NCBI GenBank assembly: GCA_963840195.1
Contig: CAWIYD010000015.1
Span: 8,112 to 72,111 of the forward strand
Source of the DNA: an uncultured Actinomycetes bacterium
GTDB lineage: Bacteria > Actinomycetota > Actinomycetes > Streptosporangiales > Streptosporangiaceae
Direction of reading: 5' to 3'
DNA: 64,000 nucleotides
The notes under the pieces are model-generated. The model was not told the origin of the DNA, did no database searches, and saw only the letters and a program-made list of their open reading frames with translations. Shown here piece by piece: positions 1 to 64,000 of the stretch. How positions within the stretch are numbered: the first letter of the stretch is position 1; each line of letters opens with the position of its first letter. The translations under genes were made by a program, and so were the position numbers.

Positions 1-39
1 CCACCCGGCCGCCGCCGGGCAGGCCGGACGGGACCAGCC

Positions 40-810
40 ATGACCGCGATGACCCTGACCCTGTCCCAGGTGCGTTACGTCAACAAGGCCTTCTGGCGCA
101 ACCCGGCCTCGGCCTTCTTCTCGTTCGCGTTCCCGCTCATCTTCCTGGTGATCTTCACGTCGCTGCTCGGGCATTTCACCGTCCGCATCGGCGCCCGCAC
201 GATCAACTACTCGACGTATTACGTGGCGGCCATGGCCGCCTTCGCGGTGATCACCGTCTGCTACAACAACATCGCCATCGGCATAACGACCCAGCGGGAT
301 ACCGGGGTGCTGAAGCGGGTCAACGGGACGCCGCTGCCGAGCGTCTCGTTCCTGGCCGCCCGGATGCTGCACGCGCTGCTGGTGGCGGTGCTGCTGGTGG
401 CCATCACCGCCGGGTTCGGCCGGGCGTTCTACGGCGCCGCCATCCCGTCCGGGATGTCGCTGCTGCGGCTGCTGGCCGTGCTGACGGTGGGGGCCGCGGC
501 GTTCTGCGCGCTCGGCCTCGCGGTGACCGCGGCGATTCCCAACTCCGACGCCGCGGCCGCGATCGTGAACATCACGATCCTGCCGCTGCTGTTCCTGTCC
601 GGGATCTTCATCCCGCTCGGCAACAACGCGCCATCATGGATCATCTGGGTGGCGCGGGTGTTCCCGGTCAAGCACTTCGCGGACGGGATGCGGGCGGGCT
701 TCCTCGGCACCAGCTTCGACTGGGTCAACCTGCTGGTGGTCGCCGCATGGGGCGCCGCGGGGCTGCTGCTGGCGGTGCGCTTCTTCCGCTGGGAGCCGCG
801 GATCGGCTGA
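40..810 (+). CDS. ABC-2 type transporter permease (DrrB-like)
   Basis: Intact 256-aa ORF with multiple hydrophobic helices. The N-terminus ...VRYVNKAFWRNPASAFFSFAFPLIFLVIF is typical of ABC-2 permeases. The ATG at 40 overlaps a TGA (41-43) that closes an ORF entering from upstream of the window (ATGA coupling, presumably the cognate ATPase). Confidence 0.85.
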   Translation: MTAMTLTLSQVRYVNKAFWRNPASAFFSFAFPLIFLVIFTSLLGHFTVRIGARTINYSTYYVAAMAAFAVITVCYNNIAIGITTQRDTGVLKRVNGTPLPSVSFLAARMLHALLVAVLLVAITAGFGRAFYGAAIPSGMSLLRLLAVLTVGAAAFCALGLAVTAAIPNSDAAAAIVNITILPLLFLSGIFIPLGNNAPSWIIWVARVFPVKHFADGMRAGFLGTSFDWVNLLVVAAWGAAGLLLAVRFFRWEPRIG

Positions 811-920
811 CCGGACGGTCCAGCTGGCCAGCAGCTGGAGTGCCTCCTCGGACGGGCTGCCCGGCTCGACGGTGGGCAGGCCCAGTACCTGGTCGGGATC
901 GGCGGCCGGGGTGAACGCGG

Positions 921-1160
921 TCAGCTGGCGGGCTCGTCCTCAGGCACGTCGAACTCGCCGTCCTGGACGCCGAGCGTGAACGCTTCCCACTCGGCCGGGG
1001 TGAAGTAGAGGGTGGGACCGTCCGGGTCCTTGGAGTCGCGCATGGCGATCACGTAGTCGCTGCCCTCCTTGGAGCCGGGCACGATCTTGACCTCCACGCA
1101 CGCCCCGCCGTTCCCACCACTGTAGGAGGACTTTCGCCAGGCGGCGCCGGTCAGGTCCAT
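921..1160 (-). CDS. DUF397 domain-containing protein
   Basis: Internal ATG at 1160 gives MDLTGAAWRKSSYSGGNGGACVEVKIV...AMRDSKDPDGPTLYFTPAEWEAF. The SYSGGNGGxCVEV signature is diagnostic of DUF397. The longer 144-aa ORF upstream of this Met is Arg/Pro/Trp-rich junk. Confidence 0.85.
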   Translation of the reverse strand: MDLTGAAWRKSSYSGGNGGACVEVKIVPGSKEGSDYVIAMRDSKDPDGPTLYFTPAEWEAFTLGVQDGEFDVPEDEPAS

Positions 1161-1501
1161 TGTTCGATCGCCTTCCTCGCCAATTGGATCGAGGCGCCCG
1201 GGGACAGCGCCTCTGCTTCCAGTATGTCGTACCGGAAGCGGCCCGGGCCAGCTCCGCAGGACCCTCCACGACCGGCCCGGCCAGGGCGTTGTCCAGGTAA
1301 GCCACGTCCGGCGCCCCGTCCAAGCTGGCGATGGCAAGGCGGCCATCGAGCCCATGATGCGCCCCGGACGGCCAGGTCCGGAAGCGGCCGGTCCACGCCT
1401 TCCGCCCGGTACTCGCCGGGATTGGCGCGCTCCCCCGCCTGCCGCCGGGCTTCTCCTAGCATCCTGCTGATCTTCAGCCTGCTACCAGGGGGACAAGACA
1501 T
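1151..1501 (-). pseudogene. remnant of Scr1/DUF5753-type HTH regulator (usual upstream partner of DUF397)
   Basis: Two minus frames carry consecutive pieces of a DUF5753-like C-terminus: ...DVAYLDNALAGPVVEGPAEL... and ...RYDILEAEALSPGASIQLARKAIEQWT*. The stop lies 10 nt inside the DUF397 start. No intact HTH N-terminus is recoverable. Confidence 0.4.
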
Positions 1502-3416
1502 GCTGAAGCGGCGGGGGCGGCCGGGTTACGCAGCGGGGCTTGCCGCGGCCATGATGCTGGGCGCGGCCGGCCTGGCCGGGCGGCCGGCCCGGCCGCGGCC
1601 GCCACGGCCCCGGCATCAGTCGGGGCTGCGCCGCGGCTCCCTGCCGGGGCCCGGGTCATCGGCCCGGAGCCGGGCCCGGCCCTCCTGCACGTCACCGTGG
1701 CGCTCCGGCCCGCCGATCCGGGCGGCCTGGAGCGGCTGGCGGCGCAGGCCGCCACGCCCGGTACCCGGGCGTTCCGCCACTTCCTCCGCCCGGGGCAGGT
1801 GCGGGACCGGTTCGGCCCGCGGCCGGGCGCCGCGGCCGCGGTCGGCTCCTGGCTGCGCAGCCAGCACCTGAGCACCGGCCCGGCCTCCGGTGACGGGCTG
1901 CTGCTGCCGGTCTCCGGGCCGGCCACCCGGATCGAGGCCGCGTTCCGTACGGCCATCGACGAGGTACGCCTGCCCGGCGGCCGGACCGCGCGGGTCAACC
2001 GGCAGGCACCCCGGGTCCCCGCCCCCCTGCACCGCTGGATCTCGGCCGTCATCGGCCTGGACAACCTGTACCTGCCCCAGCCTGCCCTGGCGCGCGGGGC
2101 CGGCCCGGGCCCGCAGGCCTGCCGCGCGGCCCGCGCTACCCCGCACGTGTACCCGGCCGCCGCGCTGGCCCGGGCCTACCAGTTCGGCCCGCTGTACCGG
2201 CGGGGCGACCTCGGCCAGCACGTCACCGTCGCCCTGTTCGAACTGGCCGACTACGCGGACAGCGACATCGCGGCGTACACCCGGTGCTACGGGGTAGACC
2301 CGTCCGTCCGCCGGGTGCGGGTCAACGGGGGCACCACGGTCGCAGCCAATCCCGGGGGACGGTGGAGGAGACCGCCGATATCGAGGTCGTCGCGGCCTTC
2401 GCCCCGGCCGCCAGCATCGTCGCCTACCAGGCGCCGGTGTCAGGCGGCCTCGAGTCCTACGTGGACAACTACGGGGCCATCGTCCAGCAGGACCGCGCCC
2501 AGGTGGTCAGCAGTTCCTGGGGCTACTGCGAGCCGGTGATCCCGCAGTCCATGCTGCGCGTCGAGGCGCAGTTGTTCCAGGAGATGGCCCTCCAGGGCCA
2601 GTCAATGATGGCGGCCGCGGGGGACGCCGGCTCCGAGGACTGCCTGCGCGTGCTGGGCATCGTGCCGTCCCGGCTCGCCTACAGCCTTAGGTGGGTGATC
2701 CGGCCAGCCAGCCGTTCGTGACCGCCATCGGGGGCACGGCCATCACCCGCTACGGCTCCCCGCCGGGCGAATCGGCGTGGGACCAGACCCCGGGCGGGAA
2801 CGGTTATCCAGCCCCGTTCGATGGGCAGGCGGGGCGGCCAGCCGGCTACCCGGGCAACGAGGTGGGCAGCGGCGGGATCTCCCGGAGGTGGTGGATGCCG
2901 CCCTGGCAGGCCGGCTTCGACCGCAGCGGGAACGCCAGCGGCGCTCCGTGCGGCGCCCCGGCCGGCACTGACTGCCGTGAGGTCCCGGACGTGTCAGCGC
3001 TGGCCGCCGCCGGAGGCCCGGAGACCCGTGGCTACGTCATCTACGGCACGGCGGGCGGCTTCCACGGCGCCGGCTGGGTGACAGCCGGCGGCACCAGCCT
3101 GGCCAGCCCGCTGTGGGCCGCCCTGGCCGCGCTGGCCGACCAGCAGGCCGCGGGCGGCCGGCTCGGCCTGCTGTCCCCCAGCCTGTACGCCATCGACCGG
3201 CGGGATCCGCGCGCCCTCACCGACGTGACGGCCGGCACCAATGACTACCTCGCGGCGGGCGGCCATCCCTCCCACGACACCTGCACGTACGGCGGAGTGC
3301 CCCGGCAGCCCTGTTACCGGGCCACCCGGGGCTATGACATGACCACCGGGCTGGGCACCCCGCGGGCGGCCACCCTGATCAGCGACCTGATCCACGAGCG
3401 CAGCGGCGTCGCCTGA
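1500..3416 (+). pseudogene. S53 family serine peptidase (sedolisin / pro-kumamolisin-like), reading frame broken at least 3 times
   Basis: Signal-peptide-like start MLKRRGRPGYAAGLAAAMMLGAAGLAG (ATG 1500). A pro-domain piece follows (frame of 1697), then catalytic-domain pieces in the frames of 2284 and 2691. Motifs include ...EETADIEVVAAFAPAA..., ...SSSWGYCE..., ...AAAGDAGSEDC... and the Ser-nucleophile motif GGTSLASPLWAAL. Pieces are colinear but in frames 0, 2, 1, 0. Confidence 0.8.
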
Positions 3417-3641
3417 CCCCGCATCGCCACCGGGCCCAGCCGGGATGATCTTGAGTCGGGAGGCGGGCCTTTCCCGTGTCCCCCGCCGGCCGTGACCGGT
3501 GCCGGCGGTCCGCACATTGCTGGTGCTGTGCCTGGCCTGGGCGCCGGGGAGGCTGGGCGGCGGGCCCTGAGCGCGGCCGAGGTGCCAACAGCATGCGCGG
3601 ATGACGCCGTCCACCAGCGTGAGCTGCCGTAGCATCCGCAG

Positions 3642-3997
3642 ATGGTCACCGAAGACGACGTTCGCCAGGTCGCGCTGTCTTTGCCCGAGACCGCCGAGAA
3701 GCCTTACAACCGGCTCCCCGCCTTCCGGGTGCGCGGCAAGCTGTTCATCCGCATTCACGAGCTACCGGATGCAATGTTCGTGCGCTGCGCCGGCCTGGAA
3801 GAACGCAACGGACTGCTCGAAGCTAGCCGGCGAAATTTTTCATCACGCCTCATTACGACGGCTACCCGGGGGTCCTGGTCCGGCTCAGCCAGGTCAACCT
3901 CGAAGAGGTAACCGAGCTCGTCACCGAGTCCTGGCGGCTCGTCGCCCCCAAACGGCTGCTCGCCGCATACGACGCGGAGCACCCGCCCCCACCGTGA
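3642..3997 (+). pseudogene. MmcQ/YjbR family DNA-binding protein, one frameshift
   Basis: N-terminal part MVTEDDVRQVALSLPETAEKPYNRLPAFRVRGKLFIRIHE... is in the frame of 3642. The C-terminal part ...KFFITPHYDGYPGVLVRLSQVNLEEVTELVTESWRLVAPKRLL...* is in another frame from about 3835, ending at TGA 3995-3997. Confidence 0.7.
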
Positions 3998-4021
3998 CCC
4001 GCGGGGACCCGCGGCCGTGGC

Positions 4022-4642
4022 TCACTCGAACCCGGACGCGTCTCCCGCCCCGCGCCGCAGGATCTCCGGCTTGTCCTGGGAGAAGTCGATGACGGTGGTG
4101 GGCTCGGTGCCGCAGTCGCCGGAGTCGATCACCGCGTCGAGGACGTGGCCGAGTTGGTCGTCGATCTCCCACCCCTGGGTCATGGGCTCGTCCTGGCCGG
4201 GCAGCAGCAAGGTGGTGGAGACGAGCGGCTCACCGAGTTCGGCGACCAGTGCCCGGGCAACTGCGTGGCGGGGGATCCGCACCCCGACGGTCTTCTTCCC
4301 CGGGTGCTGCAGCCGGCGCGGCACCTCCTTGGTCGCGGGCAGGATGAAGGTATAGGCACCCGGGGTGGCTGCCTTGATGGCCCGGAACACCGGTTTGGCG
4401 ACGTACACGAACTGGCCGAGCTGGGCGAAGTCCTGGCACACCAGCGTGAGGTGATGCCGGTCATCCAGGTGGCGGATCGCCCTGATCCTGGTGATCCCGC
4501 CGGTGTTGCCAAGCTGGCAGCCGAGCGCATAGCAGGAGTCCGTCGGGTAGGCGATCACGCCGCCCGCGCGGACGATGTCGGCGACCTGGATGATCACGCG
4601 CCGCTGCGGGCTAGCTGGATGAATGTCGAAGTACCTGCCCAT
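4022..4642 (-). CDS. yciO: YciO/TsaC (YrdC-domain) family protein, L-threonylcarbamoyladenylate synthase-like
   Basis: Intact 206-aa ORF. It is colinear with the E. coli YciO pattern as I remember it (FxIHPxxPQxRxIxQ..IVRxGGVIxYPTDSxYALGC ... TPGxYTFILxxTKEVPRRL ... LGEPxxSTxLxLPG ... PTTVID). Confidence 0.9.
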   Translation of the reverse strand: MGRYFDIHPASPQRRVIIQVADIVRAGGVIAYPTDSCYALGCQLGNTGGITRIRAIRHLDDRHHLTLVCQDFAQLGQFVYVAKPVFRAIKAATPGAYTFILPATKEVPRRLQHPGKKTVGVRIPRHAVARALVAELGEPLVSTTLLLPGQDEPMTQGWEIDDQLGHVLDAVIDSGDCGTEPTTVIDFSQDKPEILRRGAGDASGFE

Positions 4643-4741
4643 GCGACGAGCTTAGGGGTCACCGTTCCCCGCCGCCGGGTCACCGCGCACTGCGCCGATC
4701 ATGCGGGTGCCTGGGCGCACGGCGCGGTCTTCGGGAAGGGC

Positions 4742-5426
4742 CTACTCGCCAGCCGGGTCGCGGGCTCCGCGCAGCGTGGTGAGCGCGACCCCGACGGTGA
4801 ACACCAGCCCGGCGCAGATCGCCGCGCCCAGGTCGTGCGGCGGCCGGGCGGGCCAGAGCCACGGCGTGGTCAGCGCCGGGCGGTGCCACTGGGTGTACAA
4901 GCGCGTACGCGCCCGGCATCAGGTAGGCGGCCGGGCCGGCCCAGGCCAGCCCGCCGCCGAGCGTGGCGGCGCACAGCAGGCCGATGCCGGTCATCCCGGC
5001 CACGTTGCGCAGCACGTCCAGGGTGCCGCCGGCCAGGTGGGCGCCGGTGCCGGCGGCGGCCAGCGCGCCGACCGCCGCCGCGGTCAGCGCCAGCGTGGCG
5101 GCCAGCCGCAGGCATGGCAGCCACCGGCCGGTGACGCGTTCCGGCTCGCCGAGCGGGCTGGCCGTGGTGACGGCGATGACGGCCGCGGCCGCGGTCTCGA
5201 ACACCAGCGGCAGCTGCAGTGCGCCGTAGGCGTCCCAGTGCCCGATGAGCGCGATCCTCAGCCCGACGGCGCAGGCCGCTATCGCGATCACGGCGGCCGG
5301 GACCCGCCGGCTGGTGGCGTACAGCCGCACCAGGCGCATTCCCGCCCGGGCCGTGCCCGGGCGGCCGCGGCGCACGCGGTCCTGGCTGCCGCGGCGGCGC
5401 GCCGTGCGCGTCTCGCCGGCGGTCAT
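4742..5426 (-). pseudogene. integral membrane protein (last gene of the ABC set), one frameshift
   Basis: ATG at 5426 overlaps the stop of the upstream ORF (ATGA). Hydrophobic body ...VPAAVIAIAACAVGLRIALIGHW...LTAAAVGALAAAG...GIGLLCAATLGGGLAWAGPAAYL. The C-terminal helices continue in another frame to TAG 4742-4744. No family assignment. Confidence 0.5.
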
Positions 5427-7025
5427 GGCAGCTGGGCCAGGCTGATGCGGCCGGCCCGCAGCGCGGCCAGGTGCCGCGCCAGCCAGGCGTGCCGGACGGC
5501 AGCTGGCAGCGCGGCGAATCGCTGGGCGGCGGCGTAGCCGGGCGAGCCGGGGGCCAGCCCGGGCCGGGCTCGGTCCCGCCACCGCCAGGGTCGGCTGCAT
5601 CCCGGCACTGGGCGCGCGCCGCGGCACCCCGTGCCGCGGGCCGCCGCCGGGGCAGCCGCGAGCGGGGCAGGTACCGCGGCACCACGCGGGCCGCCAGCAG
5701 CAGCGCGGTCATGACCGCGTGCTGCGCCTGGGATGCGCCGGGACCGGCGCCGAGTGACGCTGGCCACGATGCCGGGCCCGGCGCTCGACCGTACCTGGCC
5801 GGCCAGTTCGCTGGTGGTCATCGGCGGGCCTGTCACCTGGACGGGGAGGAGCACGCGGAACACCGGCGGCGCCGCCGCTGAGGCCGGGCCGGCCAGGCCG
5901 ATGCTGACGCTGTTGCCGGGTCCCTGCCGGTAGGTCGCGGCGGCCTGGCTGATGCGGGCCGGGGCGCCGGGCAGGCCGGCGACCTCGCTGAGCATCGGGC
6001 GCGAGCGCGGCCGCGATGGCGGGCAGGTAGCTGGCGTAGGCGGGGTTCAGGCAGACCGGGATCGGCGGTGTGGCTGCAGACCGGGGTGTAGCGGAGCGGC
6101 CGGTCGCTGGCCGCGTCATGCAGGGCGGGGATGGCGATCATGCCGTGGGCGTCCAGCCGGCCGGTGCCGGCCAGCGCCGACGGCGGTCCCGGCCGCCAGC
6201 AGCCCGGCCGCGGTGATGGCCGCGGCGGCCCGGCGCGAGCCACCGCCCGCCGGCACCGGTGGGCAGGGCCAGGGCGCCCAGCACCGCCATGCGTGAGCCC
6301 GGCGAGGAACATCACCTGGGCGATGGGCAGGTCGGGCAGGTAGGGGTAGAAGGTGGCCGCGCCCGGATCGGGCCCGATATCCCAGGGGTCGGCGACCACC
6401 GGCGAGACCTGCCAGTACGACTGGCTGCCGACGATCAGCTGGGTGCTGAGCGCGAGCACGAAGAACGCGGCGATCGCGACCAGCGGGGCGGTGAACCGGC
6501 CGGGAACCAGCGCCCCGGCCGCGAACCCGAGCGCGGACAACGCGGGCAGGCTCGCGGCGGCGACCGCCGCGGGCCACCACAGCGGGCCGCCCCAGGTGGC
6601 CTGGTGCGCGGTCATCCCGTACAGGACGGCCACGCAGGCCAGGTAAGCCCACCAGCGCCCAGCAGGTGGTGGCGGCCCAGGTGGCCAGCAGGCGGGCCCA
6701 CCGCGGCCGGGCGGTGACGCCCACCAGGTCGGTGACGTGGCGGCGGGCTTCCCGCGACCCCATCCAGGCGGCCGCGCCAGCCACCGGGCATGCGAAGGTC
6801 ACCACGGCGCCGGTCTGCATGCTGGTGGCGCGCACGTTCCACAGGGGCGGCATGGCCATGGCCTTGCGGTAGGCGGTCAGCCAGAACAGCGCGATGGCCA
6901 CCGGCAGCAGCCACAGCATGGCGCTATGGCGCAGCTCCAGGCGCAGCAGCCGGGCCGCCGCCAGCCAGGGCCGGCGCTGCGGCCGGGCGGGCCCGGGCAC
7001 CGGCCGGTGCGCTGCTGGCGGTCAT
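5423..7025 (-). pseudogene. large ABC-associated membrane/permease-like protein, at least 3 frameshifts
   Basis: Colinear hydrophobic pieces in three minus frames (ORFs 6116-7000, 5833-6633, 5423-5995), e.g. ...LWLLPVAIALFWLTAYRKA..., ...APLVAIAAFFVLALSTQLIVGSQSYWQVSPV.... It lies directly downstream of the ABC ATPase (stop/start overlap at 7022-7025). Start is either 7025 (ATG, wrong frame) or 7000 (GTG). Confidence 0.5.
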
Positions 7026-7772
7026 GACCGTGCCGCCGCGAGGACCGCGCTGTAGCCGCGCTCCAGCGGCGCGTCGCCGCTGCCGTGCCCCTGGCCGCGG
7101 GCGATCAGGTCGCCGGGCGTGCCGTGAAAGACGATCTTCCCGGCGTCCATCAGCGCGACCTGGGCGCAGGCGGCGCCGACATCCTCGACCAGGTGCGTGC
7201 TGACCACGACGGTGGCGCGCTGGCCGAGTTCGCGCAGCAGGGCGCGGAACGCCACCCGCTGCTCCGGGTCCAGCCCGGCGGTCGGCTCGTCAAGCAGCAG
7301 CAGTTCCGGCTCATTGACGATCGCCTGCGCGATCCCCGCCCGGCGCAGCATCCCGCCGGACAGGGTGCGCAGCCTCGCCTTCGCCTGGCCGCCGAGCTCG
7401 ACCCGCTCGACGCGCCGCCGCCACCGCGGCCGGGATCCGCGCCGCGGGCACCTCCTTCAGCAGCGCGAAGTACTCCACGAACTCGGCCACCGTGAAGCCC
7501 GGGTAATAGCCGAGGCTGCTGCGGCAGGTAGCCGAGCCGGCGCCGGATCTCGCGCCGCGGCTGGCCGGAGCGGGGATCGGCGGCCGAAGCAGCCGCACCC
7601 GGCCCGAGGTCGGCGGGACCGCCGTGGCCATCACCCGCAGCAGCGAGGTCTTGCCCGCACCGTTCGGGCCCAGCAGCCCGAACACCCCCGGGCCGGCCTG
7701 CAGGTCCACCCCGGCCACCGCCATGGTCCGGCCGAAACGCCGGGTCAGGCCGGTGATCTCAACGTTCATCAT
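7022..7772 (-). pseudogene. ABC transporter ATP-binding protein, at least 3 frameshifts
   Basis: Walker A GPNGAGKTSLL is in the frame of 7772. The expected segment DPRSGQPRREIRRRLGYLPQQP reads only in a third frame. ...PGFTVAEFVEYFALLK returns to the first frame. The signature/Walker B part ...LRRAGIAQAIVNEPELLLLDEPTAGLD... is in ORF 7022-7351. Confidence 0.8.
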
Positions 7773-8006
7773 GATGCGCCTTCGTAGTCAGGCGGCCGGA
7801 TACCGCGCTTAGCGTGCCGGAAGCACCCCGCCTCAAGGCTGCCCGGCGGGCCGGAGCCGGGTCGTCACGCCACGGAGCGCGAATCCGCGGTCATACCAGG
7901 CAGGCAGCCCGGGCCGCCCGCGGCCCGGGCTGATACCTGGGTATGACACCGCTGGTGTGATGAGCTGCGCGGGCGCGGCGCCCTACGCCTGAGGTCGTGA
8001 ATCCGG

Positions 8007-9318
8007 ATGCCCGGCAGCGCACCCGCGGCCAGCGTGCGAGCGGCGGCACGCCCGGCCGCGCAGCCGGGCGCGGCATGGGCTCGTCCAGGTGCTGGCCGGC
8101 GCCGAGCCGGCGCCGGCGTGGCGGTGGCGCTCGCCGCAGGAGCGCCGGGCCGCCTACGCCAGCGCTGGTCATGGCCACGCTGGCGCTGTGCCTCATCAAC
8201 GCGGGCACCGTGCTCGGGGTGGCCAGCCTGCACGGGCCCCCGGTACCGTCAAGCCGCCCAGCTGCCGCCCGGCCTGGGGCAGCGGCTGCTGGCCGTGGCG
8301 GTGGTGGCGCCGCTGCCGCTGGCGGCCCGGTATCCCGATGCTGGCCTGGCGGATCGGGTGGCTCGCGCTGCTGCTGGCCCCGCTGGTCCCGGCTGCCTGG
8401 TGGGGCGGCTGGCCGTGGGGCCCGCCCCAGATCCTCGCCTGCTGGCGGCGTTCTGCCTGGCCGGGATCCGCCAGCCGCGGCCGGAGCTGTGGTGGATGTG
8501 GGCGCTGAGCCTCATCCCGTGGTGGCTGTGGCTCGCCGCCGACATGCCGGACCTGAACGGCCCGGCCAGCGCCACCGTCGTCTTCACCGCCGCGGCGATC
8601 GCGGTGGACAGCATCGGTTCCCGGCTGCGCGCCCAGCGCGCGCTGGCCGCCCAGACCGAGCGGGCCGAGATGGAGCGGGCGCGGCGGGCCGTGCTGGAGG
8701 AGCGCACCCGCATCGCGCGGGAACTGCATGACGTGGTCGCCCATCACATGTCGCTGATCGCGGTCCGGGCGGAGACCGCGCCCTACCGGCTCCCGGGCCT
8801 GCCCGAGCCGGTCCGGGCCGAGTTCGGCTGCGCTGAGCGAGGTGGCCCGCGAGGCGCTGGCGGAGATGCGGCGGCTGCTCGGCGTGCTGCGCCACGACCA
8901 GCCCGCCGCGCTGGCGCCGCAGCCCCAGCTCGCAGACCTGCCCGACGCTCGTCGACGCCGCCCGGCGAGGCCGGGGTGCCGGTCGAGCTGTCCGTGCCCC
9001 CCGCGCTGGGCCAGGTGCCTGCCGGCGTCGGCGTATGCGCGTACCGGATCGTGCAGGAATCGCTGTCCAACGCCAGCCAGCACGCCCCCGGAGCCGCCGT
9101 CACCGTGTCGGTGGACCACGACGCCGGCGCGGTCCTGCTGCGGGTGGCCAACGGGCCCGGCCGGCCCGCCGGCCCGCCGCGACGAGCGCGGGCCCGGTCA
9201 CGGGCTGACCGGGATGCGCGAGCGGGTGGCGCTGCTCGGCGGCTCGCTGTCGGCCGGCCCGGCGCCCGGCGGCGGCTTCGTGGTGTCGGCGGTGCTCCCG
9301 CTCGCCGGGACGGCATGA
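8007..9318 (+). pseudogene. sensor histidine kinase (HisKA_3 + HATPase_c), multiple frameshifts
   Basis: H-box ERTRIARELHDVVAHHMSLI, then ...AREALAEMRRLLGVLR (other frame), then N-box region ...YRIVQESLSNASQHAPGA..., then G-boxes ...GHGLTGMRERVALLGGSLSAGP... (other frame). TM helices of the N-terminus are spread over three frames, so the 5' boundary is uncertain. Confidence 0.75.
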
Positions 9319-9345
9319 CCGCCGGTGCCGCCCCGCGCGGGCGGC

Positions 9346-10059
<714 letters not shown>

Positions 10060-10104
10060 GCTAACCGCACACCTTGAATGGCATACCAGGCGGCGTTCCC
10101 GGCA

Positions 10105-10449
10105 TTAGCGGCCAGGGGTCGCAAGGTGTACCGGGCATGCCGCGTTGTAGTGCTTCAAGGTCAGTCTTCCCCGGGAATACGCCCACGAGCAGGTACAGCA
10201 ATTAGGTACGTGGTCAGAAGTTATCAGCTCGGCAGGCACGCCGCTGCGCCGCTCGGCGCGACCGGGCTGGTACGGCAGCGGCTGCCCGACGAGGGCAAGA
10301 TCAGTCCCCTCGGTCCTGGCTTCCTGGACAGCCCCGTCAGCGAGCGCCAGCCACTCCCGCGGCCTGGCATCTGCTGGGGACGGGACTGGTGCCCGTCGTT
10401 TGACGCGCACCCTGGCTCCGGGGATTTTGTCACTCGCCCGGCTGTCCAT
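10105..10449 (-). CDS. hypothetical protein with C-terminal Cys/His cluster (CCTCSW...CPVH)
   Basis: Internal ATG at 10449 of ORF 10105-10926 gives 114 aa ending ...DHVPNCCTCSWAYSRGRLTLKHYNAACPVHLATPGR. It sits in a visibly lower-GC stretch. No family recognised. The upstream part of the long ORF is antisense to the PNPOx gene. Confidence 0.3.
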   Translation of the reverse strand: MDSRASDKIPGARVRVKRRAPVPSPADARPREWLALADGAVQEARTEGTDLALVGQPLPYQPGRAERRSGVPAELITSDHVPNCCTCSWAYSRGRLTLKHYNAACPVHLATPGR

Positions 10450-10495
10450 GTCATCCAGAATATCCGCTGAGCGGGAGCGGGTAATTCTCCAGGGA

Positions 10496-10951
10496 TTACT
10501 CGCGCTCGATCCTGCGCAACCCATGCGCAGGGGTCCACCACTCAACGACGAGCATCGTGGCCTTCTCATTGAGGTGCGTGTGCACGACCTCGGCGATGTC
10601 GGCATGGAAGCGGTCGCCGTCGGATCCCTTGGTGAGTGGCCCGGCATAGACCGCCCGCCCAGAGATCTTCGCCTCACCCGGCCACCGCGCTTCCGCGCCC
10701 TCGACCGGGTCGATCGTGGCGCTGTGCAGTGCGAACCGCGGGTCCCGGCCCAGGTCCGCGCCCTTGCGCGCGTTCGGCATCGAGCCGAAGGCGAGCTCGC
10801 CGTCCTCGAAGACCACCTCGATCCCGGAGATACGCGGCGACCCGTCGGCTCGCAAGGTGGCAATTGTCTTGTGTTTGCGCCCGTCGAAGAGCCCCCGCAC
10901 GCGCTGCGCGAACTCAGGTTCCGCACGCTCGACGTCCAGCCACGCCGTCAT
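10496..10951 (-). CDS. pyridoxamine 5'-phosphate oxidase family protein
   Basis: Intact 151-aa ORF. The pattern ...GRKHKTIATLRADGSPRISGIEVVFEDGELAFGSMPNARKGADLGRDPRFALH... is typical of small actinobacterial PNPOx/F420-binding split-barrel proteins. Confidence 0.8.
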   Translation of the reverse strand: MTAWLDVERAEPEFAQRVRGLFDGRKHKTIATLRADGSPRISGIEVVFEDGELAFGSMPNARKGADLGRDPRFALHSATIDPVEGAEARWPGEAKISGRAVYAGPLTKGSDGDRFHADIAEVVHTHLNEKATMLVVEWWTPAHGLRRIERE

Positions 10952-11142
10952 GCGCCCAATATCTCACAGGCAGGCCAGGCCCTCCGGCTCAAGGACCGGC
11001 CGGTCAGCCTGCCAAGATCCTTATCAGGATCACCCGCATATCATGCTGATCCGGACGTCCAACAAGCCGGGCGAACTCAGGAGCGGGCCACGATTTCCGG
11101 CACGCTCCGCGGCTCCACCCGCCAGGCGGGCAGGATCTTCAC

Positions 11143-12579
11143 GTGACAGTAATCACGCCGGCTGCGGATGTGGCGCGGCCAGGGGCCAGGTCCCGGTGGG
11201 ACATCGCGGAGGCGTGCCTGGCCGCAGCCGCCTTCGCGGTGCTGTGCGTGCTGGTGCTCAGAGCCTCGCCGTACCTCCCCGAGCCGGACGATTACGCCTA
11301 TCGTGCCTCGATCGTGGCGATGACCGACGGGCACTTCTTCTCCTTGACCGGGGTGCAGGCACACGCCCTCGCCGAGCAGCTGGCGCCTCAGGTGGGCCGC
11401 AACAGGCTGGGCCCTGGTCCTGGTGGCGGCCCCGTCCAGTGGGTTCAGCTGGCGGGAGGCAGGTGGATCAGCGAGAAGGATCCCGGCTACCCATACCTCG
11501 CGGTGGCGTTCCAGGCGTTCGGCATCATCCGGCTGGCTCCGCTTTTCTACGGCGCGCTGGCCGGCCTGGGCTTGTATTTCGGCGGCCGGCGCTGGCTGGG
11601 CAGGTTCGGCGGTGCGGCCGCTGTCGGCCTGTACTGCTCGTCCGGCGCGGCAATCCTGTTCGCGTGGCGTGATTACATGCCGACCTTCACCGAAGCCTCG
11701 CTGATCGCGGCGGGAACGGGAGCCCTGCTGTGGGCGGTGCTCGCGGCCGAGGCCAGCACCAGGCGCAGGACCTGGGCCGGCCTGGCTGGCTTCGTGGCGC
11801 TGGAGGCAGCCACGTTCAGCAGGTACACCAACGTCGTGGTGCTGGGCTGCGCGGTCATCGCGGTGCTCACGGCGTGGCGGTTGCGGGCCGCGCGGCTGCC
11901 CGGCAGCGCCGTTGCCTGGTGGCTCGGGTCGGTCTTCGCCTTCGGAACCGGCGCCGCGATCTTCGACATGCTCATCTATGGCGGTCCGCTGCGGTCCGGC
12001 TACCGGCCAGGGGAGATCACCTTCAGCCTCAGCGCCATCAGCCCTAACCTCCGCTACATGCCGGCCCACCTGATCCAGGCCATGCCCATGCTGGTGCTCG
12101 GCCTCGCCGCCGTGGCGGGCATCGCCGTCGCCTGGCTGCGCGGCCGCCGGGCAGGTGGCGAACGGGCCGCTCTGGCCAGGCGTGACCTGGCGGCCGGGAC
12201 TGCGCTGGCCGCCTCGTGGGGCGCCGTCTGGGCCTGGTACGCCGCCTATACGTGGACCGCGGCCACGGGCCTGAGCACGCTGCAGGCGGCCCGGTTCTAC
12301 GTGCCGGCCCTGGGCGCGATCTCGCTGCTCGGCGCCTGGCTGCTGGTCCGCGTGCCGCGCAGGCTGCCGCTGGCCGCGATCACGACGTTCGCGGTGGTCG
12401 CGGCGCTGTTCGGGCTGGGCGGCTGGGCCTTCCATGACATGTACCAGTCCCCGTTCGGGCGGCAATTGCTCGTCGGGCACGGGCCGGGCGGCACGGCCGA
12501 GCTCAGGCCAGGCCCAGGGAGCAGGTCCGGCGCCCCGGTCAGCCGGGCGGTTCCGGTGCCGGGCAAGCCCGCGAGGTGA
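11143..12579 (+). CDS. GT-C fold membrane glycosyltransferase-like protein (ArnT/PMT, GT39-like)
   Basis: Intact 478-aa ORF with about 10-12 hydrophobic helices. It has an early acidic loop (PEPDDYAY) and the large polytopic architecture typical of the family. The assignment is by architecture, not by a strict motif. Confidence 0.65.
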   Translation: MTVITPAADVARPGARSRWDIAEACLAAAAFAVLCVLVLRASPYLPEPDDYAYRASIVAMTDGHFFSLTGVQAHALAEQLAPQVGRNRLGPGPGGGPVQWVQLAGGRWISEKDPGYPYLAVAFQAFGIIRLAPLFYGALAGLGLYFGGRRWLGRFGGAAAVGLYCSSGAAILFAWRDYMPTFTEASLIAAGTGALLWAVLAAEASTRRRTWAGLAGFVALEAATFSRYTNVVVLGCAVIAVLTAWRLRAARLPGSAVAWWLGSVFAFGTGAAIFDMLIYGGPLRSGYRPGEITFSLSAISPNLRYMPAHLIQAMPMLVLGLAAVAGIAVAWLRGRRAGGERAALARRDLAAGTALAASWGAVWAWYAAYTWTAATGLSTLQAARFYVPALGAISLLGAWLLVRVPRRLPLAAITTFAVVAALFGLGGWAFHDMYQSPFGRQLLVGHGPGGTAELRPGPGSRSGAPVSRAVPVPGKPAR

Positions 12580-13143
12580 TCAGGCTGGCCTGGGGCGGTA
12601 CCTGAGGTAGACAGCGCCGCAGGCGAACCGCCGCGTGTCCAGGAGCTCCAGCTCCAAGCGGACACCGGCGGGGAGCGCTGGCTTGCCGCCCCCGACGACG
12701 ACGGGAACCAGGAACAGCCGCAGCTCGTCGACCAGCCCGGCCTTGATGGCCTGCCCGGCCAGGTCCGCGCCCCCCACGGTCATGTCATGGCCGGCGGCCG
12801 ACTTCACTTGCCGGATCATGCCGGGATCGAAGTCCCGTTCGATCCGTGTCCTCGCGCTCGACACTGATCCGAGCGTCTTCGAGAACACGATCTTCCCGGC
12901 TGCCTGCCAGATGCCGGTGAACTCACGAACCGAAGGCGGCTGGCCAGGCACCGCGTGGGCGGTTTCCCAGAAGAGCATCGTCTCGTACATCCGGCGCCCG
13001 TAAAGGTAGGTGCCGGCCGTGCGCTCAAGGTCGTTGATGAAGCAGAACAGCTCTTCGCCCGGTGCCCCCCACTCGAAGTTGCCTGCGGCGTCTTCGACGT
13101 AGCCGTCCGCCGAGGCGATCGTCGAGTAGACCAGCTTGGCCAT
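12580..13143 (-). CDS. dihydrofolate reductase family protein (RibD C-terminal domain)
   Basis: Intact 187-aa ORF: MAKLVYSTIASADGYVED...YLYGRRMYETM...IVFSKTL...DMTVGGADLAGQAIKAGLVDELRLFLVPVVVGGGKPALP. Its stop abuts the stop of the convergent GT-C gene. Confidence 0.85.
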   Translation of the reverse strand: MAKLVYSTIASADGYVEDAAGNFEWGAPGEELFCFINDLERTAGTYLYGRRMYETMLFWETAHAVPGQPPSVREFTGIWQAAGKIVFSKTLGSVSSARTRIERDFDPGMIRQVKSAAGHDMTVGGADLAGQAIKAGLVDELRLFLVPVVVGGGKPALPAGVRLELELLDTRRFACGAVYLRYRPRPA

Positions 13144-13364
13144 CAGGGCTCCCTCACTTCGTCACGCGGTGCCGGGCCCGGCATGGCGCCAAGCACCCGG
13201 GCCGCCTCCCCTGCCAGGGTGACCGGCCTCCTTGCGGCCGGCACCGCGGCTCACCTGAGCTCGCGAGTGCCGGTGCATCTGAGTGCCGCAGCTCGTGCCT
13301 GGCCGGCGCCTGGCCGGCCGGCGCAGCGCCGCCAGCGGGTAAACGCCGGCTCCGGCCACGCACC

Positions 13365-14357
13365 CTACCGGGGCGCGTCCCCCAGGCGGTACTGACGGGT
13401 GTGCTCGTCCAGCTGATCCTTGAGGTCGTCATCGAGGCTGAACCCGGCGGCCGCCAGGCTGGCGTCGAGTTGCTGGGGCTGGCTGGCCCCGATGATCGGA
13501 GCCGTGATCGCCTTGTTCGCCAGGACCCAGGCGACGGAGAGGGTTACCAGGCTGACCCCGGCTTTCTCCGCCAGCTGGCGGAGCACTTCGACCGTGCCGA
13601 ACTCGCGATCGTGCCAGTAGCGGTCCTGGTACGCCTCCGCGGCGTTGCCGAGGGTGAAGCGGGTGCCTTCGGGCGGCGGCGCGGTGCGGGAGTGTTTCCC
13701 CGAAAGCAGGCCGCCAGCGATTGGGTTGTAGGAAATGACGCCGACGCCCTCCTCGCTGCAGAACGGGAGCATCTCGCGTTCGATCTGGCGGAAGAGCAGG
13801 TTGTACCGGGGCTGGACGGAATCGAAGCGGGCCAGACGCAGGGTCTCGCTCCGGCCGATGGCCCGCACCAGCTGGTAGGTCAGGAAGTTCGAGCAGCCGA
13901 CGTAGCGGACCTTTCCCTGATGGACGAGATCGTCGAGGGCGCCCAGCGTCTCGTCGATCGGTGTCGCCGGATCATATCCATGCAGCTGGTAAAGGTCGAT
14001 GTAGTCGGTCTGCAGGCGGCGCAAGGAGGCGTCTACGGCTGCGAGGATGTGCTTGCGGGAATTGCCGGCGTCGAAAGGCGCCGGCCCGGTCGGGGCAAAG
14101 CACTTGGTGGCCACTATGAAACGGTCCCGCTTGCCCTGGAGCCATCGACCGAGGATTTCCTCGGTAATTCCCCTGGTGGCCAGATCCCCGCCCAGCGGAT
14201 AGGCGTCGGAGGTGTCGATGAAGTCGATGCCGCCCTCGGCCGCCCGGTCGAGAATGGCGGCAGCAGTCGCCTCATCGCACTGCAGCCCGAAGGTCATCGT
14301 CCCCAGGCACAGCCTCGAGACCTGCAGGCCGGTGCGGCCGAGCCGGGTATGTTCCAT
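13365..14357 (-). CDS. aldo/keto reductase
   Basis: Start taken at internal ATG 14357 (MEHTRLGRTGLQVSRLCLGTMTFG...), the canonical AKR N-terminus. Also ...DFIDTSDAYP..., ...YIDLYQLHGYD..., ...VRYVGCSNF.... Confidence 0.9.
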   Translation of the reverse strand: MEHTRLGRTGLQVSRLCLGTMTFGLQCDEATAAAILDRAAEGGIDFIDTSDAYPLGGDLATRGITEEILGRWLQGKRDRFIVATKCFAPTGPAPFDAGNSRKHILAAVDASLRRLQTDYIDLYQLHGYDPATPIDETLGALDDLVHQGKVRYVGCSNFLTYQLVRAIGRSETLRLARFDSVQPRYNLLFRQIEREMLPFCSEEGVGVISYNPIAGGLLSGKHSRTAPPPEGTRFTLGNAAEAYQDRYWHDREFGTVEVLRQLAEKAGVSLVTLSVAWVLANKAITAPIIGASQPQQLDASLAAAGFSLDDDLKDQLDEHTRQYRLGDAPR

Positions 14358-14500
14358 GGGCGGCACGTTACCGGTCCGCTGTGGGCGGCTCAGCCGGCGG
14401 GCTGGCCCTCGATGCGGCAGGAAGCGTGGGCTCTCTCTGCGGTAGGGCTGATGTCGCCGGGTACGCTCCCCCAAGAGCGGCTGGAGCACGGAGGCAACTG

Positions 14501-14860
14501 ATGTCGGCTGTCGAGATCGACGACTACCTGCAGCGCCTGGACGAGCCGAAGCGCTCGACGCTCAGCCGGCTGCGCCGCGACATCCTGGCCGTGGTCCCCG
14601 GCGCCGAGCAGTGCATCTCCTACGGCGTGCCCGGCTTCAAGATCGATGGCAAGACGATTGCAGGCTTTGCCGCCTTCAAGCACCACCTGAGCTACCTGCC
14701 CCACAGCGGCTCAGTGTTCCCCGAATTGGCCGGCGAGCTAGCCGGATACCAGAAGTCCTCCGGATCCCTGCACTTTCCCGTTGATCAGCCTCTGCCACCC
14801 GGGCTGGTCGAGAAGTTGATCGCCGTGCGGCTACGGCAGGCCTTCCCTCCCGGGCCTTGA
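14501..14860 (+). CDS. DUF1801 (YdhG-like) domain protein
   Basis: ATG 14501 preceded by GGAGG (14490-14494). MSAVEIDDYLQRLDEPKRSTLSRLRRDILAVVPGAEQCISYGVPGFKIDGKTIAGFAAFKHHLSYLPHSG.... Confidence 0.8.
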   Translation: MSAVEIDDYLQRLDEPKRSTLSRLRRDILAVVPGAEQCISYGVPGFKIDGKTIAGFAAFKHHLSYLPHSGSVFPELAGELAGYQKSSGSLHFPVDQPLPPGLVEKLIAVRLRQAFPPGP

Positions 14861-14905
14861 AGCCAGCGGGCCGCCGGGGCTGGGGAAGCCCCAGCGCGCA
14901 GGTGC

Positions 14906-15361
14906 TCATCCCCCTGCTGGCCCGCAGCTAGACGTCTTGCGCGGCCAGTCATCCACCCGGCGGAACGTCTGCGCCACCACGAGGGTGTCGTCGCCGACAG
15001 TGAATTCCGGGTCATCCATGGCGGCGCGCATCTCCGCCGAGTGCCAGAACTGCTCATGCCCGGCCCGCCATTCCGCGACCGAGGCGTACCCCTCACCCTC
15101 GCCGAGGGCGTGCGCCAGGTCGACATCGGCCAGGCGGACCACCCGCACCTCGGTGGTCTCGATCACCGCGACTGGGTCACCCGCGGAATCGATCACAGCC
15201 TGCCGCAGCCCGGGAGCGGGCAGCGGCGAACCGTCCTGCTCATAGTCCGCGATCAGCCCGCTGGTGGTCGTCTTGCGGCCGGCCAGGATCGCGGCGACCA
15301 GCTGATCACGCAGCGGTCCCGGGAACGCGAACTCCACCACGGGCAGGTCCTCCGTCGGCAC
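14906..15361 (-). CDS. ASCH domain-containing protein
   Basis: Intact 151-aa ORF: ...LRDQLVAAILAGRKTTTSGL...VRVVRLADVDLAHALGEGEGYASVAEWRAGHEQFW.... Confidence 0.8.
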   Translation of the reverse strand: MPTEDLPVVEFAFPGPLRDQLVAAILAGRKTTTSGLIADYEQDGSPLPAPGLRQAVIDSAGDPVAVIETTEVRVVRLADVDLAHALGEGEGYASVAEWRAGHEQFWHSAEMRAAMDDPEFTVGDDTLVVAQTFRRVDDWPRKTSSCGPAGG

Positions 15362-15408
15362 GCCAGCCAGCCTAGCCGCCAGGGCCCGCGGCCGGCGCGC
15401 GGCCTCGG

Positions 15409-15801
15409 TCAGGGCCCGAGCGCGCCCGGATCGGCGGGCACGTCCACGGCGTGCTCCTTGAGCGCGGCGAGGGGCACGATGTCGAGCGCCCGCTCATGGG
15501 TGGAGGCCATGACCACGTGCGCGGCGGCACCCTCCTGATGAGCCCGGAGCCAGTTCCTGGCCGTCACGCACCAGCGGTCCCCGGGCACCAGCCCGGGGAA
15601 CCGGAACTCCGGCACCGGGGTCACCAGGTCGTTGCCGATGCGGCGCTGGTGCTCCAGGAACTCGGCGGTCACCACGGCGCAGATCGTGTGACTGCCCTGG
15701 TCCTCGCGGCCGGTGTTGCAGCACCCGTCCCGGTAGAAGCCGGTGACCGGGTCGTTGCCACACGGCTCCAGCTCACCACCGAGAACATTGTGATCAGGCA
15801 T
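15409..15801 (-). CDS. DUF2237 family protein
   Basis: Internal ATG 15801: MPDHNVLGGELEPCGNDPVTGFYRDGCCNTGREDQGSHTICAVVTAEFLEHQRRIGNDL.... Confidence 0.85.
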   Translation of the reverse strand: MPDHNVLGGELEPCGNDPVTGFYRDGCCNTGREDQGSHTICAVVTAEFLEHQRRIGNDLVTPVPEFRFPGLVPGDRWCVTARNWLRAHQEGAAAHVVMASTHERALDIVPLAALKEHAVDVPADPGALGP

Positions 15802-15905
15802 GCGGCCAGTATCCGCATCCCGGGACGCGCCCGGCAACCACTTCGCCGCCCCGCCCGGCCTCCCGGGCGGGGCTGGACGCCAGCATTGCGCTGGGCACGC
15901 CGGCG

Positions 15906-16775
15906 TCAGTTGGTGGCACTGGGACCCGAGGAGCCGTTCAGGGGCTTGATCTCGGCGGGGCTGGCGGAGAGGTTCGCCGGCATGGTGACGGGCAGTGCGG
16001 GCGGGGGCGGCGGCAGGGCGGCCGTCTCCTCGGCCCCGGTGTCCGCCGCGTCCGGGATGGCGGGCAGCGCCGCGCGGTCGAAGAAGCGCAGCAGTTCCAC
16101 CGGGAACGGCATCACGAGGGTGCTGTTCTTCTCGGCGGCGACCTCGACCACGGTCTGCAGCAGCCTCAGCTGCAGGGCGGCCGGGTCGGCCGCCATGACC
16201 GAGGCGGCCTGGGCCAGCTTCTTGGACGCCTGGTACTCGCCGTCGGCGGCGATGATCCGGGCGCGGCGCTCCCGCTCGGCCTCGGCCTGCCGGGACATCG
16301 AGCGCTTCATCGATTCGGGCAGCGAGATGTCCTTGACCTCGACGCGCTCCACCCGGATGCCCCACGGTCCCTCGGTGGGAGCGTCGATCACTTCCTTGAG
16401 CTCGGCGTTGACATGTTCCCGCTCGGACAGGAGCTGGTCCATGTTGCTGCGCCCGGTGACCGACCGCAGCGACGTCTGGGCCACCTGGGAGACCGCGAAG
16501 TGGTAGTTCTGCACGTTGATGATCGCCTTGAGCGGGTCAACCACCCGGTAGTACACGACCGCGTCCACCTTCAGCGTGACGTTGTCCCGGGTGATGGTCT
16601 CCTGCGCGGGCACGTTGGCCACGGCGATCTGCATGTTGACCTTGGTGAGCTTGCTGGTGAACGGGTTGACCCAGGTCAGGCCGGCCGTGCGGACGCCTGG
16701 CTGGGCCTGCCCCCAGCGGAACACGATGCCTTGCTCGTACTGGCGGATGATCCTGAAGCCGAACATATCGGCCAT
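15906..16775 (-). CDS. SPFH/Band 7 (stomatin-like) protein
   Basis: Internal ATG 16775: MADMFGFRIIRQYEQGIVFRWGQ...VDAVVYYRVVDPLKAI...PWGIRVERVEVKDISLPESMKRSMSRQAEAERERRARII.... Confidence 0.9.
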   Translation of the reverse strand: MADMFGFRIIRQYEQGIVFRWGQAQPGVRTAGLTWVNPFTSKLTKVNMQIAVANVPAQETITRDNVTLKVDAVVYYRVVDPLKAIINVQNYHFAVSQVAQTSLRSVTGRSNMDQLLSEREHVNAELKEVIDAPTEGPWGIRVERVEVKDISLPESMKRSMSRQAEAERERRARIIAADGEYQASKKLAQAASVMAADPAALQLRLLQTVVEVAAEKNSTLVMPFPVELLRFFDRAALPAIPDAADTGAEETAALPPPPPALPVTMPANLSASPAEIKPLNGSSGPSATN

Positions 16776-16834
16776 CCCATCCCCGGCACGGGACGCGCCG
16801 GGCTTCCTGGCCCGCGGACGGCGCCGGCGCGATG

Positions 16835-17662
16835 TCAGCGTTCGGAATGCCCGCGGCCTGCTTTCATCATCACACACTCGTCAGCACCGGGCCGGACTTC
16901 CGGCCTGCCGTGCCGGTCACGGGTCAGCGCCACCGGAGTCAGCCCGGCCAGCCGGCCGCACTCCCTGGTCAGGTGGGCCTGGTCGGCATACCCGGCCTCC
17001 GCGGCCAGGGACGCCAGGTCAGCGGCGTCCGGGGCGGCGTCGAGCCGGGACACGAACCGGCGGAACCGCAGTACCCGGCGCAGCAGCACCGGGCCGTAGC
17101 CCACCGCCGCGCCGCACCGCCGGTTCAGCTGCCGCTCGCTGACGGCCAGGTCCCCGGCCACCTGGCCGACCTGTGCCCCGGGGCGGCGCAGCCGCTGCGC
17201 CGCGGCGGTGACCAGCGGATCGGGCGGCCCGTCGGCGACCAGGCAGCCGGCCAGGTCGATCAGCATCCGCAGCGCGGCCGGCGGGTCCAGGTCCGGGTGC
17301 AGCCGGCTGCCCAGCCTGCGGCCCGCCCCGCCGGGAAGTTCCGCCCGCAGGTCATCCGCGCTGAGCCGCTGGTTCAGCAGCCCGCTCAGCGGGCGGCCCA
17401 GCGCGGGGCCGCCCGCGCCGGGCCGGAACCGCACCCCGGCGAGCACGGTCCCCGGCGACGTCGGCATGATCACCGGGCCGGTGTCCGGGCCGGCCAGGAA
17501 TACCCCGGTGCCGTGGCGCCAGATGAGGTCCACGCAGGCATCGGGCAGGACGCGGGTCGGCGGCGCGCCGCCCGGCGGGGTGACCCCCACCCAGGCGCAC
17601 GCCAGCGCGCCGGCCAGGGGGGCCGGAGGCCGGAATTCACGGTAGCCCGGTGCCCAGTCCAC
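16835..17662 (-). CDS. AraC family transcriptional regulator
   Basis: C-terminal HTH_18-type region ...VAGDLAVSERQLNRRCGAAVGYGPVLLRRVLRFRRFV...LAAEAGYADQAHLTRECGRLAGLTP. Start placed at GVG-context GTG 17662 (no in-frame ATG nearby). Divergent from 17751. Confidence 0.75.
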   Translation of the reverse strand: MDWAPGYREFRPPAPLAGALACAWVGVTPPGGAPPTRVLPDACVDLIWRHGTGVFLAGPDTGPVIMPTSPGTVLAGVRFRPGAGGPALGRPLSGLLNQRLSADDLRAELPGGAGRRLGSRLHPDLDPPAALRMLIDLAGCLVADGPPDPLVTAAAQRLRRPGAQVGQVAGDLAVSERQLNRRCGAAVGYGPVLLRRVLRFRRFVSRLDAAPDAADLASLAAEAGYADQAHLTRECGRLAGLTPVALTRDRHGRPEVRPGADECVMMKAGRGHSER

Positions 17663-17750
17663 ATCCCGAGTCTGGCACGCCGCCTGGCGTGCCCGGCAGG
17701 AGTCCGATTCGTTCAAGAGGCCGGCCCGCCGCCGGAGTGAGGATGGCGGC

Positions 17751-18614
17751 ATGAAACCAGACATCGATGCCGCTCACCGGTTCCTGGCCAGCACCGCCCG
17801 GGTCCTGGACCGGCGCAGGTTCGAGCGGCTGTTCCTGGCCGGGGCGGCCGGGCCGGTGCGGGACGCCGTGGCTGCCTACCGTAACGACGACGGCGGGTTC
17901 GGGCACGCCCTGGAACCGGACGCGCGGGGCCCGGGCAGCCAGCCGCTCGCCATCCAGCTCGCCCTGCAGACCCTGCACGAGGCCGACGCCTGGGACGACA
18001 CGCTCGTCCAGGGCGCCTGCGGGTGGCTGGCCGCGAACGCCCCGCGCGAGGGCGGCGCCGTCTTCGCCGATCCGGCCATCGAGGGGTGGCCGCACGCACC
18101 GTGGTGGGTGCCGGAGCCCGGGCGGCCCGCCTCACTCGCCACGACCGCCTTGCTGGCCGGCACGCTGCACGGCCGCCAGGTCCGCCATCCCTGGCTGGAC
18201 CGGGCGACCGGGTGGGTGTGGGCCCGGCTGGACGACCTGGGCGACGCCGGCCCGTACGACCTGCGCGCCGTGCTGTATTTCCTGGACCGGGTGCCGGACC
18301 GGGACCGGGCGGCGGCGGCCCTGCAGGTGGCGGGACCGGTGATCCTGGACGGCGGCCTGGTGACCCTGGACCCGGAGGCCCCCGGGGAGATCCATACCCC
18401 GCTGGACTTCGCGCCGCTGCCCGGCTCGCTGGGCCGCCGGCTGTTCAGCGGGCCGGTCATCGACGCGCACCTGGACCATCTGGCGGCCGCGCAGCAGCCG
18501 GACGGCGGCTGGACGTTCAACTGGCTGGCGTGGTCACCGGCGGCTGCCGCGGACTGGCGCGGCGCGATCACCGTGGATGTCCTGGCCCTGTTGCGCGCCA
18601 ACGGCCGCGGCTGA
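17751..18614 (+). CDS. hypothetical protein with prenyltransferase/terpene-cyclase-like repeats
   Basis: Intact 287-aa ORF with DGGF/DGGW repeat motifs (YRNDDGGFGHALEPD, QQPDGGWTFNW) of the alpha/alpha-toroid family. Weak family call. Confidence 0.55.
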   Translation: MKPDIDAAHRFLASTARVLDRRRFERLFLAGAAGPVRDAVAAYRNDDGGFGHALEPDARGPGSQPLAIQLALQTLHEADAWDDTLVQGACGWLAANAPREGGAVFADPAIEGWPHAPWWVPEPGRPASLATTALLAGTLHGRQVRHPWLDRATGWVWARLDDLGDAGPYDLRAVLYFLDRVPDRDRAAAALQVAGPVILDGGLVTLDPEAPGEIHTPLDFAPLPGSLGRRLFSGPVIDAHLDHLAAAQQPDGGWTFNWLAWSPAAAADWRGAITVDVLALLRANGRG

Positions 18615-18645
18615 ACGGGCCAGGCCTCGGCCCAGGCCGGCCGGG

Positions 18646-19170
18646 TCAGCGGGGCGCCGCCGGGCACGGCGGCGGGGGCGCGGGCGCGGCGCGGGCGGGG
18701 GCGTCCCGGCGGCGCAGGGAGCGGCGCCGGGTCCAGGTGTGCCGGATCAGGAACCCGATGAGGACCAGGCTGGACAGCCCGTGCCAGGCGATCTTGGTGT
18801 GCGGCTCCAGCCAGTCCCAGAGCCCGGTCGCCGTGACGAACACCGTCAGCGCGAGCAGCACGCTGGCCTGGGACAGGCTCCAGCGCACCGCCCGGGACAG
18901 CGACCGCCGCTGCCAGGCCCGGCCGAGGGCGCCCCGGATCCACGCCCGGCGGTACCACAGGTGCGGGCCGACCGCCCCGGCGAAGACCAGCCCGATCACG
19001 CTGTGGATCGCGATCGACACCGGCTCCAGCAGCACGGACACCACGCACGCCGCGATCAGCAGCAGGTCCACGGCCCAGCGGCGCATGCTGCGCCGCCGGG
19101 GCCCTCCGGCGGGCCGCGCAGCGGGCGGCTCCGGGACGGGTGCTGGCTGGGCGGTCTCCTCAATGCTCAC
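18646..19170 (-). CDS. small integral membrane protein
   Basis: Intact 174-aa ORF with four hydrophobic segments (LLLIAACVVSVLL, SVIGLVFAGAV, VLLALTVFVTATGLW, LSSLVLIGFLI). No family recognised. Confidence 0.5.
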   Translation of the reverse strand: MSIEETAQPAPVPEPPAARPAGGPRRRSMRRWAVDLLLIAACVVSVLLEPVSIAIHSVIGLVFAGAVGPHLWYRRAWIRGALGRAWQRRSLSRAVRWSLSQASVLLALTVFVTATGLWDWLEPHTKIAWHGLSSLVLIGFLIRHTWTRRRSLRRRDAPARAAPAPPPPCPAAPR

Positions 19171-19332
19171 CCGACCACGATCGCCGGCCCGGCCCGCGGC
19201 ACATCGGCCTGCGGTGCCGTCCTCCGTGCCCGGCTGCGGGCGGACAGCCAGCCGTTCCGCTACCCAGGTATGAGCCGGTGATGAGCCGCCAGGGGGAGGC
19301 CGGGGCCCCGCCGCGGTCCCGGCGGGCGCGGC

Positions 19333-22300
19333 TCAGCCGTAGAACAGCCGCTCCATGACGGCGCGGGCCCGGCGCGCGGTGCGCCGGTAGTCCTCGACCA
19401 GGTCCTGGCCGCCATCGGGCGGGTAGCCGAGGATCCTGGCCACCGCGCTCAGCTCGGCCTGCTTGACCGGCAGCATGTCCGAGGGGCGGCCGCGCAGCAG
19501 CACGACCGCGTTGCGGATCCTGGTGGCCAGCCGCCAGGAGGCGGCCAGCGCGGCCGCGTCGTCGGCGCGGATCAGGCCCGCCTGCTCGGCCGCCGACAGC
19601 GCCGCGAGGGTGCGGGTGGTCCGCAGCCCGGCCACCTCATAGGCGTGGGTGAGCTGCAGCAGCTGGACCACCCACTCCACGTCGGACAGGCCGCCGGGGC
19701 CCAGCTTGAGATGCAGGGCGGGGTCAGTGCCACGGGGCATCCGTTCGGCTTCCATGCGTGCCTTGAGCCGCCTGATCTCCCGCACCGAGGCCTCGGAGAT
19801 GCCGCCCGCGGGGTACCGGAACTCATCGGCCATCTCCCGGAAGCGGTGGCCGAGCTCCCGGTCCCCCGCGGCGGGCTCGGCCCGGAGCAGCGCCTGCGCC
19901 TCCCAGGCGAGCGACCAGCGCTCGTAGTAGGCGCGGTAGGACGCGAGCGTGCGGACCAGCGGGCCCTGGCGGCCCTCCGGCCGCAGCCCGGGATCGATCT
20001 GCAGGGGCGGATCGGGGGCGGGCTGGCCGAGCAGCCTGCGCATCTCCTCGGCCACCGCGTGCGCGGCCCGCGATGCCGCCTGCTCCGGCGCGCCGGGCAG
20101 CGGGTCGTGCACGAACATCACGTCCGCGTCGCTGCCGTAACCGGTCTCCCGGCCGCCGAACCGGCCCATGCCCACCACGAGCACCCGGGTGGGCAGCGGT
20201 CCCCCCTCCTCCCGCTCGACGTGGCGGATCGCCGCGTCCAGCGCGCCCCCGATGGCCACCGCCGTGATCACCGTCAGCGCCTCGCTGGACTCCTCCACCG
20301 AGGTCAGCCCGAGCAGGTCCGCGGCCGCGGTGCGGAGCAGCTCGCGGCGGCGCAGCGCGCGGACCGCCTGCGCCGCCCCATCGGCGGTGGCGTGCCTGCT
20401 GACGACCGCGGCCACCTCGGCGTGCAGCGCCGCGGCCGGGCGCGGGGCCAGCTGCTCGTCCGAGCCGAGCAGGGCGACCGTCTCGGGGGCGCGCATCAGC
20501 AGGTCCGTCGCGTAGCGGCTGGAGGCGAGCAGCCGGGCCATCCGGCGGGCCACGTTCGTGTCGTCGCGGAGCAGCCGCAGGTACCAGGGCGAGTCCCCCA
20601 GGGCATCGCTGACCTGGCGGAACGCCAGCAGCCCGGCGTCCGGCTGGGCCGCGTCGGCGAACCATCCCAGCATCACCGGCAGCAGCGTGCGCTGGATCGA
20701 GGCCCGCCGGGACACCCCGGAGGTGAGGGCCTCGATGTGCCGCAGCGCCCCGGCCGGGTCGGCGTAGCCGAGGGCCTCGAGCCGGGCCCGGGCCTCCTCC
20801 CGGGTCAGCCGGACCGCGTCCGGTGGGCAGCCGGGCCACCGCATCCAGCAGCGGGCGGTAGAACAGCTTCTCGTGCAGCCGCCGGGCCTCCCGGGCATGC
20901 TGCCGCCACTGGGCCATCAGCTCGGCGGCCGGGTCGGCACGCGACGGCGGCGCCGGGGGCGGCCGCGCCGTCCCGGGTGCGGGCCCGGCGCAGCGCGCGG
21001 CCCAGCCGGCGCAGCGCCGCGTCGTCCTCCGGGAGGGTGTGGGTGCGCCGCAGCTGGCGGAGCTGCAGCAGGTGCTCGACGGTGCGCAGGAAGCGGTAGG
21101 CGGAGGCCATCGTGGCCGCGTCCTCCCGGCCGACGTAGCCGCCCTTGGCCAGCGCGGCCAGCGCCGGGAGGGTGCCCCGTTCCCGCAGCGCCTCATCGGT
21201 CCGGCCGTGCACCAGCTGGAGCAGCTGCACGGCGAACTCGATGTCGCGCAGCCCGCCCGGCCCGAGCTTGAGCTGGCGCGGGGCCTCGCCGGGGGCCAGG
21301 TTGCCGATCACCCGGCGGCGCATCGCCTGCACGTCCGCCACGAAGTGGGGCCGCCGCGAGGCCTGCCACACCATCGGGCTCAGCGCGTCGATGTACGCCT
21401 GTCCCAGCTCCCGGTCGCCGGCCACCGGGCGGGCCTTGAGCAGGGCCTGGAACTCCCAGGTCTTGGCCCAGCGCTCGTAGTAGGCGCGGTGGCTGGCCAG
21501 GGTGCGCACCAGGGGGCCGTCCCGGCCTTCCGGGCGCAGGTTCGGGTCCACCGGGAACAGCGCCCCTTCGGCGGTGGCCTGCGAGCAGACCCGGACCAGG
21601 CCGGCCGCCAGCCGGGTAGCGGTGCGCAGCGCCGCGGTCTCGTCCGGTCGGGCCATCGCGGGCGAGGCGGGGTGCGCCGCAGGCGTGTCCGCGCCGAGCG
21701 CGCGATCTCGCCGGGGGTTCCGGGGGGTCGTCGCCCGCGGGGCTGGCAGCGCGGCGCGGCCACGAAGATCACGTCTACGTCGCTGGCGTAGTTGAGTTCC
21801 CGGCCGCCGCACTTGCCCATGGCGATGACCGCCAGCCGGGCCGGTGCCGCGTCGTCCGGCAGCTGTGACCGGGCGATGGCCAGCGCCGCCTCCAGCGCCG
21901 CGGCCGCCAGGTCCGCGAGTTCCGCCGCGGTCTCATCCACGGTCACCGCGCCGGTGAGGTCCCGTGCCGCCAGCTGCAGCAGGCGGCGGCGGTAGGCCGC
22001 GGGCAGCGCGGTGGCTGGATCACCGCCGTGGGCGGCGGCCGGGTCCGCCACCGGGGCGGCCTCGTCGGGACGGGCGCCGACCGCCCGCAGCAGCTCGGCC
22101 CGCAGGTCGCCGGCGGACGCCCCGTGCAGGGCATCCGGCCCGGACAGCACGTGCCAGTCCCCCGGGTGGCGGGCCAGGTGGTCACCGAGAGCCGTGCTGG
22201 CGCCGAGCACCGCCGTGAGCCGGGCGCGCAGCCCGGCGTCCTCGCGCAGCGCCCCGGTCAGGGCACCGTCACGGGGCATCCGGGCCAGCGCGGCCAGCGC

Positions 22301-22465
22301 CAGATCCGGGTCGGCCGCGGCGGCGAGCGCGGCCAGCAGGCTCGCGTCGGCACCGTCCACGTCCAGGGCCAGGTCGTCGCTGATGATCCGCTCGGCCCGG
22401 GCTGCGTCGGCGAAGCCCATCCGGGCCAGCCTCCCAGCCGGTGTCGTCCTCCGGCGCACGCTCAC
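19333..22465 (-). pseudogene. glnE: bifunctional glutamine-synthetase adenylyltransferase/adenylyl-removing enzyme GlnE, at least 3 frame changes
   Basis: Colinear GlnE pieces in four minus-frame segments. (1) 22465 down to about 21780: ...[28 protein letters not shown]. (2) About 21650-20960: ...[40 protein letters not shown]...[15 protein letters not shown].... (3) About 20960-20830: ...[34 protein letters not shown]. (4) 20830-19333: the second nucleotidyltransferase half ...VVGMGRFGGRETGYGSDADVMFV...IDPGLRPEGRQGPLVRTL.... Confidence 0.9.
21650..21742 (+). repeat. GC-rich palindromic repeat (E-element) copy inside glnE
   Basis: GGGCCATCGCGGGCGAGGCGGGGTGCGCCGCAGGCGTGTCCGCGCCGAGCGCGCGATCTCGCCGGGGGTTCCGGGGGGTCGTCGCCCGCGG aligns position by position with the units at 40819-40990. 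Confidence 0.8.
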
Positions 22466-22604
22466 CCCTGCACCGTAACGGCATGGGGCGTGGCGGGAAC
22501 CGCCGGGAGGGACTGTGCTGCCGGGCGCCGGGGCCCGGGCAGGCGCTGCGGGGGCGGCGCGGCCGGCCCGGGGTGAGGCTGGCGCGCGGAGAAGGGCCTG
22601 CTAT

Positions 22605-22662
22605 GCCGGAGGGTTCCCCGGCCTAGCCGGGGGGGAGTGCTAGGCCCGGGGAACCCTCTGGC
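22605..22662 (-). terminator. long GC-rich hairpin at the 3' end of the SARP gene
   Basis: Arms GCCGGAGGGTTCCCCGGCCTAGC (22605-22627) and GCTAGGCCCGGGGAACCCTCTGGC (22639-22662), with one mismatch, one bulge and an 11-nt loop. The annotated stop (22640-22642) lies inside the right arm. No U-tract (common in actinobacteria). Confidence 0.4.
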
Positions 22663-25600
22663 TCCCTAACAGAAGCCGGGAGGCTCCGGCGCCGGGGCCG
22701 TCAGAGACGGCCCCGGCAGGGGGGTGCACCGGGGGGGGTAGGTGCACAACGGATAGTCTCCGCCGGCCCGGTAACGTCCCGGTAGCGTCAGTTAGCGAAG
22801 GGATTGTCAGGCTCCGACCGCGTGGTCGGCACGTAGCCGCCCAGGCAGCGTGCCCGTGCCCGCGGCCGCCGGAGATGGTGCCCGGCCGCGGCGGCGCCTC
22901 GCCGCGCAGCCTGGCCCGGACCTGGTCCGCGTCCGAGTGGTTCAGGTCCTCCAGGATGGTCAGCGCGTCCTGCCAGGCCTGCTCGGCCTGCCCCGGCTCG
23001 CCGATCGCGTGGTAGGCGTCCCCGAGGTGGACCAGCATCGTGGTCTGGTAGTAGCCCGGCCGGAAGCCCTCGATGGTGCGCAGCGCGGTGCGCAGGCAGC
23101 CGATCGCCTCTTCCAGCCGGCCCAGGTGGAACAGCACGTAGCCGACGCTGTCCCAGGTGGCGGCCTGGTTGAGCGGGTCCCCGTGGCCCTGGTACATGCC
23201 GAGCGCCTGCTCGCAGTACTCCAGGGCCTGCTCATAGTCGCCGAGCTTGGCGTGCATCCAGCCGACCCCGTTGAGCATCCTGGCCTGGCCCGGCTCGTCG
23301 CCTTCCTCCCGGTACAGGTCGAGGGACAGCTGGGCGTGCCCGAGCGCCTCGGCGAGCCGGCCCTGCCGCTCGGCCAGCAGCATGATCTCGTTGTGCGCGC
23401 GGGCCTCACCGAGCCGGTCGCCGGCTTGGCGGTGCAGGTCCAGGGACTGACGGCAGTAGTCGCGCGCCTCGGCGAGCTGGCCGAGCCGGCCGTAGGCCGC
23501 GCCGAGGTCCCGGCAGGCGTGGGCCTGGCCGGTCAGGTCACCGAGGCGCTCGGCCGCGGCCACCGCGGTCCGCTGGATGGCGACCTGGTCGTGCCAGTAG
23601 CCGGCCCGGTCGAACAGCAGCCACACCGCCCACGGCAGCTGCCACGCGTAGCTGCCGAACCCGGCCTGGTCGGCCAGCGCGATCGCGGCCAGCAGGACCT
23701 GCCGCTCGGCGGCGAACCAGTCGCGCGCCTCGCTCACCGAGCTCAGGGTCTCCGGGGTGACGCCCGGCTGCGGGGGCGCCAGCCGCACGTGGGCCCGGGT
23801 CGGGTTGAGGGCCAGGCTGCCCGAGTAGGCGCTGTGCAGGTAGTGGTCCAGGACCCGGTGCACCGCCTGCCGCCGCTCCGCCTCGTCGTCCGTGGTCCGG
23901 GCCAGGTCGGCCGCGTAGGCCCGGAGCAGGTCATGGAAGGCGTAGCGGCCCGGGGCGTGCTCGGCGATCAGGTGCGCATCCGCCAGCTCGGCCACCGCGG
24001 CCGCGGCCGCCGGCGGCTCCAGCGCGGCCAGGCTGGCCGCGGCCGCGATGCTGACGTCCGGCCCGGGGTGCAGGCCGAGCAGCCGGAACAGCCGGCCGGC
24101 GGTCTCGCTGAGCTGCTCGCAGGACCAGGAGAACACGGCCCGGACGCTGGCCACGGGATCCCCGGCGTCCAGCGCGTCCAGCCGTCCCTGCGCGTCGGCG
24201 AGCTCACGGGCCAGCCCGGTCAGCGGCAGGAACGGCCGGGCCGCCGCCCGGGCCGCCACGATGCTCAGCGCCAGCGGCAGCCGGGAGCACGACTCGATGA
24301 GCTGGTCGGCCGCCTCCGCCTCGGCGCCGGCCCGCTCGCCCAGCCGCCCGGCCAGCAGCTCATGGGCCTCGGCCGCGGTCAGCACGTCGAGCGGGACGAG
24401 CCGGGCGCCCTCGGTGGCGGCCAGGCCGGGCAGCCGGGCCCGGCTGGTCACCAGCACCAGGCAGGTCGGGCTGCCCGGCAGCAGCGGCCGCACCTGGGCG
24501 GGGTCGCGGGCGTTGTCCAGGATGACCAGCATCCGCTTATCCGCCAGCACGCTGCGGTACAGGGCCGCCTGGGCGTCGAGGCTGTCCGGGATCTGCTCCT
24601 CGGTCACCCCGAACGCGCCCAGGAACCAGCGGAGCGCATCGGCCGGGGTCACCGGCGCGCCCGACGGGCCGAAGCCGCGCAGGTTGACGTAGAGCTGGCC
24701 GTCGGGGAACTCCGCCGCGCACTGGTGCGCCCAGTGCACCGCGAGCGCCGTCTTGCCCGCTCCGGCCGTTCCGCCGATGACGAGGATCTTGACCGCCCGG
24801 GACGCGGCGGCGTCGCGCATCCAGGCGTGCAGTTCAGCCAGTTCCGCGCTGCGCCCGGCGAAGTGGGCCACGCCGGCCGGCAGCTGGCGCGGCACGACGC
24901 CGGCCTCGCGGCCGCCCTGGCCCGCCTGGACGGCCAGGGCGCCTGGTGCGGCCGTTCCCGGGACGGCGGCGGCCGGGCTCCCGGCGGGCGCCCCGCCCGG
25001 GCTCGCGGGCGGGTCTCCGGCCGGCCTCCGCACCCGGTCCTGGCCGTCCCGGCCCGGCCCGGCGGAGCGGATCCGGTCCTGCCCGGCCTTGGCCGGCCCG
25101 GGCGGGCGGCCCCGGCCGCTGCTGCGCCGCCGCGGCCCGCTCGCGCGCCGGCCGGCGGCGGTCCCGGCCGGCGCCGCACCGTCAATGGCGCCATGCTCAC
25201 GGGGCGGGCGCAGGAAGCCGGCCAGCGCCGGACCCGGCGCGGCCAGCCCCGGGTCGGCCGCCAGGATGCCGACATGCAGGTCACGAAGTTCCCCGCCGGG
25301 TTCCACGCCGAGTTCATCCACCAGCATCCGCCGGGTCCGCTGGTAGGCGGCCAGCGCCTCGGCCTGCCGTCCGCAGCGGTACAGGGCCAGCATCAGCTGG
25401 GCATGGAAGCGCTCCCGCCACGGGTGGTCGCGGGCCAGCTGGGTGAGCTCGGCGACCAGCTCGGCGTGGCGGCCCTGGGCCAGCCCGGCGTCCATCCGCC
25501 ATTCCTGGGCCTGCATCCGCAGCGCGTCCAGCCGCGGCACTTCCGCCGTGATCAGCGCGTTCGAGGGCACGTCGACCAGCGGGTTCCCGCGCCACAGGCC

Positions 25601-26062
25601 GAGCGCCTCGCCAAGCACCTCCCAGGTCCGCGCGGCGCTGGCCGCCGGGTCGCCGCCCTGCCGGACCGCGTCGGCGCCCTGCGCGCACAGCGTGGTGAAG
25701 TGCAGCGCATCCACCTCGGCGGGCGTGGCTTCCAGCGCGTAACCAGGGTCACGGGTGATGATCCGGGCGCCGGCCACCGGCCCGAGGACGTGGCGGAGCC
25801 GCTTCACGTAGTTGCGGATCGCCACCCGGGCACCGGACGGGGGCGCACCGTCCCAGATGACTTCGGCCAGCTCGTCGTAGGAGGCCACCTGCCCAGCACG
25901 GAGGGCCAGCGCGGCCAGGATCACCCGCTGCTTGGGTGCAGGGACGGTCACCTCGGCGCCGTCAGCCCGAACCATTAATGGCCCGAGCACTCCCACCCAG
26001 AACACCGACCCGTAACCCCGATCCCTGTCCCCGCTCGCCGCCCCGGCGCCAGCTCCCGCCAC
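22640..26062 (-). CDS. AfsR/SARP-family regulator (OmpR-type wHTH + BTAD + NB-ARC ATPase + TPR)
   Basis: Intact 1140-aa ORF. N-terminus ...VGVLGPLMVRADGAEVTVPAPKQRVILAALALRAG...; BTAD ...RFHAQLMLALYRCGRQAEALAAYQRTRRMLVDELGVEPGGELRDL; a Pro/Gly/Ala linker; P-loop VIGGTAGAGKTALAV, ...RMLVILDNA...LVTSR...; multiple TPR-like repeats (...GDRLGEARAHNEI...GDEPGQARMLNGVGWMHAKLGDYEQALEYCEQAL...). The start is ambiguous (GTG 26062, or GTG about 25996 giving M-GVLGPL). The last roughly 85 codons are non-TPR low-complexity running through hairpins. Confidence 0.9.
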   Translation of the reverse strand: MAGAGAGAASGDRDRGYGSVFWVGVLGPLMVRADGAEVTVPAPKQRVILAALALRAGQVASYDELAEVIWDGAPPSGARVAIRNYVKRLRHVLGPVAGARIITRDPGYALEATPAEVDALHFTTLCAQGADAVRQGGDPAASAARTWEVLGEALGLWRGNPLVDVPSNALITAEVPRLDALRMQAQEWRMDAGLAQGRHAELVAELTQLARDHPWRERFHAQLMLALYRCGRQAEALAAYQRTRRMLVDELGVEPGGELRDLHVGILAADPGLAAPGPALAGFLRPPREHGAIDGAAPAGTAAGRRASGPRRRSSGRGRPPGPAKAGQDRIRSAGPGRDGQDRVRRPAGDPPASPGGAPAGSPAAAVPGTAAPGALAVQAGQGGREAGVVPRQLPAGVAHFAGRSAELAELHAWMRDAAASRAVKILVIGGTAGAGKTALAVHWAHQCAAEFPDGQLYVNLRGFGPSGAPVTPADALRWFLGAFGVTEEQIPDSLDAQAALYRSVLADKRMLVILDNARDPAQVRPLLPGSPTCLVLVTSRARLPGLAATEGARLVPLDVLTAAEAHELLAGRLGERAGAEAEAADQLIESCSRLPLALSIVAARAAARPFLPLTGLARELADAQGRLDALDAGDPVASVRAVFSWSCEQLSETAGRLFRLLGLHPGPDVSIAAAASLAALEPPAAAAAVAELADAHLIAEHAPGRYAFHDLLRAYAADLARTTDDEAERRQAVHRVLDHYLHSAYSGSLALNPTRAHVRLAPPQPGVTPETLSSVSEARDWFAAERQVLLAAIALADQAGFGSYAWQLPWAVWLLFDRAGYWHDQVAIQRTAVAAAERLGDLTGQAHACRDLGAAYGRLGQLAEARDYCRQSLDLHRQAGDRLGEARAHNEIMLLAERQGRLAEALGHAQLSLDLYREEGDEPGQARMLNGVGWMHAKLGDYEQALEYCEQALGMYQGHGDPLNQAATWDSVGYVLFHLGRLEEAIGCLRTALRTIEGFRPGYYQTTMLVHLGDAYHAIGEPGQAEQAWQDALTILEDLNHSDADQVRARLRGEAPPRPGTISGGRGHGHAAWAATCRPRGRSLTIPSLTDATGTLPGRRRLSVVHLPPPVHPPAGAVSDGPGAGASRLLLGSQRVPRA

Positions 26063-26077
26063 AGTCCTAGCTGACTG

Positions 26078-27439
26078 TCACAGCACCGGCAGGTAACGGT
26101 CCAACTCGAACTGGGTGACCTGGTGCCGGTACTCACGCCACTCAGCACGCTTGTTGCGCAGGAAGAAATCGAACACCTGCTCGCCCAGTGCCTGCGCCAC
26201 CAACTCGCTGTCCTGCATCGCCGTGATCGCCTCATCCAGGCTCTGCGGCAGCGGCGAGATGCCCAGCGCCCGGCGCTCCGCCGAGGTGAGCGCCCACACA
26301 TCGTCCTCTGCCCCGGGGGGCAGTTCGTAGCCGGCCTCGATTCCTTTCAGCCCTGCTTCCAGGATCACCGCGAACGCAAGGTAAGGGTTGCAAGCCGAGT
26401 CTACCGAGCGAAACTCGACACGGGTGGCATTTCCCTTCTGCGGCTTGTACATGGGCACGCGGACCAGGGCGGACCGGTTGTTATGACCCCAGCAAATGTA
26501 GGCGGGCGCCTCCCCGCCTGCTCCGGCCGTGCGCTCCGCCGCGCCCCACAGCCGCTTATAGGAGTTCACCCACTGGTTACACACAGCGGTGATCTCCGCG
26601 GCGTGGCGGAGCAGCCCGGCGATGAAGGCCCGGCCGAGCTTGGACAGCTGGAATTCCGCACCCGGCTCATAAAAGACATTACGGTCGCCCTCAAAGAGCG
26701 ACATATGCGTATGCATGCCGGAGCCGGGATACTCGGTGAACGGCTTCGGCATAAAGGACGCGTACACTCCCTGCTGGAGCGCGACCTCCTTCATGACCAG
26801 CCGGAACGACATGATGTTGTCCGCGGTGGTCAGCGCGTCGGCGTAGCGGAGGTCAATCTCCTGCTGGCCGGGAGCCCCCTCGTGATGGCTGAACTCCACC
26901 GAGATGCCCATGCTCTCCAGCATCTGGATGGACACGTGCCGGAAGTCGTGGGCGACGCTGTGCGGCGTGTGGTCGAAGTACCCGCCGGTGTCGATGGGCT
27001 GCGGCTTGACGCCCGCGACCGGCTTCTCCTTGAGCAGGAAGAACTCCACCTCGGGATGGGTGTAGAAGGTGAAGCCCAGGTCGGCGGCGTGGCCGAGGGC
27101 CCGCTTGAGCACGTAGCGCGGGTCGGCATAGGACGGTGAGCCGTCCGGCATCCGGATGTCGCAGAACATCCGGCCCACCCCGGAGGCCTCGCCGCGCCAG
27201 GGCAGCAGCTGGAACGTGGAGGCATCCGGCTTGGCCAGCATGTCGGCCTCGTAGACCCGGGCGAAGCCCTCGATCGCTGAGCCGTCGAAGCCGATGCCCT
27301 CGGCGAAGGCGCCCTCCAGCTCGGCAGGGGCGACCGCCACCGACTTGAGGTAGCCCAGCACGTCGGTGAACCACAGCCGGACGAAGCGGATGTCCCGCTC
27401 CTCCAGGGTGCGGAGGACGAATTCTTCCTGCCTGTCCAT
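26078..27439 (-). CDS. glnA2: glutamine synthetase, GlnA2 type
   Basis: Internal ATG 27439 gives MDRQEEFVLRTLEERDIRFVRLWFTDVLGYLKSVAVAPAELEGAFAEGIGFDGS.... This is the N-terminus I recall for mycobacterial GlnA2. Also the GS motifs ...SVEFSHHEGAPGQQEIDLRYADAL..., ...FMPKP...GSGMHTHMSLF..., ...NRSALVRVP.... Confidence 0.95.
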   Translation of the reverse strand: MDRQEEFVLRTLEERDIRFVRLWFTDVLGYLKSVAVAPAELEGAFAEGIGFDGSAIEGFARVYEADMLAKPDASTFQLLPWRGEASGVGRMFCDIRMPDGSPSYADPRYVLKRALGHAADLGFTFYTHPEVEFFLLKEKPVAGVKPQPIDTGGYFDHTPHSVAHDFRHVSIQMLESMGISVEFSHHEGAPGQQEIDLRYADALTTADNIMSFRLVMKEVALQQGVYASFMPKPFTEYPGSGMHTHMSLFEGDRNVFYEPGAEFQLSKLGRAFIAGLLRHAAEITAVCNQWVNSYKRLWGAAERTAGAGGEAPAYICWGHNNRSALVRVPMYKPQKGNATRVEFRSVDSACNPYLAFAVILEAGLKGIEAGYELPPGAEDDVWALTSAERRALGISPLPQSLDEAITAMQDSELVAQALGEQVFDFFLRNKRAEWREYRHQVTQFELDRYLPVL

Positions 27440-27543
27440 GACAGCCTGTCCTTGCTGGTCAGCGGCTTTTACCTGCGTGGATGCGGGCAGCACAGCATAT
27501 CGGCTGACCGAGCCTGCCCTGGGCGCCAGTGTCTCGCGACCGT

Positions 27544-27559
27544 GTTACCGGGACGTTAC
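27544..27559. promoter_or_regulatory. candidate GlnR box (GTTAC-n6-GTTAC) in the glnA2/nadE divergent spacer
   Basis: GTTAC (27544-27548), CGGGAC, GTTAC (27555-27559). This fits the gTnAc-n6-GaAAc architecture described for actinobacterial GlnR sites, about 105 nt from the glnA2 start and about 80 nt from the nadE start. Confidence 0.35.
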
Positions 27560-27639
27560 AAGGCCGTCGCGAGTCTACTCGCCTGCTGCCCGGCCGGCCA
27601 GGCCGGGCAGCAGGCCGGACCGCGTCATACAGTGACAAC

Positions 27640-29541
27640 GTGACCAGGCTGCGAATTGCCCTCGCCCAGGTGAATTCGACCGTCGGCGACCTGGCCGGCA
27701 ACGCCGCGACGGTGCTCGAGTGGAGCCGCCGCGCGGCGGAGGCCGGGGCCGCCCTCGTCGTGTTCCCGGAGATGATGCTCACCGGGTACCCGGTGGAGGA
27801 CCTCGCGCTGCGCGCCTCGTTCGTGACCGCGTCCATGGCCACGCTGGAGGACACCGCCCGGCAGCTGGCCGCGGGCGGCCTGGGCGGCATCGCGGTGGTC
27901 ACCGGCTACCTGGGCCGGCGGGCCGGGGGCACGCCCCGGGCCGGCGAGCCGGCCGGCGCCCCGCAGAACGCCGCGGCCCTGCTCTACGGCGGCGCGGTCG
28001 CGGTGACCACGGCCAAGCACCACCTGCCCAACTACGGCGTGTTCGACGAGTACCGCTACTTCGTGCCGGGCGACCGGCTGCCGGTGGTCCGCGTCCCCGC
28101 CAGTGCTGGCCCGGGGGCGCGACCCCCCGGAACCCCCCGCGATCCGCTGGCTCGGAGAGACCCGCCTTCGGCGGGCCCCGCCTCGCCAGCGGCGGTGGAC
28201 GTGGCCATCGCCATCTGCGAGGACCTGTGGCAGGACGGCGGCCCGGTGGCGGTCACCCGCCAGGCCGGGGCCGGCCTGCTGGTGGTGCCGAACGCCTCCC
28301 CGTACGAGCGCGGCAAGCACGAGGCCAGGCGGCAGCTGGTCGCCCGCCGGGCCCGCGAGGCGGGGGCCGCGCTGGCCTACGTGAACATGATGGGCGGCCA
28401 GGATGAGCTGGTCTTCGACGGGGACTCGATCATCGTGGACGCGGCCGGCGAGCTGATTGCCCGCGGGCCGCAGTTCGAGGAGGCCCTGCTGGTGGCCGAC
28501 CTGGACCTGCCCGCCGCCCGGGACGACATCCTCCCCGGCGGGGACACCGCCGCCGACCCCAGCGACGGCACCGTGATGACCGTGCACCGGGTCACGCTCG
28601 GTGCCAGCCCGGGTGGGCCACCCCCCGGAACCCCCCGCGATTCGCCGGCCGCCGCCGGGCCGCTGGTGGCACCCCGGCTGCCGCCGCTGGCGGAGGTCTA
28701 CGCCGCGCTGGTCACCGGCGTGCGCGACTACGTGGGCAAGAACGGCTTCCGGTCGGTGATCCTGGGCCTGTCCGGCGGGATCGACTCGGCCCTGGTGGCC
28801 ACGATCGCCGCCGACGCGCTCGGCCCGGAGCGGGTGCACGTGGTGCTGATGCCGAGCCGGTACTCCTCGGAGCACTCGGTCAGCGACGCGGAGGACCTGG
28901 CCAAGCGGCAGGGCCTGCAGGCCCGCACGGTGCCCATCGCGGCCATGGTGGACGCGTTCGAGGGCGAGCTGGACCTGGCCGGGCTGGCCGCGGAGAACCT
29001 GCAGTCCCGGGTCCGCGGGGTGATCCTGATGGGGCTGAGCAACGCCGAAGGGCACCTGGTGCTCACCACCGGCAACAAGAGCGAGATCGCCACCGGGTAC
29101 TCCACCCTGTACGGGGATTCGGCGGGCGGCTTCGGCGTGATCAAGGATGTGCTCAAGACGCTGGTGTGGGACCTGGCCCGGTGGCGGAACGAGCAGGCCG
29201 CGGCCCGCGGGGAGACGCCGCCCATCCCGGAGAACTCGATCACCAAGCCGCCGAGCGCCGAGCTCGCCCCCGGTCAGCTGGACACCGACTCCCTTCCCGA
29301 CTACGGAACCCTGGACGCGCTGCTCGACGACTACGTGGAGAAGGACCTGGGCGCGGCGGAGCTCATCGCGGCGGGGCATGACCCGGACCTGGTGGACCGG
29401 GTCATCCGGCTGGTGGACCGGGCCGAGTACAAGCGGCGGCAGTACCCGCCGGGCACGAAGATCACGCCGCGCAACTTCGGCCGGGACCGGCGGCTGCCGA
29501 TCACCAACCGGTGGCGCGAACCGCACCCGGGCGCTAGCTGA
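27640..29541 (+). CDS. nadE: glutamine-dependent NAD+ synthetase
   Basis: GTG 27640 gives VTRLRIALAQVNSTVGDLAGN.... CN-hydrolase domain (VVFPEMMLTGYP, KHHLPNYGVFDE, AIAICEDLW). Synthetase domain with LGLSGGIDSALVA, ...LTTGNKSEIATGYSTLYGDS..., ...KRRQYPPGTKITPRNFGRDRRLPITNRW. The ORF is intact despite two repeat-derived insertions (see findings). Confidence 0.95.
   Translation: MTRLRIALAQVNSTVGDLAGNAATVLEWSRRAAEAGAALVVFPEMMLTGYPVEDLALRASFVTASMATLEDTARQLAAGGLGGIAVVTGYLGRRAGGTPRAGEPAGAPQNAAALLYGGAVAVTTAKHHLPNYGVFDEYRYFVPGDRLPVVRVPASAGPGARPPGTPRDPLARRDPPSAGPASPAAVDVAIAICEDLWQDGGPVAVTRQAGAGLLVVPNASPYERGKHEARRQLVARRAREAGAALAYVNMMGGQDELVFDGDSIIVDAAGELIARGPQFEEALLVADLDLPAARDDILPGGDTAADPSDGTVMTVHRVTLGASPGGPPPGTPRDSPAAAGPLVAPRLPPLAEVYAALVTGVRDYVGKNGFRSVILGLSGGIDSALVATIAADALGPERVHVVLMPSRYSSEHSVSDAEDLAKRQGLQARTVPIAAMVDAFEGELDLAGLAAENLQSRVRGVILMGLSNAEGHLVLTTGNKSEIATGYSTLYGDSAGGFGVIKDVLKTLVWDLARWRNEQAAARGETPPIPENSITKPPSAELAPGQLDTDSLPDYGTLDALLDDYVEKDLGAAELIAAGHDPDLVDRVIRLVDRAEYKRRQYPPGTKITPRNFGRDRRLPITNRWREPHPGAS
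28108..28192 (-). repeat. E-element copy inside nadE (glutaminase domain), translated in frame
   Basis: GGCCCGGGGGCGCGACCCCCCGGAACCCCCCGCGATCCGCTGGCTCGGAGAGACCCGCCTTCGGCGGGCCCCGCCTCGCCAGCGG is the reverse complement of the 40.9-kb unit. It encodes ...GPGARPPGTPRDPLARRDPPSAGPASPAA.... Confidence 0.85.
28608..28648 (-). repeat. partial E-element copy (G/C-hairpin half) inside the nadE interdomain linker
   Basis: CCCGGGTGGGCCACCCCCCGGAACCCCCCGCGATTCGCCGG matches one half of the element. It encodes ...SPGGPPPGTPRDSPA.... Confidence 0.75.
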
Positions 29542-30571
29542 GCAGCAGCACGGCGTAGCAGGCGAGCCAGTGCTCGACCGCGTAGTCGTCCCCGATCACG
29601 TGCGGGAGGGCGGCCTGTGCGTGGGTGCGGGCGGCGGCCAGGGCGGGCCCGGTGCGCGGGTCACCGGCCGGCAGCATGGCGGCGATGCGGCGCCAGCACC
29701 ACGCCCGGCTCGCGTTCAGGCCATGCAGGTGGGCGATGTGCCCGTCGCTGGAGTCGGAGACCACGGCCGGGGTGAAGAGGGCGGCGGGCTGACCGCCGGC
29801 GATGCCGGGCAGGAAGACCGACAGCCAGCTGGCGAACTCCGCCTCGGGGAGCACCTGGGCCATCAGTTCCGCCTCGGTCAGCGCCGGTGACAGGAAGTCC
29901 TGCCCGGAGGGCTCCCAGTCCCCCGGGTAGAGCGTGTCGCTGGCGAACCAGTCCTGCGCCTTCACGGTGATCGCGGTCAGCAGCGCCGGGTCACCGGCGG
30001 CCGCCTGGAGCCGGGCGTAGGGCAGCGCCCGGGACAGGCCGAACGCGCTGTTGCCGTGCACCCCGTGGCGGACCGGGTAGGTGGCCTTGGGCAGCCACTC
30101 CAGGAACGCGCCGCTGACCGCCCCGGCCAGCGGCGCCAGGGCGGCCGCCCAGCGCTGGCCGTCCGGCCCGGCCAGCGCCTGGGCCTCGGCGGCCAGCAGC
30201 AGCGCCCAGCCCCAGCCGTACGGGCGCTCCGACCGGCCGCCGGGGCCGCCGATGAACTCCGCCTCCGCGGCCAGCGCCACCGGGCTGAACTGCTTGTCCA
30301 GCGCGGCCCGGACCTCCGCCGCGGGCACCGCGTCGCTGGCCACCCGGAGCAGCCGGATCAGCAGCCAGTGCATCTCCACGCACGAGTGCCAGTCGTAACT
30401 GCCGTAGAACACCGGGGTGCGCGCTCGCGGCCGGTACGGGAAGTCACCCGGCGCCGTCATCGTGTGGTACACCCCGGAGGGGAACTCGCGCCGGATGTTG
30501 GCCAGCGCCACCTCCGCGTAGCCGCCCGCGCCGGCGCGCAGCAGGTCAGCCCATTCCTCCGTCAGCTCCAC
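29534..30571 (-). CDS. DUF2891 domain-containing protein
   Basis: Start at GTG 30571, preceded by AAGGAGG 8 nt upstream. VELTEEWADLLRAGAGGYAEVALANIRREFPSGVYH...YGSYDWHSCVEMHWLL...HGNSAFGL.... The 3' end overlaps the nadE stop by 8 nt (convergent). Confidence 0.85.
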   Translation of the reverse strand: MELTEEWADLLRAGAGGYAEVALANIRREFPSGVYHTMTAPGDFPYRPRARTPVFYGSYDWHSCVEMHWLLIRLLRVASDAVPAAEVRAALDKQFSPVALAAEAEFIGGPGGRSERPYGWGWALLLAAEAQALAGPDGQRWAAALAPLAGAVSGAFLEWLPKATYPVRHGVHGNSAFGLSRALPYARLQAAAGDPALLTAITVKAQDWFASDTLYPGDWEPSGQDFLSPALTEAELMAQVLPEAEFASWLSVFLPGIAGGQPAALFTPAVVSDSSDGHIAHLHGLNASRAWCWRRIAAMLPAGDPRTGPALAAARTHAQAALPHVIGDDYAVEHWLACYAVLLLS

Positions 30572-30668
30572 AGCGTGCCAGCCCTCCTTGACGCGGCCCG
30601 GGTGCACGGCCCGGGTACCCCGGAACCGGCGCACCGGGATGGATGCCCGGCACCAGGCTGCCCTACGC

Positions 30669-31499
30669 CTACAGGTCCGCGTGCCCCGACACGCAGGTGC
30701 GCGCCGCACCGCCGACCCAGACCTGGCCGGACGGGTCGGCGGATATGTGCACCCGCCCGGCCCGGCCCAGCGCGGTGCCCTGGCTGGCCACATAGGGCGC
30801 GGTGGCCCGGCCGGAGGCGAGCAGCCACTGCGCGAGCGAGGCGTTCAGGCTGCCGGTGACGGGGTCCTCCCCCGCTCCGCCGATCAGCGGGGTGAACGCC
30901 CTGACCTCGAAGGCCTCCGGGGAACCCGGCGGGTACGGGCCGGCCACGCCGATGTCCATCCCGACCTCCGCGGGCCGCAGCGCCAGCACCGCCGCCGCGC
31001 TGCCGAGCAGCACGGCCACCCAGCCCGGGCCGTTGTCCGCCCAGGCCAGGTCCACGATCTCGGGCCGGCCGATGCCGAGCTGCGTGGCGATGCGCCCGGC
31101 CAGCGGCTCGTCCACCGGGCCGGAGCGCAGCAGCGCCGGCGCGGCGAATGCCAGCCGGTCCGCATCCTGGCGGATCTGGACCAGCCCGGCCCCGCATTCC
31201 TGAACGACCACTCCGGGGCGGGCCGCCGCCCCGCCGGCCTCGAGCCAGGCGTGGCAGGTGCCGAGGGTCGGGTGGCCCGCGAACGGCAGTTCCCGGGCCG
31301 GGGTGAAGATGCGCACCCGGTAGTCCGCCCCGTCACTGGCGGGCGGCAGCACGAACGTGGTCTCGGACAGGTTGGTCCAGTTGGCGAACTGCTGCATCTC
31401 GTCGCTGCGCAGGCCGTCGGCGTCGAGCACGACCGCAACCGGGTTGCCCCGGCACGGCTGCGAGCTGAACACGTCGACCTGGCTGAAGGCTCGTCGCAC
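30669..31499 (-). CDS. PhzF family isomerase-like protein
   Basis: Intact 276-aa ORF: ...VDVFSSQPCRGNPVAVVLDADGL...SETTFVLP...RIFTPARELPFAGHPTLGT...EDPVTGSLNASLAQWL.... Confidence 0.9.
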   Translation of the reverse strand: MRRAFSQVDVFSSQPCRGNPVAVVLDADGLRSDEMQQFANWTNLSETTFVLPPASDGADYRVRIFTPARELPFAGHPTLGTCHAWLEAGGAAARPGVVVQECGAGLVQIRQDADRLAFAAPALLRSGPVDEPLAGRIATQLGIGRPEIVDLAWADNGPGWVAVLLGSAAAVLALRPAEVGMDIGVAGPYPPGSPEAFEVRAFTPLIGGAGEDPVTGSLNASLAQWLLASGRATAPYVASQGTALGRAGRVHISADPSGQVWVGGAARTCVSGHADL

Positions 31500-31528
31500 A
31501 GGGGCGAGTCTGCCATGCCTGCCGGGAG

Positions 31529-32197
31529 TCAGCGCGCGGCCAGCCCGCGGAGCAGCTCGTCAACGACCCGCTCCGCGTAGGCCGCGGAAACCGCCTCCGG
31601 CTGGTCCTTGCCGCGGGCCAGCACCGCCCCGGTCAGCATGAACAACGCCGCCTCGATGTCGGTGTCCGGGCGCAGCTCGCCGCCGGCCACGCCGCGGCGC
31701 AGCACGGACCGGATCACGTTCCGGCGCGGCTCCACCACGGTCTCGGTGTACTTCGACATCAGCCGGGGGAACTTCGCGCCCTCGCCGAGCAGCAGCGCGA
31801 ACTGCCGGGCCTGCCGCGGGTCGGCGTAGTCCGCGGCCAGCGCGGCCAGCAGCGCGACCAGGTCGTCGCGGACGGATTCCCCGCCCGGCTCGGGCAGCGG
31901 GGCCTTCAGCGCCGCCAGGGCGTCCAGCAGCATGTCTTCCTTGCCCGGCCAGCGCCGGTAGATCGTGGCCTTGCCCACGCCGGCCCGGGCCGCCACCTTC
32001 TCGATGCACAGGCCCTCGACGCCGTGCTCGGCGAACAGGGCCAGCGCGGCATCGATGATGGCCCGGTCGGCCCGCTCGCTGCGCGGCCGGCCCGGGCGGC
32101 GCTGCTCAGCCGCCGGGCTGGTGCCCGCGCCGCGGCCGGGGGCCGGGCCGTGACCCGGCCCGGTCCCCTCGACGACGATGTCGTCCGCGGTGTGCAT
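31529..32197 (-). CDS. TetR/AcrR family transcriptional regulator
   Basis: Internal ATG 32197. HTH ...RAIIDAALALFAEHGVEGLCIEKVAARAGVGKATIYRRWPGKEDML.... Starts 4 nt after the MFS stop (operon). Confidence 0.9.
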   Translation of the reverse strand: MHTADDIVVEGTGPGHGPAPGRGAGTSPAAEQRRPGRPRSERADRAIIDAALALFAEHGVEGLCIEKVAARAGVGKATIYRRWPGKEDMLLDALAALKAPLPEPGGESVRDDLVALLAALAADYADPRQARQFALLLGEGAKFPRLMSKYTETVVEPRRNVIRSVLRRGVAGGELRPDTDIEAALFMLTGAVLARGKDQPEAVSAAYAERVVDELLRGLAAR

Positions 32198-32201
32198 GGC
32201 C

Positions 32202-33886
32202 TCAGCCTTCCACGCGTGCCTCGGCACCGAGCACGGCCGGGATCTCGGCCACGACGGTGTCCTGGCGACCCGCGTCCTGCGCGGCGTCGGGCTGCGCCGC
32301 GGCGGCAGCCGCCCGGCCCGGCATCCAGATCAGCACGACCAGCGCACCGAGCAGGGTGATCACCGCCGAGATCAGGGTGGTGACGTGCATCGCGTGCACG
32401 AACGCGGTGTTGGCATAGCTGTCCAGCCGGGCTCCGGCGCCGCCCAGCCGGGCGGCCACCGCCTGGGTCGCGGTGATCGAGCCGGTGGCCGCGGTCCGGG
32501 CCGTGGCCGGCACCGCGGTCAGGTGCGGGCTCAGCTGGCCCCGGTACACCTGGGCCAGGATCGAGCCCAGCACCGCGACGCCCAGTGCCCCGGCGACCTG
32601 GCGGGCGGTGTTGGTCAGCGCCGATCCCGAGCCGGCCCGCTCCCGCGGCACCACCGACATGACCGCCTCGGTGGCCGGCGGCATCACCGAGCCCATGCCC
32701 GCGCCCTGGATGAAGAAGATGACGCCCAGCACCCAGATCGGCGTGCTCAGGCCGAGCAGCAGGTAGCCGAACAGCGCGACGGCCACGGTGATCAGCCCGG
32801 TCGCGGCGACCGCCTTGGTGCCGTACCGCCTGACCAGCCGGGAACTGCGCGGTGCCATCAGCATCTGGCCCGCCGCGAACGGCAGCGTCAGCACGCCCGC
32901 GTACAGCGGGGTGTAGCCGCGCACGCTCTGCAGGTAGAAGCTGAGGAAGAACAGCGCGCCCATCATGCCGAAGAAGACCAGCCCGAGCGCGCCGACCGCG
33001 GAGGACAGCCGCGGGTCACGGAACAGCTTCACGTCCAGCGACGGGTGTGACTGAGCCGGGTCTCGTACCAGCCGAACAAGGCCAGCACCGCGAGTCCCGC
33101 GACGGTGATGCCGAGCACGTCCCAGTGGATCCAGGAGCCCTTCTCGCCGCCCTGGATGATGCCGTACACCACGAGCACCAGGCCGACGATGGACATCGCG
33201 ACGCCCGCGTAGTCGATCCGGCCCGGGTTGGGGTTCCGGGACTCCGGGACGAGCAGCAGGATGGCCAGCACGCCGGCCGCGGTGAGCGGCACGTTGATGA
33301 GGAAGACCGAGCCCCACCAGAAGTGGGCCAGCAGCAGGCCGCCCACGATCGGGCCGATCGCCACGCCGATGCCGACGGCGGTGGCCCAGATGCCGATGGC
33401 CTTGGCCCGCTCGCGCGGGTCGAAGACGTTGGAGATGATGGACAGCGTCTGCGGCATGACGGCCGCCGCGCCGAGGCCCATGGCGGCCCGCGCGAAGATC
33501 AGCTGATCCGGGTTGCGCGAGTAGGCGGTGATCAGCGAGAACACGCCGAACGCGGCCATGCCGAACATCAGCATCTTCTTGCGGCCGATCCGGTCGCCGA
33601 TCACCCCGAAGGTGAACAGCAGGCCGGCGAAGACCAGCGTGTAGGAGTTGATCCCCCACTCCAGCTGGCTCTGGCTGGCGCCCAGGCCCGCGGGCTTGGG
33701 CTCGGCGATGGTCTTGAGCGCGACGTTGAGCACCGTGTTGTCCAGCACGATGGCGATCAGGCTGATGACCAGCACGCTGAGGATGGCCCAGCGGCGGCGG
33801 TAGATCCTGTCGGCGGCGGCCGACCTGGAGGGCGGGAGGAGCGCCCCGGCGGGCCCGGAGCCGGGCCCTGCATTGCGGTTAACCAT
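32202..33886 (-). pseudogene. MFS transporter (DHA2/EmrB-QacA type, 14-TM), one frameshift near 33040
   Basis: N-terminal half (33886-33029): ...LDNTVLNVALKTI...GDRIGRKKMLMFGMAAFG...MPQTLSIISNVF.... C-terminal half continues in another frame from ...HPSLDVKLFRDPRLSSAVGALGLVFFGMMGALFFLSFYLQ... to 32202. Confidence 0.85.
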
Positions 33887-34163
33887 GGGGTCCTTCTGGG
33901 TCAGTGGTCTGTCACGTCATCGCCGCCCGGGAAGGCCGGCGCGGCCGGTGGTGTTTCCCGGGACAGGCGCCCGGCGGATCGGGCCGCCGGGAAGCTATCG
34001 ATACGGAACCAGCCCGTATCGGAAAAGATTCCCGCCGGCCGGGGCGATTTCCGCCGGGACTTCCGGGCGGGACTTCCGGGGGTTACCTCCGGCGCCCGCC
34101 GCGTGCCATCATCGAGAGGTCCGGGGACGCCGAAGCGGCGCCACGAGACCAGGAGGATCAAGG

Positions 34164-35195
34164 ATGAATGCCCTTGCCCGGGGCCTGGGCACGGCCGCGA
34201 CCAGACCGCGGACCGGCACCCCAGCCCCAGCCGGTGACCACCACCCGGCCAGCTCAGTATCCGCCCCGGCATCCAGCCCCGGAACCACCGCGCCTGACCC
34301 GGCCGGCCGCCGGCCGGGCGGCGCCCAGCCCGCCAGCACTCCCCCGCCGGCCACGCCAGGCGGCGGGCCGGCGGCCGGGCCGCTGTACGGCGGCCGGGCC
34401 GGCCGCCGGGTCACCGTGAACGACCTCGCGGCGGCCAAGGCCCGGGGCGAGAAGTGGCCGATGCTCACCGCCTACGACGCCCTCACCGCGCGTGTCTTCG
34501 ACGAGGCCGGCATCCCGGTGCTGCTGGTCGGCGACTCGGCCGGGATGGTGGTGTTCGGGCACGAGACGACGATCCCGGTCACGGTGGACGAGCTCATCCC
34601 GCTCACCGCCGCCGTGGTACGCGGGACCCGGCGCGCGCTCATCGTCGCGGACCTGCCGTTCGGCTCCTACCAGGCGTCGCCGGAGGCGGCACTGGCGGCC
34701 GGCATCAGGTTCCTCAAGGAGGCAGGCGCGCACGCGGTCAAGCTGGAGGGCGGCCACCGGGTGCTGCGGCAGGCCGAGGAGCTGGTGGCGGCGGGCATCC
34801 CGGTGATGGCGCACCTGGGGCTCACCCCGCAGTCGGTCAACGCGTTCGGCGGGTACCGGGTGCAGGGGCGGGGCGAGGACGGCGAGCGGCTGCTGCACGA
34901 CGCCAAGGCGATGGAGGCCGCGGGCGCCTTCGCCATCGTGCTGGAGTGCGTGCCCGCCGACCTGGCCGCGCGGGTCACGGCCGCGGTGTCCATCCCGACC
35001 ATCGGCATCGGCGCGGGCCCGGACTGTGACGCCCAGGTGCTGGTGTGGCAGGACATGGCCGGGCTCAGCCCGCGGACGCCGAAGTTCGTCAAGCGCTACG
35101 CCGACCTGGCCACCGTCCTGGGTGACGCCGCGCGCTCCTTCGCGGCCGACGTGACCGGCGGCGCCTTCCCCGACGAAGCCCACTCCTACCGCTAA
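34164..35195 (+). CDS. panB: 3-methyl-2-oxobutanoate hydroxymethyltransferase
   Basis: ATG 34164 preceded by AGGAGG (34151-34156). Conserved body ...[40 protein letters not shown]...ADLPFGSY...AVKLEGG...[14 protein letters not shown]...[19 protein letters not shown].... The first roughly 60 codons are a Pro/Ala/Gly-rich extension, so the true start could be further downstream. Confidence 0.9.
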
Positions 35196-35227
35196 CGCCG
35201 CCCGGCGCCGGCGCGGTGCGCGGGCGG

Positions 35228-35908
35228 TCAGATGTCGGTGAGGCGCAGGCCGGCGTGGGCCTTGTACCGGCGGTTCACCGAGACCAGGTTGGCGGTGAGC
35301 GCCTCCACCTGGCCGCAGTTGCGCAGCCGCCCGGCGTAGATGCCGCGTACTCCCGGGATCCGGGCGGCCAGCGCCTGCACCAGGTCGGTGGCCTCCCGGT
35401 CATCGCCGAGCACCATCACGTCCAGGTCCACCGTGGTGACCTCGGGGTCCAGCAGCACGACCGCGGACACGTGGTGGAACGCCCCGACCACCCGGCTGTC
35501 CGGGAGCACCGCGGCGGCCTGCTGCGCGGCGCTGCCCTCCTCGACCGGCAGCGGGTAGGCGCCGCGCTTGTCGAAGCCGAGCGGGTTGACGCAGTCGATG
35601 ACGATCTTGCCGGCCAGCGCCCCGGCCAGGGCGGCCAGCAGGTCCCGGTGGCCCTCCCACGGCACCGCCACGATGACCAGGTCCGCCTCGCGGGCCGCGT
35701 CCGGGTTGGCCAGGCCGCGGATCCCCGGTGCCCCGCCGAGTTCCGCCGCCGCGGCCTGGGCCCGCTCGGCGCTCCGCGACCCGATGATGACCGGGTTCCC
35801 GGCCGCGGCGAGGCGGCTGGCCAGCCCGCGTCCCTGGTCCCCCGTGCCGCCGAGGACAGCGATCGTGAGCTGGGCAACGTCGGGGGATGCTTCGTGTTCG
35901 GCGGCCAT
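35228..35908 (-). CDS. npdG: NADPH-dependent F420 reductase
   Basis: Intact 226-aa ORF. Rossmann motif IAVLGGTGDQGRGLASRLAAAGNPVIIGSR, ...DLVIVAVPWEGH..., ...VSVNRRYKAHAGLRLTDI. Confidence 0.85.
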   Translation of the reverse strand: MAAEHEASPDVAQLTIAVLGGTGDQGRGLASRLAAAGNPVIIGSRSAERAQAAAAELGGAPGIRGLANPDAAREADLVIVAVPWEGHRDLLAALAGALAGKIVIDCVNPLGFDKRGAYPLPVEEGSAAQQAAAVLPDSRVVGAFHHVSAVVLLDPEVTTVDLDVMVLGDDREATDLVQALAARIPGVRGIYAGRLRNCGQVEALTANLVSVNRRYKAHAGLRLTDI

Positions 35909-35955
35909 GACCCTAGATCCTGCCAGAGGCGTTCCGTGCGTGACACGATGGGCCG

Positions 35956-36537
35956 ATGGACGCCGAGCAGGTGGCCGCGCTGCGCGCGCTGCTAGCGCCG
36001 ACCGGCTGGCTGGAGCAGACCGCCGCGTTCGCCCGGGCGCTGCGCCGGTCCCGTACCCCCGGCGGGCTGCTCGTGGTGGGGACCCCGGCCGAGGAGCCCT
36101 GGCACCTCACCGCGCACCTGGCCGAGGAGAGCCGGCTGGCCGGCCTGCCCGGCCTGGCCCCCACCCTGGTCCGCTGGGCTCCCCCGCCGGACGCCCCGCC
36201 GCACCTGCGGACCGGCGTGCAGCGGCTGGAGCAGGCGGCGCGCGGTGAGACCGTGCTCGTGGTCAGCGCCGGGCCCGCGCCGGGGCCGCTGCTGGAACGG
36301 GTAGCGGACGCCCGGAAGAGAGCCACCGTGCTCGCCCTCGACCAGGATGACCCGGAACTGGACCAGCTGGCCCACGAGGTGCTGGCCGTGCCGCCCGGCA
36401 CCGCCCCGGTGTCCTTCGACGCCGCCCAGCACCTGGTCAGCTCGGCGGCCGGCCAGCGCGCCACGGAGTCCCGGCGCGGGCTCCGGCAGTGGCTGAGCCA
36501 CGTCCTCGACACGGTCAGCGGCCCCGCCCCCGGCTGA
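35956..36537 (+). CDS. conserved hypothetical protein (weak SIS-domain-like pattern)
   Basis: Intact 193-aa ORF with typical codon composition. The pattern GLLVVGTPAEEPWHLTAHL...ETVLVVSAGP...ARKRATVLAL is reminiscent of SIS folds. No firm family. Confidence 0.5.
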   Translation: MDAEQVAALRALLAPTGWLEQTAAFARALRRSRTPGGLLVVGTPAEEPWHLTAHLAEESRLAGLPGLAPTLVRWAPPPDAPPHLRTGVQRLEQAARGETVLVVSAGPAPGPLLERVADARKRATVLALDQDDPELDQLAHEVLAVPPGTAPVSFDAAQHLVSSAAGQRATESRRGLRQWLSHVLDTVSGPAPG

Positions 36538-36568
36538 CCCGCGCCGTCTCCCCGCCGGGGTCTCTGCT

Positions 36569-36618
36569 GTGCGCCCGCCCGGTGCGCCCGCCTGTGCGGC
36601 CGCCCGGTGCGGCCGCTC
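36569..36618. repeat. four tandem 12/13-bp units GTGCG(C/G)CCGCC(C/T)(G)
   Basis: GTGCGCCCGCCCG GTGCGCCCGCCT GTGCGGCCGCCCG GTGCGGCCGCTC read directly, just downstream of the stop at 36537. Confidence 0.7.
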
Positions 36619-36633
36619 ACACTGCCTAGATTA

Positions 36634-36666
36634 CCTATTGACAATATAGGGAAAGTCTCTGACGAT
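36634..36666 (+). promoter_or_regulatory. AT-rich promoter/operator-like patch upstream of ssuC
   Basis: TTGACA (36638-43), 17 nt, GACGAT (36661-66). The -35 is embedded in the inverted repeat CCTAT-n7-ATAGG (36634-36650). It is the only AT-rich patch between 36537 and 36858. Confidence 0.3.
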
Positions 36667-36857
36667 GGGCGCATGGCTCATCTCCCGCTCCTGGTTTCGT
36701 GCCGCTACGTCGATCTGGGCCGGCGACGGTGCGCGGCGTGCCTGCCCCGCGCCGCCGCTCCCCGCTGAGCAGCCACCGCCCGTACCAGCCGCGTCCCGCG
36801 GGCCAGTCACGAGCTGCGCCCGCCCGCTGGCTCCCGCTACCACCAGCGAGGTCCCTC

Positions 36858-37775
36858 ATGCCTGGAGAAACCCCGACCGGGGTGCTGCCCGCCCAGCGGG
36901 GCAGCACCGCCAGCCCCGCGCCGCCCCGGGCCGCCCGGGAGGCGGGCGCCGCCCGCCCCGCACCTGCGCCCCCGCCAGCGCAGCAACAACGTCCCCGGCG
37001 GCGCAACCGCGCCTGGTACCGGGTGATCAGCCCGCTGGTGTTCCTCGCCGTCTGGCAGCTCGTCAGCGTGACCGGGCTGGTTTCGCAGCAGAAGCTGCCG
37101 CCGCCCAGCACGGTGTTCCACACGGCGGTCACCCTGATCACCACCAACTCCGCCGCCTACGGCACGCTGCAGTCGGCGATGCTCGTGTCCCTGGAGCGGG
37201 TGGCGATCGGCTTCGCCGTGGGCGGTGCGGCCGGCCTGATCCTCGCGGTCATCGCCGGGCTGAGCCGGCTCGGCGAGAACTCGGTCGACCCGCTCATGCA
37301 GATGCTGCGCACGCTGCCGCTGTTCGGCCTCATCCCGGTGTTCATCGTCTGGTTCGGCATCGGCGACCTGCCTAAGATCCTGCTGATCGCCCTGGGTGCC
37401 GCCATCCCGCTGTACCTGAACACCTTCTCCGGCATCCGGAACGTGGACAGCAAGCTGGCCGAGGCGGGGACCACGCTCGGGCTGAGCCGCACCGAGATGA
37501 TCCGGCACGTCATCCTGCCCGGCGCGCTCCCGCAGATCCTGGTCGGCCTGCGGCAGAGCCTGGGCGTCGCCTGGCTGGCGCTGGTGGTCGCCGAGCAGAT
37601 CAACGCGAACGCCGGGCTCGGCTTCATGATCAGCCAGGCCACCCAGTTCCTGCGCAACGACGTGATCTTCGTGGCCCTGCTCGTGTACTGCGTGCTCGGC
37701 CTGCTGACCGACGCGCTGGTCCGGCTGCTGGAAAGGAGGGCACTGGCATGGCGCCGCGGACTGCTGGAAGCCTGA
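36858..37775 (+). CDS. ssuC: aliphatic sulfonate ABC transporter permease
   Basis: ATG 36858. Body ...ISPLVFLAVWQLVSVTGLV...LPPPSTV...SLERVAIGFAVGG...PLFGLIPVFIVWFGIGDLPKILLIALGAAIPLYLNT... (BPD_transp_1, SsuC/TauC/NrtB type). Confidence 0.85.
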   Translation: MPGETPTGVLPAQRGSTASPAPPRAAREAGAARPAPAPPPAQQQRPRRRNRAWYRVISPLVFLAVWQLVSVTGLVSQQKLPPPSTVFHTAVTLITTNSAAYGTLQSAMLVSLERVAIGFAVGGAAGLILAVIAGLSRLGENSVDPLMQMLRTLPLFGLIPVFIVWFGIGDLPKILLIALGAAIPLYLNTFSGIRNVDSKLAEAGTTLGLSRTEMIRHVILPGALPQILVGLRQSLGVAWLALVVAEQINANAGLGFMISQATQFLRNDVIFVALLVYCVLGLLTDALVRLLERRALAWRRGLLEA

Positions 37776-38506
37776 GCCCCCACTTCCGGGGGATCGCCCC
37801 CGGGGCCAGCACGGCCCGGATCCGCGGCCTCAGCCGCCGGTTCGGCGACCGCCTGGTACTGGACAACCTGGACCTGGACATCGCGCCGGGCGAGTTCATC
37901 GCGCTGATCGGCCGCAGCGGCAGCGGCAAGTCCACCCTGCTGCGCGCACTGGCCGGGCTGGACCGTGAGGTCACCGGGGAACTCGAGGTGAACGGCACCG
38001 CGGCGGTGGCGTTCCAGGAACCACGGCTGCTGCCCTGGCGCCGGGTGCGGGACAACGTCAGCCTGGGGCTGCGCACCGCCGGTGCGGCCGGCGTGGCCCG
38101 CTCCGCCCTGGACGAGGTCGGGCTGACCGCCCGGGCGGATGCCTGGCCGCTGACCCTGTCCGGCGGCGAGGCGCAGCGGGCCGCGCTGGCCCGGGCCCTG
38201 GTCCGCGAGCCCAGCCTGCTGCTGCTGGACGAGCCGTTCAGCGCGCTGGACGCGCTGACCCGGATCACCATGCACCGGCTGGTGCTCCGGCTGTGGGCGC
38301 ACCACGAGCCGGCCGTGCTGCTGGTCACGCACGACGTGGACGAGGCCCTGGCCCTGGCCGACCGGGTCCTCGTGCTGGCCGACGGCCGGATCGGCTACAG
38401 CGGCCGGATCGACGTCCCGCGGCCGCGGGACCGGGACCATCCCGATCTCACCGGACTACGGACCCGCCTGCTCACCGAGCTGGGCGTTGCCTCGGAGGGA
38501 AACTGA
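37748..38506 (+). CDS. ssuB: sulfonate ABC transporter ATP-binding protein
   Basis: Walker A GRSGSGKSTLLR, Q-loop AFQEPRLLPW, signature LSGGEAQRAALARAL, Walker B LLLLDEPFSALD. Overlaps the ssuC end. Confidence 0.9.
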   Translation: MAPRTAGSLSPHFRGIAPGASTARIRGLSRRFGDRLVLDNLDLDIAPGEFIALIGRSGSGKSTLLRALAGLDREVTGELEVNGTAAVAFQEPRLLPWRRVRDNVSLGLRTAGAAGVARSALDEVGLTARADAWPLTLSGGEAQRAALARALVREPSLLLLDEPFSALDALTRITMHRLVLRLWAHHEPAVLLVTHDVDEALALADRVLVLADGRIGYSGRIDVPRPRDRDHPDLTGLRTRLLTELGVASEGN

Positions 38507-39594
38507 TGACCACGACGAACACCACCCGGCACCACCGGGCCGGGCGCCGCGCGGCCCGCGCCGGGCGCCGCCACGCGCTGCCGCTGGCCGCCAGCATGGC
38601 CCTGCTCGCCCTGGTCGCCGCCGGCTGCTCCTCGTCCAGCGGCAGCACCGCGTCCGGCGGGGCGGCCAGCACGGGAGGCGCGGCCAGCGCCGGGACCACC
38701 GACGTCTCCAGGGTCACCCTGCATATCGGGGACCAGGCCGGCTCCGGGGCGCAGGCGCTGCTCACCGCGGCCGGCCTGATCAGCAAGCTGCCGTTCAAGG
38801 CCACCTGGTCGGACTTCACCTCCGGGCCGCCCATGCTCCAGGCGATGGCCGGCGGGGCGGTGGACATCGGCAGCGTGGGTAACGCGCCACCGGTCTTCGC
38901 CGCGGCGGGCGGGGACGACCTCGCGATCGTCGGCGCCTTCCAGGCCAACCCGCACGGCTCCGCGCTGCTGGTGCCGAAGAACTCGGCCATCCACACGATC
39001 GCGCAGCTCAAGGGGAAGCGGATCGCCGTCGCGCAGGGCAGTTCGGCCGACTACCACCTGCTGACCGTGCTCAACAAGGCCGGCCTGTCGGTGCACGACG
39101 TCACCCTCGTCTACCTGCAGCCCGCCGACGGCCTGGCCGCGCTGGCCTCGGGCCACGTGGACGCCTGGGACATCTGGTCGCCGTTCGTCGAGCAGGCCGA
39201 GGCCGCCGACCACGCTCGGGAGCTGGTCAGCGGCGTGGGCTACGGCAGCCCGTACTCCTTCACCGTGGCGTCCCGGGGCGCGCTGGCCGACCCGGCCAAG
39301 GCGGCCGCCATCCGTGACTACCTCAAGCTGCTCGCCCAGGCGCACGCCTGGGCCGCCACGCACGAGGCGGCCTGGGCCGCCGTGTGGGCCAAGGCCACCG
39401 GCCTCCCGTCGGCAGTCATGACCCAGGCCGCGAAGGACGACTTCGCCACGGCGGTGCCGATCACGCCCGCGGTGATCAGTTCCGAGCAGTCGGTCTCCAA
39501 CGCGTTCACGTCCGCCGGGCTGATCCCCGGGCACGTGGACTTCACCAAGTACGTGGTCACCTCGTTCAACAACACCGCCGGGGGGTCCTCATGA
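38506..39594 (+). CDS. ssuA: sulfonate ABC transporter substrate-binding lipoprotein
   Basis: ATG 38506 overlaps the ssuB stop (ATGA). Lipobox LALVAAGC. Body ...LHIGDQAGSGAQALL...ATWSDFTSGPPMLQAMAGGAVDIGSVGNAPPVFA... (NMT1/SsuA type). Confidence 0.85.
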   Translation: MTTTNTTRHHRAGRRAARAGRRHALPLAASMALLALVAAGCSSSSGSTASGGAASTGGAASAGTTDVSRVTLHIGDQAGSGAQALLTAAGLISKLPFKATWSDFTSGPPMLQAMAGGAVDIGSVGNAPPVFAAAGGDDLAIVGAFQANPHGSALLVPKNSAIHTIAQLKGKRIAVAQGSSADYHLLTVLNKAGLSVHDVTLVYLQPADGLAALASGHVDAWDIWSPFVEQAEAADHARELVSGVGYGSPYSFTVASRGALADPAKAAAIRDYLKLLAQAHAWAATHEAAWAAVWAKATGLPSAVMTQAAKDDFATAVPITPAVISSEQSVSNAFTSAGLIPGHVDFTKYVVTSFNNTAGGSS

Positions 39595-40787
39595 GCCTGA
39601 CGTTCCACTGGTTCCTGCCCACCACCGGTGACGGCCGGTCGATCATGGGCCGGGGGCACAGCCTGCCGCCGGCCGGCCAGGGCGGCGGCCCGGGCCAGCG
39701 GCCGGCCGCCGCCCCGCACATCCGCGGCGCGGCCACCCAGGAGCGGCCGCCGGACATCGAGTACCTGGCCCAGGTGGCCCGGTCCGCGGAACAGCTCGGC
39801 TTCGAGGCGGTGCTGACCCCCACCGGCACCTGGTGCGAGGACGCCTGGCTGGTCACCGCCGCGCTGACCCGGGAGACCCGGCGGCTCAAGTTCCTCGTCG
39901 CGTTCCGGCCCGGGCTGACCTCGCCGACCCTCGCGGCGCAGATGGCCGCCACCTACCAGCGGCTGTCCGGCGGCCGCCTGCTGCTCAACGTGGTCACTGG
40001 CGGCCAGGCCGACGAGCAGCGGCGGTTCGGTGATCATTTGTCTCATGACGAGCGTTATGCGCGAACCGGGGAGTTCCTGGAGATCGTCCGCGGCGCGTGG
40101 GGCAGCCAGCCGTTCGACTTCCGTGGCCGCTACTACGACGTCGAGGGCGCGACCGTGCTCCAGCCGCCGGAGCCGCTCCCGGGCATCTACTTCGGCGGGT
40201 CGTCCGCCGCGGCCGGCCCGGTGGCCGCCCAGCACGCCGACGTCTACCTGACCTGGGGCGAGCCGCCCGGCCAGGTCGCGGAGAAGCTGGTCTGGATCCG
40301 TGAGCTGGCCGCCGCCCAGGGCCGCACGATGCGGTTCGGCATCCGGCTGCACGTGATCACCCGGGACACCGAGGCGGACGCCTGGGCCGAGGCCAGCAGG
40401 CTGCTGGACTACCTGGACCCGGCCGAGATCACCAAGGCGCAGCAGATCCTGGGGGCCAGCGAGTCGGTCGGCCAGGACCGGATGCGCGCCCTGCACGCCG
40501 CGTACCGCCATGGCGGCTCCGCGCAGGACCTGGAGATCTACCCGAACCTCTGGGCCGGGGTCGGCCTGGTCCGCGGCGGGGCCGGGACCGCCCTGGTCGG
40601 CTCGCACGAGAAGGTCGCCGACCTCATCGAGGAGTACGCATCGCTCGGCATCACCGAGTTCATCCTGTCCGGCTACCCCCACCTCGAAGAGGCGTACTGG
40701 TTCGGGGAGGGGGTGCTGCCCGAGATCCGGCGGCGGGAGGCGGCCGCCGGGAACACCAGCCGGTCGCCGCTGCGCGTGAGCGCATGA
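39591..40787 (+). CDS. ssuD: FMNH2-dependent alkanesulfonate monooxygenase
   Basis: ATG 39591 overlaps the ssuA stop. MSLTFHWFLPTTGDGR...LTPTGTWCEDAWLVTAAL...LKFLVAFRPGL...LLLNVVTGG...HDERYARTGEFLEI... is colinear with the E. coli SsuD pattern as I recall it. Confidence 0.9.
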   Translation: MSLTFHWFLPTTGDGRSIMGRGHSLPPAGQGGGPGQRPAAAPHIRGAATQERPPDIEYLAQVARSAEQLGFEAVLTPTGTWCEDAWLVTAALTRETRRLKFLVAFRPGLTSPTLAAQMAATYQRLSGGRLLLNVVTGGQADEQRRFGDHLSHDERYARTGEFLEIVRGAWGSQPFDFRGRYYDVEGATVLQPPEPLPGIYFGGSSAAAGPVAAQHADVYLTWGEPPGQVAEKLVWIRELAAAQGRTMRFGIRLHVITRDTEADAWAEASRLLDYLDPAEITKAQQILGASESVGQDRMRALHAAYRHGGSAQDLEIYPNLWAGVGLVRGGAGTALVGSHEKVADLIEEYASLGITEFILSGYPHLEEAYWFGEGVLPEIRRREAAAGNTSRSPLRVSA

Positions 40788-40790
40788 ATG

Positions 40791-40995
40791 CCCCGGGGCC
40801 TTCGGGGGGTCGCCCCCCGGGCCTTCGCAGGCGAGGCGGGGCGCGGCGGAGCCGTGTCCCCACCGAGCCGGCGAATCGGGGGGGCTCCGGGGGGTCGCCC
40901 CCCCGGGCCTTCGCAGGCGAGGCGGGGCGCGGCGGAGCCGTGTCCCCCCGAGCCGGCGAATCGCGGGGGGTTCCGGGGGGTCGCCCCCCCGGGCC
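40791..40995 (+). repeat. tandem array of the E-element (partial end + 2 x 86-bp units) between ssuD and the FMN reductase gene
   Basis: GGGCCTTCGCAGG recurs at 40819 and 40905 (period 86), and GGGCC again at 40991. Unit: GGGCCTTCGCAGGCGAGGCGGGGCGCGGCGGAGCCGTGTCCCC(A/C)C(C)GAGCCGGCGAATCG(C)GGGGGG(C/T)TCCGGGGGGTCGCCCCCCC. Several internal stem-loops (CCGGGGGG-TCG-CCCCCCCGG; GCCGGCGAA...TTCGCAGGC). Confidence 0.9.
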
Positions 40996-41013
40996 AATAC
41001 AGAGGAGGCACCG

Positions 41014-41553
41014 GTGAGCTTTGTCATCCTGGCCGGCAACCCCAGGCCGCAATCCCGGACGCTGCGGGTGGCCCGGCTCGCCGCGGACGCGGTCAGCCGG
41101 GCCACCGGGCGGCCGGAGGGACACGAGATCGTGGACCTGTCCGGGCTGTCCCGCCGGCTGCTGCTGGATGAGCCGTCCCCGGCCGTGGAGGATGCGGTCG
41201 AGCAGGTCACCACGGCCGGCCTGCTCCTGGTGGCCAGCCCCACCTACAAGGGCACCTACACCGGGCTGCTCAAGGTCTTCCTGGACCGGCTGGACTACCA
41301 GGCGCTGTCCGGGGTCACCGCGCTGCCGCTGCTGGTCATGCGAGTCCCGCAGCACGCCCTGGCCGTGGACGTGCACCTGCGGCCGCTGCTGACCGAGCTC
41401 GGCGCGGCCGTGCCCGGGCCGGGCCTGGCCTTCCTCGAATCCGACCTCGACCGCGCGGCCAGCGTGCTGGACCCGTGGGCCGCCCGGGTCGCCACGGCAC
41501 TGGGCCGGGCGGCGGCCCTGGTCCAGCCGCCCGACCCGGCGCTGAGCCGGTAG
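41014..41553 (+). CDS. NAD(P)H-dependent FMN reductase (SsuE-like)
   Basis: GTG 41014 preceded by GAGGAGG. MSFVILAGNPRPQSRT...LLLVASPTYKGTYTGLLKVFLD.... Confidence 0.8.
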   Translation: MSFVILAGNPRPQSRTLRVARLAADAVSRATGRPEGHEIVDLSGLSRRLLLDEPSPAVEDAVEQVTTAGLLLVASPTYKGTYTGLLKVFLDRLDYQALSGVTALPLLVMRVPQHALAVDVHLRPLLTELGAAVPGPGLAFLESDLDRAASVLDPWAARVATALGRAAALVQPPDPALSR

Positions 41554-41596
41554 CCGGCCCGCCACCGCACACCTAACGTTCCTGGAGGTCACCGTC

Positions 41597-42955
41597 ATGG
41601 GCAGCAGCACACGGCAGCTGCACTTCAACGCGTTCCTGATGAGCTCGGGCCATCACGAGGCCGCCTGGCGGCTGCCGCAGAGCAACCCGTTCGCCAATAC
41701 CGACCTGGCGCACTGGCGGCACCTGGCGCAGACCGCCGAGCGGGCCGCGTTCGACTCGGTATTCCTGGCCGACACCCCGGCCCTGTGGAACAGCGCGAAG
41801 CACCGCCCGGCCGGCTCGCTGGAGCCGACCGTGCTGCTCACCGCGCTGGCCACCGCAACCACCCACATCGGGCTGATCGCCACCGCGTCGACCAGCTACA
41901 ACGCGCCGTTCAACCTGGCCCGCCGGTTCGCCTCGCTGGACCACATCAGCGGCGGGCGGGCCGGGTGGAACATCGTCACCACCGCCGAGCGCAACTCCGC
42001 GCAGAACTTCGGCCTCGACGACCGGCCGTCGCATCACGAGCGGTACGAGCGGGCCGCCGAGTTCGTCGAGGTGTCGCAGCGCCTGTGGGACAGCTGGGAG
42101 GACGGCGCCGAACTGGGCGACAAGGCAGCCGGCCTGTACGCCGACCCTGGCCGGATCCACCGGGTGGACTACGAGGGACGCTATTTCCGGGTCCGCGGCC
42201 CGCTCAACGTGCCCCGGTCGCCGCAGGGCCGCCCGCTGCTGGTCCAGGCCGGGTCGTCGGAGGACGGCCGGGAATTCGCCGCCCGCTACGCGGAGGCGAT
42301 CTTCACCGCGCAGCAGACCCTGGAGGACGGCCAGCAGTTCTACGCGGACATGAAGCGGCGGGCCCGGCGGCTCGGCCGTGACGCGGACCTGCTCAAGATC
42401 CTGCCCGGGATCGTGCCGGTGATCGGGTCCACCGAGGCCGAGGCGCAGGCGCTCAGCGGCGAGCTGGAAGAGCTGATCATCCCGCAGTACGGCCTGGCCC
42501 AGCTGTCCCGTGTGCTGGAGATCCCGGCCGAGGCGCTGCACCTGGACCGGCCGCTGCCGGACGAGGTCTACCGGCGGCCGCGGGTGGAGGGCGCGCAGAG
42601 CCGCTTCGACCTCATCACCGAGCTGGGGCGGCGGGAGAACCTGACGGTCCGGCAGCTGATCGGCCGGCTCGGCGGCGGCCGCGGCCACCGCACCTTCACC
42701 GGCACCCCGGAGCAGGTGGCAGACACCATCGTGGACTGGTTCGAGCGGGGCGCCGCGGACGGGTTCAACGTGATGCCCGCCGCGCTGCCCTCCGGGCTGG
42801 AGGCCTTCGCCGATCACGTCATCCCGGTCCTCCGGCGGCGCGGGCTGTTCCGCACCGAGTACTCCGGGCAGACGCTGCGCGAGCACTACGGGATCCCGCG
42901 GCCGGACAGCCAGTTCGCCGCGGATCGGCAGGCCGTCCCTGAACCCGTCGGCTGA
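41597..42955 (+). CDS. LLM-class flavin-dependent monooxygenase (NtaA/SnaA/DszA family)
   Basis: Intact 452-aa ORF: ...LHFNAFLMSSGHHEAAWRLP...FDSVFLADTPAL...GRAGWNIVTT...HHERYERAAEFVEV...LLVQAGSSEDGREFAARYAEAIFTAQ.... Confidence 0.9.
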   Translation: MGSSTRQLHFNAFLMSSGHHEAAWRLPQSNPFANTDLAHWRHLAQTAERAAFDSVFLADTPALWNSAKHRPAGSLEPTVLLTALATATTHIGLIATASTSYNAPFNLARRFASLDHISGGRAGWNIVTTAERNSAQNFGLDDRPSHHERYERAAEFVEVSQRLWDSWEDGAELGDKAAGLYADPGRIHRVDYEGRYFRVRGPLNVPRSPQGRPLLVQAGSSEDGREFAARYAEAIFTAQQTLEDGQQFYADMKRRARRLGRDADLLKILPGIVPVIGSTEAEAQALSGELEELIIPQYGLAQLSRVLEIPAEALHLDRPLPDEVYRRPRVEGAQSRFDLITELGRRENLTVRQLIGRLGGGRGHRTFTGTPEQVADTIVDWFERGAADGFNVMPAALPSGLEAFADHVIPVLRRRGLFRTEYSGQTLREHYGIPRPDSQFAADRQAVPEPVG

Positions 42956-43014
42956 CCGGAACCCGGAACCCGGAACCCCGGCCCGTCCCGATCCGAGCTG
43001 AAAGGCAGGCGCCC

Positions 43015-43541
43015 ATGGCCATCTCCCCGGCCGCTCCCCTCAGCGACCCGGCTGCGGGCATGGTGGACGCGGACACCTTCCGCCAGGCCCTGGCCCGGCA
43101 CGCGGCAGGCGTGGTCATCGTGACGGTGCCCGGGCCGGCCTGACGGTCACCTCGTTCAGCTCGGCGAGCCTCGCCCCGCCGCTGGTGTCGTTCTACATCG
43201 GGCACGGATCCTCGAACTGGCCCGCGGTCCGTGAGGCGGAGCGCTTCGCGGTGAACCTGATGGGCCACGGCCAGGAGGCGGTGGCCGCGAGATTCGCCCG
43301 CAAGGGAGCGGACCGGTTCGGGCCGCCGACGCGGTGGCATCACGGCCCGGACGGGCTGCCGCTGCTGGGCGGGGCGACCACGCACCTGATCTGCACCCGG
43401 CACGGCCTGGTCACCGTGGGCGACCACGACCTCGTCATCGGCCAGGTGACCCAGGCCATCCTGGGCACGGGGGAACTGCCGCTGCTACACCACCAGGGCC
43501 GGTTCACCCGGCCCCAGACCGGGGGACACGATGACCAGTAA
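43015..43541 (+). pseudogene. flavin reductase family protein (HpaC-like), one frameshift near 43135
   Basis: ATG 43015: MAISPAAPLSDPAAGMVDADTFRQALARHAAGVVIVTVPGPA, then TGA at 43141. It continues in the next frame: TVTSFSSASLAPPLVSFYIGHGSSNWPAVREAERFAVNL...DHDLVIGQV.... Confidence 0.8.
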
Positions 43542-44991
43542 CCACAGCGGCCCAGCCTGGGACGAGCCGCCGGGCAGCTACGGCGGGCCGGGGCCGGGCG
43601 GCCGTAGCCTGGCCATCGCGGTGATCGGCGGCGGCGCGAGCGGCGCCCTGGCCGTCGTGCACCTGCTGCGCGCGGCGGCCGGGACGGGCTGCCCGCTGCG
43701 GATCGCCCTGATCGACCGGCTCGGCCGCCACGGGCTGGGCCAGGCGTATTCCACCACCTGTCCCGAGCACCTGCTGAACGCCACCGCCGACCGGATGAGC
43801 GCGGTGGCCGGCGAGCCCGGCCACCTGAGCCGCTGGGCGGCCGCGGCCGGCCTGCCGCCCCGCGGTTTCCTGCCCCGGGCGGCCTATGGCCGCTACCTCC
43901 TAGACACCCTGGACGAGGCGGAACGGCAGGCGGCACCGCAGTCCCGGGTCACCCGGCTGACCGGCGGGGTGCTGGCGATCCGGACGAACCCGGCCGGCCG
44001 CCCGCTCCGGGTGGTGCTGGACGGCGGCTGCCTCGACGCGGACATCGCGATCCTGGCCACCGGCAACCCGCCGCCCGGGTCCCCGGTGGCGGTGCCGGAC
44101 TCCCCCCGCTACATCGCTGACCCGTGGGCGCCCGGCGCCCTGGCCGCTGCCAGCGACGGCAGCCCGGTCGTCATCCTGGGCACTGGCCTGACCATGGTGG
44201 ACGTGGCCCTGGCGGTGACCCGTGGCCACCCGGGCACGACGGTGCACGCGGTGTCCCGGCACGGCCTGCTGCCGCGGCCGCACAGTGGCCAGCCGGCCCC
44301 GGCCGCCCCGCTGTGGCTGCCCGCCCTGGCCGACTCCCGCGGGCCGGTCCGGCTGGCCGACCTGCTGTGGCAGGTGCGGGCGGCGATAGCCAGCCGGCCG
44401 CAGCGCTGGGAAGAGGTCGTCGACGCGCTCCGCCCCCAGGTCCCCGGACTCTGGCAGCGGCTGCCCGACGGGGACAAGCGGGTGTTCCTGCGGCACGTGG
44501 CCCGGTACTGGGAGGTGCACCGGCACCGGATGCCGCCGGCCATCACCCGCCAGGTGACCGCGCTGCGCTGCACCGGCCGGCTGTCGGTGCAGGCGGGCCG
44601 GGTCACCCACGTGACCGGGCACGGTGCCGGGCTGCGGGTCAGCATCGAGGCCGGCGGGCAGGTCACCGAGCGGGAGGCGGGCTGGCTGGTCAACGCGACC
44701 GGCCCGGGACCGGACGTGACCCGGGCCCCCGGCCCGCTGCTGCGCGACCTGCTGGCCGCCGGGCTGGCCCGCCCGGACCCGCTCCGGCTCGGTATCGAGG
44801 CCAGTCCCGAGGGCGCGGTGCTCGGCGCGGGCGGCGTGCCCAGCCGGACCCTGTTCACCCTCGGGCCACCGCTGCGCGGCGCGCGTTACGAGACGACGGC
44901 CATCCCCGAGATCCGTGAGCAGGCCGCCGCCCTGGCTGACCATCTGGTCGCCGCCCTGCATGCCCGCCAGCGCCCCGGCAGCGCCGCCTGA
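43531..44991 (+). CDS. FAD/NAD(P)-binding protein (NAD_binding_9-like)
   Basis: Intact 486-aa ORF with dinucleotide motifs IAVIGGGASGALAV and VVILGTGLTMVDVA. Overlaps the flavin reductase end. Confidence 0.7.
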   Translation: MTSNHSGPAWDEPPGSYGGPGPGGRSLAIAVIGGGASGALAVVHLLRAAAGTGCPLRIALIDRLGRHGLGQAYSTTCPEHLLNATADRMSAVAGEPGHLSRWAAAAGLPPRGFLPRAAYGRYLLDTLDEAERQAAPQSRVTRLTGGVLAIRTNPAGRPLRVVLDGGCLDADIAILATGNPPPGSPVAVPDSPRYIADPWAPGALAAASDGSPVVILGTGLTMVDVALAVTRGHPGTTVHAVSRHGLLPRPHSGQPAPAAPLWLPALADSRGPVRLADLLWQVRAAIASRPQRWEEVVDALRPQVPGLWQRLPDGDKRVFLRHVARYWEVHRHRMPPAITRQVTALRCTGRLSVQAGRVTHVTGHGAGLRVSIEAGGQVTEREAGWLVNATGPGPDVTRAPGPLLRDLLAAGLARPDPLRLGIEASPEGAVLGAGGVPSRTLFTLGPPLRGARYETTAIPEIREQAAALADHLVAALHARQRPGSAA

Positions 44992-45036
44992 TCACCCGCG
45001 GCACCGCCGGGCCACCCGCCGCGACGCGGCCCTAGA

Positions 45037-45879
45037 GTGGGCGCCATGAGCATCCCCGGCGATGACGCGGCAGGCTCGCAGGCGGCTAAGGCACGGCTGT
45101 TCCGCGCCCTGCACGAGGGCCCGGACGTGCTGCTGCTGCCCAATCCCTGGGATGCCGGGTCGGCCCGGCTGCTCGCCTCGCTGGGCTTCGCGGCGCTGGC
45201 CACGACGAGTGGCGGTTGCGCGGCCACCCTGGGGCGGCTGGACGGGTCGGTGACCCAGGACGAGGCCCTGGCGCACGCCGCCGCCGTGGCCGCCGCGACC
45301 AGCCTGCCCGTGTCCGCGGACCTGGAGAACGCGTTCGCCGATGACCCGGCCGGCGTGGCGGACACCGTGCGGCGGGCCGCCGCGGCCGGGCTGGCCGGCT
45401 GCTCGGTCGAGGACTACTCCGGCCAGGACTTGTACGAGGCCGGGCTGGCCCGGGAGCGGGTCGCGGCGGCGGCCGAGGCGGCCCGGTCGGCGCCCGGCCC
45501 GCTGGTGCTGACCGCCCGGGCCGAGAACTACCTGCGCGGCCGGCCCGACCTGGCCGACACCATCGCCCGGCTGCAGGCCTTCCAGGAGGCGGGCGCGGAC
45601 GTGCTGTACGCGCCCGGGCTGGCCAGCCTGGCCGACATCCGCGCCGTGGTCAGCTCGGTCGACCTTCCGGTCAACGTGCTGGCCGTGCCGGGCTGCCCGC
45701 CCGTGGCCGACCTGGCCGCGGCCGGGGTGCGCCGGGTGTCGGTGGGAGCGTCGTTCGCGTTCGCCGCGCTGGGCGCGGCCGTCGCCGCCGCCCGGGAACT
45801 CCGCGACCAGGGCAGCTACGGCTTCCTGGCCCTGGCCGCCGAGGGCCGCTCCGCGTTCCAGGCCGCCGTCACCGGATGA
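45037..45879 (+). CDS. isocitrate lyase/PEP mutase family protein
   Basis: ...LLLPNPWDAGSARLLASLGFAALATTSGG...PVSADLENAF...AGCSVED...LTARAENYL...EAGADVLYAPG.... Start is GTG 45037 or ATG 45046. Confidence 0.85.
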   Translation: MGAMSIPGDDAAGSQAAKARLFRALHEGPDVLLLPNPWDAGSARLLASLGFAALATTSGGCAATLGRLDGSVTQDEALAHAAAVAAATSLPVSADLENAFADDPAGVADTVRRAAAAGLAGCSVEDYSGQDLYEAGLARERVAAAAEAARSAPGPLVLTARAENYLRGRPDLADTIARLQAFQEAGADVLYAPGLASLADIRAVVSSVDLPVNVLAVPGCPPVADLAAAGVRRVSVGASFAFAALGAAVAAARELRDQGSYGFLALAAEGRSAFQAAVTG

Positions 45880-45975
45880 CCACCGCTGTCCCGAGGTGAG
45901 ACCTTCGCCGGCCAGAACGCGGGCGAGACTGGCCCCGCAGGGACCGCCGCAGCCGACCAAGACACGCGAGGCGCC

Positions 45976-46638
45976 ATGAATGAGACGAACGCCGCACCGG
46001 CCACGACGGAGCTGCCCACGGTTCCGCTGGACCTGCCGTCCGCGCAGGTCCTGGCCGACCTGGTGGCCACCATCCAGGATCTCCAGTTCGTCATGGAGTG
46101 CTGCAAGCGCCTGCTGGCCGAGCTGGCGAAGCCGGAGGAAGACCGGGACGCGGTCGTGCCGCAGGCGCTCTGGTCGGCGGCCCTGGTCGCCTACGCCCGC
46201 TGCTTCGCCAACGGCAAGCGGTTCGGCCTCGGCGCGGACGACGTGCGGTCGCTGCCGCTGCAGGGCGAGGTGATGAAGTTCCACAAATGGGTCCTGGCCG
46301 AGCGCGCTGAGGTGACCACCCACCCGGCAGACCCGTTCCAGGCCGCCAAGGTGGGCGCGGCCCTGTCCCGGCCCGGGCAGCAGAAGCCGCGGGTGGAGGG
46401 CATCGCCATCCTCTCGGCCAGCCGCGTCCTCGTCGATCACACCGGGGTACGGCAGCTGGGCGGGCTGGCCTCGGAACTGGCCAAGCAGACCGCGGAGAAG
46501 GCACAGGCGCAGCAGGACACGGTCCTCGCGGACGCGCAGGGGCTCAGCATCGACAGCCTGTACGCGCTCGACCGGCTGCAGGTAGGCCCGCCCGGGGACG
46601 ACGCGGCCGGGGACACCGGGCCGGGCGAGCCGGGCTAG
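45976..46638 (+). CDS. hypothetical protein (orphan; possible HEPN-like Rx5H motif)
   Basis: Intact 220-aa ORF with host-like composition, predicted helical. Contains ...ALWSAALVAYARCFANGKRFGL... and ...HKWVLAERAEVTTHPAD.... No family recognised with confidence. Confidence 0.5.
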   Translation: MNETNAAPATTELPTVPLDLPSAQVLADLVATIQDLQFVMECCKRLLAELAKPEEDRDAVVPQALWSAALVAYARCFANGKRFGLGADDVRSLPLQGEVMKFHKWVLAERAEVTTHPADPFQAAKVGAALSRPGQQKPRVEGIAILSASRVLVDHTGVRQLGGLASELAKQTAEKAQAQQDTVLADAQGLSIDSLYALDRLQVGPPGDDAAGDTGPGEPG

Positions 46639-46685
46639 GGCCCGGCCCGGGTACCGGGCAGGCCGGGCGATCCCGCCGGGCCAGC

Positions 46686-46737
46686 GCCCAGGAGCCCAGT
46701 TCAGGAGCCCAGCTCAGGAGCCCAGCTCAGGAGTCCA
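46686..46737. repeat. four tandem 13-bp units G(C/T)(C/T)CAGGAG(C/T)CCA spanning the stop of the first YbjQ gene
   Basis: GCCCAGGAGCCCA GTTCAGGAGCCCA GCTCAGGAGCCCA GCTCAGGAGTCCA read directly. Confidence 0.8.
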
Positions 46738-47620
46738 GGCTGAGGATCATGGTGGGGCGCTCGATGACATGGTCGGAGCGCAGCGGCCGCACCGCCGTGC
46801 CGATGGCGAAGAACTCCGTGGTGTGCGAGCCCCAGGTATGGCTGTGCTGCCGCAACTGCACCCCGACGATGCCCTCGGCGTGCAGGTCCTCCGCCTCCGC
46901 CTGCATCCGCGACATGGCCAGCTCCCGGGCGTCGTACAGCGCCTGGGTGAACTGCTCCAGCTCCACGTTCCGGCCGATGTTGCCGATCTTGCCGCCGAGC
47001 CGCTGGTGCGCGATGTGGTAGACGCACGAGCCCATCACCATGCCCAGCGGGGCGTAGCCGGCCCGGATCAGCGTCCAGAAGTCCTGCCCGGACAGGTCCG
47101 AGGTGAACGGCTGCTTCTTGTTGTTGCGCCACTCGGTGACGCCGCCGCCGCCCGCGCCCGGCTCCGCCTTGACCGCGGTGCCTATCGCGATGAACTCGGC
47201 GATGTCGTTGCCGAACTCCTTCATCTCCACGTCCAGCCGGACGCCGACGATGCCGTCCGCGCCGAGCGCGTCCGCCTCCGCCTCCATCCGCGTCATGGCC
47301 AGCTCACGGGCGTGATACATGGCCTGGGACAGCACGTCCAGTTCCTGGTTCTTGCCCCAGCGGCCCACCTGCAGGCCAACGTGGTAGATCGAGCTGCCCA
47401 GCACCAGGCCGAGCGGGCGGAATCCCACCTCACGGACCAGCAGGAACTCGTTCACCGACAGGTCGGAGGTGAAGATCGAGCCCGGGCGGCCGGGCCGCAG
47501 CTCGGCCAGGCGGCGGATGGCGTCCTGGGGTACCCCCTCGGCGCTCAGCTCGGTGCTCGCGGCGTCGCCGAGCCCGGCGCCCCCCGCCGCACCGAGCTGC
47601 GGGCTCTGCTGGTCGGTCAT
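46727..47620 (-). CDS. double YbjQ/UPF0145 (heavy-metal-binding-like) domain protein
   Basis: ATG 47620 preceded by GGAGGA. Two tandem YbjQ-like halves (...FTSDLSVNEFLLVREVGFRPLGLVLGSSIYHVG...GADGIVGVRLDVE...FIAIGTAV... and ...FTSDLSGQDFWTLIRAGYAPLGMVMGSCVYHIA...HAEGIVGVQL...FFAIGTAV...). Confidence 0.8.
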   Translation of the reverse strand: MTDQQSPQLGAAGGAGLGDAASTELSAEGVPQDAIRRLAELRPGRPGSIFTSDLSVNEFLLVREVGFRPLGLVLGSSIYHVGLQVGRWGKNQELDVLSQAMYHARELAMTRMEAEADALGADGIVGVRLDVEMKEFGNDIAEFIAIGTAVKAEPGAGGGGVTEWRNNKKQPFTSDLSGQDFWTLIRAGYAPLGMVMGSCVYHIAHQRLGGKIGNIGRNVELEQFTQALYDARELAMSRMQAEAEDLHAEGIVGVQLRQHSHTWGSHTTEFFAIGTAVRPLRSDHVIERPTMILSLDS

Positions 47621-47648
47621 CCCATTTCCTCCGATGCGTTGGTGCCGG

Positions 47649-48566
47649 TCAGCGTCCGAGCCGGACGCGGGCGGCCTGGCGGCGCTGCGGGTCGAGCGAC
47701 AGGATGGCCAGCGGGGGCGGCGGCTTCCCGGCCTGCGCATACCGCGCGATCGCGGTCCCCACGATCGTCACCTCGACGACGTGGTCCCGGCCATGTTCCT
47801 GCACGGGGCACTCCCGCTCGTGCACCCGCATGTCAGCGCGGGACACCACCACGCCGTCCCCGCCGATCCGGCGCACGTCCTTCTCCAGCTGCACCCGGGC
47901 GTCGTGCCGGGTGTCGTTGACGAGCTCGGTATAGCCGGTGACCTCGGCGTTCCCAGCCCCCCAGCGGGTCTGGCCCACGGTGAGCCAGTCGTCGTGCCGC
48001 GCGCCCACCGAGATGCCCAGGGCCAGCCCGGCCGGCACCCAGCCGGCCTGGATCAGCTTGGCGAAGTCCTGCCCGGACAGGTCGGAGCTGAACGGGCGGC
48101 GGAGCGGGACGGCCCCGGGCACGCGGACCGCGGTGCCGATGGCCTTGAACTCCAGCCCGCCCGCCGGGAAGGACCCGATCGTGAGCGAGACCCCGACAAT
48201 GCCGTGCCCGCCGAGCGCGGCGCACTCGGCCACCATCCGGTTGATCGCGTCGTGCCGGGCCGCGTACATGGCCTGGGTCAGCGGGCCGAACGAGCCGTAG
48301 CCGCCCTGCCCGGACACCTGAGTGACGCTGCGGTAGGCCGGGGCGTAATACCCGGAGGCCGACCATGCTCCCGGGCAGTTGTACCCGCCGGTGAAGCCGA
48401 TGTTGTAAACGGCCGCGCCGAGAACCTGGCCGGCCGGCTCGAAGCCCACGCCGCGGATGGCGGCGAACTCGTCACTGGACAGCGCGGAGCCCCACGTCCC
48501 GCTCTGCCGGATCTCACGGCATGCGGGACCTGGCCGCTTCGGGGAGGTCACTGCCCGCACGGTCAT
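47649..48566 (-). CDS. double YbjQ/UPF0145 domain protein (paralog of 46727-47620)
   Basis: Start taken at ATG 48566, because the longer ORF runs into the repeat copy. ...LSSDEFAAIRGVGFEPAGQVLGAAVYNIG...GGHGIVGVSL...FKAIGTAV... and ...FSSDLSGQDFAKLIQAGWVPAGLALGISVG...GGDGVVVS...VTIVGTAI.... Confidence 0.75.
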   Translation of the reverse strand: MTVRAVTSPKRPGPACREIRQSGTWGSALSSDEFAAIRGVGFEPAGQVLGAAVYNIGFTGGYNCPGAWSASGYYAPAYRSVTQVSGQGGYGSFGPLTQAMYAARHDAINRMVAECAALGGHGIVGVSLTIGSFPAGGLEFKAIGTAVRVPGAVPLRRPFSSDLSGQDFAKLIQAGWVPAGLALGISVGARHDDWLTVGQTRWGAGNAEVTGYTELVNDTRHDARVQLEKDVRRIGGDGVVVSRADMRVHERECPVQEHGRDHVVEVTIVGTAIARYAQAGKPPPPLAILSLDPQRRQAARVRLGR

Positions 48567-48597
48567 CCGCCACCATGCGCCCCTTCCGGCGTTACCT

Positions 48598-48683
48598 GCC
48601 CGAGGGGACGATCCCCCGGATCCCCCTGGATTCGCTGGCCCGGAGGGGACACCCGCACCGGCGCGCCCCCGCTTCGCCAGCGG
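48598..48683 (-). repeat. degenerate E-element copy (intergenic)
   Basis: GCCCGAGGGGACGATCCCCCGGATCCCCCTGGATTCGCTGGCCCGGAGGGGACACCCGCACCGGCGCGCCCCCGCTTCGCCAGCGG is colinear with the reverse complement of the 40.9-kb unit, with multiple substitutions. Confidence 0.7.
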
Positions 48684-48736
48684 TCGCACCCACGATACCC
48701 GGCGGAGCGGACATCACTCCCGCTAGCGGACGGTGA

Positions 48737-48925
48737 TCACCCGTTCCCGGGCGGATCGGCGTCGGCCGCGTCCCAGTCCTGGTTGCGCTCCCGGACGATC
48801 TCCAGCGCCCGGGCCGCCTCCTCCTGGCTGGGATAGGGGCCGAGCCGGTCTTTACCCGCGCAGCCCGCGCCGTGTTCCACCGTCCGGTGCTTGAGGCAGT
48901 ACCACCAGCTCTGGTCTTCGTCCAT
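48737..48925 (-). CDS. small conserved hypothetical protein (62 aa)
   Basis: ATG 48925: [52 protein letters not shown].... Divergent from map with a 19-bp spacer. Compact and host-like in composition. Confidence 0.5.
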
Positions 48926-48944
48926 GCCACTAGAATCCCAGATC

Positions 48945-49793
48945 ATGGCGACTGTGCTCCATCCCGGCCGGCAATCCCCGCCCCGGCAGGTCCCGGCCAG
49001 CATTCCCCGGCCGGAGTACGTGGGCCGCAAGTACCCGCGCACCGGCGAGACCGAGGTCAAGGACGCCGAGACGATCGAGCGGATGCGGGCCGCCTGCCAG
49101 CTGGCCGCCCGCGCACTCGCCGAGGTCGGCCGGCACGTCGCGCCCGGGGTCACCACCGACGAGCTGGACCGGGTCGGCCACGAGTACCTGGTCGCCCATG
49201 GCGCCTACCCGAGCACGCTCGGCTACCGGGGCTACCCGAAGTCGCTGTGCACCTCGCTGAACGAGGTGATCTGCCACGGGATCCCGGATGACACCGTGAT
49301 CGCCGACGGCGACATCGTCAACGTGGACATCACCGGCTACCTGAACGGGGTGCACGGCGACACCAACGCGACCTTCCTGGCCGGCGACGTGGACGAGGAG
49401 TCCCGGCTGCTGGTCGAGCGGACCCACGAGGCCATGATGCGGGGCATCCGGGCGGTCGCCCCGGGGCGCCCGCTCAACGCGATCGGCCGGGTCATCGAGT
49501 CCTACGCCCGGCGGTTCGGCTACGGCGTGGTCCGCGACTTCACCGGGCACGGCATCGGCACCACCTTCCATTCCGGGCTGATCGTGCCGCACTTCGACGA
49601 CCCGGACGTGGACGTGGTCATGGAAGAGGGCATGACGTTCACCATCGAGCCGATGCTCACCCTGGGCACGATCGCCTATGACGTATGGGACGACGGCTGG
49701 ACCGCGGTCACCAAGGACCGCAGGCGGACCGCCCAGTTCGAGCACACCATCCTGGTCACCGGCGACGGCTACGAGATCCTGACGCTGCCCTGA
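48945..49793 (+). CDS. map: type I methionine aminopeptidase
   Basis: ATG 48945. ...[16 protein letters not shown]...[23 protein letters not shown]...GHGIGTTFH...MTFTIEPML...QFEHTILVT.... Confidence 0.95.
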
Positions 49794-52126
49794 GTCACGG
49801 CCTCCGGCACGGCCGCCGCCTCCCGTGGCACGGCCGCCCCACGCACGGCCGCCGCCTCCCGTGGCACGGCCGCCCCACGCACGGCCGCCGCCTCCCGTGG
49901 CACGGCCGCCCCAGGCACGGCCGCCCCGGGCACGGGGCCCGCAGGCGCGTCCTGGTCATGGCACAGCAGGCGGCGGCCCGGCAGCCAGGCCAGCCAGCGC
50001 GGCAGGTACCAGGCGCGCTCGCCCAGCAGGGCCAGCGCCGCGGGCACCAGGATGCCGCGCACCACGGTCGCGTCGATGAGCACGGCGGACGCCAGGCCGA
50101 CGCCGATCATCTTCAGGTCGATGATGGACAGCGTGGCGAAGATCGAGAACACCGCCACCATGATCACCGCCGCGCTGGTCACCACGCCGGAGCAGCTCGC
50201 GATGCCGCCCACGATCGCGTCGCGGTGACGATTCGCCGCGGCCGCGCAGCTCCCGGATCCGGCTCAGGATGAACACGTGGTAGTCCATGCTCAGCCCGAA
50301 CAGGAACACGAACATGAACAGCGGCACCCAGGGGATGATCGCGCCGAACGAGGTGAAGCCGAGCAGTCCCTGCAGCCGCCCCTGCTGGAAGATCAGGGTG
50401 ATGCAGCCCGTAGGCCGCGCCGACCGACAGCAGGTTCAGCCCGATGGACACCAGCGGGATGGCCAGTGACCGGAACGCCACCATGAGCAGCACCAGCGCC
50501 AGCGCCGCGACGACGCCGAACACGATGGGCGTGCTGGACCGCAGCGCCGCACTGAAGTCATAACCGCCGGCCGTGTCGCCGGTGACGGCGTAACTCGTCC
50601 CGGGCACCGTCCCGATGGTGGCGGGCAGGATCTGGTTGCGCAGGTCCAGCAGGGCCGCGCGGGACACCGAGTCGGAGCCGTCGCCGGCCAGCGGCACCGA
50701 GATGACCAGCCCGCGGCCGCCGCCGACCACCTCCGCGGTGACCGGGCGGTGGATGACGCCGTGCGCCGAGGCCCGGGCCTGCAGGTCGGCGACCGCGCTG
50801 CGCATGCTGGCACTGGACACGTCGCCGCCGGTCACCACCACCTCGGCCGGGGCCGGCCGCCCCGGGAAGTCGTGCGCGATCTGGTCCAGGGTGCGCACCA
50901 CCGGCAGCCGCGCGGGCAGGTCGATGGCCGGGCTGCCGATGCGCAGGCCGAGCGCCGGGGCGGCCAGCGCCAGCAGCGTGAGCGCGGCCGCGCCGCCCCA
51001 GATCAGCGGGCGGCGGACCACCCGGCGGACCAGGGCGGTCCACAGCCGGGACGGCCGGGCCTGGGTCCGGTGCCGGCCCAGGAACGGGATCCGGCCCCGG
51101 TCCGCCCACGGGCCGAGCAGGCTGAGCAGCGCGGGCAGGAAGGTCACCGAGCCGACCACCGCGACGCCGACCACCAGGATGGTGCCGACCGCGATGCCGG
51201 TGAAGAAGTTGATGCCGGTGAGCAGCAGCCCGGCCAGCGAGATCATGACGGTGAGGCCGGACACCACGATGGCCCGGCCGGAGGTGGCCGCGGCGGTGGC
51301 CAGGGCGGCCGGGAAGGACGCGCCCGCGGCTCGCTCCTCCCGCTCGCGGCGCAGGTAGAACAGCGAGTAGTCGACCCCGACCGCCATCCCGATGATCAGC
51401 ACCACCTCGGAGGTGCTGGACCCGATCGGCAGCCAGCGGCTGGGCACGGCGAGCAGCGAGACGGCCACCATGACCGAGCTGCCGGCCAGCAGCACCGGGA
51501 TGCCGGCCGCGATGAGCGCGCCGAACACCGCGACCAGCAGGATCAGCGTGATCGGCACCGAGGTGAGCTCCGCCTTGCGGAAGTCCTGGCCCATCATCGT
51601 GTTGGCGGCCCGGTCGGTGCTCGCGCCACCGGCCTCGGCGATGCTCAGGCCGGGGTGGGCGGCCGCGACCCGGGCGACCGCCGCGAGGTCCGTGCCCACG
51701 GTGGTGTCGGCCTGCGCGTGCGGGCCGGCCACGTCGAACGTGACCAGCACGGTGCGGCCGTTGGCCGAGACCATGGCCTGGCCGCCCGGGCTGAGCGGGG
51801 ACCGGATGCCGCGCGCCGCCCCTGGGTGCGCACGCAGCGCGCTGACCACGTCCGCGACGGCGCCGCGCAGCGCCGGGTCCCGGGCCCAGGTGGCCCCGGC
51901 GGCGTGCGCCCCGCGCCTGGAGGAGCACGGTCTCCGCGGGCGGGCTGACCACGCCCAGCTGGTGCAGCGCCCGCTCGGCCTGCCCGGCCTGCCCGGGGTC
52001 GTACTGCTGCTGGTTCTGCGTGCCCAGCAGCTGCCCGGCCACCATGGCCACCGCGGCGAGCACCAGCCAGCCGATGACGACGGCGACCCGGTGCCGCGCG
52101 CTCCAGCAGGCGATGCGCTCCACCAT
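49769..52126 (-). pseudogene. MMPL family transporter (paralog 1), at least 3 frameshifts
   Basis: N-terminus MVERIACWSARHRVAVVIGWLVLAAV (ATG 52126). Central 556-aa piece (50179-51849) with ...GMAVGVDYSLFYLRREREER.... C-terminal TM bundle split over three frames (...PWVPLFMFVFLFGLSMDYHVFILSRIRELR... / ...VVTSAAVIMVAVFSIFATLSIIDLKMIGVGLASAVLIDATVVRG...). Confidence 0.85.
49807..49935. repeat. 3.5 tandem copies of a 36-bp unit (GCACGGCCGCCGCCTCCCGTGGCACGGCCGCCCCAC)
   Basis: Units at 49807, 49843 and 49879, plus a partial. On the minus strand they encode (AAVPREAAAVRG)x3 as the C-terminal tail of the first MMPL ORF. Confidence 0.9.
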
Positions 52127-52349
52127 GGGCGGCCGGGCCGGAAGCTCCCCGGGCGGCGGCCCGGCCGCCTGCCTGCGGCCTCCCGGCGCCGGGCCGGGTA
52201 CCGCAGGCAGGGCGGGCAGCGGGGTAACGGCGCCGGGCGGCGCCGGGTCGAGCATGTCGCGCATCATGCCTCGCGGGGTCATAGATCGGCCGACCCGCGC
52301 GCAAGGGCTAGACGCACGCGTCATGATTCCCGTTCAGCATGCCAGATAT

Positions 52350-54588
52350 TTATGACACTGACGTCAGTGTCTGGCGATTATGCGGAATCTTGCAGGAAAC
52401 GTTCAGCCTGCTGGCGGCCGGTCTCCGCTGCTGGCCGGGGAGCCAGCGCAGCCAGCGCGGCAGGTACCAGCTGCGCTCGCCGAGCAGGGCCAGGCAGGCC
52501 GGCAGCAGGACGCCGCGGACCACGGTGGCGTCGATCAGCACCGCCACCCCGAGGCCGACGCCCAGCATCTGCAACTGCACGAGGGACAGCGTGGCGAAGA
52601 TCGAGAACACCGCCACCATGATCACCGCCGCGCTGGTCACCACCCCGGCGCTGCTGGCCACCCCGCCGACCACCGCGTCCGGCGTGCTGGCGCCGCGCCG
52701 CCGCAGTTCCGCGATCCGGCTCAGGATGAACACGTGATAGTCCATGCTCAGCCCGAACAGGAACACGAACATGAACAGCGGGACCCACGGCACGATCGCG
52801 CCGTAACTGACCAGGCCGAGCGCGCTGGCCACGCGGCCGTGCTGGAACACCAGCGTGAGCAGGCCATAGGACGCGGCCACCGACAGCAGGTTCAGCGAGA
52901 CCGACACCAGCGGGATGGCCACCGAGCGGAACGCGACCAGCAGCAGGACGAACGCCAGCGCGGCCACCACGGCCAGCACCAGCGGGGTGCGGGCCCGCAG
53001 CACCGCCAGGTCGTCGAAGTTCGCGGCCGTGTTGCCCGCCACCGCGTACCTGATGCCACCGGCCCGGCCCAGGGTGGCCGGCAGCACCTGCTCGCGCAGC
53101 GCCAGGAGAGCCTGATTCGAAACGGCATCCACCCCGTTGCCGGCCAGCGGCACGCTGACGAGTAGTGCGCGCCCGCCGGCCACCGGCGCCACCGTGACCG
53201 GGCCCCGCACCGGGCCGCGGCCTGACGCGTCGGCCCGCAGTGCGGCCGAGCGCGCGCCGCACCGCCACCCCGCCCAGGTCATGGCCGGTCACGACCACCT
53301 CCGCGGGCGCGGGATGGCCCGGGAAGGCCCGGTCGATCCGGTCCAGGGTGGCCACCACCGGCACCTTGGCCGAGAACCCGCCGTCCGGCGGGTTGCCCAG
53401 CCGCAGGCCCAGGCCGGGCGCGGCCAGCGCCAGCATGGCCAGCGCCGCCACCGAGCCCCAGGCCGCGGGATGCCGGACCACCCGGCGGGCCAGCGCGGCC
53501 CACAGCCGGGACGGGCGGGCCGCGGTGCGGCGCCGGCCCAGGAACGGGATCCGGCCCCGGTCGGCCCAGGGGCCGAGCCAGGCCAGCAGGGCGGGCAGCA
53601 CGGTGAGCGAGCCGGCCACCGCCACGCCGACCACCGCGATGGTGCCGATGGCGACGCCGGTGAACACCGAGTACCCGGTGAGGAACAGGCCGCCCAGCGC
53701 GATCATCACGGTCAGCCCGGAGACCACGATGGCCCGGCCCGAGGTGGCCGCGGCCCGGCGCAGCGCCTCGGTGGTGCCCGCGCCGCGGGCCCGTTCCTCC
53801 CGCTCCCGGCGCAGGTAGAACAGCGAGTAGTCGATGCCGACCGCCATGCCGATGATCAGCACCACCTCCGAGGTGCTCGACCCGACCGGCAGCCACTGCC
53901 CGGGAATGGCCAGCAGCGAGACCGCGGTGATGACCGCGGTCGCGGCCAGCAGCAGCGGGATCCCGGCCGCGATGAGCGCGCCGAACACCCCGGCCAGCAG
54001 GATCAGCGTGACCGGCACCGAGGTCACCTCGGCCTGCCGGAAATCGTGGCTGATCAGCGCGTTGGCGGCCCGGTCGGTGCTGGCGTCACCGGCCTCGGCG
54101 ACCAGCAGGCCCGGATGGCGGGCCGCCACCGCGGCGACCGCGCGCAGCGCCGGGGCCACCGCCTGGTCCTCGTTGCTCACGTTCCCCGGCACCGTGAAGG
54201 TGACCAGGGCGCTCCGCCCGTCCGCGGAGACCAGCCCGGGGTGCCCGGGGTCCAGCGGCGAGGCGATGTCCCGCGCCGCGTGCGGCAGCGCGGCCAGCGC
54301 GGCGGTGACCTGCCGGGCCGTGGCGCGCATGGCCGGGTCGGTCGCGAAGGTGGCGCCCGGCCCGCCGCTCCCCCGCGACTGGATCAGCACGCTCTCGGCC
54401 GGCGGGCTGGTCACGCCCAGCCGGTGCAGGGTCTGCTCGGCCACCCCGGACTGCCCGGCGTCGTAGGACGGCACGTTCTTGGCCGGCAGCAGCTGCCCGG
54501 CCACGAACACCGCGGCGACGAGCAGCAGCCAGCCGAGCACCGCCGTCTTGCGGTGCCGGGCGCTCCACCCGGCGATCCGCTCGACCAC
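52350..54588 (-). pseudogene. MMPL family transporter (paralog 2), one frameshift near 53270
   Basis: N-terminal 430+ aa in ORF 52378-54588 (MVERIAGWSARHRKTAVLGWLLL...GMAVGIDYSLFYLRREREER...). C-terminal half in ORF 52350-53282 (...PWVPLFMFVFLFGLSMDYHVFILSRIAELR...VLIDATVVRG...). Colinear with paralog 1 throughout. Confidence 0.85.
52354..52371. promoter_or_regulatory. perfect 18-bp palindrome GACACTGACGTCAGTGTC in an AT-rich patch between the two MMPL genes
   Basis: Read directly. Flanked by ...AGATATTTAT and TGGCGATTATG.... It lies about 230 nt upstream of the MMPL-1 start and at the MMPL-2 stop. Confidence 0.4.
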
Positions 54589-54701
54589 CGGCGCGCGGGA
54601 TCGGGCTGTTGCTCGCGGGCAGACGCGGTTTCGGGCAATACTGAACTGGACGGCTGGCGCATCATGGCCTCTCTCAGGGCAGTGCGTGAGTCTGTCGTGA
54701 C

Positions 54702-54736
54702 CCCTCGCCCATGAGCTGGACCCTCATGGGCGAGGG
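54702..54736 (-). terminator. perfect 14-bp stem hairpin downstream of the sensor-domain gene
   Basis: CCCTCGCCCATGAG (54702-15), CTGGACC, CTCATGGGCGAGGG (54723-36), 8 nt after the stop at 54744. No U-tract. Confidence 0.5.
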
Positions 54737-54743
54737 CGTGGCA

Positions 54744-55533
54744 TTAGGTTGCCGGGTGCATGGTCTCCGGAAGCAGCGGGGTCTCGGGATGCAGCTTGCC
54801 GAGCGGGCCCGGGTGGGTCAGCACCTCCTTCGCCTCGGCCAGCGGATCTCCGGGTGCTCGCAGCAGCGCGCTCGCCACCCGCGCGTGCATCCGCGCGGTG
54901 AGCACGAGGACGTAGTTGAACAGCAGGAACAGCACCACGAAGACAGCGGCGGCCATCAGCGCCCTGGGCATCGTGTCCACGAACACGCCCCAGGAACCGG
55001 GCCCGTGCGGGCCGTTGGGGAAGTAGCCCAGCTGCACGCCGTGCGCGCTCTGCCCGTTGTTGAACGTCTCCGGCGGGGCCCAGTACCAGGCGGGCAGGGT
55101 GATCCCGGACAGCAGCACCAGCCAGACCACGATGACGGCGAGGTCGACCGCCCACAGCAGCGGGAACAGGCCGAACAGGTAGGCGAAATCACGCCAGGTC
55201 GCCGGGTCGCGCCAGCGGGTGCGTACCTGGTTGAGGAGGCCGGGCTGGCGGGCCACGCGGTACCCGCCGCGGACCGGCTCGGCCAGCACTCCGCGCAGCC
55301 GCCGGCGCTCCGCGTTAGCGCAGCCCCGGATCACCGCGGCCGTGCCGATCAGCAGCGGGATGCCCGCCAGCGTGATGGCCAGGATGACGGTGGTCAGCGC
55401 TGGCGGCCAGGACCGCGGCCCACAGCAGCCAGCCGAAGACGAGGTAGGCGAGCAGGAACCAGGCCGCGCGCCAGGTGCTCCCCGCCACGAGCTGGTGCAG
55501 CGGATTGCGGTACAGCCGCAGCCGGGTGCTCAT
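54744..55533 (-). pseudogene. stand-alone putative-sensor-domain membrane protein (PF13796-like), one frameshift near 55380
   Basis: ATG 55533 (ATGA overlap with the upstream gene): MSTRLRLYRNPLHQLVAGSTWRAAWFLLAYLVFGWLLWAAVL.... It continues in another frame: ...VIRGCANAERRRLRGVLAEPV...FAYLFGLFPLLWAVDLAVIVVWLVLL.... No kinase domain follows. Confidence 0.6.
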
Positions 55534-55802
55534 CCGACGTCTCGCATCAGCTGCTCGACCGCCTGCACGTGCTCGGACAGCTTGGCCAGCTCGGTGCGCA
55601 GCTCCTGCTGGTTGGACACCGCCTCCTCGGCCAGCTTGCGGTAGTGCGCCATGGCCACCGCGTCGGCGCGGTGGCGCTGCAGCCGGAAGTACGACCACAC
55701 GATGATGGCGGCTGCCGCGCAGACGCAGAACGGGATGCCCAGTCCGACGGCGATTCCGGTCGTAGCCCCGCTGGTCAGCGCGGCCACGTGCGAAGCGATC
55801 AT
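55530..55802 (-). CDS. small single-pass membrane protein with coiled-coil tail
   Basis: Intact 90-aa ORF: TM ...GIAVGLGIPFCVCAAAAIIVWSYF, then ...YRKLAEEAVSNQQELRTELAKLSEHVQAVEQLM. Both ends overlap the neighbours by 4 nt. Confidence 0.5.
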   Translation of the reverse strand: MIASHVAALTSGATTGIAVGLGIPFCVCAAAAIIVWSYFRLQRHRADAVAMAHYRKLAEEAVSNQQELRTELAKLSEHVQAVEQLMRDVG

Positions 55803-56179
55803 CGGCTGGTTCCTTCCTGGTCGGTCTCTCGGGTGTCCACGTCGTCCCCTTCCGCGCCGTCTTGGCCCAGCGCCGAGATGATCGTCTCGGCGTTGAGGCG
55901 CAGGTCGAACGGCGCCAGCTCGAAGTACTTCATCGCCTTGCCGTCCTCGGACAGCTCCAGCTGGCCGGCCACCAGGCCCGCCTTCTCCAGCTTGTCGAGG
56001 TGCATGTAGAGCAGTGGCCGGGACAGGCCCAGCCGCCGGGCCAGCTCGCTGACGTGCACCCGGCCATGCCGCAGCTCGGCCACGATCCGCATCCGGTGCG
56101 GATTGGCCACCGCGCTGAGCACGGTAAGCAGCTCGTCACTGGTCAGCGTCGCTCCTTCAGCCGTTCTTTCACCTGTCAT
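55799..56179 (-). CDS. ArsR-type winged-helix transcriptional regulator
   Basis: Internal ATG 56179: ...LLTVLSAVANPHRMRIVAELRHGRVHVSELARRLGLSRPLLYMHLDKLEKAGLV.... Confidence 0.8.
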   Translation of the reverse strand: MTGERTAEGATLTSDELLTVLSAVANPHRMRIVAELRHGRVHVSELARRLGLSRPLLYMHLDKLEKAGLVAGQLELSEDGKAMKYFELAPFDLRLNAETIISALGQDGAEGDDVDTRETDQEGTSR

Positions 56180-56225
56180 AAAAAACTTACACGTGGAAGG
56201 ATGGGCCGTCAATTCCGGGTCAGCG

Positions 56226-56855
56226 ATGATGGTCGCCATGGGAGATCTGATCCTGCTTCGGCATGGCGAGACGGAGTGGAGCCGGGCGGGCCGGCACACC
56301 GGCCGCACCGACATCCCGCTCACCCCGGCGGGAGAAGCCGCCGCCGCGTCACTGGCGCCCGCCCTCGCGGGCCGGGACATCGCCGCCGTGTTCACCAGCC
56401 CGGCGCAGCGGGCGGTGCGGACGGCGGAACTGGCCGGGCTGGACGGCGCCAAGCCGGATCCGGATCTCCAGGAATGGGACTACGGCGGCTACGAGGGGAT
56501 CACCACGGCGCAGATCCGGGCGGGCCGTCCCGGCTGGTACCTGTGGCGCGACGGCGTGGTTCCCGGGGATGGGCAGCACCCCGGGGAGGCCGTTGATCAG
56601 GTGGGGGCCCGGGCCGACGCGGTGCTGGCCCGGGTGCGGCCACTGCTGAGCGGGGGGGACGTGGCGCTCGTCTCGCACGCGCACCTGCTGCGCGTGCTGA
56701 CGGCCCGCTGGCTGGGCCTGGAGGCGGCCGGCGGCCGGCTGTTCCGGCTGGACACCGGCACGCTGAGCACCCTGGGCAGCGAGCACGACTACCCGGTGAT
56801 CCTGACCTGGAACGTCCCGGTCAGCGCGGCCGGGTCTCCTCCTCCATCCAGCTGA
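56226..56855 (+). CDS. histidine phosphatase family protein (PGAM-like)
   Basis: ...LILLRHGETEWSRAGRHTGRTDIPLTPAGE...FTSPAQRAVRTAEL...VSHAHLLRVLTARWLG.... Candidate ATGs at 56226, 56229 and 56238. Confidence 0.85.
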   Translation: MMVAMGDLILLRHGETEWSRAGRHTGRTDIPLTPAGEAAAASLAPALAGRDIAAVFTSPAQRAVRTAELAGLDGAKPDPDLQEWDYGGYEGITTAQIRAGRPGWYLWRDGVVPGDGQHPGEAVDQVGARADAVLARVRPLLSGGDVALVSHAHLLRVLTARWLGLEAAGGRLFRLDTGTLSTLGSEHDYPVILTWNVPVSAAGSPPPSS

Positions 56856-57207
56856 GGTAGCCAGCCGAGCCCGCCACGATGGGCATGGCGATGATCTCGG
56901 GCTCGTCGTAGCTGTGCCGCTGGGTCAGGAAGTCGGCCAGGTCCTGGTAACCGGCGGCGGGCAGCTTGAACAGCAGCAGCCATTCCTCGGCCCGCTCGAG
57001 GTCGCCCTCCCACCAGAACGTGCTCATCACCGGCCCGGCCACCTGCACGCACGCGGCCAGCCGGGCCGCCACCGCGCTGCGGCCCAGTTCCATCGCCTCG
57101 GCCCGGGAATCGGTCGTGGTCTGCACCTGCAGGTAGGCGGCGCCAGCCCCGGCCGGACCGGCCCGTGCCTCGTCCGCCAACCGTGGCTCACCCGCCTGAC
57201 CCGCCAT
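56821..57207 (-). CDS. cutA: divalent-cation tolerance protein CutA
   Basis: Intact 128-aa ORF: ...LAACVQVAGPVMSTFWWEGDLERAEEWLLLFK...HSYDEPEIIAMPI.... Confidence 0.85.
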   Translation of the reverse strand: MAGQAGEPRLADEARAGPAGAGAAYLQVQTTTDSRAEAMELGRSAVAARLAACVQVAGPVMSTFWWEGDLERAEEWLLLFKLPAAGYQDLADFLTQRHSYDEPEIIAMPIVAGSAGYLSWMEEETRPR

Positions 57208-57233
57208 GCCAGCGATGCTACGCCGCTCTGCTA

Positions 57234-57315
57234 GCCCGGGGGCGACCCCCGCAGCCCCCGTCCATTCGCCGGTTCGGCGGGGACACGCCTGCGGCGAGCC
57301 CCCCTGGCCCGCGAA
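57234..57315 (-). repeat. degenerate E-element copy between livF-like stop and cutA start
   Basis: GCCCGGGGGCGACCCCCGCAGCCCCCGTCCATTCGCCGGTTCGGCGGGGACACGCCTGCGGCGAGCCCCCCTGGCCCGCGAA is colinear with the reverse complement of the 40.9-kb unit. Confidence 0.7.
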
Positions 57316-57317
57316 TA

Positions 57318-58092
57318 TCAGGCTTCGCGGTCGGCGGCCGGCTTGGCGGCTGGCCCGCGGCCGCCGAGGAAGGACTCCACGAATTCCGGGCTGGCGGACA
57401 GTTCCGCGGGCGTCCCCACCATCCGCACCTCGCCGCCGCCCAGCACGTAGGTCCGGTCCGAGATGGCCAGCACCGCGCGGGCCCGCTGTTCCACGATGAG
57501 CACCGCGGCCCCGCTGGCGGCCAGATGGCGGACGTGCTCCTCCAGCAGCGCGGTGGCCACGATCGGCGCCAGGTTCGCGGTCGGCTCATCCAGCAGGAAG
57601 ACCCCCGGGTCGAGCATCAGCACCCGGCCCATGGCCAGCATCTTCCGCTCCCCGCCACTCAGCTTCCCGGCGCTGCGGGTCAGCATGTCAGCCGAGCCGC
57701 GGGAAGATGGCCAGCACGCGCTCGACGCGTTCCGGGATCTGACGGCGGGGCAGCAGGTAGCCGCCCATCTCCAGGTTCTCCCGGACGCTCAGCGGGCCGA
57801 ACACGTCGTCCACCTGCGGCACGTAGCCGACCGCCTCGCGGGCGATCTGCTCCGGCGCCGCGTTGGTAAGGTCGCGGTCGCCGACCCGCACCGTCCCCGA
57901 CGAGATCCGGACCACCCCGACCAGGCTCTTGAGCAGGGTGCTCTTGCCCGAGCCGTTCGGCCCGACCAGCGACACCACCTCGCCGGGCATGGTGTTCACC
58001 GTGATGTCCCGGATCACCGGGTCGCCGCCGTAGCCGGCGGTGATGCCCTCGGCGTGCAGCGGCAGGCCGTGCAGCGCAAGCTCAGCCGACAA
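57318..58092 (-). pseudogene. livF: branched-chain amino acid ABC transporter ATP-binding protein (LivF-like), one frameshift at about 57687
   Basis: Walker A GPNGSGKSTLL and ...VPQVDDVFGPLSVRENL...IFPRLG, then an in-frame TGA (57688-90). One nt later, ...MLTRSAGKLSGGERKMLAMGRVLMLDPGVFLLDEPTANL... continues to 57318. Confidence 0.85.
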
Positions 58093-58870
58093 GATAGGCC
58101 TCCACCACCTCGCTGCGGCCGCGCAGCTGCTCCATGGTCCCCTCCGCCAGCACCCTGCCCTCGGCCATCACCACCACCGGGTCGCAGAATTCGTCCATGA
58201 TCGCCAGTTCATGCTCCACCATCAGGATCGTCATGCCCTCGGCGCACAGCGCGACGAGTTGGGCCCCGATGCGGCGGGCCAGGTTCGGGTGCACGCCGGC
58301 CATCGGCTCGTCGAGCAGCAGCACGGTCGGGTCGGTCATCAGCGCCCGCATGATCTCCACCAGGCGGCGCTGCCCGCCGCTCAGGTCACCGGCGTAGTTG
58401 TTGGCGAACCGCTCCAGGCCGAACCGTTCCAGCAGCGCCTCGGCCCGCGCGATCGCGGCGGACTCGTCGGCCCGCCAGTACCGCTTGCCGGCCAGCGCGC
58501 CGCGGAAGGTGTCCCCGCGGTTGCCCGGGACGGCGGACAGCAGGTTCTCCATGACGGTCAGCCGCTTGAACTCGCTGGCCAGCTGGAAGGTGCGGACCAG
58601 GCCGAGCCGGGCCCGCCGGTAGGCCGCCACCCCGGTGACGTCCCCGCCCTGGTAGCGGATCGTCCCCGACGTCACCGGCAGGGTGCCTGCCAGCATCGCC
58701 AGCAGCGTCAACTTCCCGGCCCCGTTCGGCCCGATGAGCCCGGTCAGCGTCCCCTGCCGGACCCCGAACGACGCCCCGTTCACCGCCTTGACCCCGCCAA
58801 ACTGCTTGACGACGTCAAGGCACTCCAGCACCACGGGCCGTTCTGCCCTGTTCGCCTTTTTCCTGCCCAT
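58082..58870 (-). CDS. livG: branched-chain amino acid ABC transporter ATP-binding protein (LivG-like)
   Basis: ...LECLDVVKQFGGVKAVNGASF...GPNGAGKLTLL...LSGGQRRLVEIMRALMTDPTVLLLDEPMAGV.... ATG 58870 (GTG 58834/58831 also possible). Confidence 0.9.
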   Translation of the reverse strand: MGRKKANRAERPVVLECLDVVKQFGGVKAVNGASFGVRQGTLTGLIGPNGAGKLTLLAMLAGTLPVTSGTIRYQGGDVTGVAAYRRARLGLVRTFQLASEFKRLTVMENLLSAVPGNRGDTFRGALAGKRYWRADESAAIARAEALLERFGLERFANNYAGDLSGGQRRLVEIMRALMTDPTVLLLDEPMAGVHPNLARRIGAQLVALCAEGMTILMVEHELAIMDEFCDPVVVMAEGRVLAEGTMEQLRGRSEVVEAYLVG

Positions 58871-59918
58871 CGTGATCTTCCGCACCCGCGCGCGCCACCG
58901 CCTGCGGGGGCGCTTGCTCGCCCGGCGGCGCCGCACCCGCCGGGGCCGGTGCTGGCGCCGCGTGGATGACGCGCTTGCGCTCGGGCAGGATGCCCTGCGG
59001 GCGGGCCCACAGGAAGATGACGATGAGCAGCCCGATCGCCACCCATTCCAGGGACGGGATCAGGTTGGGCGGCAGGTTGTTGGAGGTGGGGATGAAGCGG
59101 GTGATCTCCTCGAAGCCGACCGGCACGAGGATCGCGCCCAGCACCGCCCCGATATGGTTGCCGGCCCCGCCGATGATCACCGCCGCGAACAGCACCACGG
59201 TTTCCGCGTAGCCCCAGGCCGCCGGGGACCAGGTGGTGGTGTAGGAGACCAGGATGCCGCCGCTCAGCCCGGCGATGGCGCCGCCGAGGACGAGCATGGT
59301 GGCGCGCATGGAGAGCAGGTTCTTGCCCAGCGAGTCGGCCACCGTGTCGTTGTCCCGCATGGCCCGCAGGGACCGGCCGTAGGGCGACTGGGTGACCCGC
59401 CAGACCAGCCAGAACACCCCGGCCACCAGGATCACGGAACCCGCCGCGAACGCCCACTGGTAGCCGTTGGACGTGGTGGAGAACACGTTGGGCGCTGAGC
59501 GCAGCGGCGGCGGGATGAGCGACAGCCCGGCGTCCCCGTTGAGCAGCGGCCGGTAGTTGGTCACCAGCAGGTTCAGCAGCACCGCGGTGACCAGCAGGCC
59601 GACGGCGGCGAAGTCACCGCGCAGCCGCCGGCCGACCAGGAAGGTGAACGGCAGGGCGAGCAGCCCGCCGACCACTGCGGCCCCGATCCAGGGCAGCGGG
59701 AAAGGCAGGTTCCAGCCGCCGATGTAGGACTGGAAGCCGCCGTTCGCGGACTGGCTGGGCAGCGCCAGCACCGCGGCGGCGTAGCCGCCCGCGGCCTGGA
59801 AGATGATGAAACCGAAGTTCGTTACCCCGGCCACGCCGAACTGCTGGCTGAGGCCGAGGCAGGCCATCGCGTCCACCGTCGCGTAGATGACCAGGTTGAG
59901 CGCGTAGAACGCGTTCAC
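58815..59918 (-). CDS. livM: branched-chain amino acid ABC transporter permease (LivM-like)
   Basis: Intact 367-aa polytopic ORF: ...SPYGRSLRAMRDNDTVADSLGKN...VIIGGAGNHIGAVLGA.... Confidence 0.9.
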   Translation of the reverse strand: MNAFYALNLVIYATVDAMACLGLSQQFGVAGVTNFGFIIFQAAGGYAAAVLALPSQSANGGFQSYIGGWNLPFPLPWIGAAVVGGLLALPFTFLVGRRLRGDFAAVGLLVTAVLLNLLVTNYRPLLNGDAGLSLIPPPLRSAPNVFSTTSNGYQWAFAAGSVILVAGVFWLVWRVTQSPYGRSLRAMRDNDTVADSLGKNLLSMRATMLVLGGAIAGLSGGILVSYTTTWSPAAWGYAETVVLFAAVIIGGAGNHIGAVLGAILVPVGFEEITRFIPTSNNLPPNLIPSLEWVAIGLLIVIFLWARPQGILPERKRVIHAAPAPAPAGAAPPGEQAPPQAVARAGAEDHDGQEKGEQGRTARGAGVP

Positions 59919-59937
59919 CGCCGCTCCCCTCCGCCGG

Positions 59938-60804
59938 TCATGCCCGTGCTCCCAGCAATCCGGTGGGACGCAGGCCCAGCACGGCGAGCAGGGCCACGAA
60001 GGCGACCACGTACTTGTAGTCGGCCGGGATGAACGCCGCGCTCACCTCGGTGGCCAGCCCGATCAGCAGCGCGCCGAGCATGGCCCCGTAGGCCTGCCCC
60101 GGGCCGCCCAGGAACACGGCGGCCAGGATGAGCACGAGGAACAGGTCGGTCGAGGTGGCGTCGAAGCTGCCCGAGTCGATGGCGAAGACCACGCCCGCCA
60201 GCCCGCACAGCGCCCCGGTCAGCGCCCAGGTGATGGTGATCACCCGGGCGGTGCGGATCCCGCAGTTGCGCGCCAGGGAGCCGTTGGCGGCGGTGGCCCG
60301 CATGGCCTTGCCCAGCCTGGTGTACCGCAGCAGGCCGTGCACTCCCGCCATGACCAGCACCGCCAGTACCATGATGCCGATCTGCACGGCGGTCAGGTCC
60401 AGCCCGCCGCCCTGGAGCGTCGGGCCGTTGCCCATGGTGTAGGACACCGCGGTCCCGCCGGACACCGCCTGGACCCCGAACTCGATGATGAGGGTCATCC
60501 CGAGCGACACGATCACCATGGTGATCGGGGCGGTGCCGCGCCGCTGGAACGGCGTGTATACCCCGATGTTGAGCAGCACCGAGATCAGCGAGCAGGCCAC
60601 GACCGCCACGATCAGGCCGAGCCACACCGAGGCCCCGGCCGCGTTCACCGCGTAGGCGATGAACGCGCCGAAGATCATGATGGCGCCGTAGGCCAGGTTG
60701 AGCACGTCGGTCACCCCGAACTGCAGGGTGAACCCGACCGACGCGATGGCCAGCACCGACGCGGTCACCAGGCCGAACCCGATGGAGGCGACGAACAGGC
60801 TCAT
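59938..60804 (-). CDS. livH: branched-chain amino acid ABC transporter permease (LivH-like)
   Basis: Intact 288-aa polytopic ORF: ...GFTLQFGVTDVLNLAYGAIMIFGAF...YTRLGKAMRATAANGSLAR...VFLGGPGQAYGAMLGALLIG.... Confidence 0.9.
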   Translation of the reverse strand: MSLFVASIGFGLVTASVLAIASVGFTLQFGVTDVLNLAYGAIMIFGAFIAYAVNAAGASVWLGLIVAVVACSLISVLLNIGVYTPFQRRGTAPITMVIVSLGMTLIIEFGVQAVSGGTAVSYTMGNGPTLQGGGLDLTAVQIGIMVLAVLVMAGVHGLLRYTRLGKAMRATAANGSLARNCGIRTARVITITWALTGALCGLAGVVFAIDSGSFDATSTDLFLVLILAAVFLGGPGQAYGAMLGALLIGLATEVSAAFIPADYKYVVAFVALLAVLGLRPTGLLGARA

Positions 60805-60916
60805 CCCGGCCCCACCGCGGTGCGCGCGGCGCGGCGGGACGGCCCAGCCGCCGCACCGGGCCGTGGCCTCCCCCGGAGGGGCGGGGAGGCCACGGCCCGG
60901 GCGCCCGGGGCTGCCG

Positions 60917-62282
60917 TCAAGACAGCGCCCGCAGTTGCGCGGCAGTCAGGTTGCCGGTCACGTTCACCTGGCCCGACGGGCTGTAGGTGTCCACCTGGAA
61001 GATCCCGGTGGAGTCGTGGTAACTGTCGAAGTTGGTCGGCCCGCCCGGCCCTTCGTACCGGATGGCCTTGCCCGCCTTGAGCGCGCTGGCGCAGGCGGCG
61101 AACGAGTAGCAGACCGTGGCACCGGGCACGCCGTTGCCGATCTTGATGATGTCCGGCCCGTACACACTGGGGCTGGTGCTCTTGGACATGAGCATGGCCA
61201 GGGCGGCCAGGTTGATGCCGTCGTACAGGTGCACGCCGCCCGGCGCGCTCAGGTAGGTGGTGAAGTCACCGGTCGCGCCGGGCACCTTGCCCTGCTGGGA
61301 CAGCAGGGCGGTCTTGAAGGCGCTGAAGGCGGGCCCATTCGACTCCACGACCAGGTTGTCGGCGTGGAAGCTGCTGGCGAACGTGCTGGCCCCCTCGGCC
61401 GCCGCGGCCGACTTGAAGAAGGCGGGCGAGATCGCGGCCGAGGTACCGATGATCGGGATGACCTTGCCCCCGTTGAGCTGCTTGATCTCGGAGAACAAGG
61501 TCGGGTCGGCCGAGCCCAGCGCCTCGGTCATGATGGCGTCCGGGTGCGACTGGACGATCGCCTCGGCCTCGGTGCGGAACGTGGTGGCCTTGAGGTCGAG
61601 CGACTGGTTGGTGGTCAGCGTGATGCCGGCCTTCTTGAGCGCGCCGATGGCCGGCTGGATGAACGTCTGGGACCCGATGTCGTTGCCGAAGGCCAGCGCG
61701 ATCCGCTTGTAGTGCAGCTGCTGCGCGATCGCCACCATGGCGTACGACTCCTCCAGGTCCGGGGGGACCAGGCGGTAGAAGTACGGGTACTGGACGTGGT
61801 CGAATTCGGACTGGCCGGTCATGCAGAACATGGCCATCTTGCGCGCGTTGATGACCGGGACCACCGCGGCCGCCTCGTCGGACGTGCACCCGATGACCAG
61901 GGCCAGGTTGGACGTGGACGCGAACATCTGGTTGACCGCCGGGATGGCGTCAGCGGGATCGCCGCGGGTGTCCACGCTCTTGCAGGTCAGCGTGTGCCCG
62001 AGCACCCCGCCCGCCTGGTTGATGGCGGCCGTGGCACCGTAGCAGGACGCCAGGTACGTGGGGCCGAGGGCGGCGTCCGCCCCGCTGAACGGGGCCACGT
62101 CGGCGACGGTGAGCGACTTGCCGGAGCTGCCGGAGCTGCCGCGAGGTGCTGCCGCCGGAGGCGCCGCTGCCCGAGGAGCTGCCGCAGGCGGCCAGCCCGG
62201 CGGCCAGGACGCCAGCGGCCAGCACCGCGCCGGCCCGCGCCGCCCCGGGCCGCGCTGGGCGTCTGAGAGTAGTGAACTTCAT
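60917..62282 (-). pseudogene. ABC transporter substrate-binding lipoprotein (LivK/Peripla_BP_6-like), one frameshift near 62130
   Basis: ATG 62282 preceded by GGAGGGGG. Lipobox AAGLAACGSSSGSG in one frame. The mature domain ...VAPFSGADAALGPTYLASCYGATAAINQAGGVLGHTL... is in ORF 60917-62098. Confidence 0.85.
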
Positions 62283-62317
62283 TGTCCCCCTCCGTACCTT
62301 GGTGGAGTGACGTGATT

Positions 62318-62360
62318 GCTGTTCGGTCAGGTAGCTGTTCGGTCAGTGCTGTTCGGTCAG
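62318..62360. repeat. three direct copies of GCTGTTCGGTCAG in the FAH / binding-protein spacer
   Basis: Copies at 62318-30, 62334-46 and 62348-60 (spacings 16 and 14 nt), 35-80 nt upstream of the binding-protein ATG on the transcribed strand (CTGACCGAACAGC). Confidence 0.85.
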
Positions 62361-62388
62361 GTAGTGGCGGGCCATGCCGGGAGCGGGT

Positions 62389-63294
62389 TCAGAATCCGCT
62401 GGGCAGCGGGCCGCCCGGGCGCCAGCGCCAGTCGGCGGGGGCGCCCTCTTCGGCGACCACCCGGTTGCGGATGGAGCCGAGGCCTTCGACGGTGATCTCG
62501 ATGACGTCTCCCGGCTGCATCCAGACGGGAGGGGTGCGGGCGAAACCGACGCCACCGGGAGTGCCGGTCGCGATCACGTCCCCAGGGACGAGGCGGGTGA
62601 AGGAGGAGAAGAACTCCACCGCGCTCGGCACGTCCACGAGCATGAGCGAGGTCCGCGCGGACTGCATGACCTGGCCGTTGAGCCGGGAACTGATGGCCAG
62701 GTCGCTGACGTCGAGCTCGTCGGTGGTGACCACCTCGGGCCCGAGGGGCATGCTGCCCTCGAAGTTCTTGCCCGCCGTCCACTGGCTGGCCGCCCGCTGC
62801 CAGTCACGGGCCGACGCGTCGTTGAGCACCACGAAGCCCGCGATGGCGTCCAGCGCCTTGTCCGCGCTGATGTAGCGGCCACCGCTGCCGATGACGATGC
62901 CGAGTTCCGCCTCGTAGTCGAAGCGCTCGGTCAGGGCGGGCCGGACCAGGTCGGCGTACGGGCCGAGCACGCTGTCCGCTCCGCGCACGAAGGCGTCCGG
63001 CCAGGTGGGTACCTCGCGGCCGCCTTCCAGGGCGTGCTCGCTGTAGTTCAGTCCCAGGCAGAGGATCCGGGGGGGCCGCGGCACCGCGGGGCCGAAATCG
63101 GCCTCGGCCACCTCACGTCCCTCAGCGTCGGTGAGGGCCCGCACCGCATCCATGGCGGGCAGGCCGGCTTCCAGGACATGGTGCAGCGAGGCGAACCGGG
63201 GATCACCCAAGGCCTCGGCGACATCGACGTAACCGGAGCGCGCCCGGACGTGCAGCCGCAGTCCGTCAGGGGTGGCGATGGTGGCGAGCCTCAC
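62389..63294 (-). CDS. fumarylacetoacetate hydrolase (FAH) family protein
   Basis: GTG 63294 preceded by GAAGGAGA. ...PRILCLGLNYSEHA...DYEAELGIVIG...GFVVLNDASARDWQ...KNFEGSMPLGP...PGDVIATGTPGGVG.... Confidence 0.9.
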   Translation of the reverse strand: MRLATIATPDGLRLHVRARSGYVDVAEALGDPRFASLHHVLEAGLPAMDAVRALTDAEGREVAEADFGPAVPRPPRILCLGLNYSEHALEGGREVPTWPDAFVRGADSVLGPYADLVRPALTERFDYEAELGIVIGSGGRYISADKALDAIAGFVVLNDASARDWQRAASQWTAGKNFEGSMPLGPEVVTTDELDVSDLAISSRLNGQVMQSARTSLMLVDVPSAVEFFSSFTRLVPGDVIATGTPGGVGFARTPPVWMQPGDVIEITVEGLGSIRNRVVAEEGAPADWRWRPGGPLPSGF

Positions 63295-63393
63295 GTGCCC
63301 GATCTCCTTCGTTCGTGGTGGTGATGGCCGTTCAGTGGCTTAGCGGCGGATGGCCGGGCCGTCGGCCGGATCACAGCCCTCCAGGCGCCGGCC

Positions 63394-63537
63394 GATTGGT
63401 TGAGCTGAACCAGAATTGGTTGTATAGCGCGGATTGGTTGAGAATAGGTCGGTATGGTTGTGGGGGTCAATAGGGTGAAGAGGACTTTCTCCCGCAACCT
63501 AGTCACAGTCTTGTCTCGATTGGTACGATTGGTTGAG
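63394..63537. promoter_or_regulatory. array of six GATTGGTTGAG-like boxes in the FAH / GntR divergent spacer
   Basis: GATTGGTTGAG at 63394, 63432 and 63527. Variants AATTGGTTGTA (63414), GTATGGTTGTG (63452) and GATTGGTAC (63518). The first pair forms TGGTTGAGCTGAACCA (TGGTT-n6-AACCA). Confidence 0.6.
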
Positions 63538-63579
63538 TGCCTCGGGAGGGCACGCTAGAAGGCAAGGTGAACAACCCGG

Positions 63580-64000
63580 ATGGGGTACCCAGCAAGGCCG
63601 TCCGCGCCGGTGCCTGCCCAGCTCACGCACCAGCTGGCCGAGCTGATCCTGGCCGAGTCGGCGCGGGCCGGGCTCGGGCCGGGCTCCCGGCTGCCCACGG
63701 AACGCCAGCTCGCGGCCGACCTCGGCGCGACCCGGACGTCGATCCGGCACGCGCTGGCGATGCTGGAGGCCGAGGGGCACATCTCCCGCGAGGTCGGCCG
63801 CGGGACCTTCCTGCGCCCGTCCGCGGGCCAGCCTCCAGGCCAGTCCCGGGCCAGCAGGCACCGGGGGCGGCGGGCGCGCTGCCCGCCCTCCTCCGGCCGG
63901 GCGGCGGCCTGGCCGGGGCGGATGACGGGGCCGCCGGGCCGCGCTATGCGGACCAGGCGGGTGCACTGCGCCTGGCCCGGGACCCCGGCCGCCCGGGGAA
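63580..64000 (+). CDS. GntR family transcriptional regulator (partial, runs off the window; possibly frame-shifted after the HTH)
   Basis: ATG 63580: MGYPARPSAPVPAQLTHQLAELILAESARAGLGPGSRLPTERQLAADLGATRTSIRHALAMLEAEGHISREVGRGTFLRP is a canonical GntR wHTH. Beyond about 63830 the frame becomes Arg/Pro/Gly-rich and is no longer recognisable. Not in the supplied ORF track because it has no stop in the window. Confidence 0.75.
   Translation, partial: MGYPARPSAPVPAQLTHQLAELILAESARAGLGPGSRLPTERQLAADLGATRTSIRHALAMLEAEGHISREVGRGTFLRPSAGQPPGQSRASRHRGRRARCPPSSGRAAAWPGRMTGPPGRAMRTRRVHCAWPGTPAARG

Follow-up and report, generated by a model that had tools for sequence, protein, structure and literature searches.

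Rickettsia palindromic elements (RPEs) are short palindromic or hairpin repeats scattered genome-wide (Ogata et al. 2000, cited in PMC10969869). According to PMC10969869, RPEs also lie between genes, and a sizeable fraction are carried in frame by housekeeping genes that are unrelated to one another, where the insertion sites suit the fold and function of the host protein and the insert peptide is translated within it. These features are shared by the repeat family that we describe here from a 64,000-nt window (the whole stretch of DNA analyzed). By analogy, the family is RPE-like in its behavior: in-frame copies occur in unrelated genes, with the copy in the window's glnE itself standing 1 nt out of frame. 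The hosts differ, RPEs belonging to an AT-rich obligate intracellular alphaproteobacterium and the present family to a free-living soil actinomycete lineage of 74% GC. Unlike RPEs, the family also joins a near-invariant head of ~36 nt to interchangeable hairpin tails, is often arranged in direct tandem arrays, and has heads translated in at least five frames rather than as one conserved peptide. From host and base composition, homology to RPE-1 to RPE-10 is very unlikely.

Other classes of repeats offer partial parallels. Like REP/BIME sequences and REPINs, which are mobilized by RAYT, the family has a GC-rich imperfect palindrome of 30 to 40 nt with a conserved 5' flank, reaches high copy number, occurs at gene ends and within operons, and forms mosaic arrays with other motifs. 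However, it is not strictly extragenic, its arrays are direct instead of alternating, and it has no GTAG-type 5' tetranucleotide. Bacterial MITEs (Correia, ERIC/RU, BOX, and others) are likewise small and non-autonomous, about 90 to 150 nt long with strong secondary structure, and they share with this family occasional in-frame intragenic fusions and presence/absence polymorphism in close genomes (PMC10969869, PMC2759123). Here, in contrast, there are no clear terminal inverted repeats and no known parent IS, and the target-site duplication amounts to a possible 6-nt repeat at one filled/empty pair. Finally, mycobacterial MIRUs are also actinobacterial, short, tandem within operons, and of lengths that preserve translation, but by description they are minisatellites of 40 to 100 bp that are intergenic in polycistronic operons and overlap small ORFs, not hairpin elements dispersed inside enzyme domains. 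A keyword search of the literature returned no such family in actinobacteria, a literature text search for the literal head sequence found nothing, and a 2024 review of MITEs is silent on actinobacteria. The family appears to be undescribed.

Each unit consists of a near-invariant head of ~36 nt, (G)TGCTGGCCCGGGGGGGCGACCCCCCGGAACCCCCCG, followed by a hairpin tail of ~58 nt. The 36-nt head, with its sharp left boundary, is conserved in more than 120 metagenome contigs; tandem heads are found at many loci, and the arrays are direct. No terminal inverted repeats of the unit emerged from a repeat search, and the head stands at one end only. Among 91 evaluable Illumina metagenome copies, 13 (about 14%) were placed in frame inside a coding sequence by a GC3/ORF heuristic, in both orientations. 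Across the metagenome copies, five of the six frames are used to translate the head. Pfam confirmed four in-frame metagenome copies (PurH, PyrB, ETF, and POR) in addition to NadE in the window; CarB, GltB, and DnaE-like carriers were judged in frame by eye. The insertion in PyrB sits between two domains and that in NadE in an interdomain linker. A non-identical head variant, CCCAGGGGGG..CCCCCTGG, is present in cultured Spirillospora sp. NPDC127506, whereas the head had no match in viral contigs and the unit none in PLSDB plasmids. The element is nearly free of stop codons in every frame, so a net multiple-of-three insertion in a tolerant loop can survive. We infer that it spreads as mobile DNA by means of some enzyme. 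There is perhaps an even chance that this is an active, new family of soil Streptosporangiales-like actinobacteria, with a hairpin head recognized by a mobilizing enzyme and interchangeable hairpin tails, and that it has repeatedly given essential enzymes (GlnE, NadE, PurH, PyrB, CarB, GltB, and a DnaE-like protein) new loops rich in Pro, Gly, and Arg.

The window holds six loci of the family, three of them inside coding sequences. The reference for our comparisons, the 40.9-kb unit, comes from an intergenic array of ~2.4 direct copies with an 86-nt period (40795 to 40999, head-first on the minus strand), identified by repeat search, which folds at -81.8 kcal/mol (z = -2.4). Two copies lie on the plus strand of nadE, both placed with Pfam. 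The first (28104 to 28189) lies within the CN_hydrolase domain and is translated in frame; it is missing from L002, L006, L007, and most other orthologues, and L001 retains a 15-nt remnant. When the filled site is set against the empty one, CGCCAG stands at both junctions, a single case that could be part of the element. The second copy (28603 to 28650), a head with the start of a tail, is in frame in the linker between glutaminase and NAD synthase. Also on the plus strand are a further diverged class-5 copy (head plus hairpin tail) that is apparently intergenic (48596 to 48685), found by pairwise scan, and another class-5 copy between genes (57231 to 57310). Single-sequence nhmmer with the 40.9-kb unit recovered just three window copies and missed the one in glnE, being too insensitive at this composition; copies were therefore sought by motif, BLAST-short, and pairwise scans. 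At gathering thresholds, Rfam had no match in the window.

The sixth locus is a genuine copy of this short, GC-rich, hairpin-forming interspersed repeat within glnE. A reading of the sequence alone had matched 21650 to 21742 to the 40.9-kb unit along its whole length. The end-to-end alignment stands, but those limits cut off ~7 nt of the head, and we place the class-5 copy at 21653 to 21749 on the minus strand (head at ~21712 to 21749, tail at ~21653 to 21711), with 72 of 97 positions identical to the 40.9-kb unit (74%) and 7 gap columns. Its local score of 91 compares with 21 +/- 3.5 for shuffled sequences (maximum 39), and in a pairwise scan all other window segments scoring at least 40 were further copies of the same element. 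The tail, which contains the class-5 hairpin ...CTCGGCGGGGACACGCCTGCGGCGCACCCCGCCTCGCC..., is identical at 38 of 39 positions (E = 8e-14) to a copy on L147, an unrelated Illumina contig from a soil metagenome, and has the same length. The head motif of the family, TGCTGGCCCGGGGGGGCGACCCCCCGGAACCCCCC, appears in the diverged form CTGCCAGCCCCGCGGGCGACGACCCCCCGGAACCCCCG, which departs from it in having CGA duplicated and the G-run shortened. As RNA, the glnE copy folds no better than shuffled sequence (z = +0.93); by eye, its tail retains ATCGCGCG...CCCGCGAT complementarity.

The host gene (19333 to 22465, minus strand) was delimited from ORFs, three single-base repairs, and Pfam, and encodes the bifunctional glutamine synthetase adenylyltransferase GlnE. 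Its protein matches structures 1V4A and 3K7D, and PF03710 and PF08335, the domains of an enzyme with two nucleotidyltransferase modules in tandem, are detected in the window fragment P0001 and in its sister P0121 from L201. Its reading frame is broken into four segments (22465 to ~21715, ~21715 to ~20953, ~20953 to ~20821, and ~20821 to 19333), every one of which encodes conserved GlnE sequence. After three 1-nt repairs the gene aligns over its full length with GlnE of L001, L002, and L201. When one C is added at the element, which had been predicted to restore the frame, and a single base is deleted at both other breaks, the result is one ORF of 1,043 amino acids that closely resembles GlnE of L002.

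The element lies in a loop that follows the DVDVIFV motif. As the earlier reading had supposed, this loop is variable: across 70 orthologues it ranges from 0 to 123 nt and is low in complexity and rich in P, A, and G. The insertion site corresponds to residues 191 to 199 of E. coli GlnE (1V4A), where the window protein has ~28 extra residues, and both the orthologue lengths and the 1V4A alignment make it compatible with the fold. Between anchors, the loop is a multiple of three in 68 of the 70 orthologues (the exceptions being L010 and L015), whereas in the window it measures 110 nt and is out of frame. Comparison with sister strains, which had been proposed as a check, showed uninterrupted, in-frame glnE in all three genomes that carry derivatives of the element at the same site. 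Here L201 (92.5% nucleotide identity) carries one head together with 3.5 tandem copies of a 42-nt head unit, all in frame, and L002 and L001 have in-frame derivatives of 54 and 39 nt. Because three sister genomes hold such derivatives, the insertion is both ancestral and translated, in line with the in-frame origin that had been suggested. In an ancestor shared by the window, L201, L002, and L001, a copy probably inserted into the hypervariable surface loop that comes next to the catalytic DVDVIFV strand, on its downstream side, in the N-terminal nucleotidyltransferase domain, and was then retained as a translated loop extension rich in Pro, Gly, Arg, and Ala. It has since been reshaped in L201 through duplication of the head in tandem, in L002 and L001 through internal deletion, and also by point changes.

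We put the probability at roughly 0.7 that the segment is a copy descending from this ancestral in-frame insertion, that the frame discrepancy is an indel error of long-read assembly, and that the real gene is probably intact. Where the error would lie is less easily said. The 110-nt inter-anchor loop calls for a frame change of +1 or -2 nt somewhere between 21650 and 21753 on the minus strand. The sequence-only reading had located the break in a run of five C's, where nadE and the consensus have six (G5 on the plus strand, 21713 to 21717), and had considered this the only difference. In fact, there are several indels relative to nadE and the consensus; for example, the spacing from GGAA to GCCTCGCC is 53 nt in glnE and 51 nt in both nadE copy 1 and the 40.9-kb unit. 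Furthermore, at the C-run itself glnE (CCCCCGGCGA / GGAACCCCCGGCGA) is equal in length to the consensus (CCCCCCGCGA / GGAACCCCCCGCGA) and to the orthologue in L002 (GCCCCCGCGA / GGAAGCCCCCGCGA), so that a C-to-G substitution explains the C5 more simply than a deletion does. Upstream of the C6 run, moreover, the window is 4 nt longer than both in-frame sisters, which makes two gained bases a live option as well. Judged by these alignments, the break could be one base lost anywhere in ~100 nt or two bases gained, and the G5/C5 run is one of several possible sites to which it is not specifically assignable. Register gives no firmer guide. It is true that glnE enters the element in the frame of the nadE head (RPPGTP) and leaves it in the frame that reads PASPA, like nadE, as had been noted. 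This register is not a constraint, however, given that the heads of L201 and L002 are translated as GDPPEPP / GDGPPEAP and that metagenome heads are not confined to one frame.

The earlier reading had left the choice between a homopolymer slip and a sequencing error, and the context of other frameshifts makes error the better of the two, with the C-run as slip site not upheld. Relative to both L001 and L002, glnE has two further 1-nt insertions, at 20950 to 20956, adjoined by a G5 run on the plus strand, and at 20817 to 20823, outside any homopolymer (both breaks on the minus strand). Elsewhere in the window, at least three genes are split across two or three frames each, namely, a response regulator (9.4 to 10.1 kb), an MFS protein (32.2 to 33.9 kb), and an MMPL protein (49.8 to 52.3 kb). 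These were called by a stricter ORF/GC3 filter together with Pfam, the GC3 frame plot being too noisy. Related MAGs carry private frameshifts of the same kind: three in the regulator of L002, and others in L010 and L015 (glnE loop) and in L005 (nadE comparison). In addition, many of the GlnE matches from ENA long contigs are fragmentary. The nearest relatives are Nanopore-only MAGs, from which the window's own sequencing technology was deduced; MFD MAGs are Nanopore-only Flye assemblies with one round of Medaka polishing (PMC12313526). Exact-protein look-ups with three window proteins returned no recorded contig and yielded no second assembly of this strain in which the C-run could be read directly. 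A window-specific 1-nt indel at 16833, considered as a frameshift within a gene, proved to be intergenic, with two separate ORFs also in L001 and L002.

The chief alternative is that the break is real. Under this scenario, either a homopolymer slip within the element or an element whose length had never been divisible by three would have inactivated glnE, and the other frameshifts would reflect subsequent decay of a pseudogene. Several observations could be accommodated. The three frameshifts fall within 3.1 kb, and over the 12.7 kb covered by a base-by-base comparison with L001 and L002, window-specific frameshifts occur in glnE only and are clustered, while the neighboring genes are intact. 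True C5 head variants exist in Illumina metagenome copies (L110 and L176), the 86-nt period of the array is not a multiple of three, making a genuine out-of-frame copy conceivable, and the window's version of the element is about 56 nt longer than that of L002. Moreover, glnE is dispensable in some actinomycetes. Nevertheless, window-specific codon changes in glnE number 27 synonymous and 5 nonsynonymous, a nonsynonymous share as low as in intact sisters, which indicates purifying selection on glnE along the window's own branch. Three neutral frameshifts should bring dozens of mostly nonsynonymous changes, and an artefact is favored for this reason. The coding content of all four segments, the intact glnE in all close sisters, and the splitting of unrelated window genes and private frameshifts in related MAGs also speak against a true pseudogene, and we regard inactivation as unlikely. 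We infer instead that the break in the window's glnE is probably an artefact, and the two other glnE breaks are most likely long-read assembly indel errors too.

A larger error is conceivable, namely, a local mis-assembly in which a repeat-rich, strain-heterogeneous loop was collapsed or made chimeric, leaving neither its length nor its exact sequence right. Such errors arise readily when a consensus is built from metagenomic long reads of mixed strains. At this site, four close genomes show very different lengths (110 nt in the window, about 150 in L201, 54 in L002, and 39 in L001), and tandem heads recur at many loci, as in the 42-nt array of L201. Yet the copy has a canonical head and a tail of canonical length that is nearly identical to an independent Illumina copy and, apart from the 1-nt length problem, has no chimeric look, so that gross mis-assembly seems quite improbable. 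It could also be argued that no mobile element is involved and that GC-rich, low-complexity linkers rich in Pro, Gly, and Ala have converged, an idea that the composition and the very variable length of the orthologous loops might encourage. Convergence is effectively refuted by the conservation of the head in so many contigs and by the tail match to L147, and it sits poorly with the intergenic units and with filled and empty nadE sites across genomes. Finally, decoding of the break by programmed ribosomal frameshifting or transcriptional slippage, for which the presence of C-runs is all that speaks, has next to no chance of being correct, given a C5 run that is short for slippage, two other glnE frameshifts in different contexts, and plain in-frame genes in the sisters.

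In practical terms, the glnE "pseudogene" should probably be regarded as an assembly artefact whose exact base is not callable from sequence logic alone. For annotation pipelines, it serves as a warning that inserts rich in G- and C-runs are where long-read assemblies most easily make false frameshifts. More generally, Rickettsia and a handful of other lineages have hitherto been considered peculiar in that selfish palindromic DNA invades their essential genes in frame. The present repeat family, which is abundant in soil metagenomes and polymorphic between genomes that are ~92% identical, has in-frame copies within core enzymes of metabolism and replication in free-living actinobacteria. The family offers a strain-typing marker, a lead to the mechanism of mobilization, and a natural system in which to study how proteins tolerate loop insertions. 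If our interpretation is true, it would constitute an RPE-like system in free-living, high-GC bacteria, one that the variant in cultured Spirillospora would make experimentally tractable.

A single repeat family, whose element joins a head of ~36 nt to a hairpin tail of ~58 nt, occupies six loci of the window. They are an intergenic direct array with an 86-nt period (40795-40999; its repeat unit is the 40.9-kb unit), single copies at 57.25 kb and in glnE (21653-21749), two copies in nadE (copy 1, 28104-28189; copy 2, 28603-28650), and a diverged, apparently intergenic copy on the plus strand that the repeat finder missed (48596-48685; CCTGCCCGAGGGGACGATCCCCCGGATCCCCCTGGATTCGCTGGCCCGGAGGGGACACC...CGCTTCGCCAGCGG; class 5, the tail class of the window's elements). 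Along the coding strand of glnE and nadE, the head reads (G)TGCTGGCCCGGGGGGGCGACCCCCCGGAACCCCCCG and runs from a G-run/C-run hairpin through GGAA to a second C-run, while the tail folds into a hairpin that is long but imperfect (ATTCGCCGGCTCGGCGGGG...CCCCGCCTCGCCGGCGAAT). Folded as DNA, the array reaches -81.8 kcal/mol (z = -2.4); the diverged glnE copy folds no better than shuffles (z = +0.93). Rfam gave no match within the window.

Our results bear out the sequence-only reading that a copy of this repeat lies inside glnE. The copy and the 40.9-kb unit align over their full length (72/97 identical, 7 gap columns) with a local score of 91 vs 21 +/- 3.5 in shuffles, and every other segment of the window scoring at least 40 is itself a copy of the element. 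In addition, its tail matches that of a copy on L147, an unrelated contig from a soil metagenome, at 38 of 39 positions (E = 8e-14). Chance or mere low complexity is excluded as the source of the similarity. The insertion point had also been placed correctly, in a variable loop. The catalytic strand of the first nucleotidyltransferase module, DVDVIFV, immediately precedes it; the flanks match residues 154-191 and 199-406 of E. coli GlnE (PDB 1V4A), with ~28 extra residues between them. Across 70 orthologues, the stretch of loop DNA separating two conserved anchors is between about 0 and 123 nt long; most cultured genera have 15 nt and many of the closer relatives 24 nt, and the P/A/G-rich loop peptides differ from species to species. 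Only two of these loops are not multiples of three, L010 (95 nt) and L015 (55 nt), both from Microflora Danica (MFD) MAGs; the window's loop, at 110 nt, is likewise no multiple of three.

In a window of 73.7% G+C, glnE (22465-19333, minus strand) is not one open reading frame. The conserved GlnE sequence is split over four frame segments, which we read in minus-strand ORFs at 21380-22465, 20805-21812, part of 19823-21196 and 19333-20898. When species-representative genomes were queried with the C-terminal half of GlnE, which is intact, 80 loci were returned, among which the nearest were L001 (96% amino-acid identity) and L002 (95%), followed by a group near 88%. These nearest relatives are uncultured Streptosporangiaceae-like MAGs of the MFD series, and more distant matches came from Actinomadura, Spirillospora and Actinoallomurus. 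Relative to both L001 and L002, the second and third breaks (~20952 and ~20820) are single-base insertions, the third outside any homopolymer.

The first break had been ascribed to a single C missing from a C-run, and part of that claim stands. Adding one C to GGAACCCCCGG joins two glnE frames, the copy is entered and left in the nadE registers (RPPGTP... and ...PASPA), and the added C together with removal of one base at each other break turns glnE into one ORF of 1043 aa that closely resembles the GlnE of L002. The assignment to one specific C is unsupported. Nor is the C5 run the only difference, as had been stated: GGAA to GCCTCGCC measures 53 nt in the glnE copy vs 51 nt in nadE copy 1 and the unit, and the head has indels of its own. 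Because the glnE sequence GGAACCCCCGGCGA, the family consensus GGAACCCCCCGCGA and the L002 sequence GGAAGCCCCCGCGA are of equal length, and a 28-nt stretch of the window (GGCGACGACCCCCCGGAACCCCCGGCGA) aligns without gaps to GGCGACGGCCCCCCGGAAGCCCCCGCGA of L002, C5G appears to be a substituted C6 rather than a shortened one. The nadE register does not act as a constraint either, since the head in L002 and in L201, another close relative, is shifted one position from it (GAC CCC CCG GAA) and translation of metagenome copies uses five of the six frames. Both of these in-frame sisters lack four bases that the window carries immediately upstream of the C6 run. The frame arithmetic allows one base lost anywhere in 21650-21753, which contains several C4-C6 runs, or two bases gained; the C-run may be a reasonable guess at the site, nothing more.

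On indirect evidence, we consider it probable, at roughly 70%, that the glnE frame break is an assembly artefact. Of the two origins put forward earlier, a sequencing error or a real slip, an assembly error is the likeliest in light of other split genes and codon counts, and a slip at one named C is unsupported. Three further genes in the window have consecutive ORF pieces matching consecutive parts of a Pfam profile, which points to an indel-rich assembly: a NarL/LuxR-type response regulator in three frames (9365-10056, plus strand; Response_reg 23-65, Response_reg 69-111, GerE), an MMPL transporter gene in three (49772-52333, minus strand) and an MFS transporter gene in two (32205-33916, minus strand). 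MFD MAGs are Flye assemblies from Nanopore reads alone with one round of Medaka polishing (PMC12313526). Sister MAGs bear the same kind of frameshift noise: in the AfsR/BTAD-TPR regulator gene of L002, a span of ~650 nt contains three single-base insertions private to that genome (orthologous to window 23421, 23871 and 24074); the regulator is one intact ORF of 1140 aa in the window. Private frameshifts also put the GlnE loops of L010 and L015 and the NadE loop of L005 out of frame, and many GlnE matches from long ENA contigs are fragmentary. An indel at 16833 was rejected as a gene frameshift, being intergenic.

A real and very recent disruption of glnE is unlikely. In its favor, base-by-base comparison with L001 and L002, feasible over 12.7 kb, shows window-specific frameshifts in no gene but glnE, and genuine C5 head variants are present in Illumina contigs. 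However, drift long enough for three neutral frameshifts should leave dozens of mostly nonsynonymous changes. In a four-way codon alignment, the private changes of the window's glnE, 27 synonymous and 5 nonsynonymous, carry no such signature (L002, 22 and 9; L001, 55 and 21; L201, 31 and 6). Less likely still is a local mis-assembly of the glnE loop, a repeat-rich and strain-variable site.

Separately, the window contains two tandem MMPL paralogues (49975-52137 and 52433-54599) that are ~80% identical and ~2460 nt apart; their spacing drifts along the pair (2458, 2457, 2456, 2460, 2462), which locates indels of a single base to one of the copies or to both. Just upstream of the pair, a tandem array unrelated to the element (49800-49940) repeats GCC(T/C)C..GGCACGGCCGCC-type units about four times at a 36-nt period.

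Derivatives of the element occupy exactly the glnE site in L201, L002 and L001, all in frame, so that the insertion is older than the split of these lineages; an ancestral in-frame insertion, as earlier proposed, is well supported. L201 (ENA ERZ25039517 contig_24679), located by way of the 90% protein cluster that includes the window's own fragment, shares 92.5% nucleotide identity with the window. In its loop (5440-5610), a complete head is followed in frame by 3.5 head units of 42 nt in tandem, translated as LLARGGDPPEPPGISS(RGGDPPEPPGISS)2RGGDPPEPGDETAALR; with units encoding (RGGDPPEPPGISS)n, the head by itself can thus amplify as an in-frame minisatellite. The 54-nt loop of L002 consists of head, GCGATGG and flank (translated VLAPGDGPPEAPAMAQPDE), and L001 keeps a 39-nt remnant.

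The same dynamics are seen in nadE. Copy 1 adds a net 78 nt in frame within the CN_hydrolase domain and is a clean presence/absence polymorphism: the loop is 148 nt in the window and 70-73 nt in L002, L006, L007 and most other orthologues, which are without the copy. L001, at 85 nt, has a 15-nt deletion remnant there containing CCGCCTCGCC, and carries three tandem heads in the interdomain linker vs one in the window. CGCCAG stands at both junctions of copy 1 in one filled/empty pair and may be a target duplication. At the site orthologous to window 28070-28200, L004 has a 142-nt loop with an unrelated insertion of tandem GGACGGGGGGTCCC(C/T) units (translated DGGSPDGGSLDG), and the loop of L005, whose 149 nt are no multiple of three, holds another unrelated insertion.

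Beyond these genomes, an exact 21-mer from the head matched at least 127 copies on at least 120 JGI metagenome contigs (L081-L200), which come from soil and peat and have 66-76% G+C. Among the matches listed, the head of ~36 nt hardly varies, has a sharply defined left edge at (G)TG(C/T)T(G/A)G and often stands in direct tandem; to its right are at least five distinct hairpin-forming tail classes, that of the window recurring in L147, L165, L175 and L181. By a GC3/ORF heuristic, 13 of the 91 evaluable copies among these matches are in-frame insertions within genes, and both orientations occur. For PurH, PyrB (where the insert lies between the two domains), one subunit of ETF and one of POR, Pfam shows the host domain running on past the insert; inspection by eye added GltB, two cases in CarB and a DnaE-like polymerase. 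Variant heads occur in more distant loci (L033 620-660; L042 ~16302), including GTGTTGGCCCAGGGGGGCGACCCCCTGGAACCCCCG in the cultured Spirillospora sp. NPDC127506 (L045 1225-1265). There, a left-arm G-to-A is paired with a right-arm C-to-T (CCCAGGGGGG...CCCCCTGG), so the hairpin is preserved, whereas the corresponding position is a T:T mismatch in L033 and in several metagenome variants. Searches of viral contigs and plasmids gave no matches to the element. We found no description of the family in the searchable literature, which is no proof that none exists.

Known systems resemble the element in part. Rickettsia palindromic elements are selfish hairpin repeats that survive in essential genes as in-frame loop insertions (PMC10969869); the likeness is one of behavior, and membership in those families is implausible given host and base composition. 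Like REP/BIME sequences, the family has a conserved GC-rich palindrome and mosaic arrays at gene ends, but its copies are not confined to extragenic DNA. It shares size and presence/absence polymorphism with MITEs, yet has no evident terminal inverted repeats and a possible 6-nt target duplication in one filled/empty pair only. For glnE itself, the sister loci lend good support to the view that the insertion is translated and has been remodelled by tandem duplication and internal deletion.

Follow-up and report, generated by a model that had tools for sequence, protein, structure and literature searches.

The window (the whole 64 kb stretch of DNA that was analysed) contains nadE and, within this gene, two copies of a hairpin-forming repeat built from modules termed H1 and H2. 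The features of the gene are as follows.

27640..29541, plus strand: nadE, glutamine-dependent NAD+ synthetase (CN_hydrolase and NAD_synthase domains); the closest solved structure is PDB entry 3N05 (Streptomyces avermitilis; E = 4.7e-219)
28101..28192, minus strand: nadE site 1, a full H1+H2 copy read in frame as SAGPGARPPGTPRDPLARRDPPSAGPASPA (profile match, insertion breakpoints, alignments of filled and empty alleles)
28103..28138, minus strand: H2 module of site 1 (one mismatch to the H2 consensus)
28145..28191, minus strand: H1 module of site 1 (copy alignment, pair counts, fold)
28216..28218, plus strand: TGC codon of the CN-hydrolase nucleophile (Cys183 in P0001 numbering, in AICEDLW; an invariant column aligned with AICEDLW of 3N05)
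28585..28649, minus strand: nadE site 2, a partial copy (H2 and the 3' end of H1) read as GASPGGPPPGTPRDSPAA (30.2 bits, E = 2.7e-7)

The reading frame runs without interruption from 27529 to 29541 and reads ...VVRVPASAGPGARPPGTPRDPLARRDPPSAGPASPAAVDVAIAICEDLW. Translation probably starts at the GTG at 27640, the ORF itself opening at 27529 and orthologues beginning MTRLRIALAQ. Pfam entries PF00795 and PF02540 are recorded for the window protein (P0001) and for every homologue matched, and the Glu-Lys-Cys triad is intact (E34, K116 and C183, all invariant in a 71-sequence alignment). With its N-terminal CN-hydrolase domain, its C-terminal NAD_synthase domain and this triad, the protein is, by sequence, a NadE. 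The HMMER alignment to 3N05 breaks exactly at the insert, leaving query residues 143–174 unpartnered; in 3N05 one residue lies between ...VRL(153) and GVDIALAICEDLW (155-). The catalytic Cys codon follows the end of the insert by eight codons. The initial annotation had described a repeat read in frame in an uninterrupted nadE, directly before the catalytic-Cys strand, and had given a spacing of about two residues for Streptomyces-type NadE; the uninterrupted frame and the 3N05 alignment bear out the former, and the spacing was essentially right.

Site 1 was matched in a repeat search of the window to a tandem array at 40.8 kb, positions 28107–28191 pairing with 40912–40996 (85 nt, 87% complementary). 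Against the family profile it scores 73.9 bits (nhmmer, E = 8e-21). The full reverse copy of the 86 bp array unit that had been annotated in nadE is upheld; its E value is near 1e-20, and chance alone would give 0 such matches. Its H1 consists of an outer stem CGCTGGC/GCCAGCG, a tandem G-A, GGGG:CUCU(C) and an inner hairpin CCCGCC-GAA-GGCGGG, and its H2 is G6-TTCC-G6-TCG-CGC5-GGGCCAGCAC, coding for GARPPGTP. CTGGCG is present on both sides of site 1, overlapping the element's own end. Site 2 is located in the linker joining the glutaminase and synthetase domains, a linker that is highly variable across lineages.

The family unit is about 90–95 nt long and forms two hairpins. The H1 consensus is an irregular stem with the inner hairpin CGCGCC-GNA-GGCGUG, the H2 consensus is G6-TTCC-G6-TCG-C7-GGGC-YAGCA, and the conserved ends are TYCGC.GGC (5') and GGGC-YAGCA (3'). 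In 1.06 Mb of DNA from relatives, 36 full-length and ~140 H2-only copies were found with nhmmer. The hairpins are conserved: in a 31-copy alignment, 92.9% of the cells at paired positions can pair, versus 49–59% when the partners are slid; changes on both sides occur in nine pairs, all in H1; the covariation score was reached by 0 of 500 shuffles; and the inner H1 hairpin was found independently by RNAalifold. The fold energy is strand-asymmetric (−60/−68 versus −52/−55 kcal mol−1), one strand folding better because of frequent G-U pairs. Searches of the window with the Rfam covariance models gave 0 matches at the gathering score; the best score for the array was 16 bits, versus gathering scores of 55–59, and none of these subthreshold matches was credible. 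No blastn match to the element was obtained in plasmid and phage collections.

Many uncultured Streptosporangiales MAGs carry the family, including genomes with an insert-free nadE. The commonest location is the short spacer between co-directional genes of the same operon, as single copies or head-to-tail arrays, and only about 3–4 of 23 full-length sites are genic; most copies in the sampled DNA are intergenic. H2 modules also lie within soxA-like, GGDEF and murD genes, and H2-type G6-N4-G6-TCG-C6-7 modules with other 5' hairpins occur in cultured Streptosporangiales and Frankia. All arrays found are head-to-tail (40.8 kb in the window, and loci L070, L078, L043 and L095), with unit boundaries that vary from locus to locus. 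Strand-specific RNA elements were considered for the intergenic copies and ruled out, full copies being both sense (9) and antisense (~13) to co-directional flanking genes.

At seven sites in 64 kb, the density in the window is about one per 9 kb. A 27 nt H2 pattern (up to three mismatches) gave four matches in the window versus 0.00 expected from shuffles. The sites outside nadE are listed below.

21648..21745, plus strand: full copy in glnE (the gene is on the minus strand and the element is antisense to it; profile search)
37776..37813, plus strand: H2 module alone, within the part of an ABC-transporter ATPase gene that encodes the N-terminal tail (RBS at 37731–37740, ATG at 37748)
40795..41005, plus strand: tandem array H2-H1-H2-H1-H2, period 86 (TRF, profile search)
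48587..48688, minus strand: full copy upstream of a YbjQ-like minus-strand gene, just ahead of its RBS and ATG (profile search)
57223..57322, minus strand: full copy in sense orientation, bounded by an ABC-ATPase-like gene (TGA at 57318–57320) and cutA (ATG at 57207) (profile search)

The last of these fills its spacer exactly. TRF delimits the array at 40795–40995 (period 86, 94% matches, 2.3 copies). It occupies the spacer between a luciferase-like monooxygenase gene, with its stop codon at 40785–40787, and an FMN reductase gene, whose RBS and GTG (41014) follow. In the window glnE copy the frame is broken within the element's G/C runs, and L003 and L004 have orthologous copies that keep the frame; the frameshift may be a long-read homopolymer error and, if so, the exact lengths of G/C runs in the assembly are not fully reliable. 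The glnE copy of L001 has no H1. At the ABC ATPase N-terminus, L002 and L003 carry an additional H1-H2 unit. A single preferred reading frame was ruled out, as the nadE and glnE copies use different frames. The copies in the nadE linker, in glnE and at the ABC ATPase N-terminus had not been noted in the initial annotation, nor had the H1+H2 build of the family and its occurrence in many MAGs.

Alignment of nadE from relatives, which had been suggested as a check, separates filled alleles at site 1 (the window, L124, L002 and L003; L124 is a short contig of a separate NCBI MAG) from empty ones (L006, L001 and L005). L006 has no site 1 although its flanks are about 96–97.5% identical, with megablast breakpoints at 28100 and 28189; the empty L006 allele reads PAGDAAVDV. 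The occurrence of the same insert in three to four independent assemblies, together with the near-identical but empty L006, shows that the insertion polymorphism is real rather than the product of a chimera, and the claim that a GC-rich palindrome had colonised a coding region is supported both by this absence and by the dispersed, structured family. The net gain had been put at about 31 codons; relative to the nearest empty alleles it is 78–81 nt, i.e. 26–27 codons. Among the assemblies filled at the same codon, the insert copies have diverged from one another. The L002 insert contains an extra 78 nt internal duplication and the L126 insert lacks 42 nt (H1), the frame being kept in both. In the L003 copy the hairpin has degenerated (42 bits versus 74 in the window). 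Site 2 is also polymorphic, and all four filled/empty combinations of the two sites are found among the nadE genes of close relatives, which requires recombination or repeated gain and loss.

An AlphaFold model of NadE places the insert between strands 136–142 and 176–180, with residues 146–172 at pLDDT <50; the mean pLDDT was 60.5 with 71 sequences, a moderate value, and 44.6 with 20 near-identical sequences. The insert is thus predicted to be an apparently disordered loop joining two β-strands, and its placement at the surface is suggested by homology to a β-hairpin turn in 3N05 and by this mediocre model. Its GC content at the three codon positions is 0.85/0.91/0.73, versus 0.76/0.54/0.94 for the nadE gene, so that coding periodicity is absent. 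At codon positions 1+2 the window and L003 have diverged by 0.10 within the insert, compared with 0.028 across the remainder of nadE. On these comparisons the insert is evolving close to neutrally and has the look of a passenger that is tolerated, in agreement with the tolerated loop that had been envisaged; conservation of the frame suggests that it is translated. Between 26 and 31 of 36 copies are free of stop codons in each of the six frames (~80%). The element is ~85% GC and stop codons are nearly absent for this reason; read-through would therefore follow from base composition, without evolved coding compatibility or special adaptation. Two protein-level searches were uninformative because the query is short and of low complexity: a search for the insert peptide with a 41-residue query gave zero word-sharing candidates, and phmmer against 1.84 billion representatives returned only the unrelated repetitive protein P0121. 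Taken together, we consider it probable (about 0.85) that nadE 28101–28192 belongs to a dispersed family of two-hairpin repeats of non-coding origin and that this copy is translated as an unconstrained, neutral loop.

The distribution of copies suggests that the element is mobile. Copies would spread through a single-stranded hairpin intermediate acted on by a trans-acting enzyme of the REP/RAYT or IS200/IS605 kind, and local slippage would enlarge arrays. In nadE, one full copy has entered the β-hairpin turn just ahead of the strand with the catalytic Cys at its end, and the partial copy in the interdomain linker would be the older arrival. Any copy with a net length divisible by three would be translated, in NadE as a Pro/Gly/Arg/Ala-rich loop. 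The enzyme would tolerate it since each of the two sites is a turn or linker, where unrelated indels are also found in other lineages. Tandem duplication and deletion of H1 have since reshaped the insert. More tentatively, and as a possibility that we consider less probable than its negation, the H1-H2 elements and the wider H2-type modules might form an undescribed class of actinobacterial hairpin elements that move as single-stranded DNA and routinely give essential enzymes (NadE, GlnE, MurD and ABC ATPases) new disordered segments, whether loops, linkers or N-terminal tails.

Spread without any transposase, by ectopic gene conversion or template switching through GCTGGC/GCCAGC microhomology and with slippage at the G6/C7 hairpins producing arrays, duplications and hairpin deletions, is unlikely but carries real weight. 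In the sampled copies and loci no transposase, no terminal inverted repeat longer than 6 nt and no consistent target-site duplication were found; the two element ends share only the 6 nt of GCTGGC...GCCAGC, and no recurrent duplication was seen beside 30 copies other than that in nadE. A tblastn search with an approximate IS608 TnpA sequence as query gave no match in the ~1 Mb of loci sampled. The empty allele of the L001 type already has GCCAGCGGCGG, resembling the terminal CGCCAGCG of the element, and CTGGCG flanks the filled allele on both sides. Locus-specific boundaries of array units are what local duplication predicts, and the loss of H1 in L126 nadE and L001 glnE and the 78 nt duplication in L002 point the same way. 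Full length and ends are, however, well conserved at many unrelated sites in many genomes, and the strand-asymmetric G-U pairing has been kept, for which pure recombination would not select. Inverted pairs of elements were also considered as the borders of a transposase gene and were ruled out, since they enclose FAD oxidase, LigT-like and SerC-like genes.

A recruited function, in which the hairpin pauses transcription or translation of nitrogen-metabolism genes or the insert is a new NadE-modulating protein segment, is improbable. Three copies do lie in glnE and nadE, which are neighbours and serve nitrogen metabolism, the nadE copy can still fold on its mRNA-sense strand (−55 kcal mol−1) and the insert adjoins the active-site strand; but nadE of very close relatives has no insert, the peptide is about neutral, the L003 hairpin has decayed, and the module is also found in unrelated genes in both orientations. 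It is very improbable that the insert is a native hypervariable, low-complexity NadE loop with a coincidental likeness to the repeat, or that the repeat derives from nadE. Unrelated insertions are found at the same loop elsewhere, such as (DGGSP)n, a 15 nt tandem repeat, in L125, P0011 and P0016, and the linker is variable, but the DNA match spans both hairpins (0 expected by chance), the insert has no coding periodicity, Streptomyces NadE has no insert and the family occurs in many genomes with an insert-free nadE. An assembly chimera or collapsed repeat is hardly credible: many related contigs are long-read metagenome assemblies and the window glnE frameshifts fall in element homopolymers, but diverged copies fill the same codon in the independent assemblies, including L124, and the nadE frame is intact.

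The nadE element is best regarded as REP/MITE/RPE-like, a known kind of repeat of which it forms a new family. In the searchable literature, covered by sequence and by REP or MITE elements and RAYTs in actinobacteria, no description of this element or of in-frame repeats in actinobacteria was found, which agrees with the initial annotation. The comparison with Rickettsia palindromic elements (RPEs) made there is apt for the phenomenon. RPEs (Ogata et al., 2000) are described in PMC10969869 and PMC3184786 as dispersed palindromes of ~100 bp, some of them in frame in housekeeping genes and translated as additional segments that the fold accommodates. The nadE element is likewise dispersed, palindromic and insertion-polymorphic between close relatives, with in-frame copies that leave the ORF undisrupted (twice in nadE, in glnE of L003 and L004, and at the ABC ATPase N-terminus). 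The two appear to have no sequence relationship, the element being set apart from RPE-1 to RPE-10 by host and ~85% GC. RPE hosts are reduced, AT-rich, intracellular Rickettsia, whereas the host here belongs to another phylum and is a high-GC actinomycete that lives freely and has a large genome; the copies, moreover, are mostly intergenic and stop-free by base composition, and the element is bipartite, with H2 also found alone.

The REP/BIME sequences of Enterobacteria and Pseudomonas resemble the nadE element in their GC-rich, imperfectly paired hairpin, which carries a short, conserved tail of single-stranded sequence, in being abundant, mainly extragenic and intercistronic, and in their modular mosaic build. 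They differ in that REP clusters alternate in orientation, whereas the arrays here are head-to-tail; REPs have a GTAG head, whereas the element has a YAGCA tail on its 3' side; the unit comprises two different hairpins and copies also lie inside genes; and REPs have a cognate RAYT (Y1 HUH transposase), none being identified for the element in ~1 Mb of sampled loci. Palindrome-associated elements derived from IS200/IS605 (PATEs) have two subterminal hairpins, one functional strand and strand-asymmetric pairing, and lack terminal inverted repeats and target-site duplications. The nadE element shares the two hairpins and the asymmetric pairing and likewise shows no terminal inverted repeat longer than 6 nt and no consistent target-site duplication, but neither a TnpA/TnpB partner nor a conserved tetranucleotide for cleavage was identified. 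Bacterial MITEs (ERIC/RU-1, Correia, Nezha and the Coxiella QMITE) sometimes form in-frame fusions with host ORFs (PMC2759123, PMC5896051, PMC10969869) and are, like the element, small, non-autonomous and structured; the element differs in showing no terminal inverted repeat of about 15 bp or more (6 nt shared), and neither a parent IS nor a consistent duplication of the target site was seen. The actinobacterial MIRU, a repeat of 40–100 bp, is tandem in the intercistronic spacers of operons and abuts stop and start codons (PMC3184786), as the nadE element does. That source does not portray MIRUs as strong two-hairpin palindromes or as in-frame inserts within enzymes.

These observations extend selfish DNA in coding genes, best known from AT-rich, reduced Rickettsia, to the large, ~74% GC genomes of soil actinomycetes, and offer a simple explanation for the survival of inserts: a very GC-rich hairpin is open in almost any frame. 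Were the class of hairpin elements mobilized as single-stranded DNA real, it would be a steady source of protein-length variation in a major soil lineage. For annotation, the elements explain why lengths vary and frames seem to shift; they lie in core genes of these MAGs, and their G6/C7 runs are error-prone in long-read assemblies. The natural allele pairs of the essential NadE with and without the insert could be used to test the tolerance of nitrilase-fold loops beside the catalytic strand. Insert-bearing NadE is expected to yield the junction-crossing tryptic peptides VPASAGPGAR and DPPSAGPASPAAVDVAIAICEDLWQDGGPVAVTR.

The nadE gene of the window (GC content 73.7%) carries two copies of the element, a dispersed palindromic repeat built of two hairpin modules, H1 and H2.

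27529-29541, plus strand: nadE, two-domain glutamine-dependent NAD+ synthetase (open reading frame and protein search).
28101-28192, minus strand: site 1, a full copy within nadE shortly before the catalytic-Cys strand.
28585-28649, minus strand: site 2, a partial copy within nadE.
40795-40995: tandem array of element units (TRF: period 86, 2.3 copies, 94% matches).

A repeat search within the window paired positions 28107-28191 with 40912-40996 as an inverted repeat (85 nt, 87% complementary); together with the array and the open reading frame, this confirms the initial annotation, which had placed a full, reverse-oriented copy of an 86-bp repeat inside an uninterrupted nadE. Consensus patterns for the two halves of the unit each matched at element sites only (shuffles predict 0.00). 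The site 1 copy is translated without interruption as PASAGPGARPPGTPRDPLARRDPPSAGPASPAA, then VDVAIAICEDLW. The best solved relative of the window NadE is 3N05 from Streptomyces avermitilis (E = 4.7e-219), and the HMMER alignment of the two splits precisely at the insert, leaving query residues 143-174 without a partner. In 3N05 a single residue separates ...VRL from GVDIALAICEDLW, so the short spacing between these strands given in the initial annotation was right.

A NadE search returned relatives of 78-100% identity (592-682 residues), labelled as Streptosporangiales or Streptosporangiaceae MAGs, and the DNA of nine of these (loci numbered L) was compared with the window at site 1. The insert is present in the window, L124 (an independent NCBI MAG, GCA_044447215.1), L002 and L003; L126 has the H2 half alone, L001, L005 and L006 have no insert, and L004 and L125 have unrelated sequence. 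The loop is polymorphic: it is absent from L006, which Megablast aligned with the window at 97.5% and 96.5% identity on either flank, with breakpoints at 28100 and 28189. At site 1, very close relatives differ cleanly in having or lacking the insert, with a net gain of 81 nt relative to L005 and L006 and of 78 nt relative to L001. An assembly chimera is excluded because four independent assemblies carry the insert at one shared codon in copies that have diverged from each other.

Site 2, whose complementarity to the end of the array is 82%, comprises the H2 hairpin and the 3' end of H1. It falls within the interdomain linker of NadE and is translated as GASPGGPPPGTPRDSPAA. A longer version is found in L124 and decayed versions in L003, L004, L005 and L006; L001, L002 and L126 have none. 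All four combinations of sites 1 and 2 were seen among genomes with NadE at least 90% identical, and insert carriers were not grouped in a neighbour-joining tree of gap-free alignment columns. Both observations mean that the two sites were either reshuffled by recombination or repeatedly gained and lost.

Coding periodicity is absent from the insert: GC by codon position is 0.85/0.91/0.73, compared with 0.76/0.54/0.94 for nadE. Between the window and L003, divergence at codon positions 1 and 2 is 0.10 per site in the insert and 0.028 in the rest of nadE; the former lies near the position 3 value for the rest of nadE (0.112), so the insert evolves at a roughly neutral rate. The hairpins of the L003 copy are partly lost (profile score of 42 versus 74 bits). 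In L002 the insert later gained an internal duplication of 78 nt, and in L126 it lost 42 nt (H1); the frame was kept through both changes, and this is the best available sign that the insert is translated. Open reading of the element is itself a by-product of composition, since 26-31 of the 36 copies contain no stop codon in any one of the six frames. The better of the AlphaFold models of NadE, which is moderate overall (mean pLDDT 60.5), places the insert between strands 136-142 and 176-180 with pLDDT below 50, as is the site 2 segment (residues 313-332). At the site 1 hairpin turn another clade has an unrelated 15-nt tandem repeat, GGTTCCCCGGACGGC, encoding (DGGSP)n (L125, ~10440-10500, protein P0016; also proteins P0011 and P0012), and proteins P0013 and P0014 have an interdomain linker insert of ~80 residues. 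Given such unrelated inserts, both positions are indel hotspots and broadly permissive.

Aligned copies of the element are ~90-95 nt long. They begin with TYCGC.GGC, followed by H1 (outer stem CGCUGGC/GCCAGCG, tandem G-A, GG:CC and GGGG:CCCC steps, inner hairpin CGCGCC-GNA-GGCGUG), a short GAAUCG linker, H2 (G6-UUCC-G6-UCG-C7-GGGC) and a conserved 3' tail, YAGCA. For the H1+H2 structure, which was drawn by eye from the very sequences counted and is biased towards them, 92.9% of cells were paired, compared with 49-59% with slid partners. Changes on both sides occurred in nine pairs, every one in H1, and the observed covariation score was matched by none of 500 shuffles. The inner H1 hairpin was recovered independently by RNAalifold. 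The same program preferred to pair the first G-run of H2 with the C-run; H2 therefore has two competing hairpins. One strand seems to be under selection, given the many G-U pairs and the better folding of the 'forward' strand (-60 and -68 versus -52 and -55 kcal/mol).

A scan of the species-representative genome collection with the H2-core pattern gave at least 117 stretches; nearly all of the matches listed belong to MAGs of uncultured 'Actinomycetes' or Streptosporangiaceae, some assembled from long reads (MFD) and others from short reads (SMAG, JOPF, bog). In 1.06 Mb, 36 full-length and ~140 H2-only copies were found with a profile derived from the copies in the window. No match was obtained in Rfam or in the plasmid and phage collections searched, and neither the sequence strings of the element nor an earlier description of such an element in actinobacteria was found in the searchable literature. 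Loci from cultured Frankia, Thermomonospora, Actinomadura, Actinoallomurus, Allonocardiopsis, Nocardiopsis and Spirillospora (L014, L020, L038, L048, L051, L066, L094, L101 and L112), chosen by that same pattern, have the H2 core (G6-N4-G6-TCG-C6-7) and an A-rich tail, often after a different hairpin. The core in these genera may point to a wider superfamily.

Small repeats read in frame within genes are established for RPEs, ERIC/RU elements, pneumococcal repeats and Coxiella MITEs (PMC10969869, PMC3184786, PMC2759123). The element resembles RPEs in its effect on proteins, but its host is not Rickettsia and the RPE sequence families do not apply. It resembles REP/BIME in its usual location, but its arrays lack the alternating orientation of BIMEs; unlike MITEs, it has no long terminal inverted repeats. 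As the defining features tested for RPE, BIME and MITE failed, the element is filed as a new family of an established type of repeat.

Among the sampled loci, no long terminal inverted repeats, recurrent target duplication or transposase were seen. REP/RAYT and IS200/IS605-derived elements move as single-stranded hairpins, and the element shares with them strand-asymmetric pairing, a conserved single-stranded tail and a two-hairpin build. By this analogy, similar movement as a single-stranded hairpin would be the likeliest route of spread, a view held with low confidence. Spread by recombination only, seeded at the GCTGGC/GCCAGC ends of the element, is a live rival, and the L001-type empty nadE site already holds GCCAGCGGCGG. 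Local changes are directly visible: array unit boundaries vary between loci, H1 is gone at two sites and one copy has been reshaped by internal duplication.

The window array takes up the spacer that separates a luciferase-like monooxygenase gene from an FMN reductase gene, running from just past the stop codon to just ahead of the ribosome-binding site (RBS). The 57.2-kb copy occupies the whole gap between the TGA of one gene and the ATG of cutA, and the 48.6-kb copy immediately precedes the RBS of a YbjQ-like gene. Across all loci, most full copies separate genes that run in the same direction, and they occur in both orientations (9 sense, ~13 antisense), which speaks against a role that is strand-specific and purely at the RNA level. 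Density is ~1 site per 9 kb, the genome-wide copy number being extrapolated from one window. By our count ~3-4 of the 23 distinct full-length sites lie within genes, a fraction biased by the picking of loci by H2 pattern or nadE synteny; genic copies are a minority, yet recurrent. Those with H2 modules are as follows.

Window 37776-37813: H2-only module, N-terminal tail of an ABC-transporter ATPase.
L034 ~1723-1850: three tandem H2 modules with GGGCCAGCAC tail, in frame, sarcosine-oxidase-alpha-like gene.
L090 ~3590-3690: H2 module with GGGCCAGCAC tail, in frame, GGDEF domain.
L078 4143-4190: H2 module with GGGCCAGCAC tail, in frame, murD.
L031 5932-5995: H2 module with GGGCCAGCAC tail, in frame, RNase-H-like gene.

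The ATPase tail has an extra H1-H2 unit in L002 (20344-20448) and L003 (20105-20209), and the called protein is 29 residues longer; this unit is read in sense orientation, and the ATPase ATG overlaps the end of the permease gene. The GGDEF domain of L090 is split by its insert, the Pfam match then being in two pieces. In L078, a 3.5-unit array (1981-2243) is flanked on the minus strand by a weak PrmC_N match and an MTS methyltransferase domain, possibly inside one PrmC-like methyltransferase gene; the gene looks single, but the assembly has its two parts in different frames.

In L003 and L004 a glnE copy is read in frame, and the proteins are intact (1026 and 1025 residues); in L001 the copy lacks H1. 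The window glnE (19333-22465, minus strand) is split across three reading frames, with one frameshift within the G/C homopolymers of the element (~21700-21745) and one near 20805-20898; the L002 orthologue is also fragmented. Many contigs were assembled from long reads, and such assemblies are prone to errors in G6/C7 runs; the window frameshifts reflect either long-read homopolymer error or a real pseudogene.

Between glnE and glnA the window has a large BTAD/NB-ARC/TPR (SARP-type) regulator gene (22640-26062, minus strand), the orthologue of which is called as several fragments in L001, L002 and L125. In L001 a large serine recombinase gene (13765-15240; Resolvase, Recombinase, Zn_ribbon_recom) and an HTH gene break the PhzF-like region; both are missing from the syntenic region of the window. 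Two adjacent 2.2-kb segments of the window (49975-52125 and 52433-54587) share 77% identity, which indicates that a gene on the minus strand was duplicated in tandem to give paralogues. At 49807-49925 a 36-nt unit, GCACGGCCGCCGCCTCCCGTGGCACGGCCGCCCCAC, is repeated in tandem almost perfectly (3.3 copies, 98% matches).
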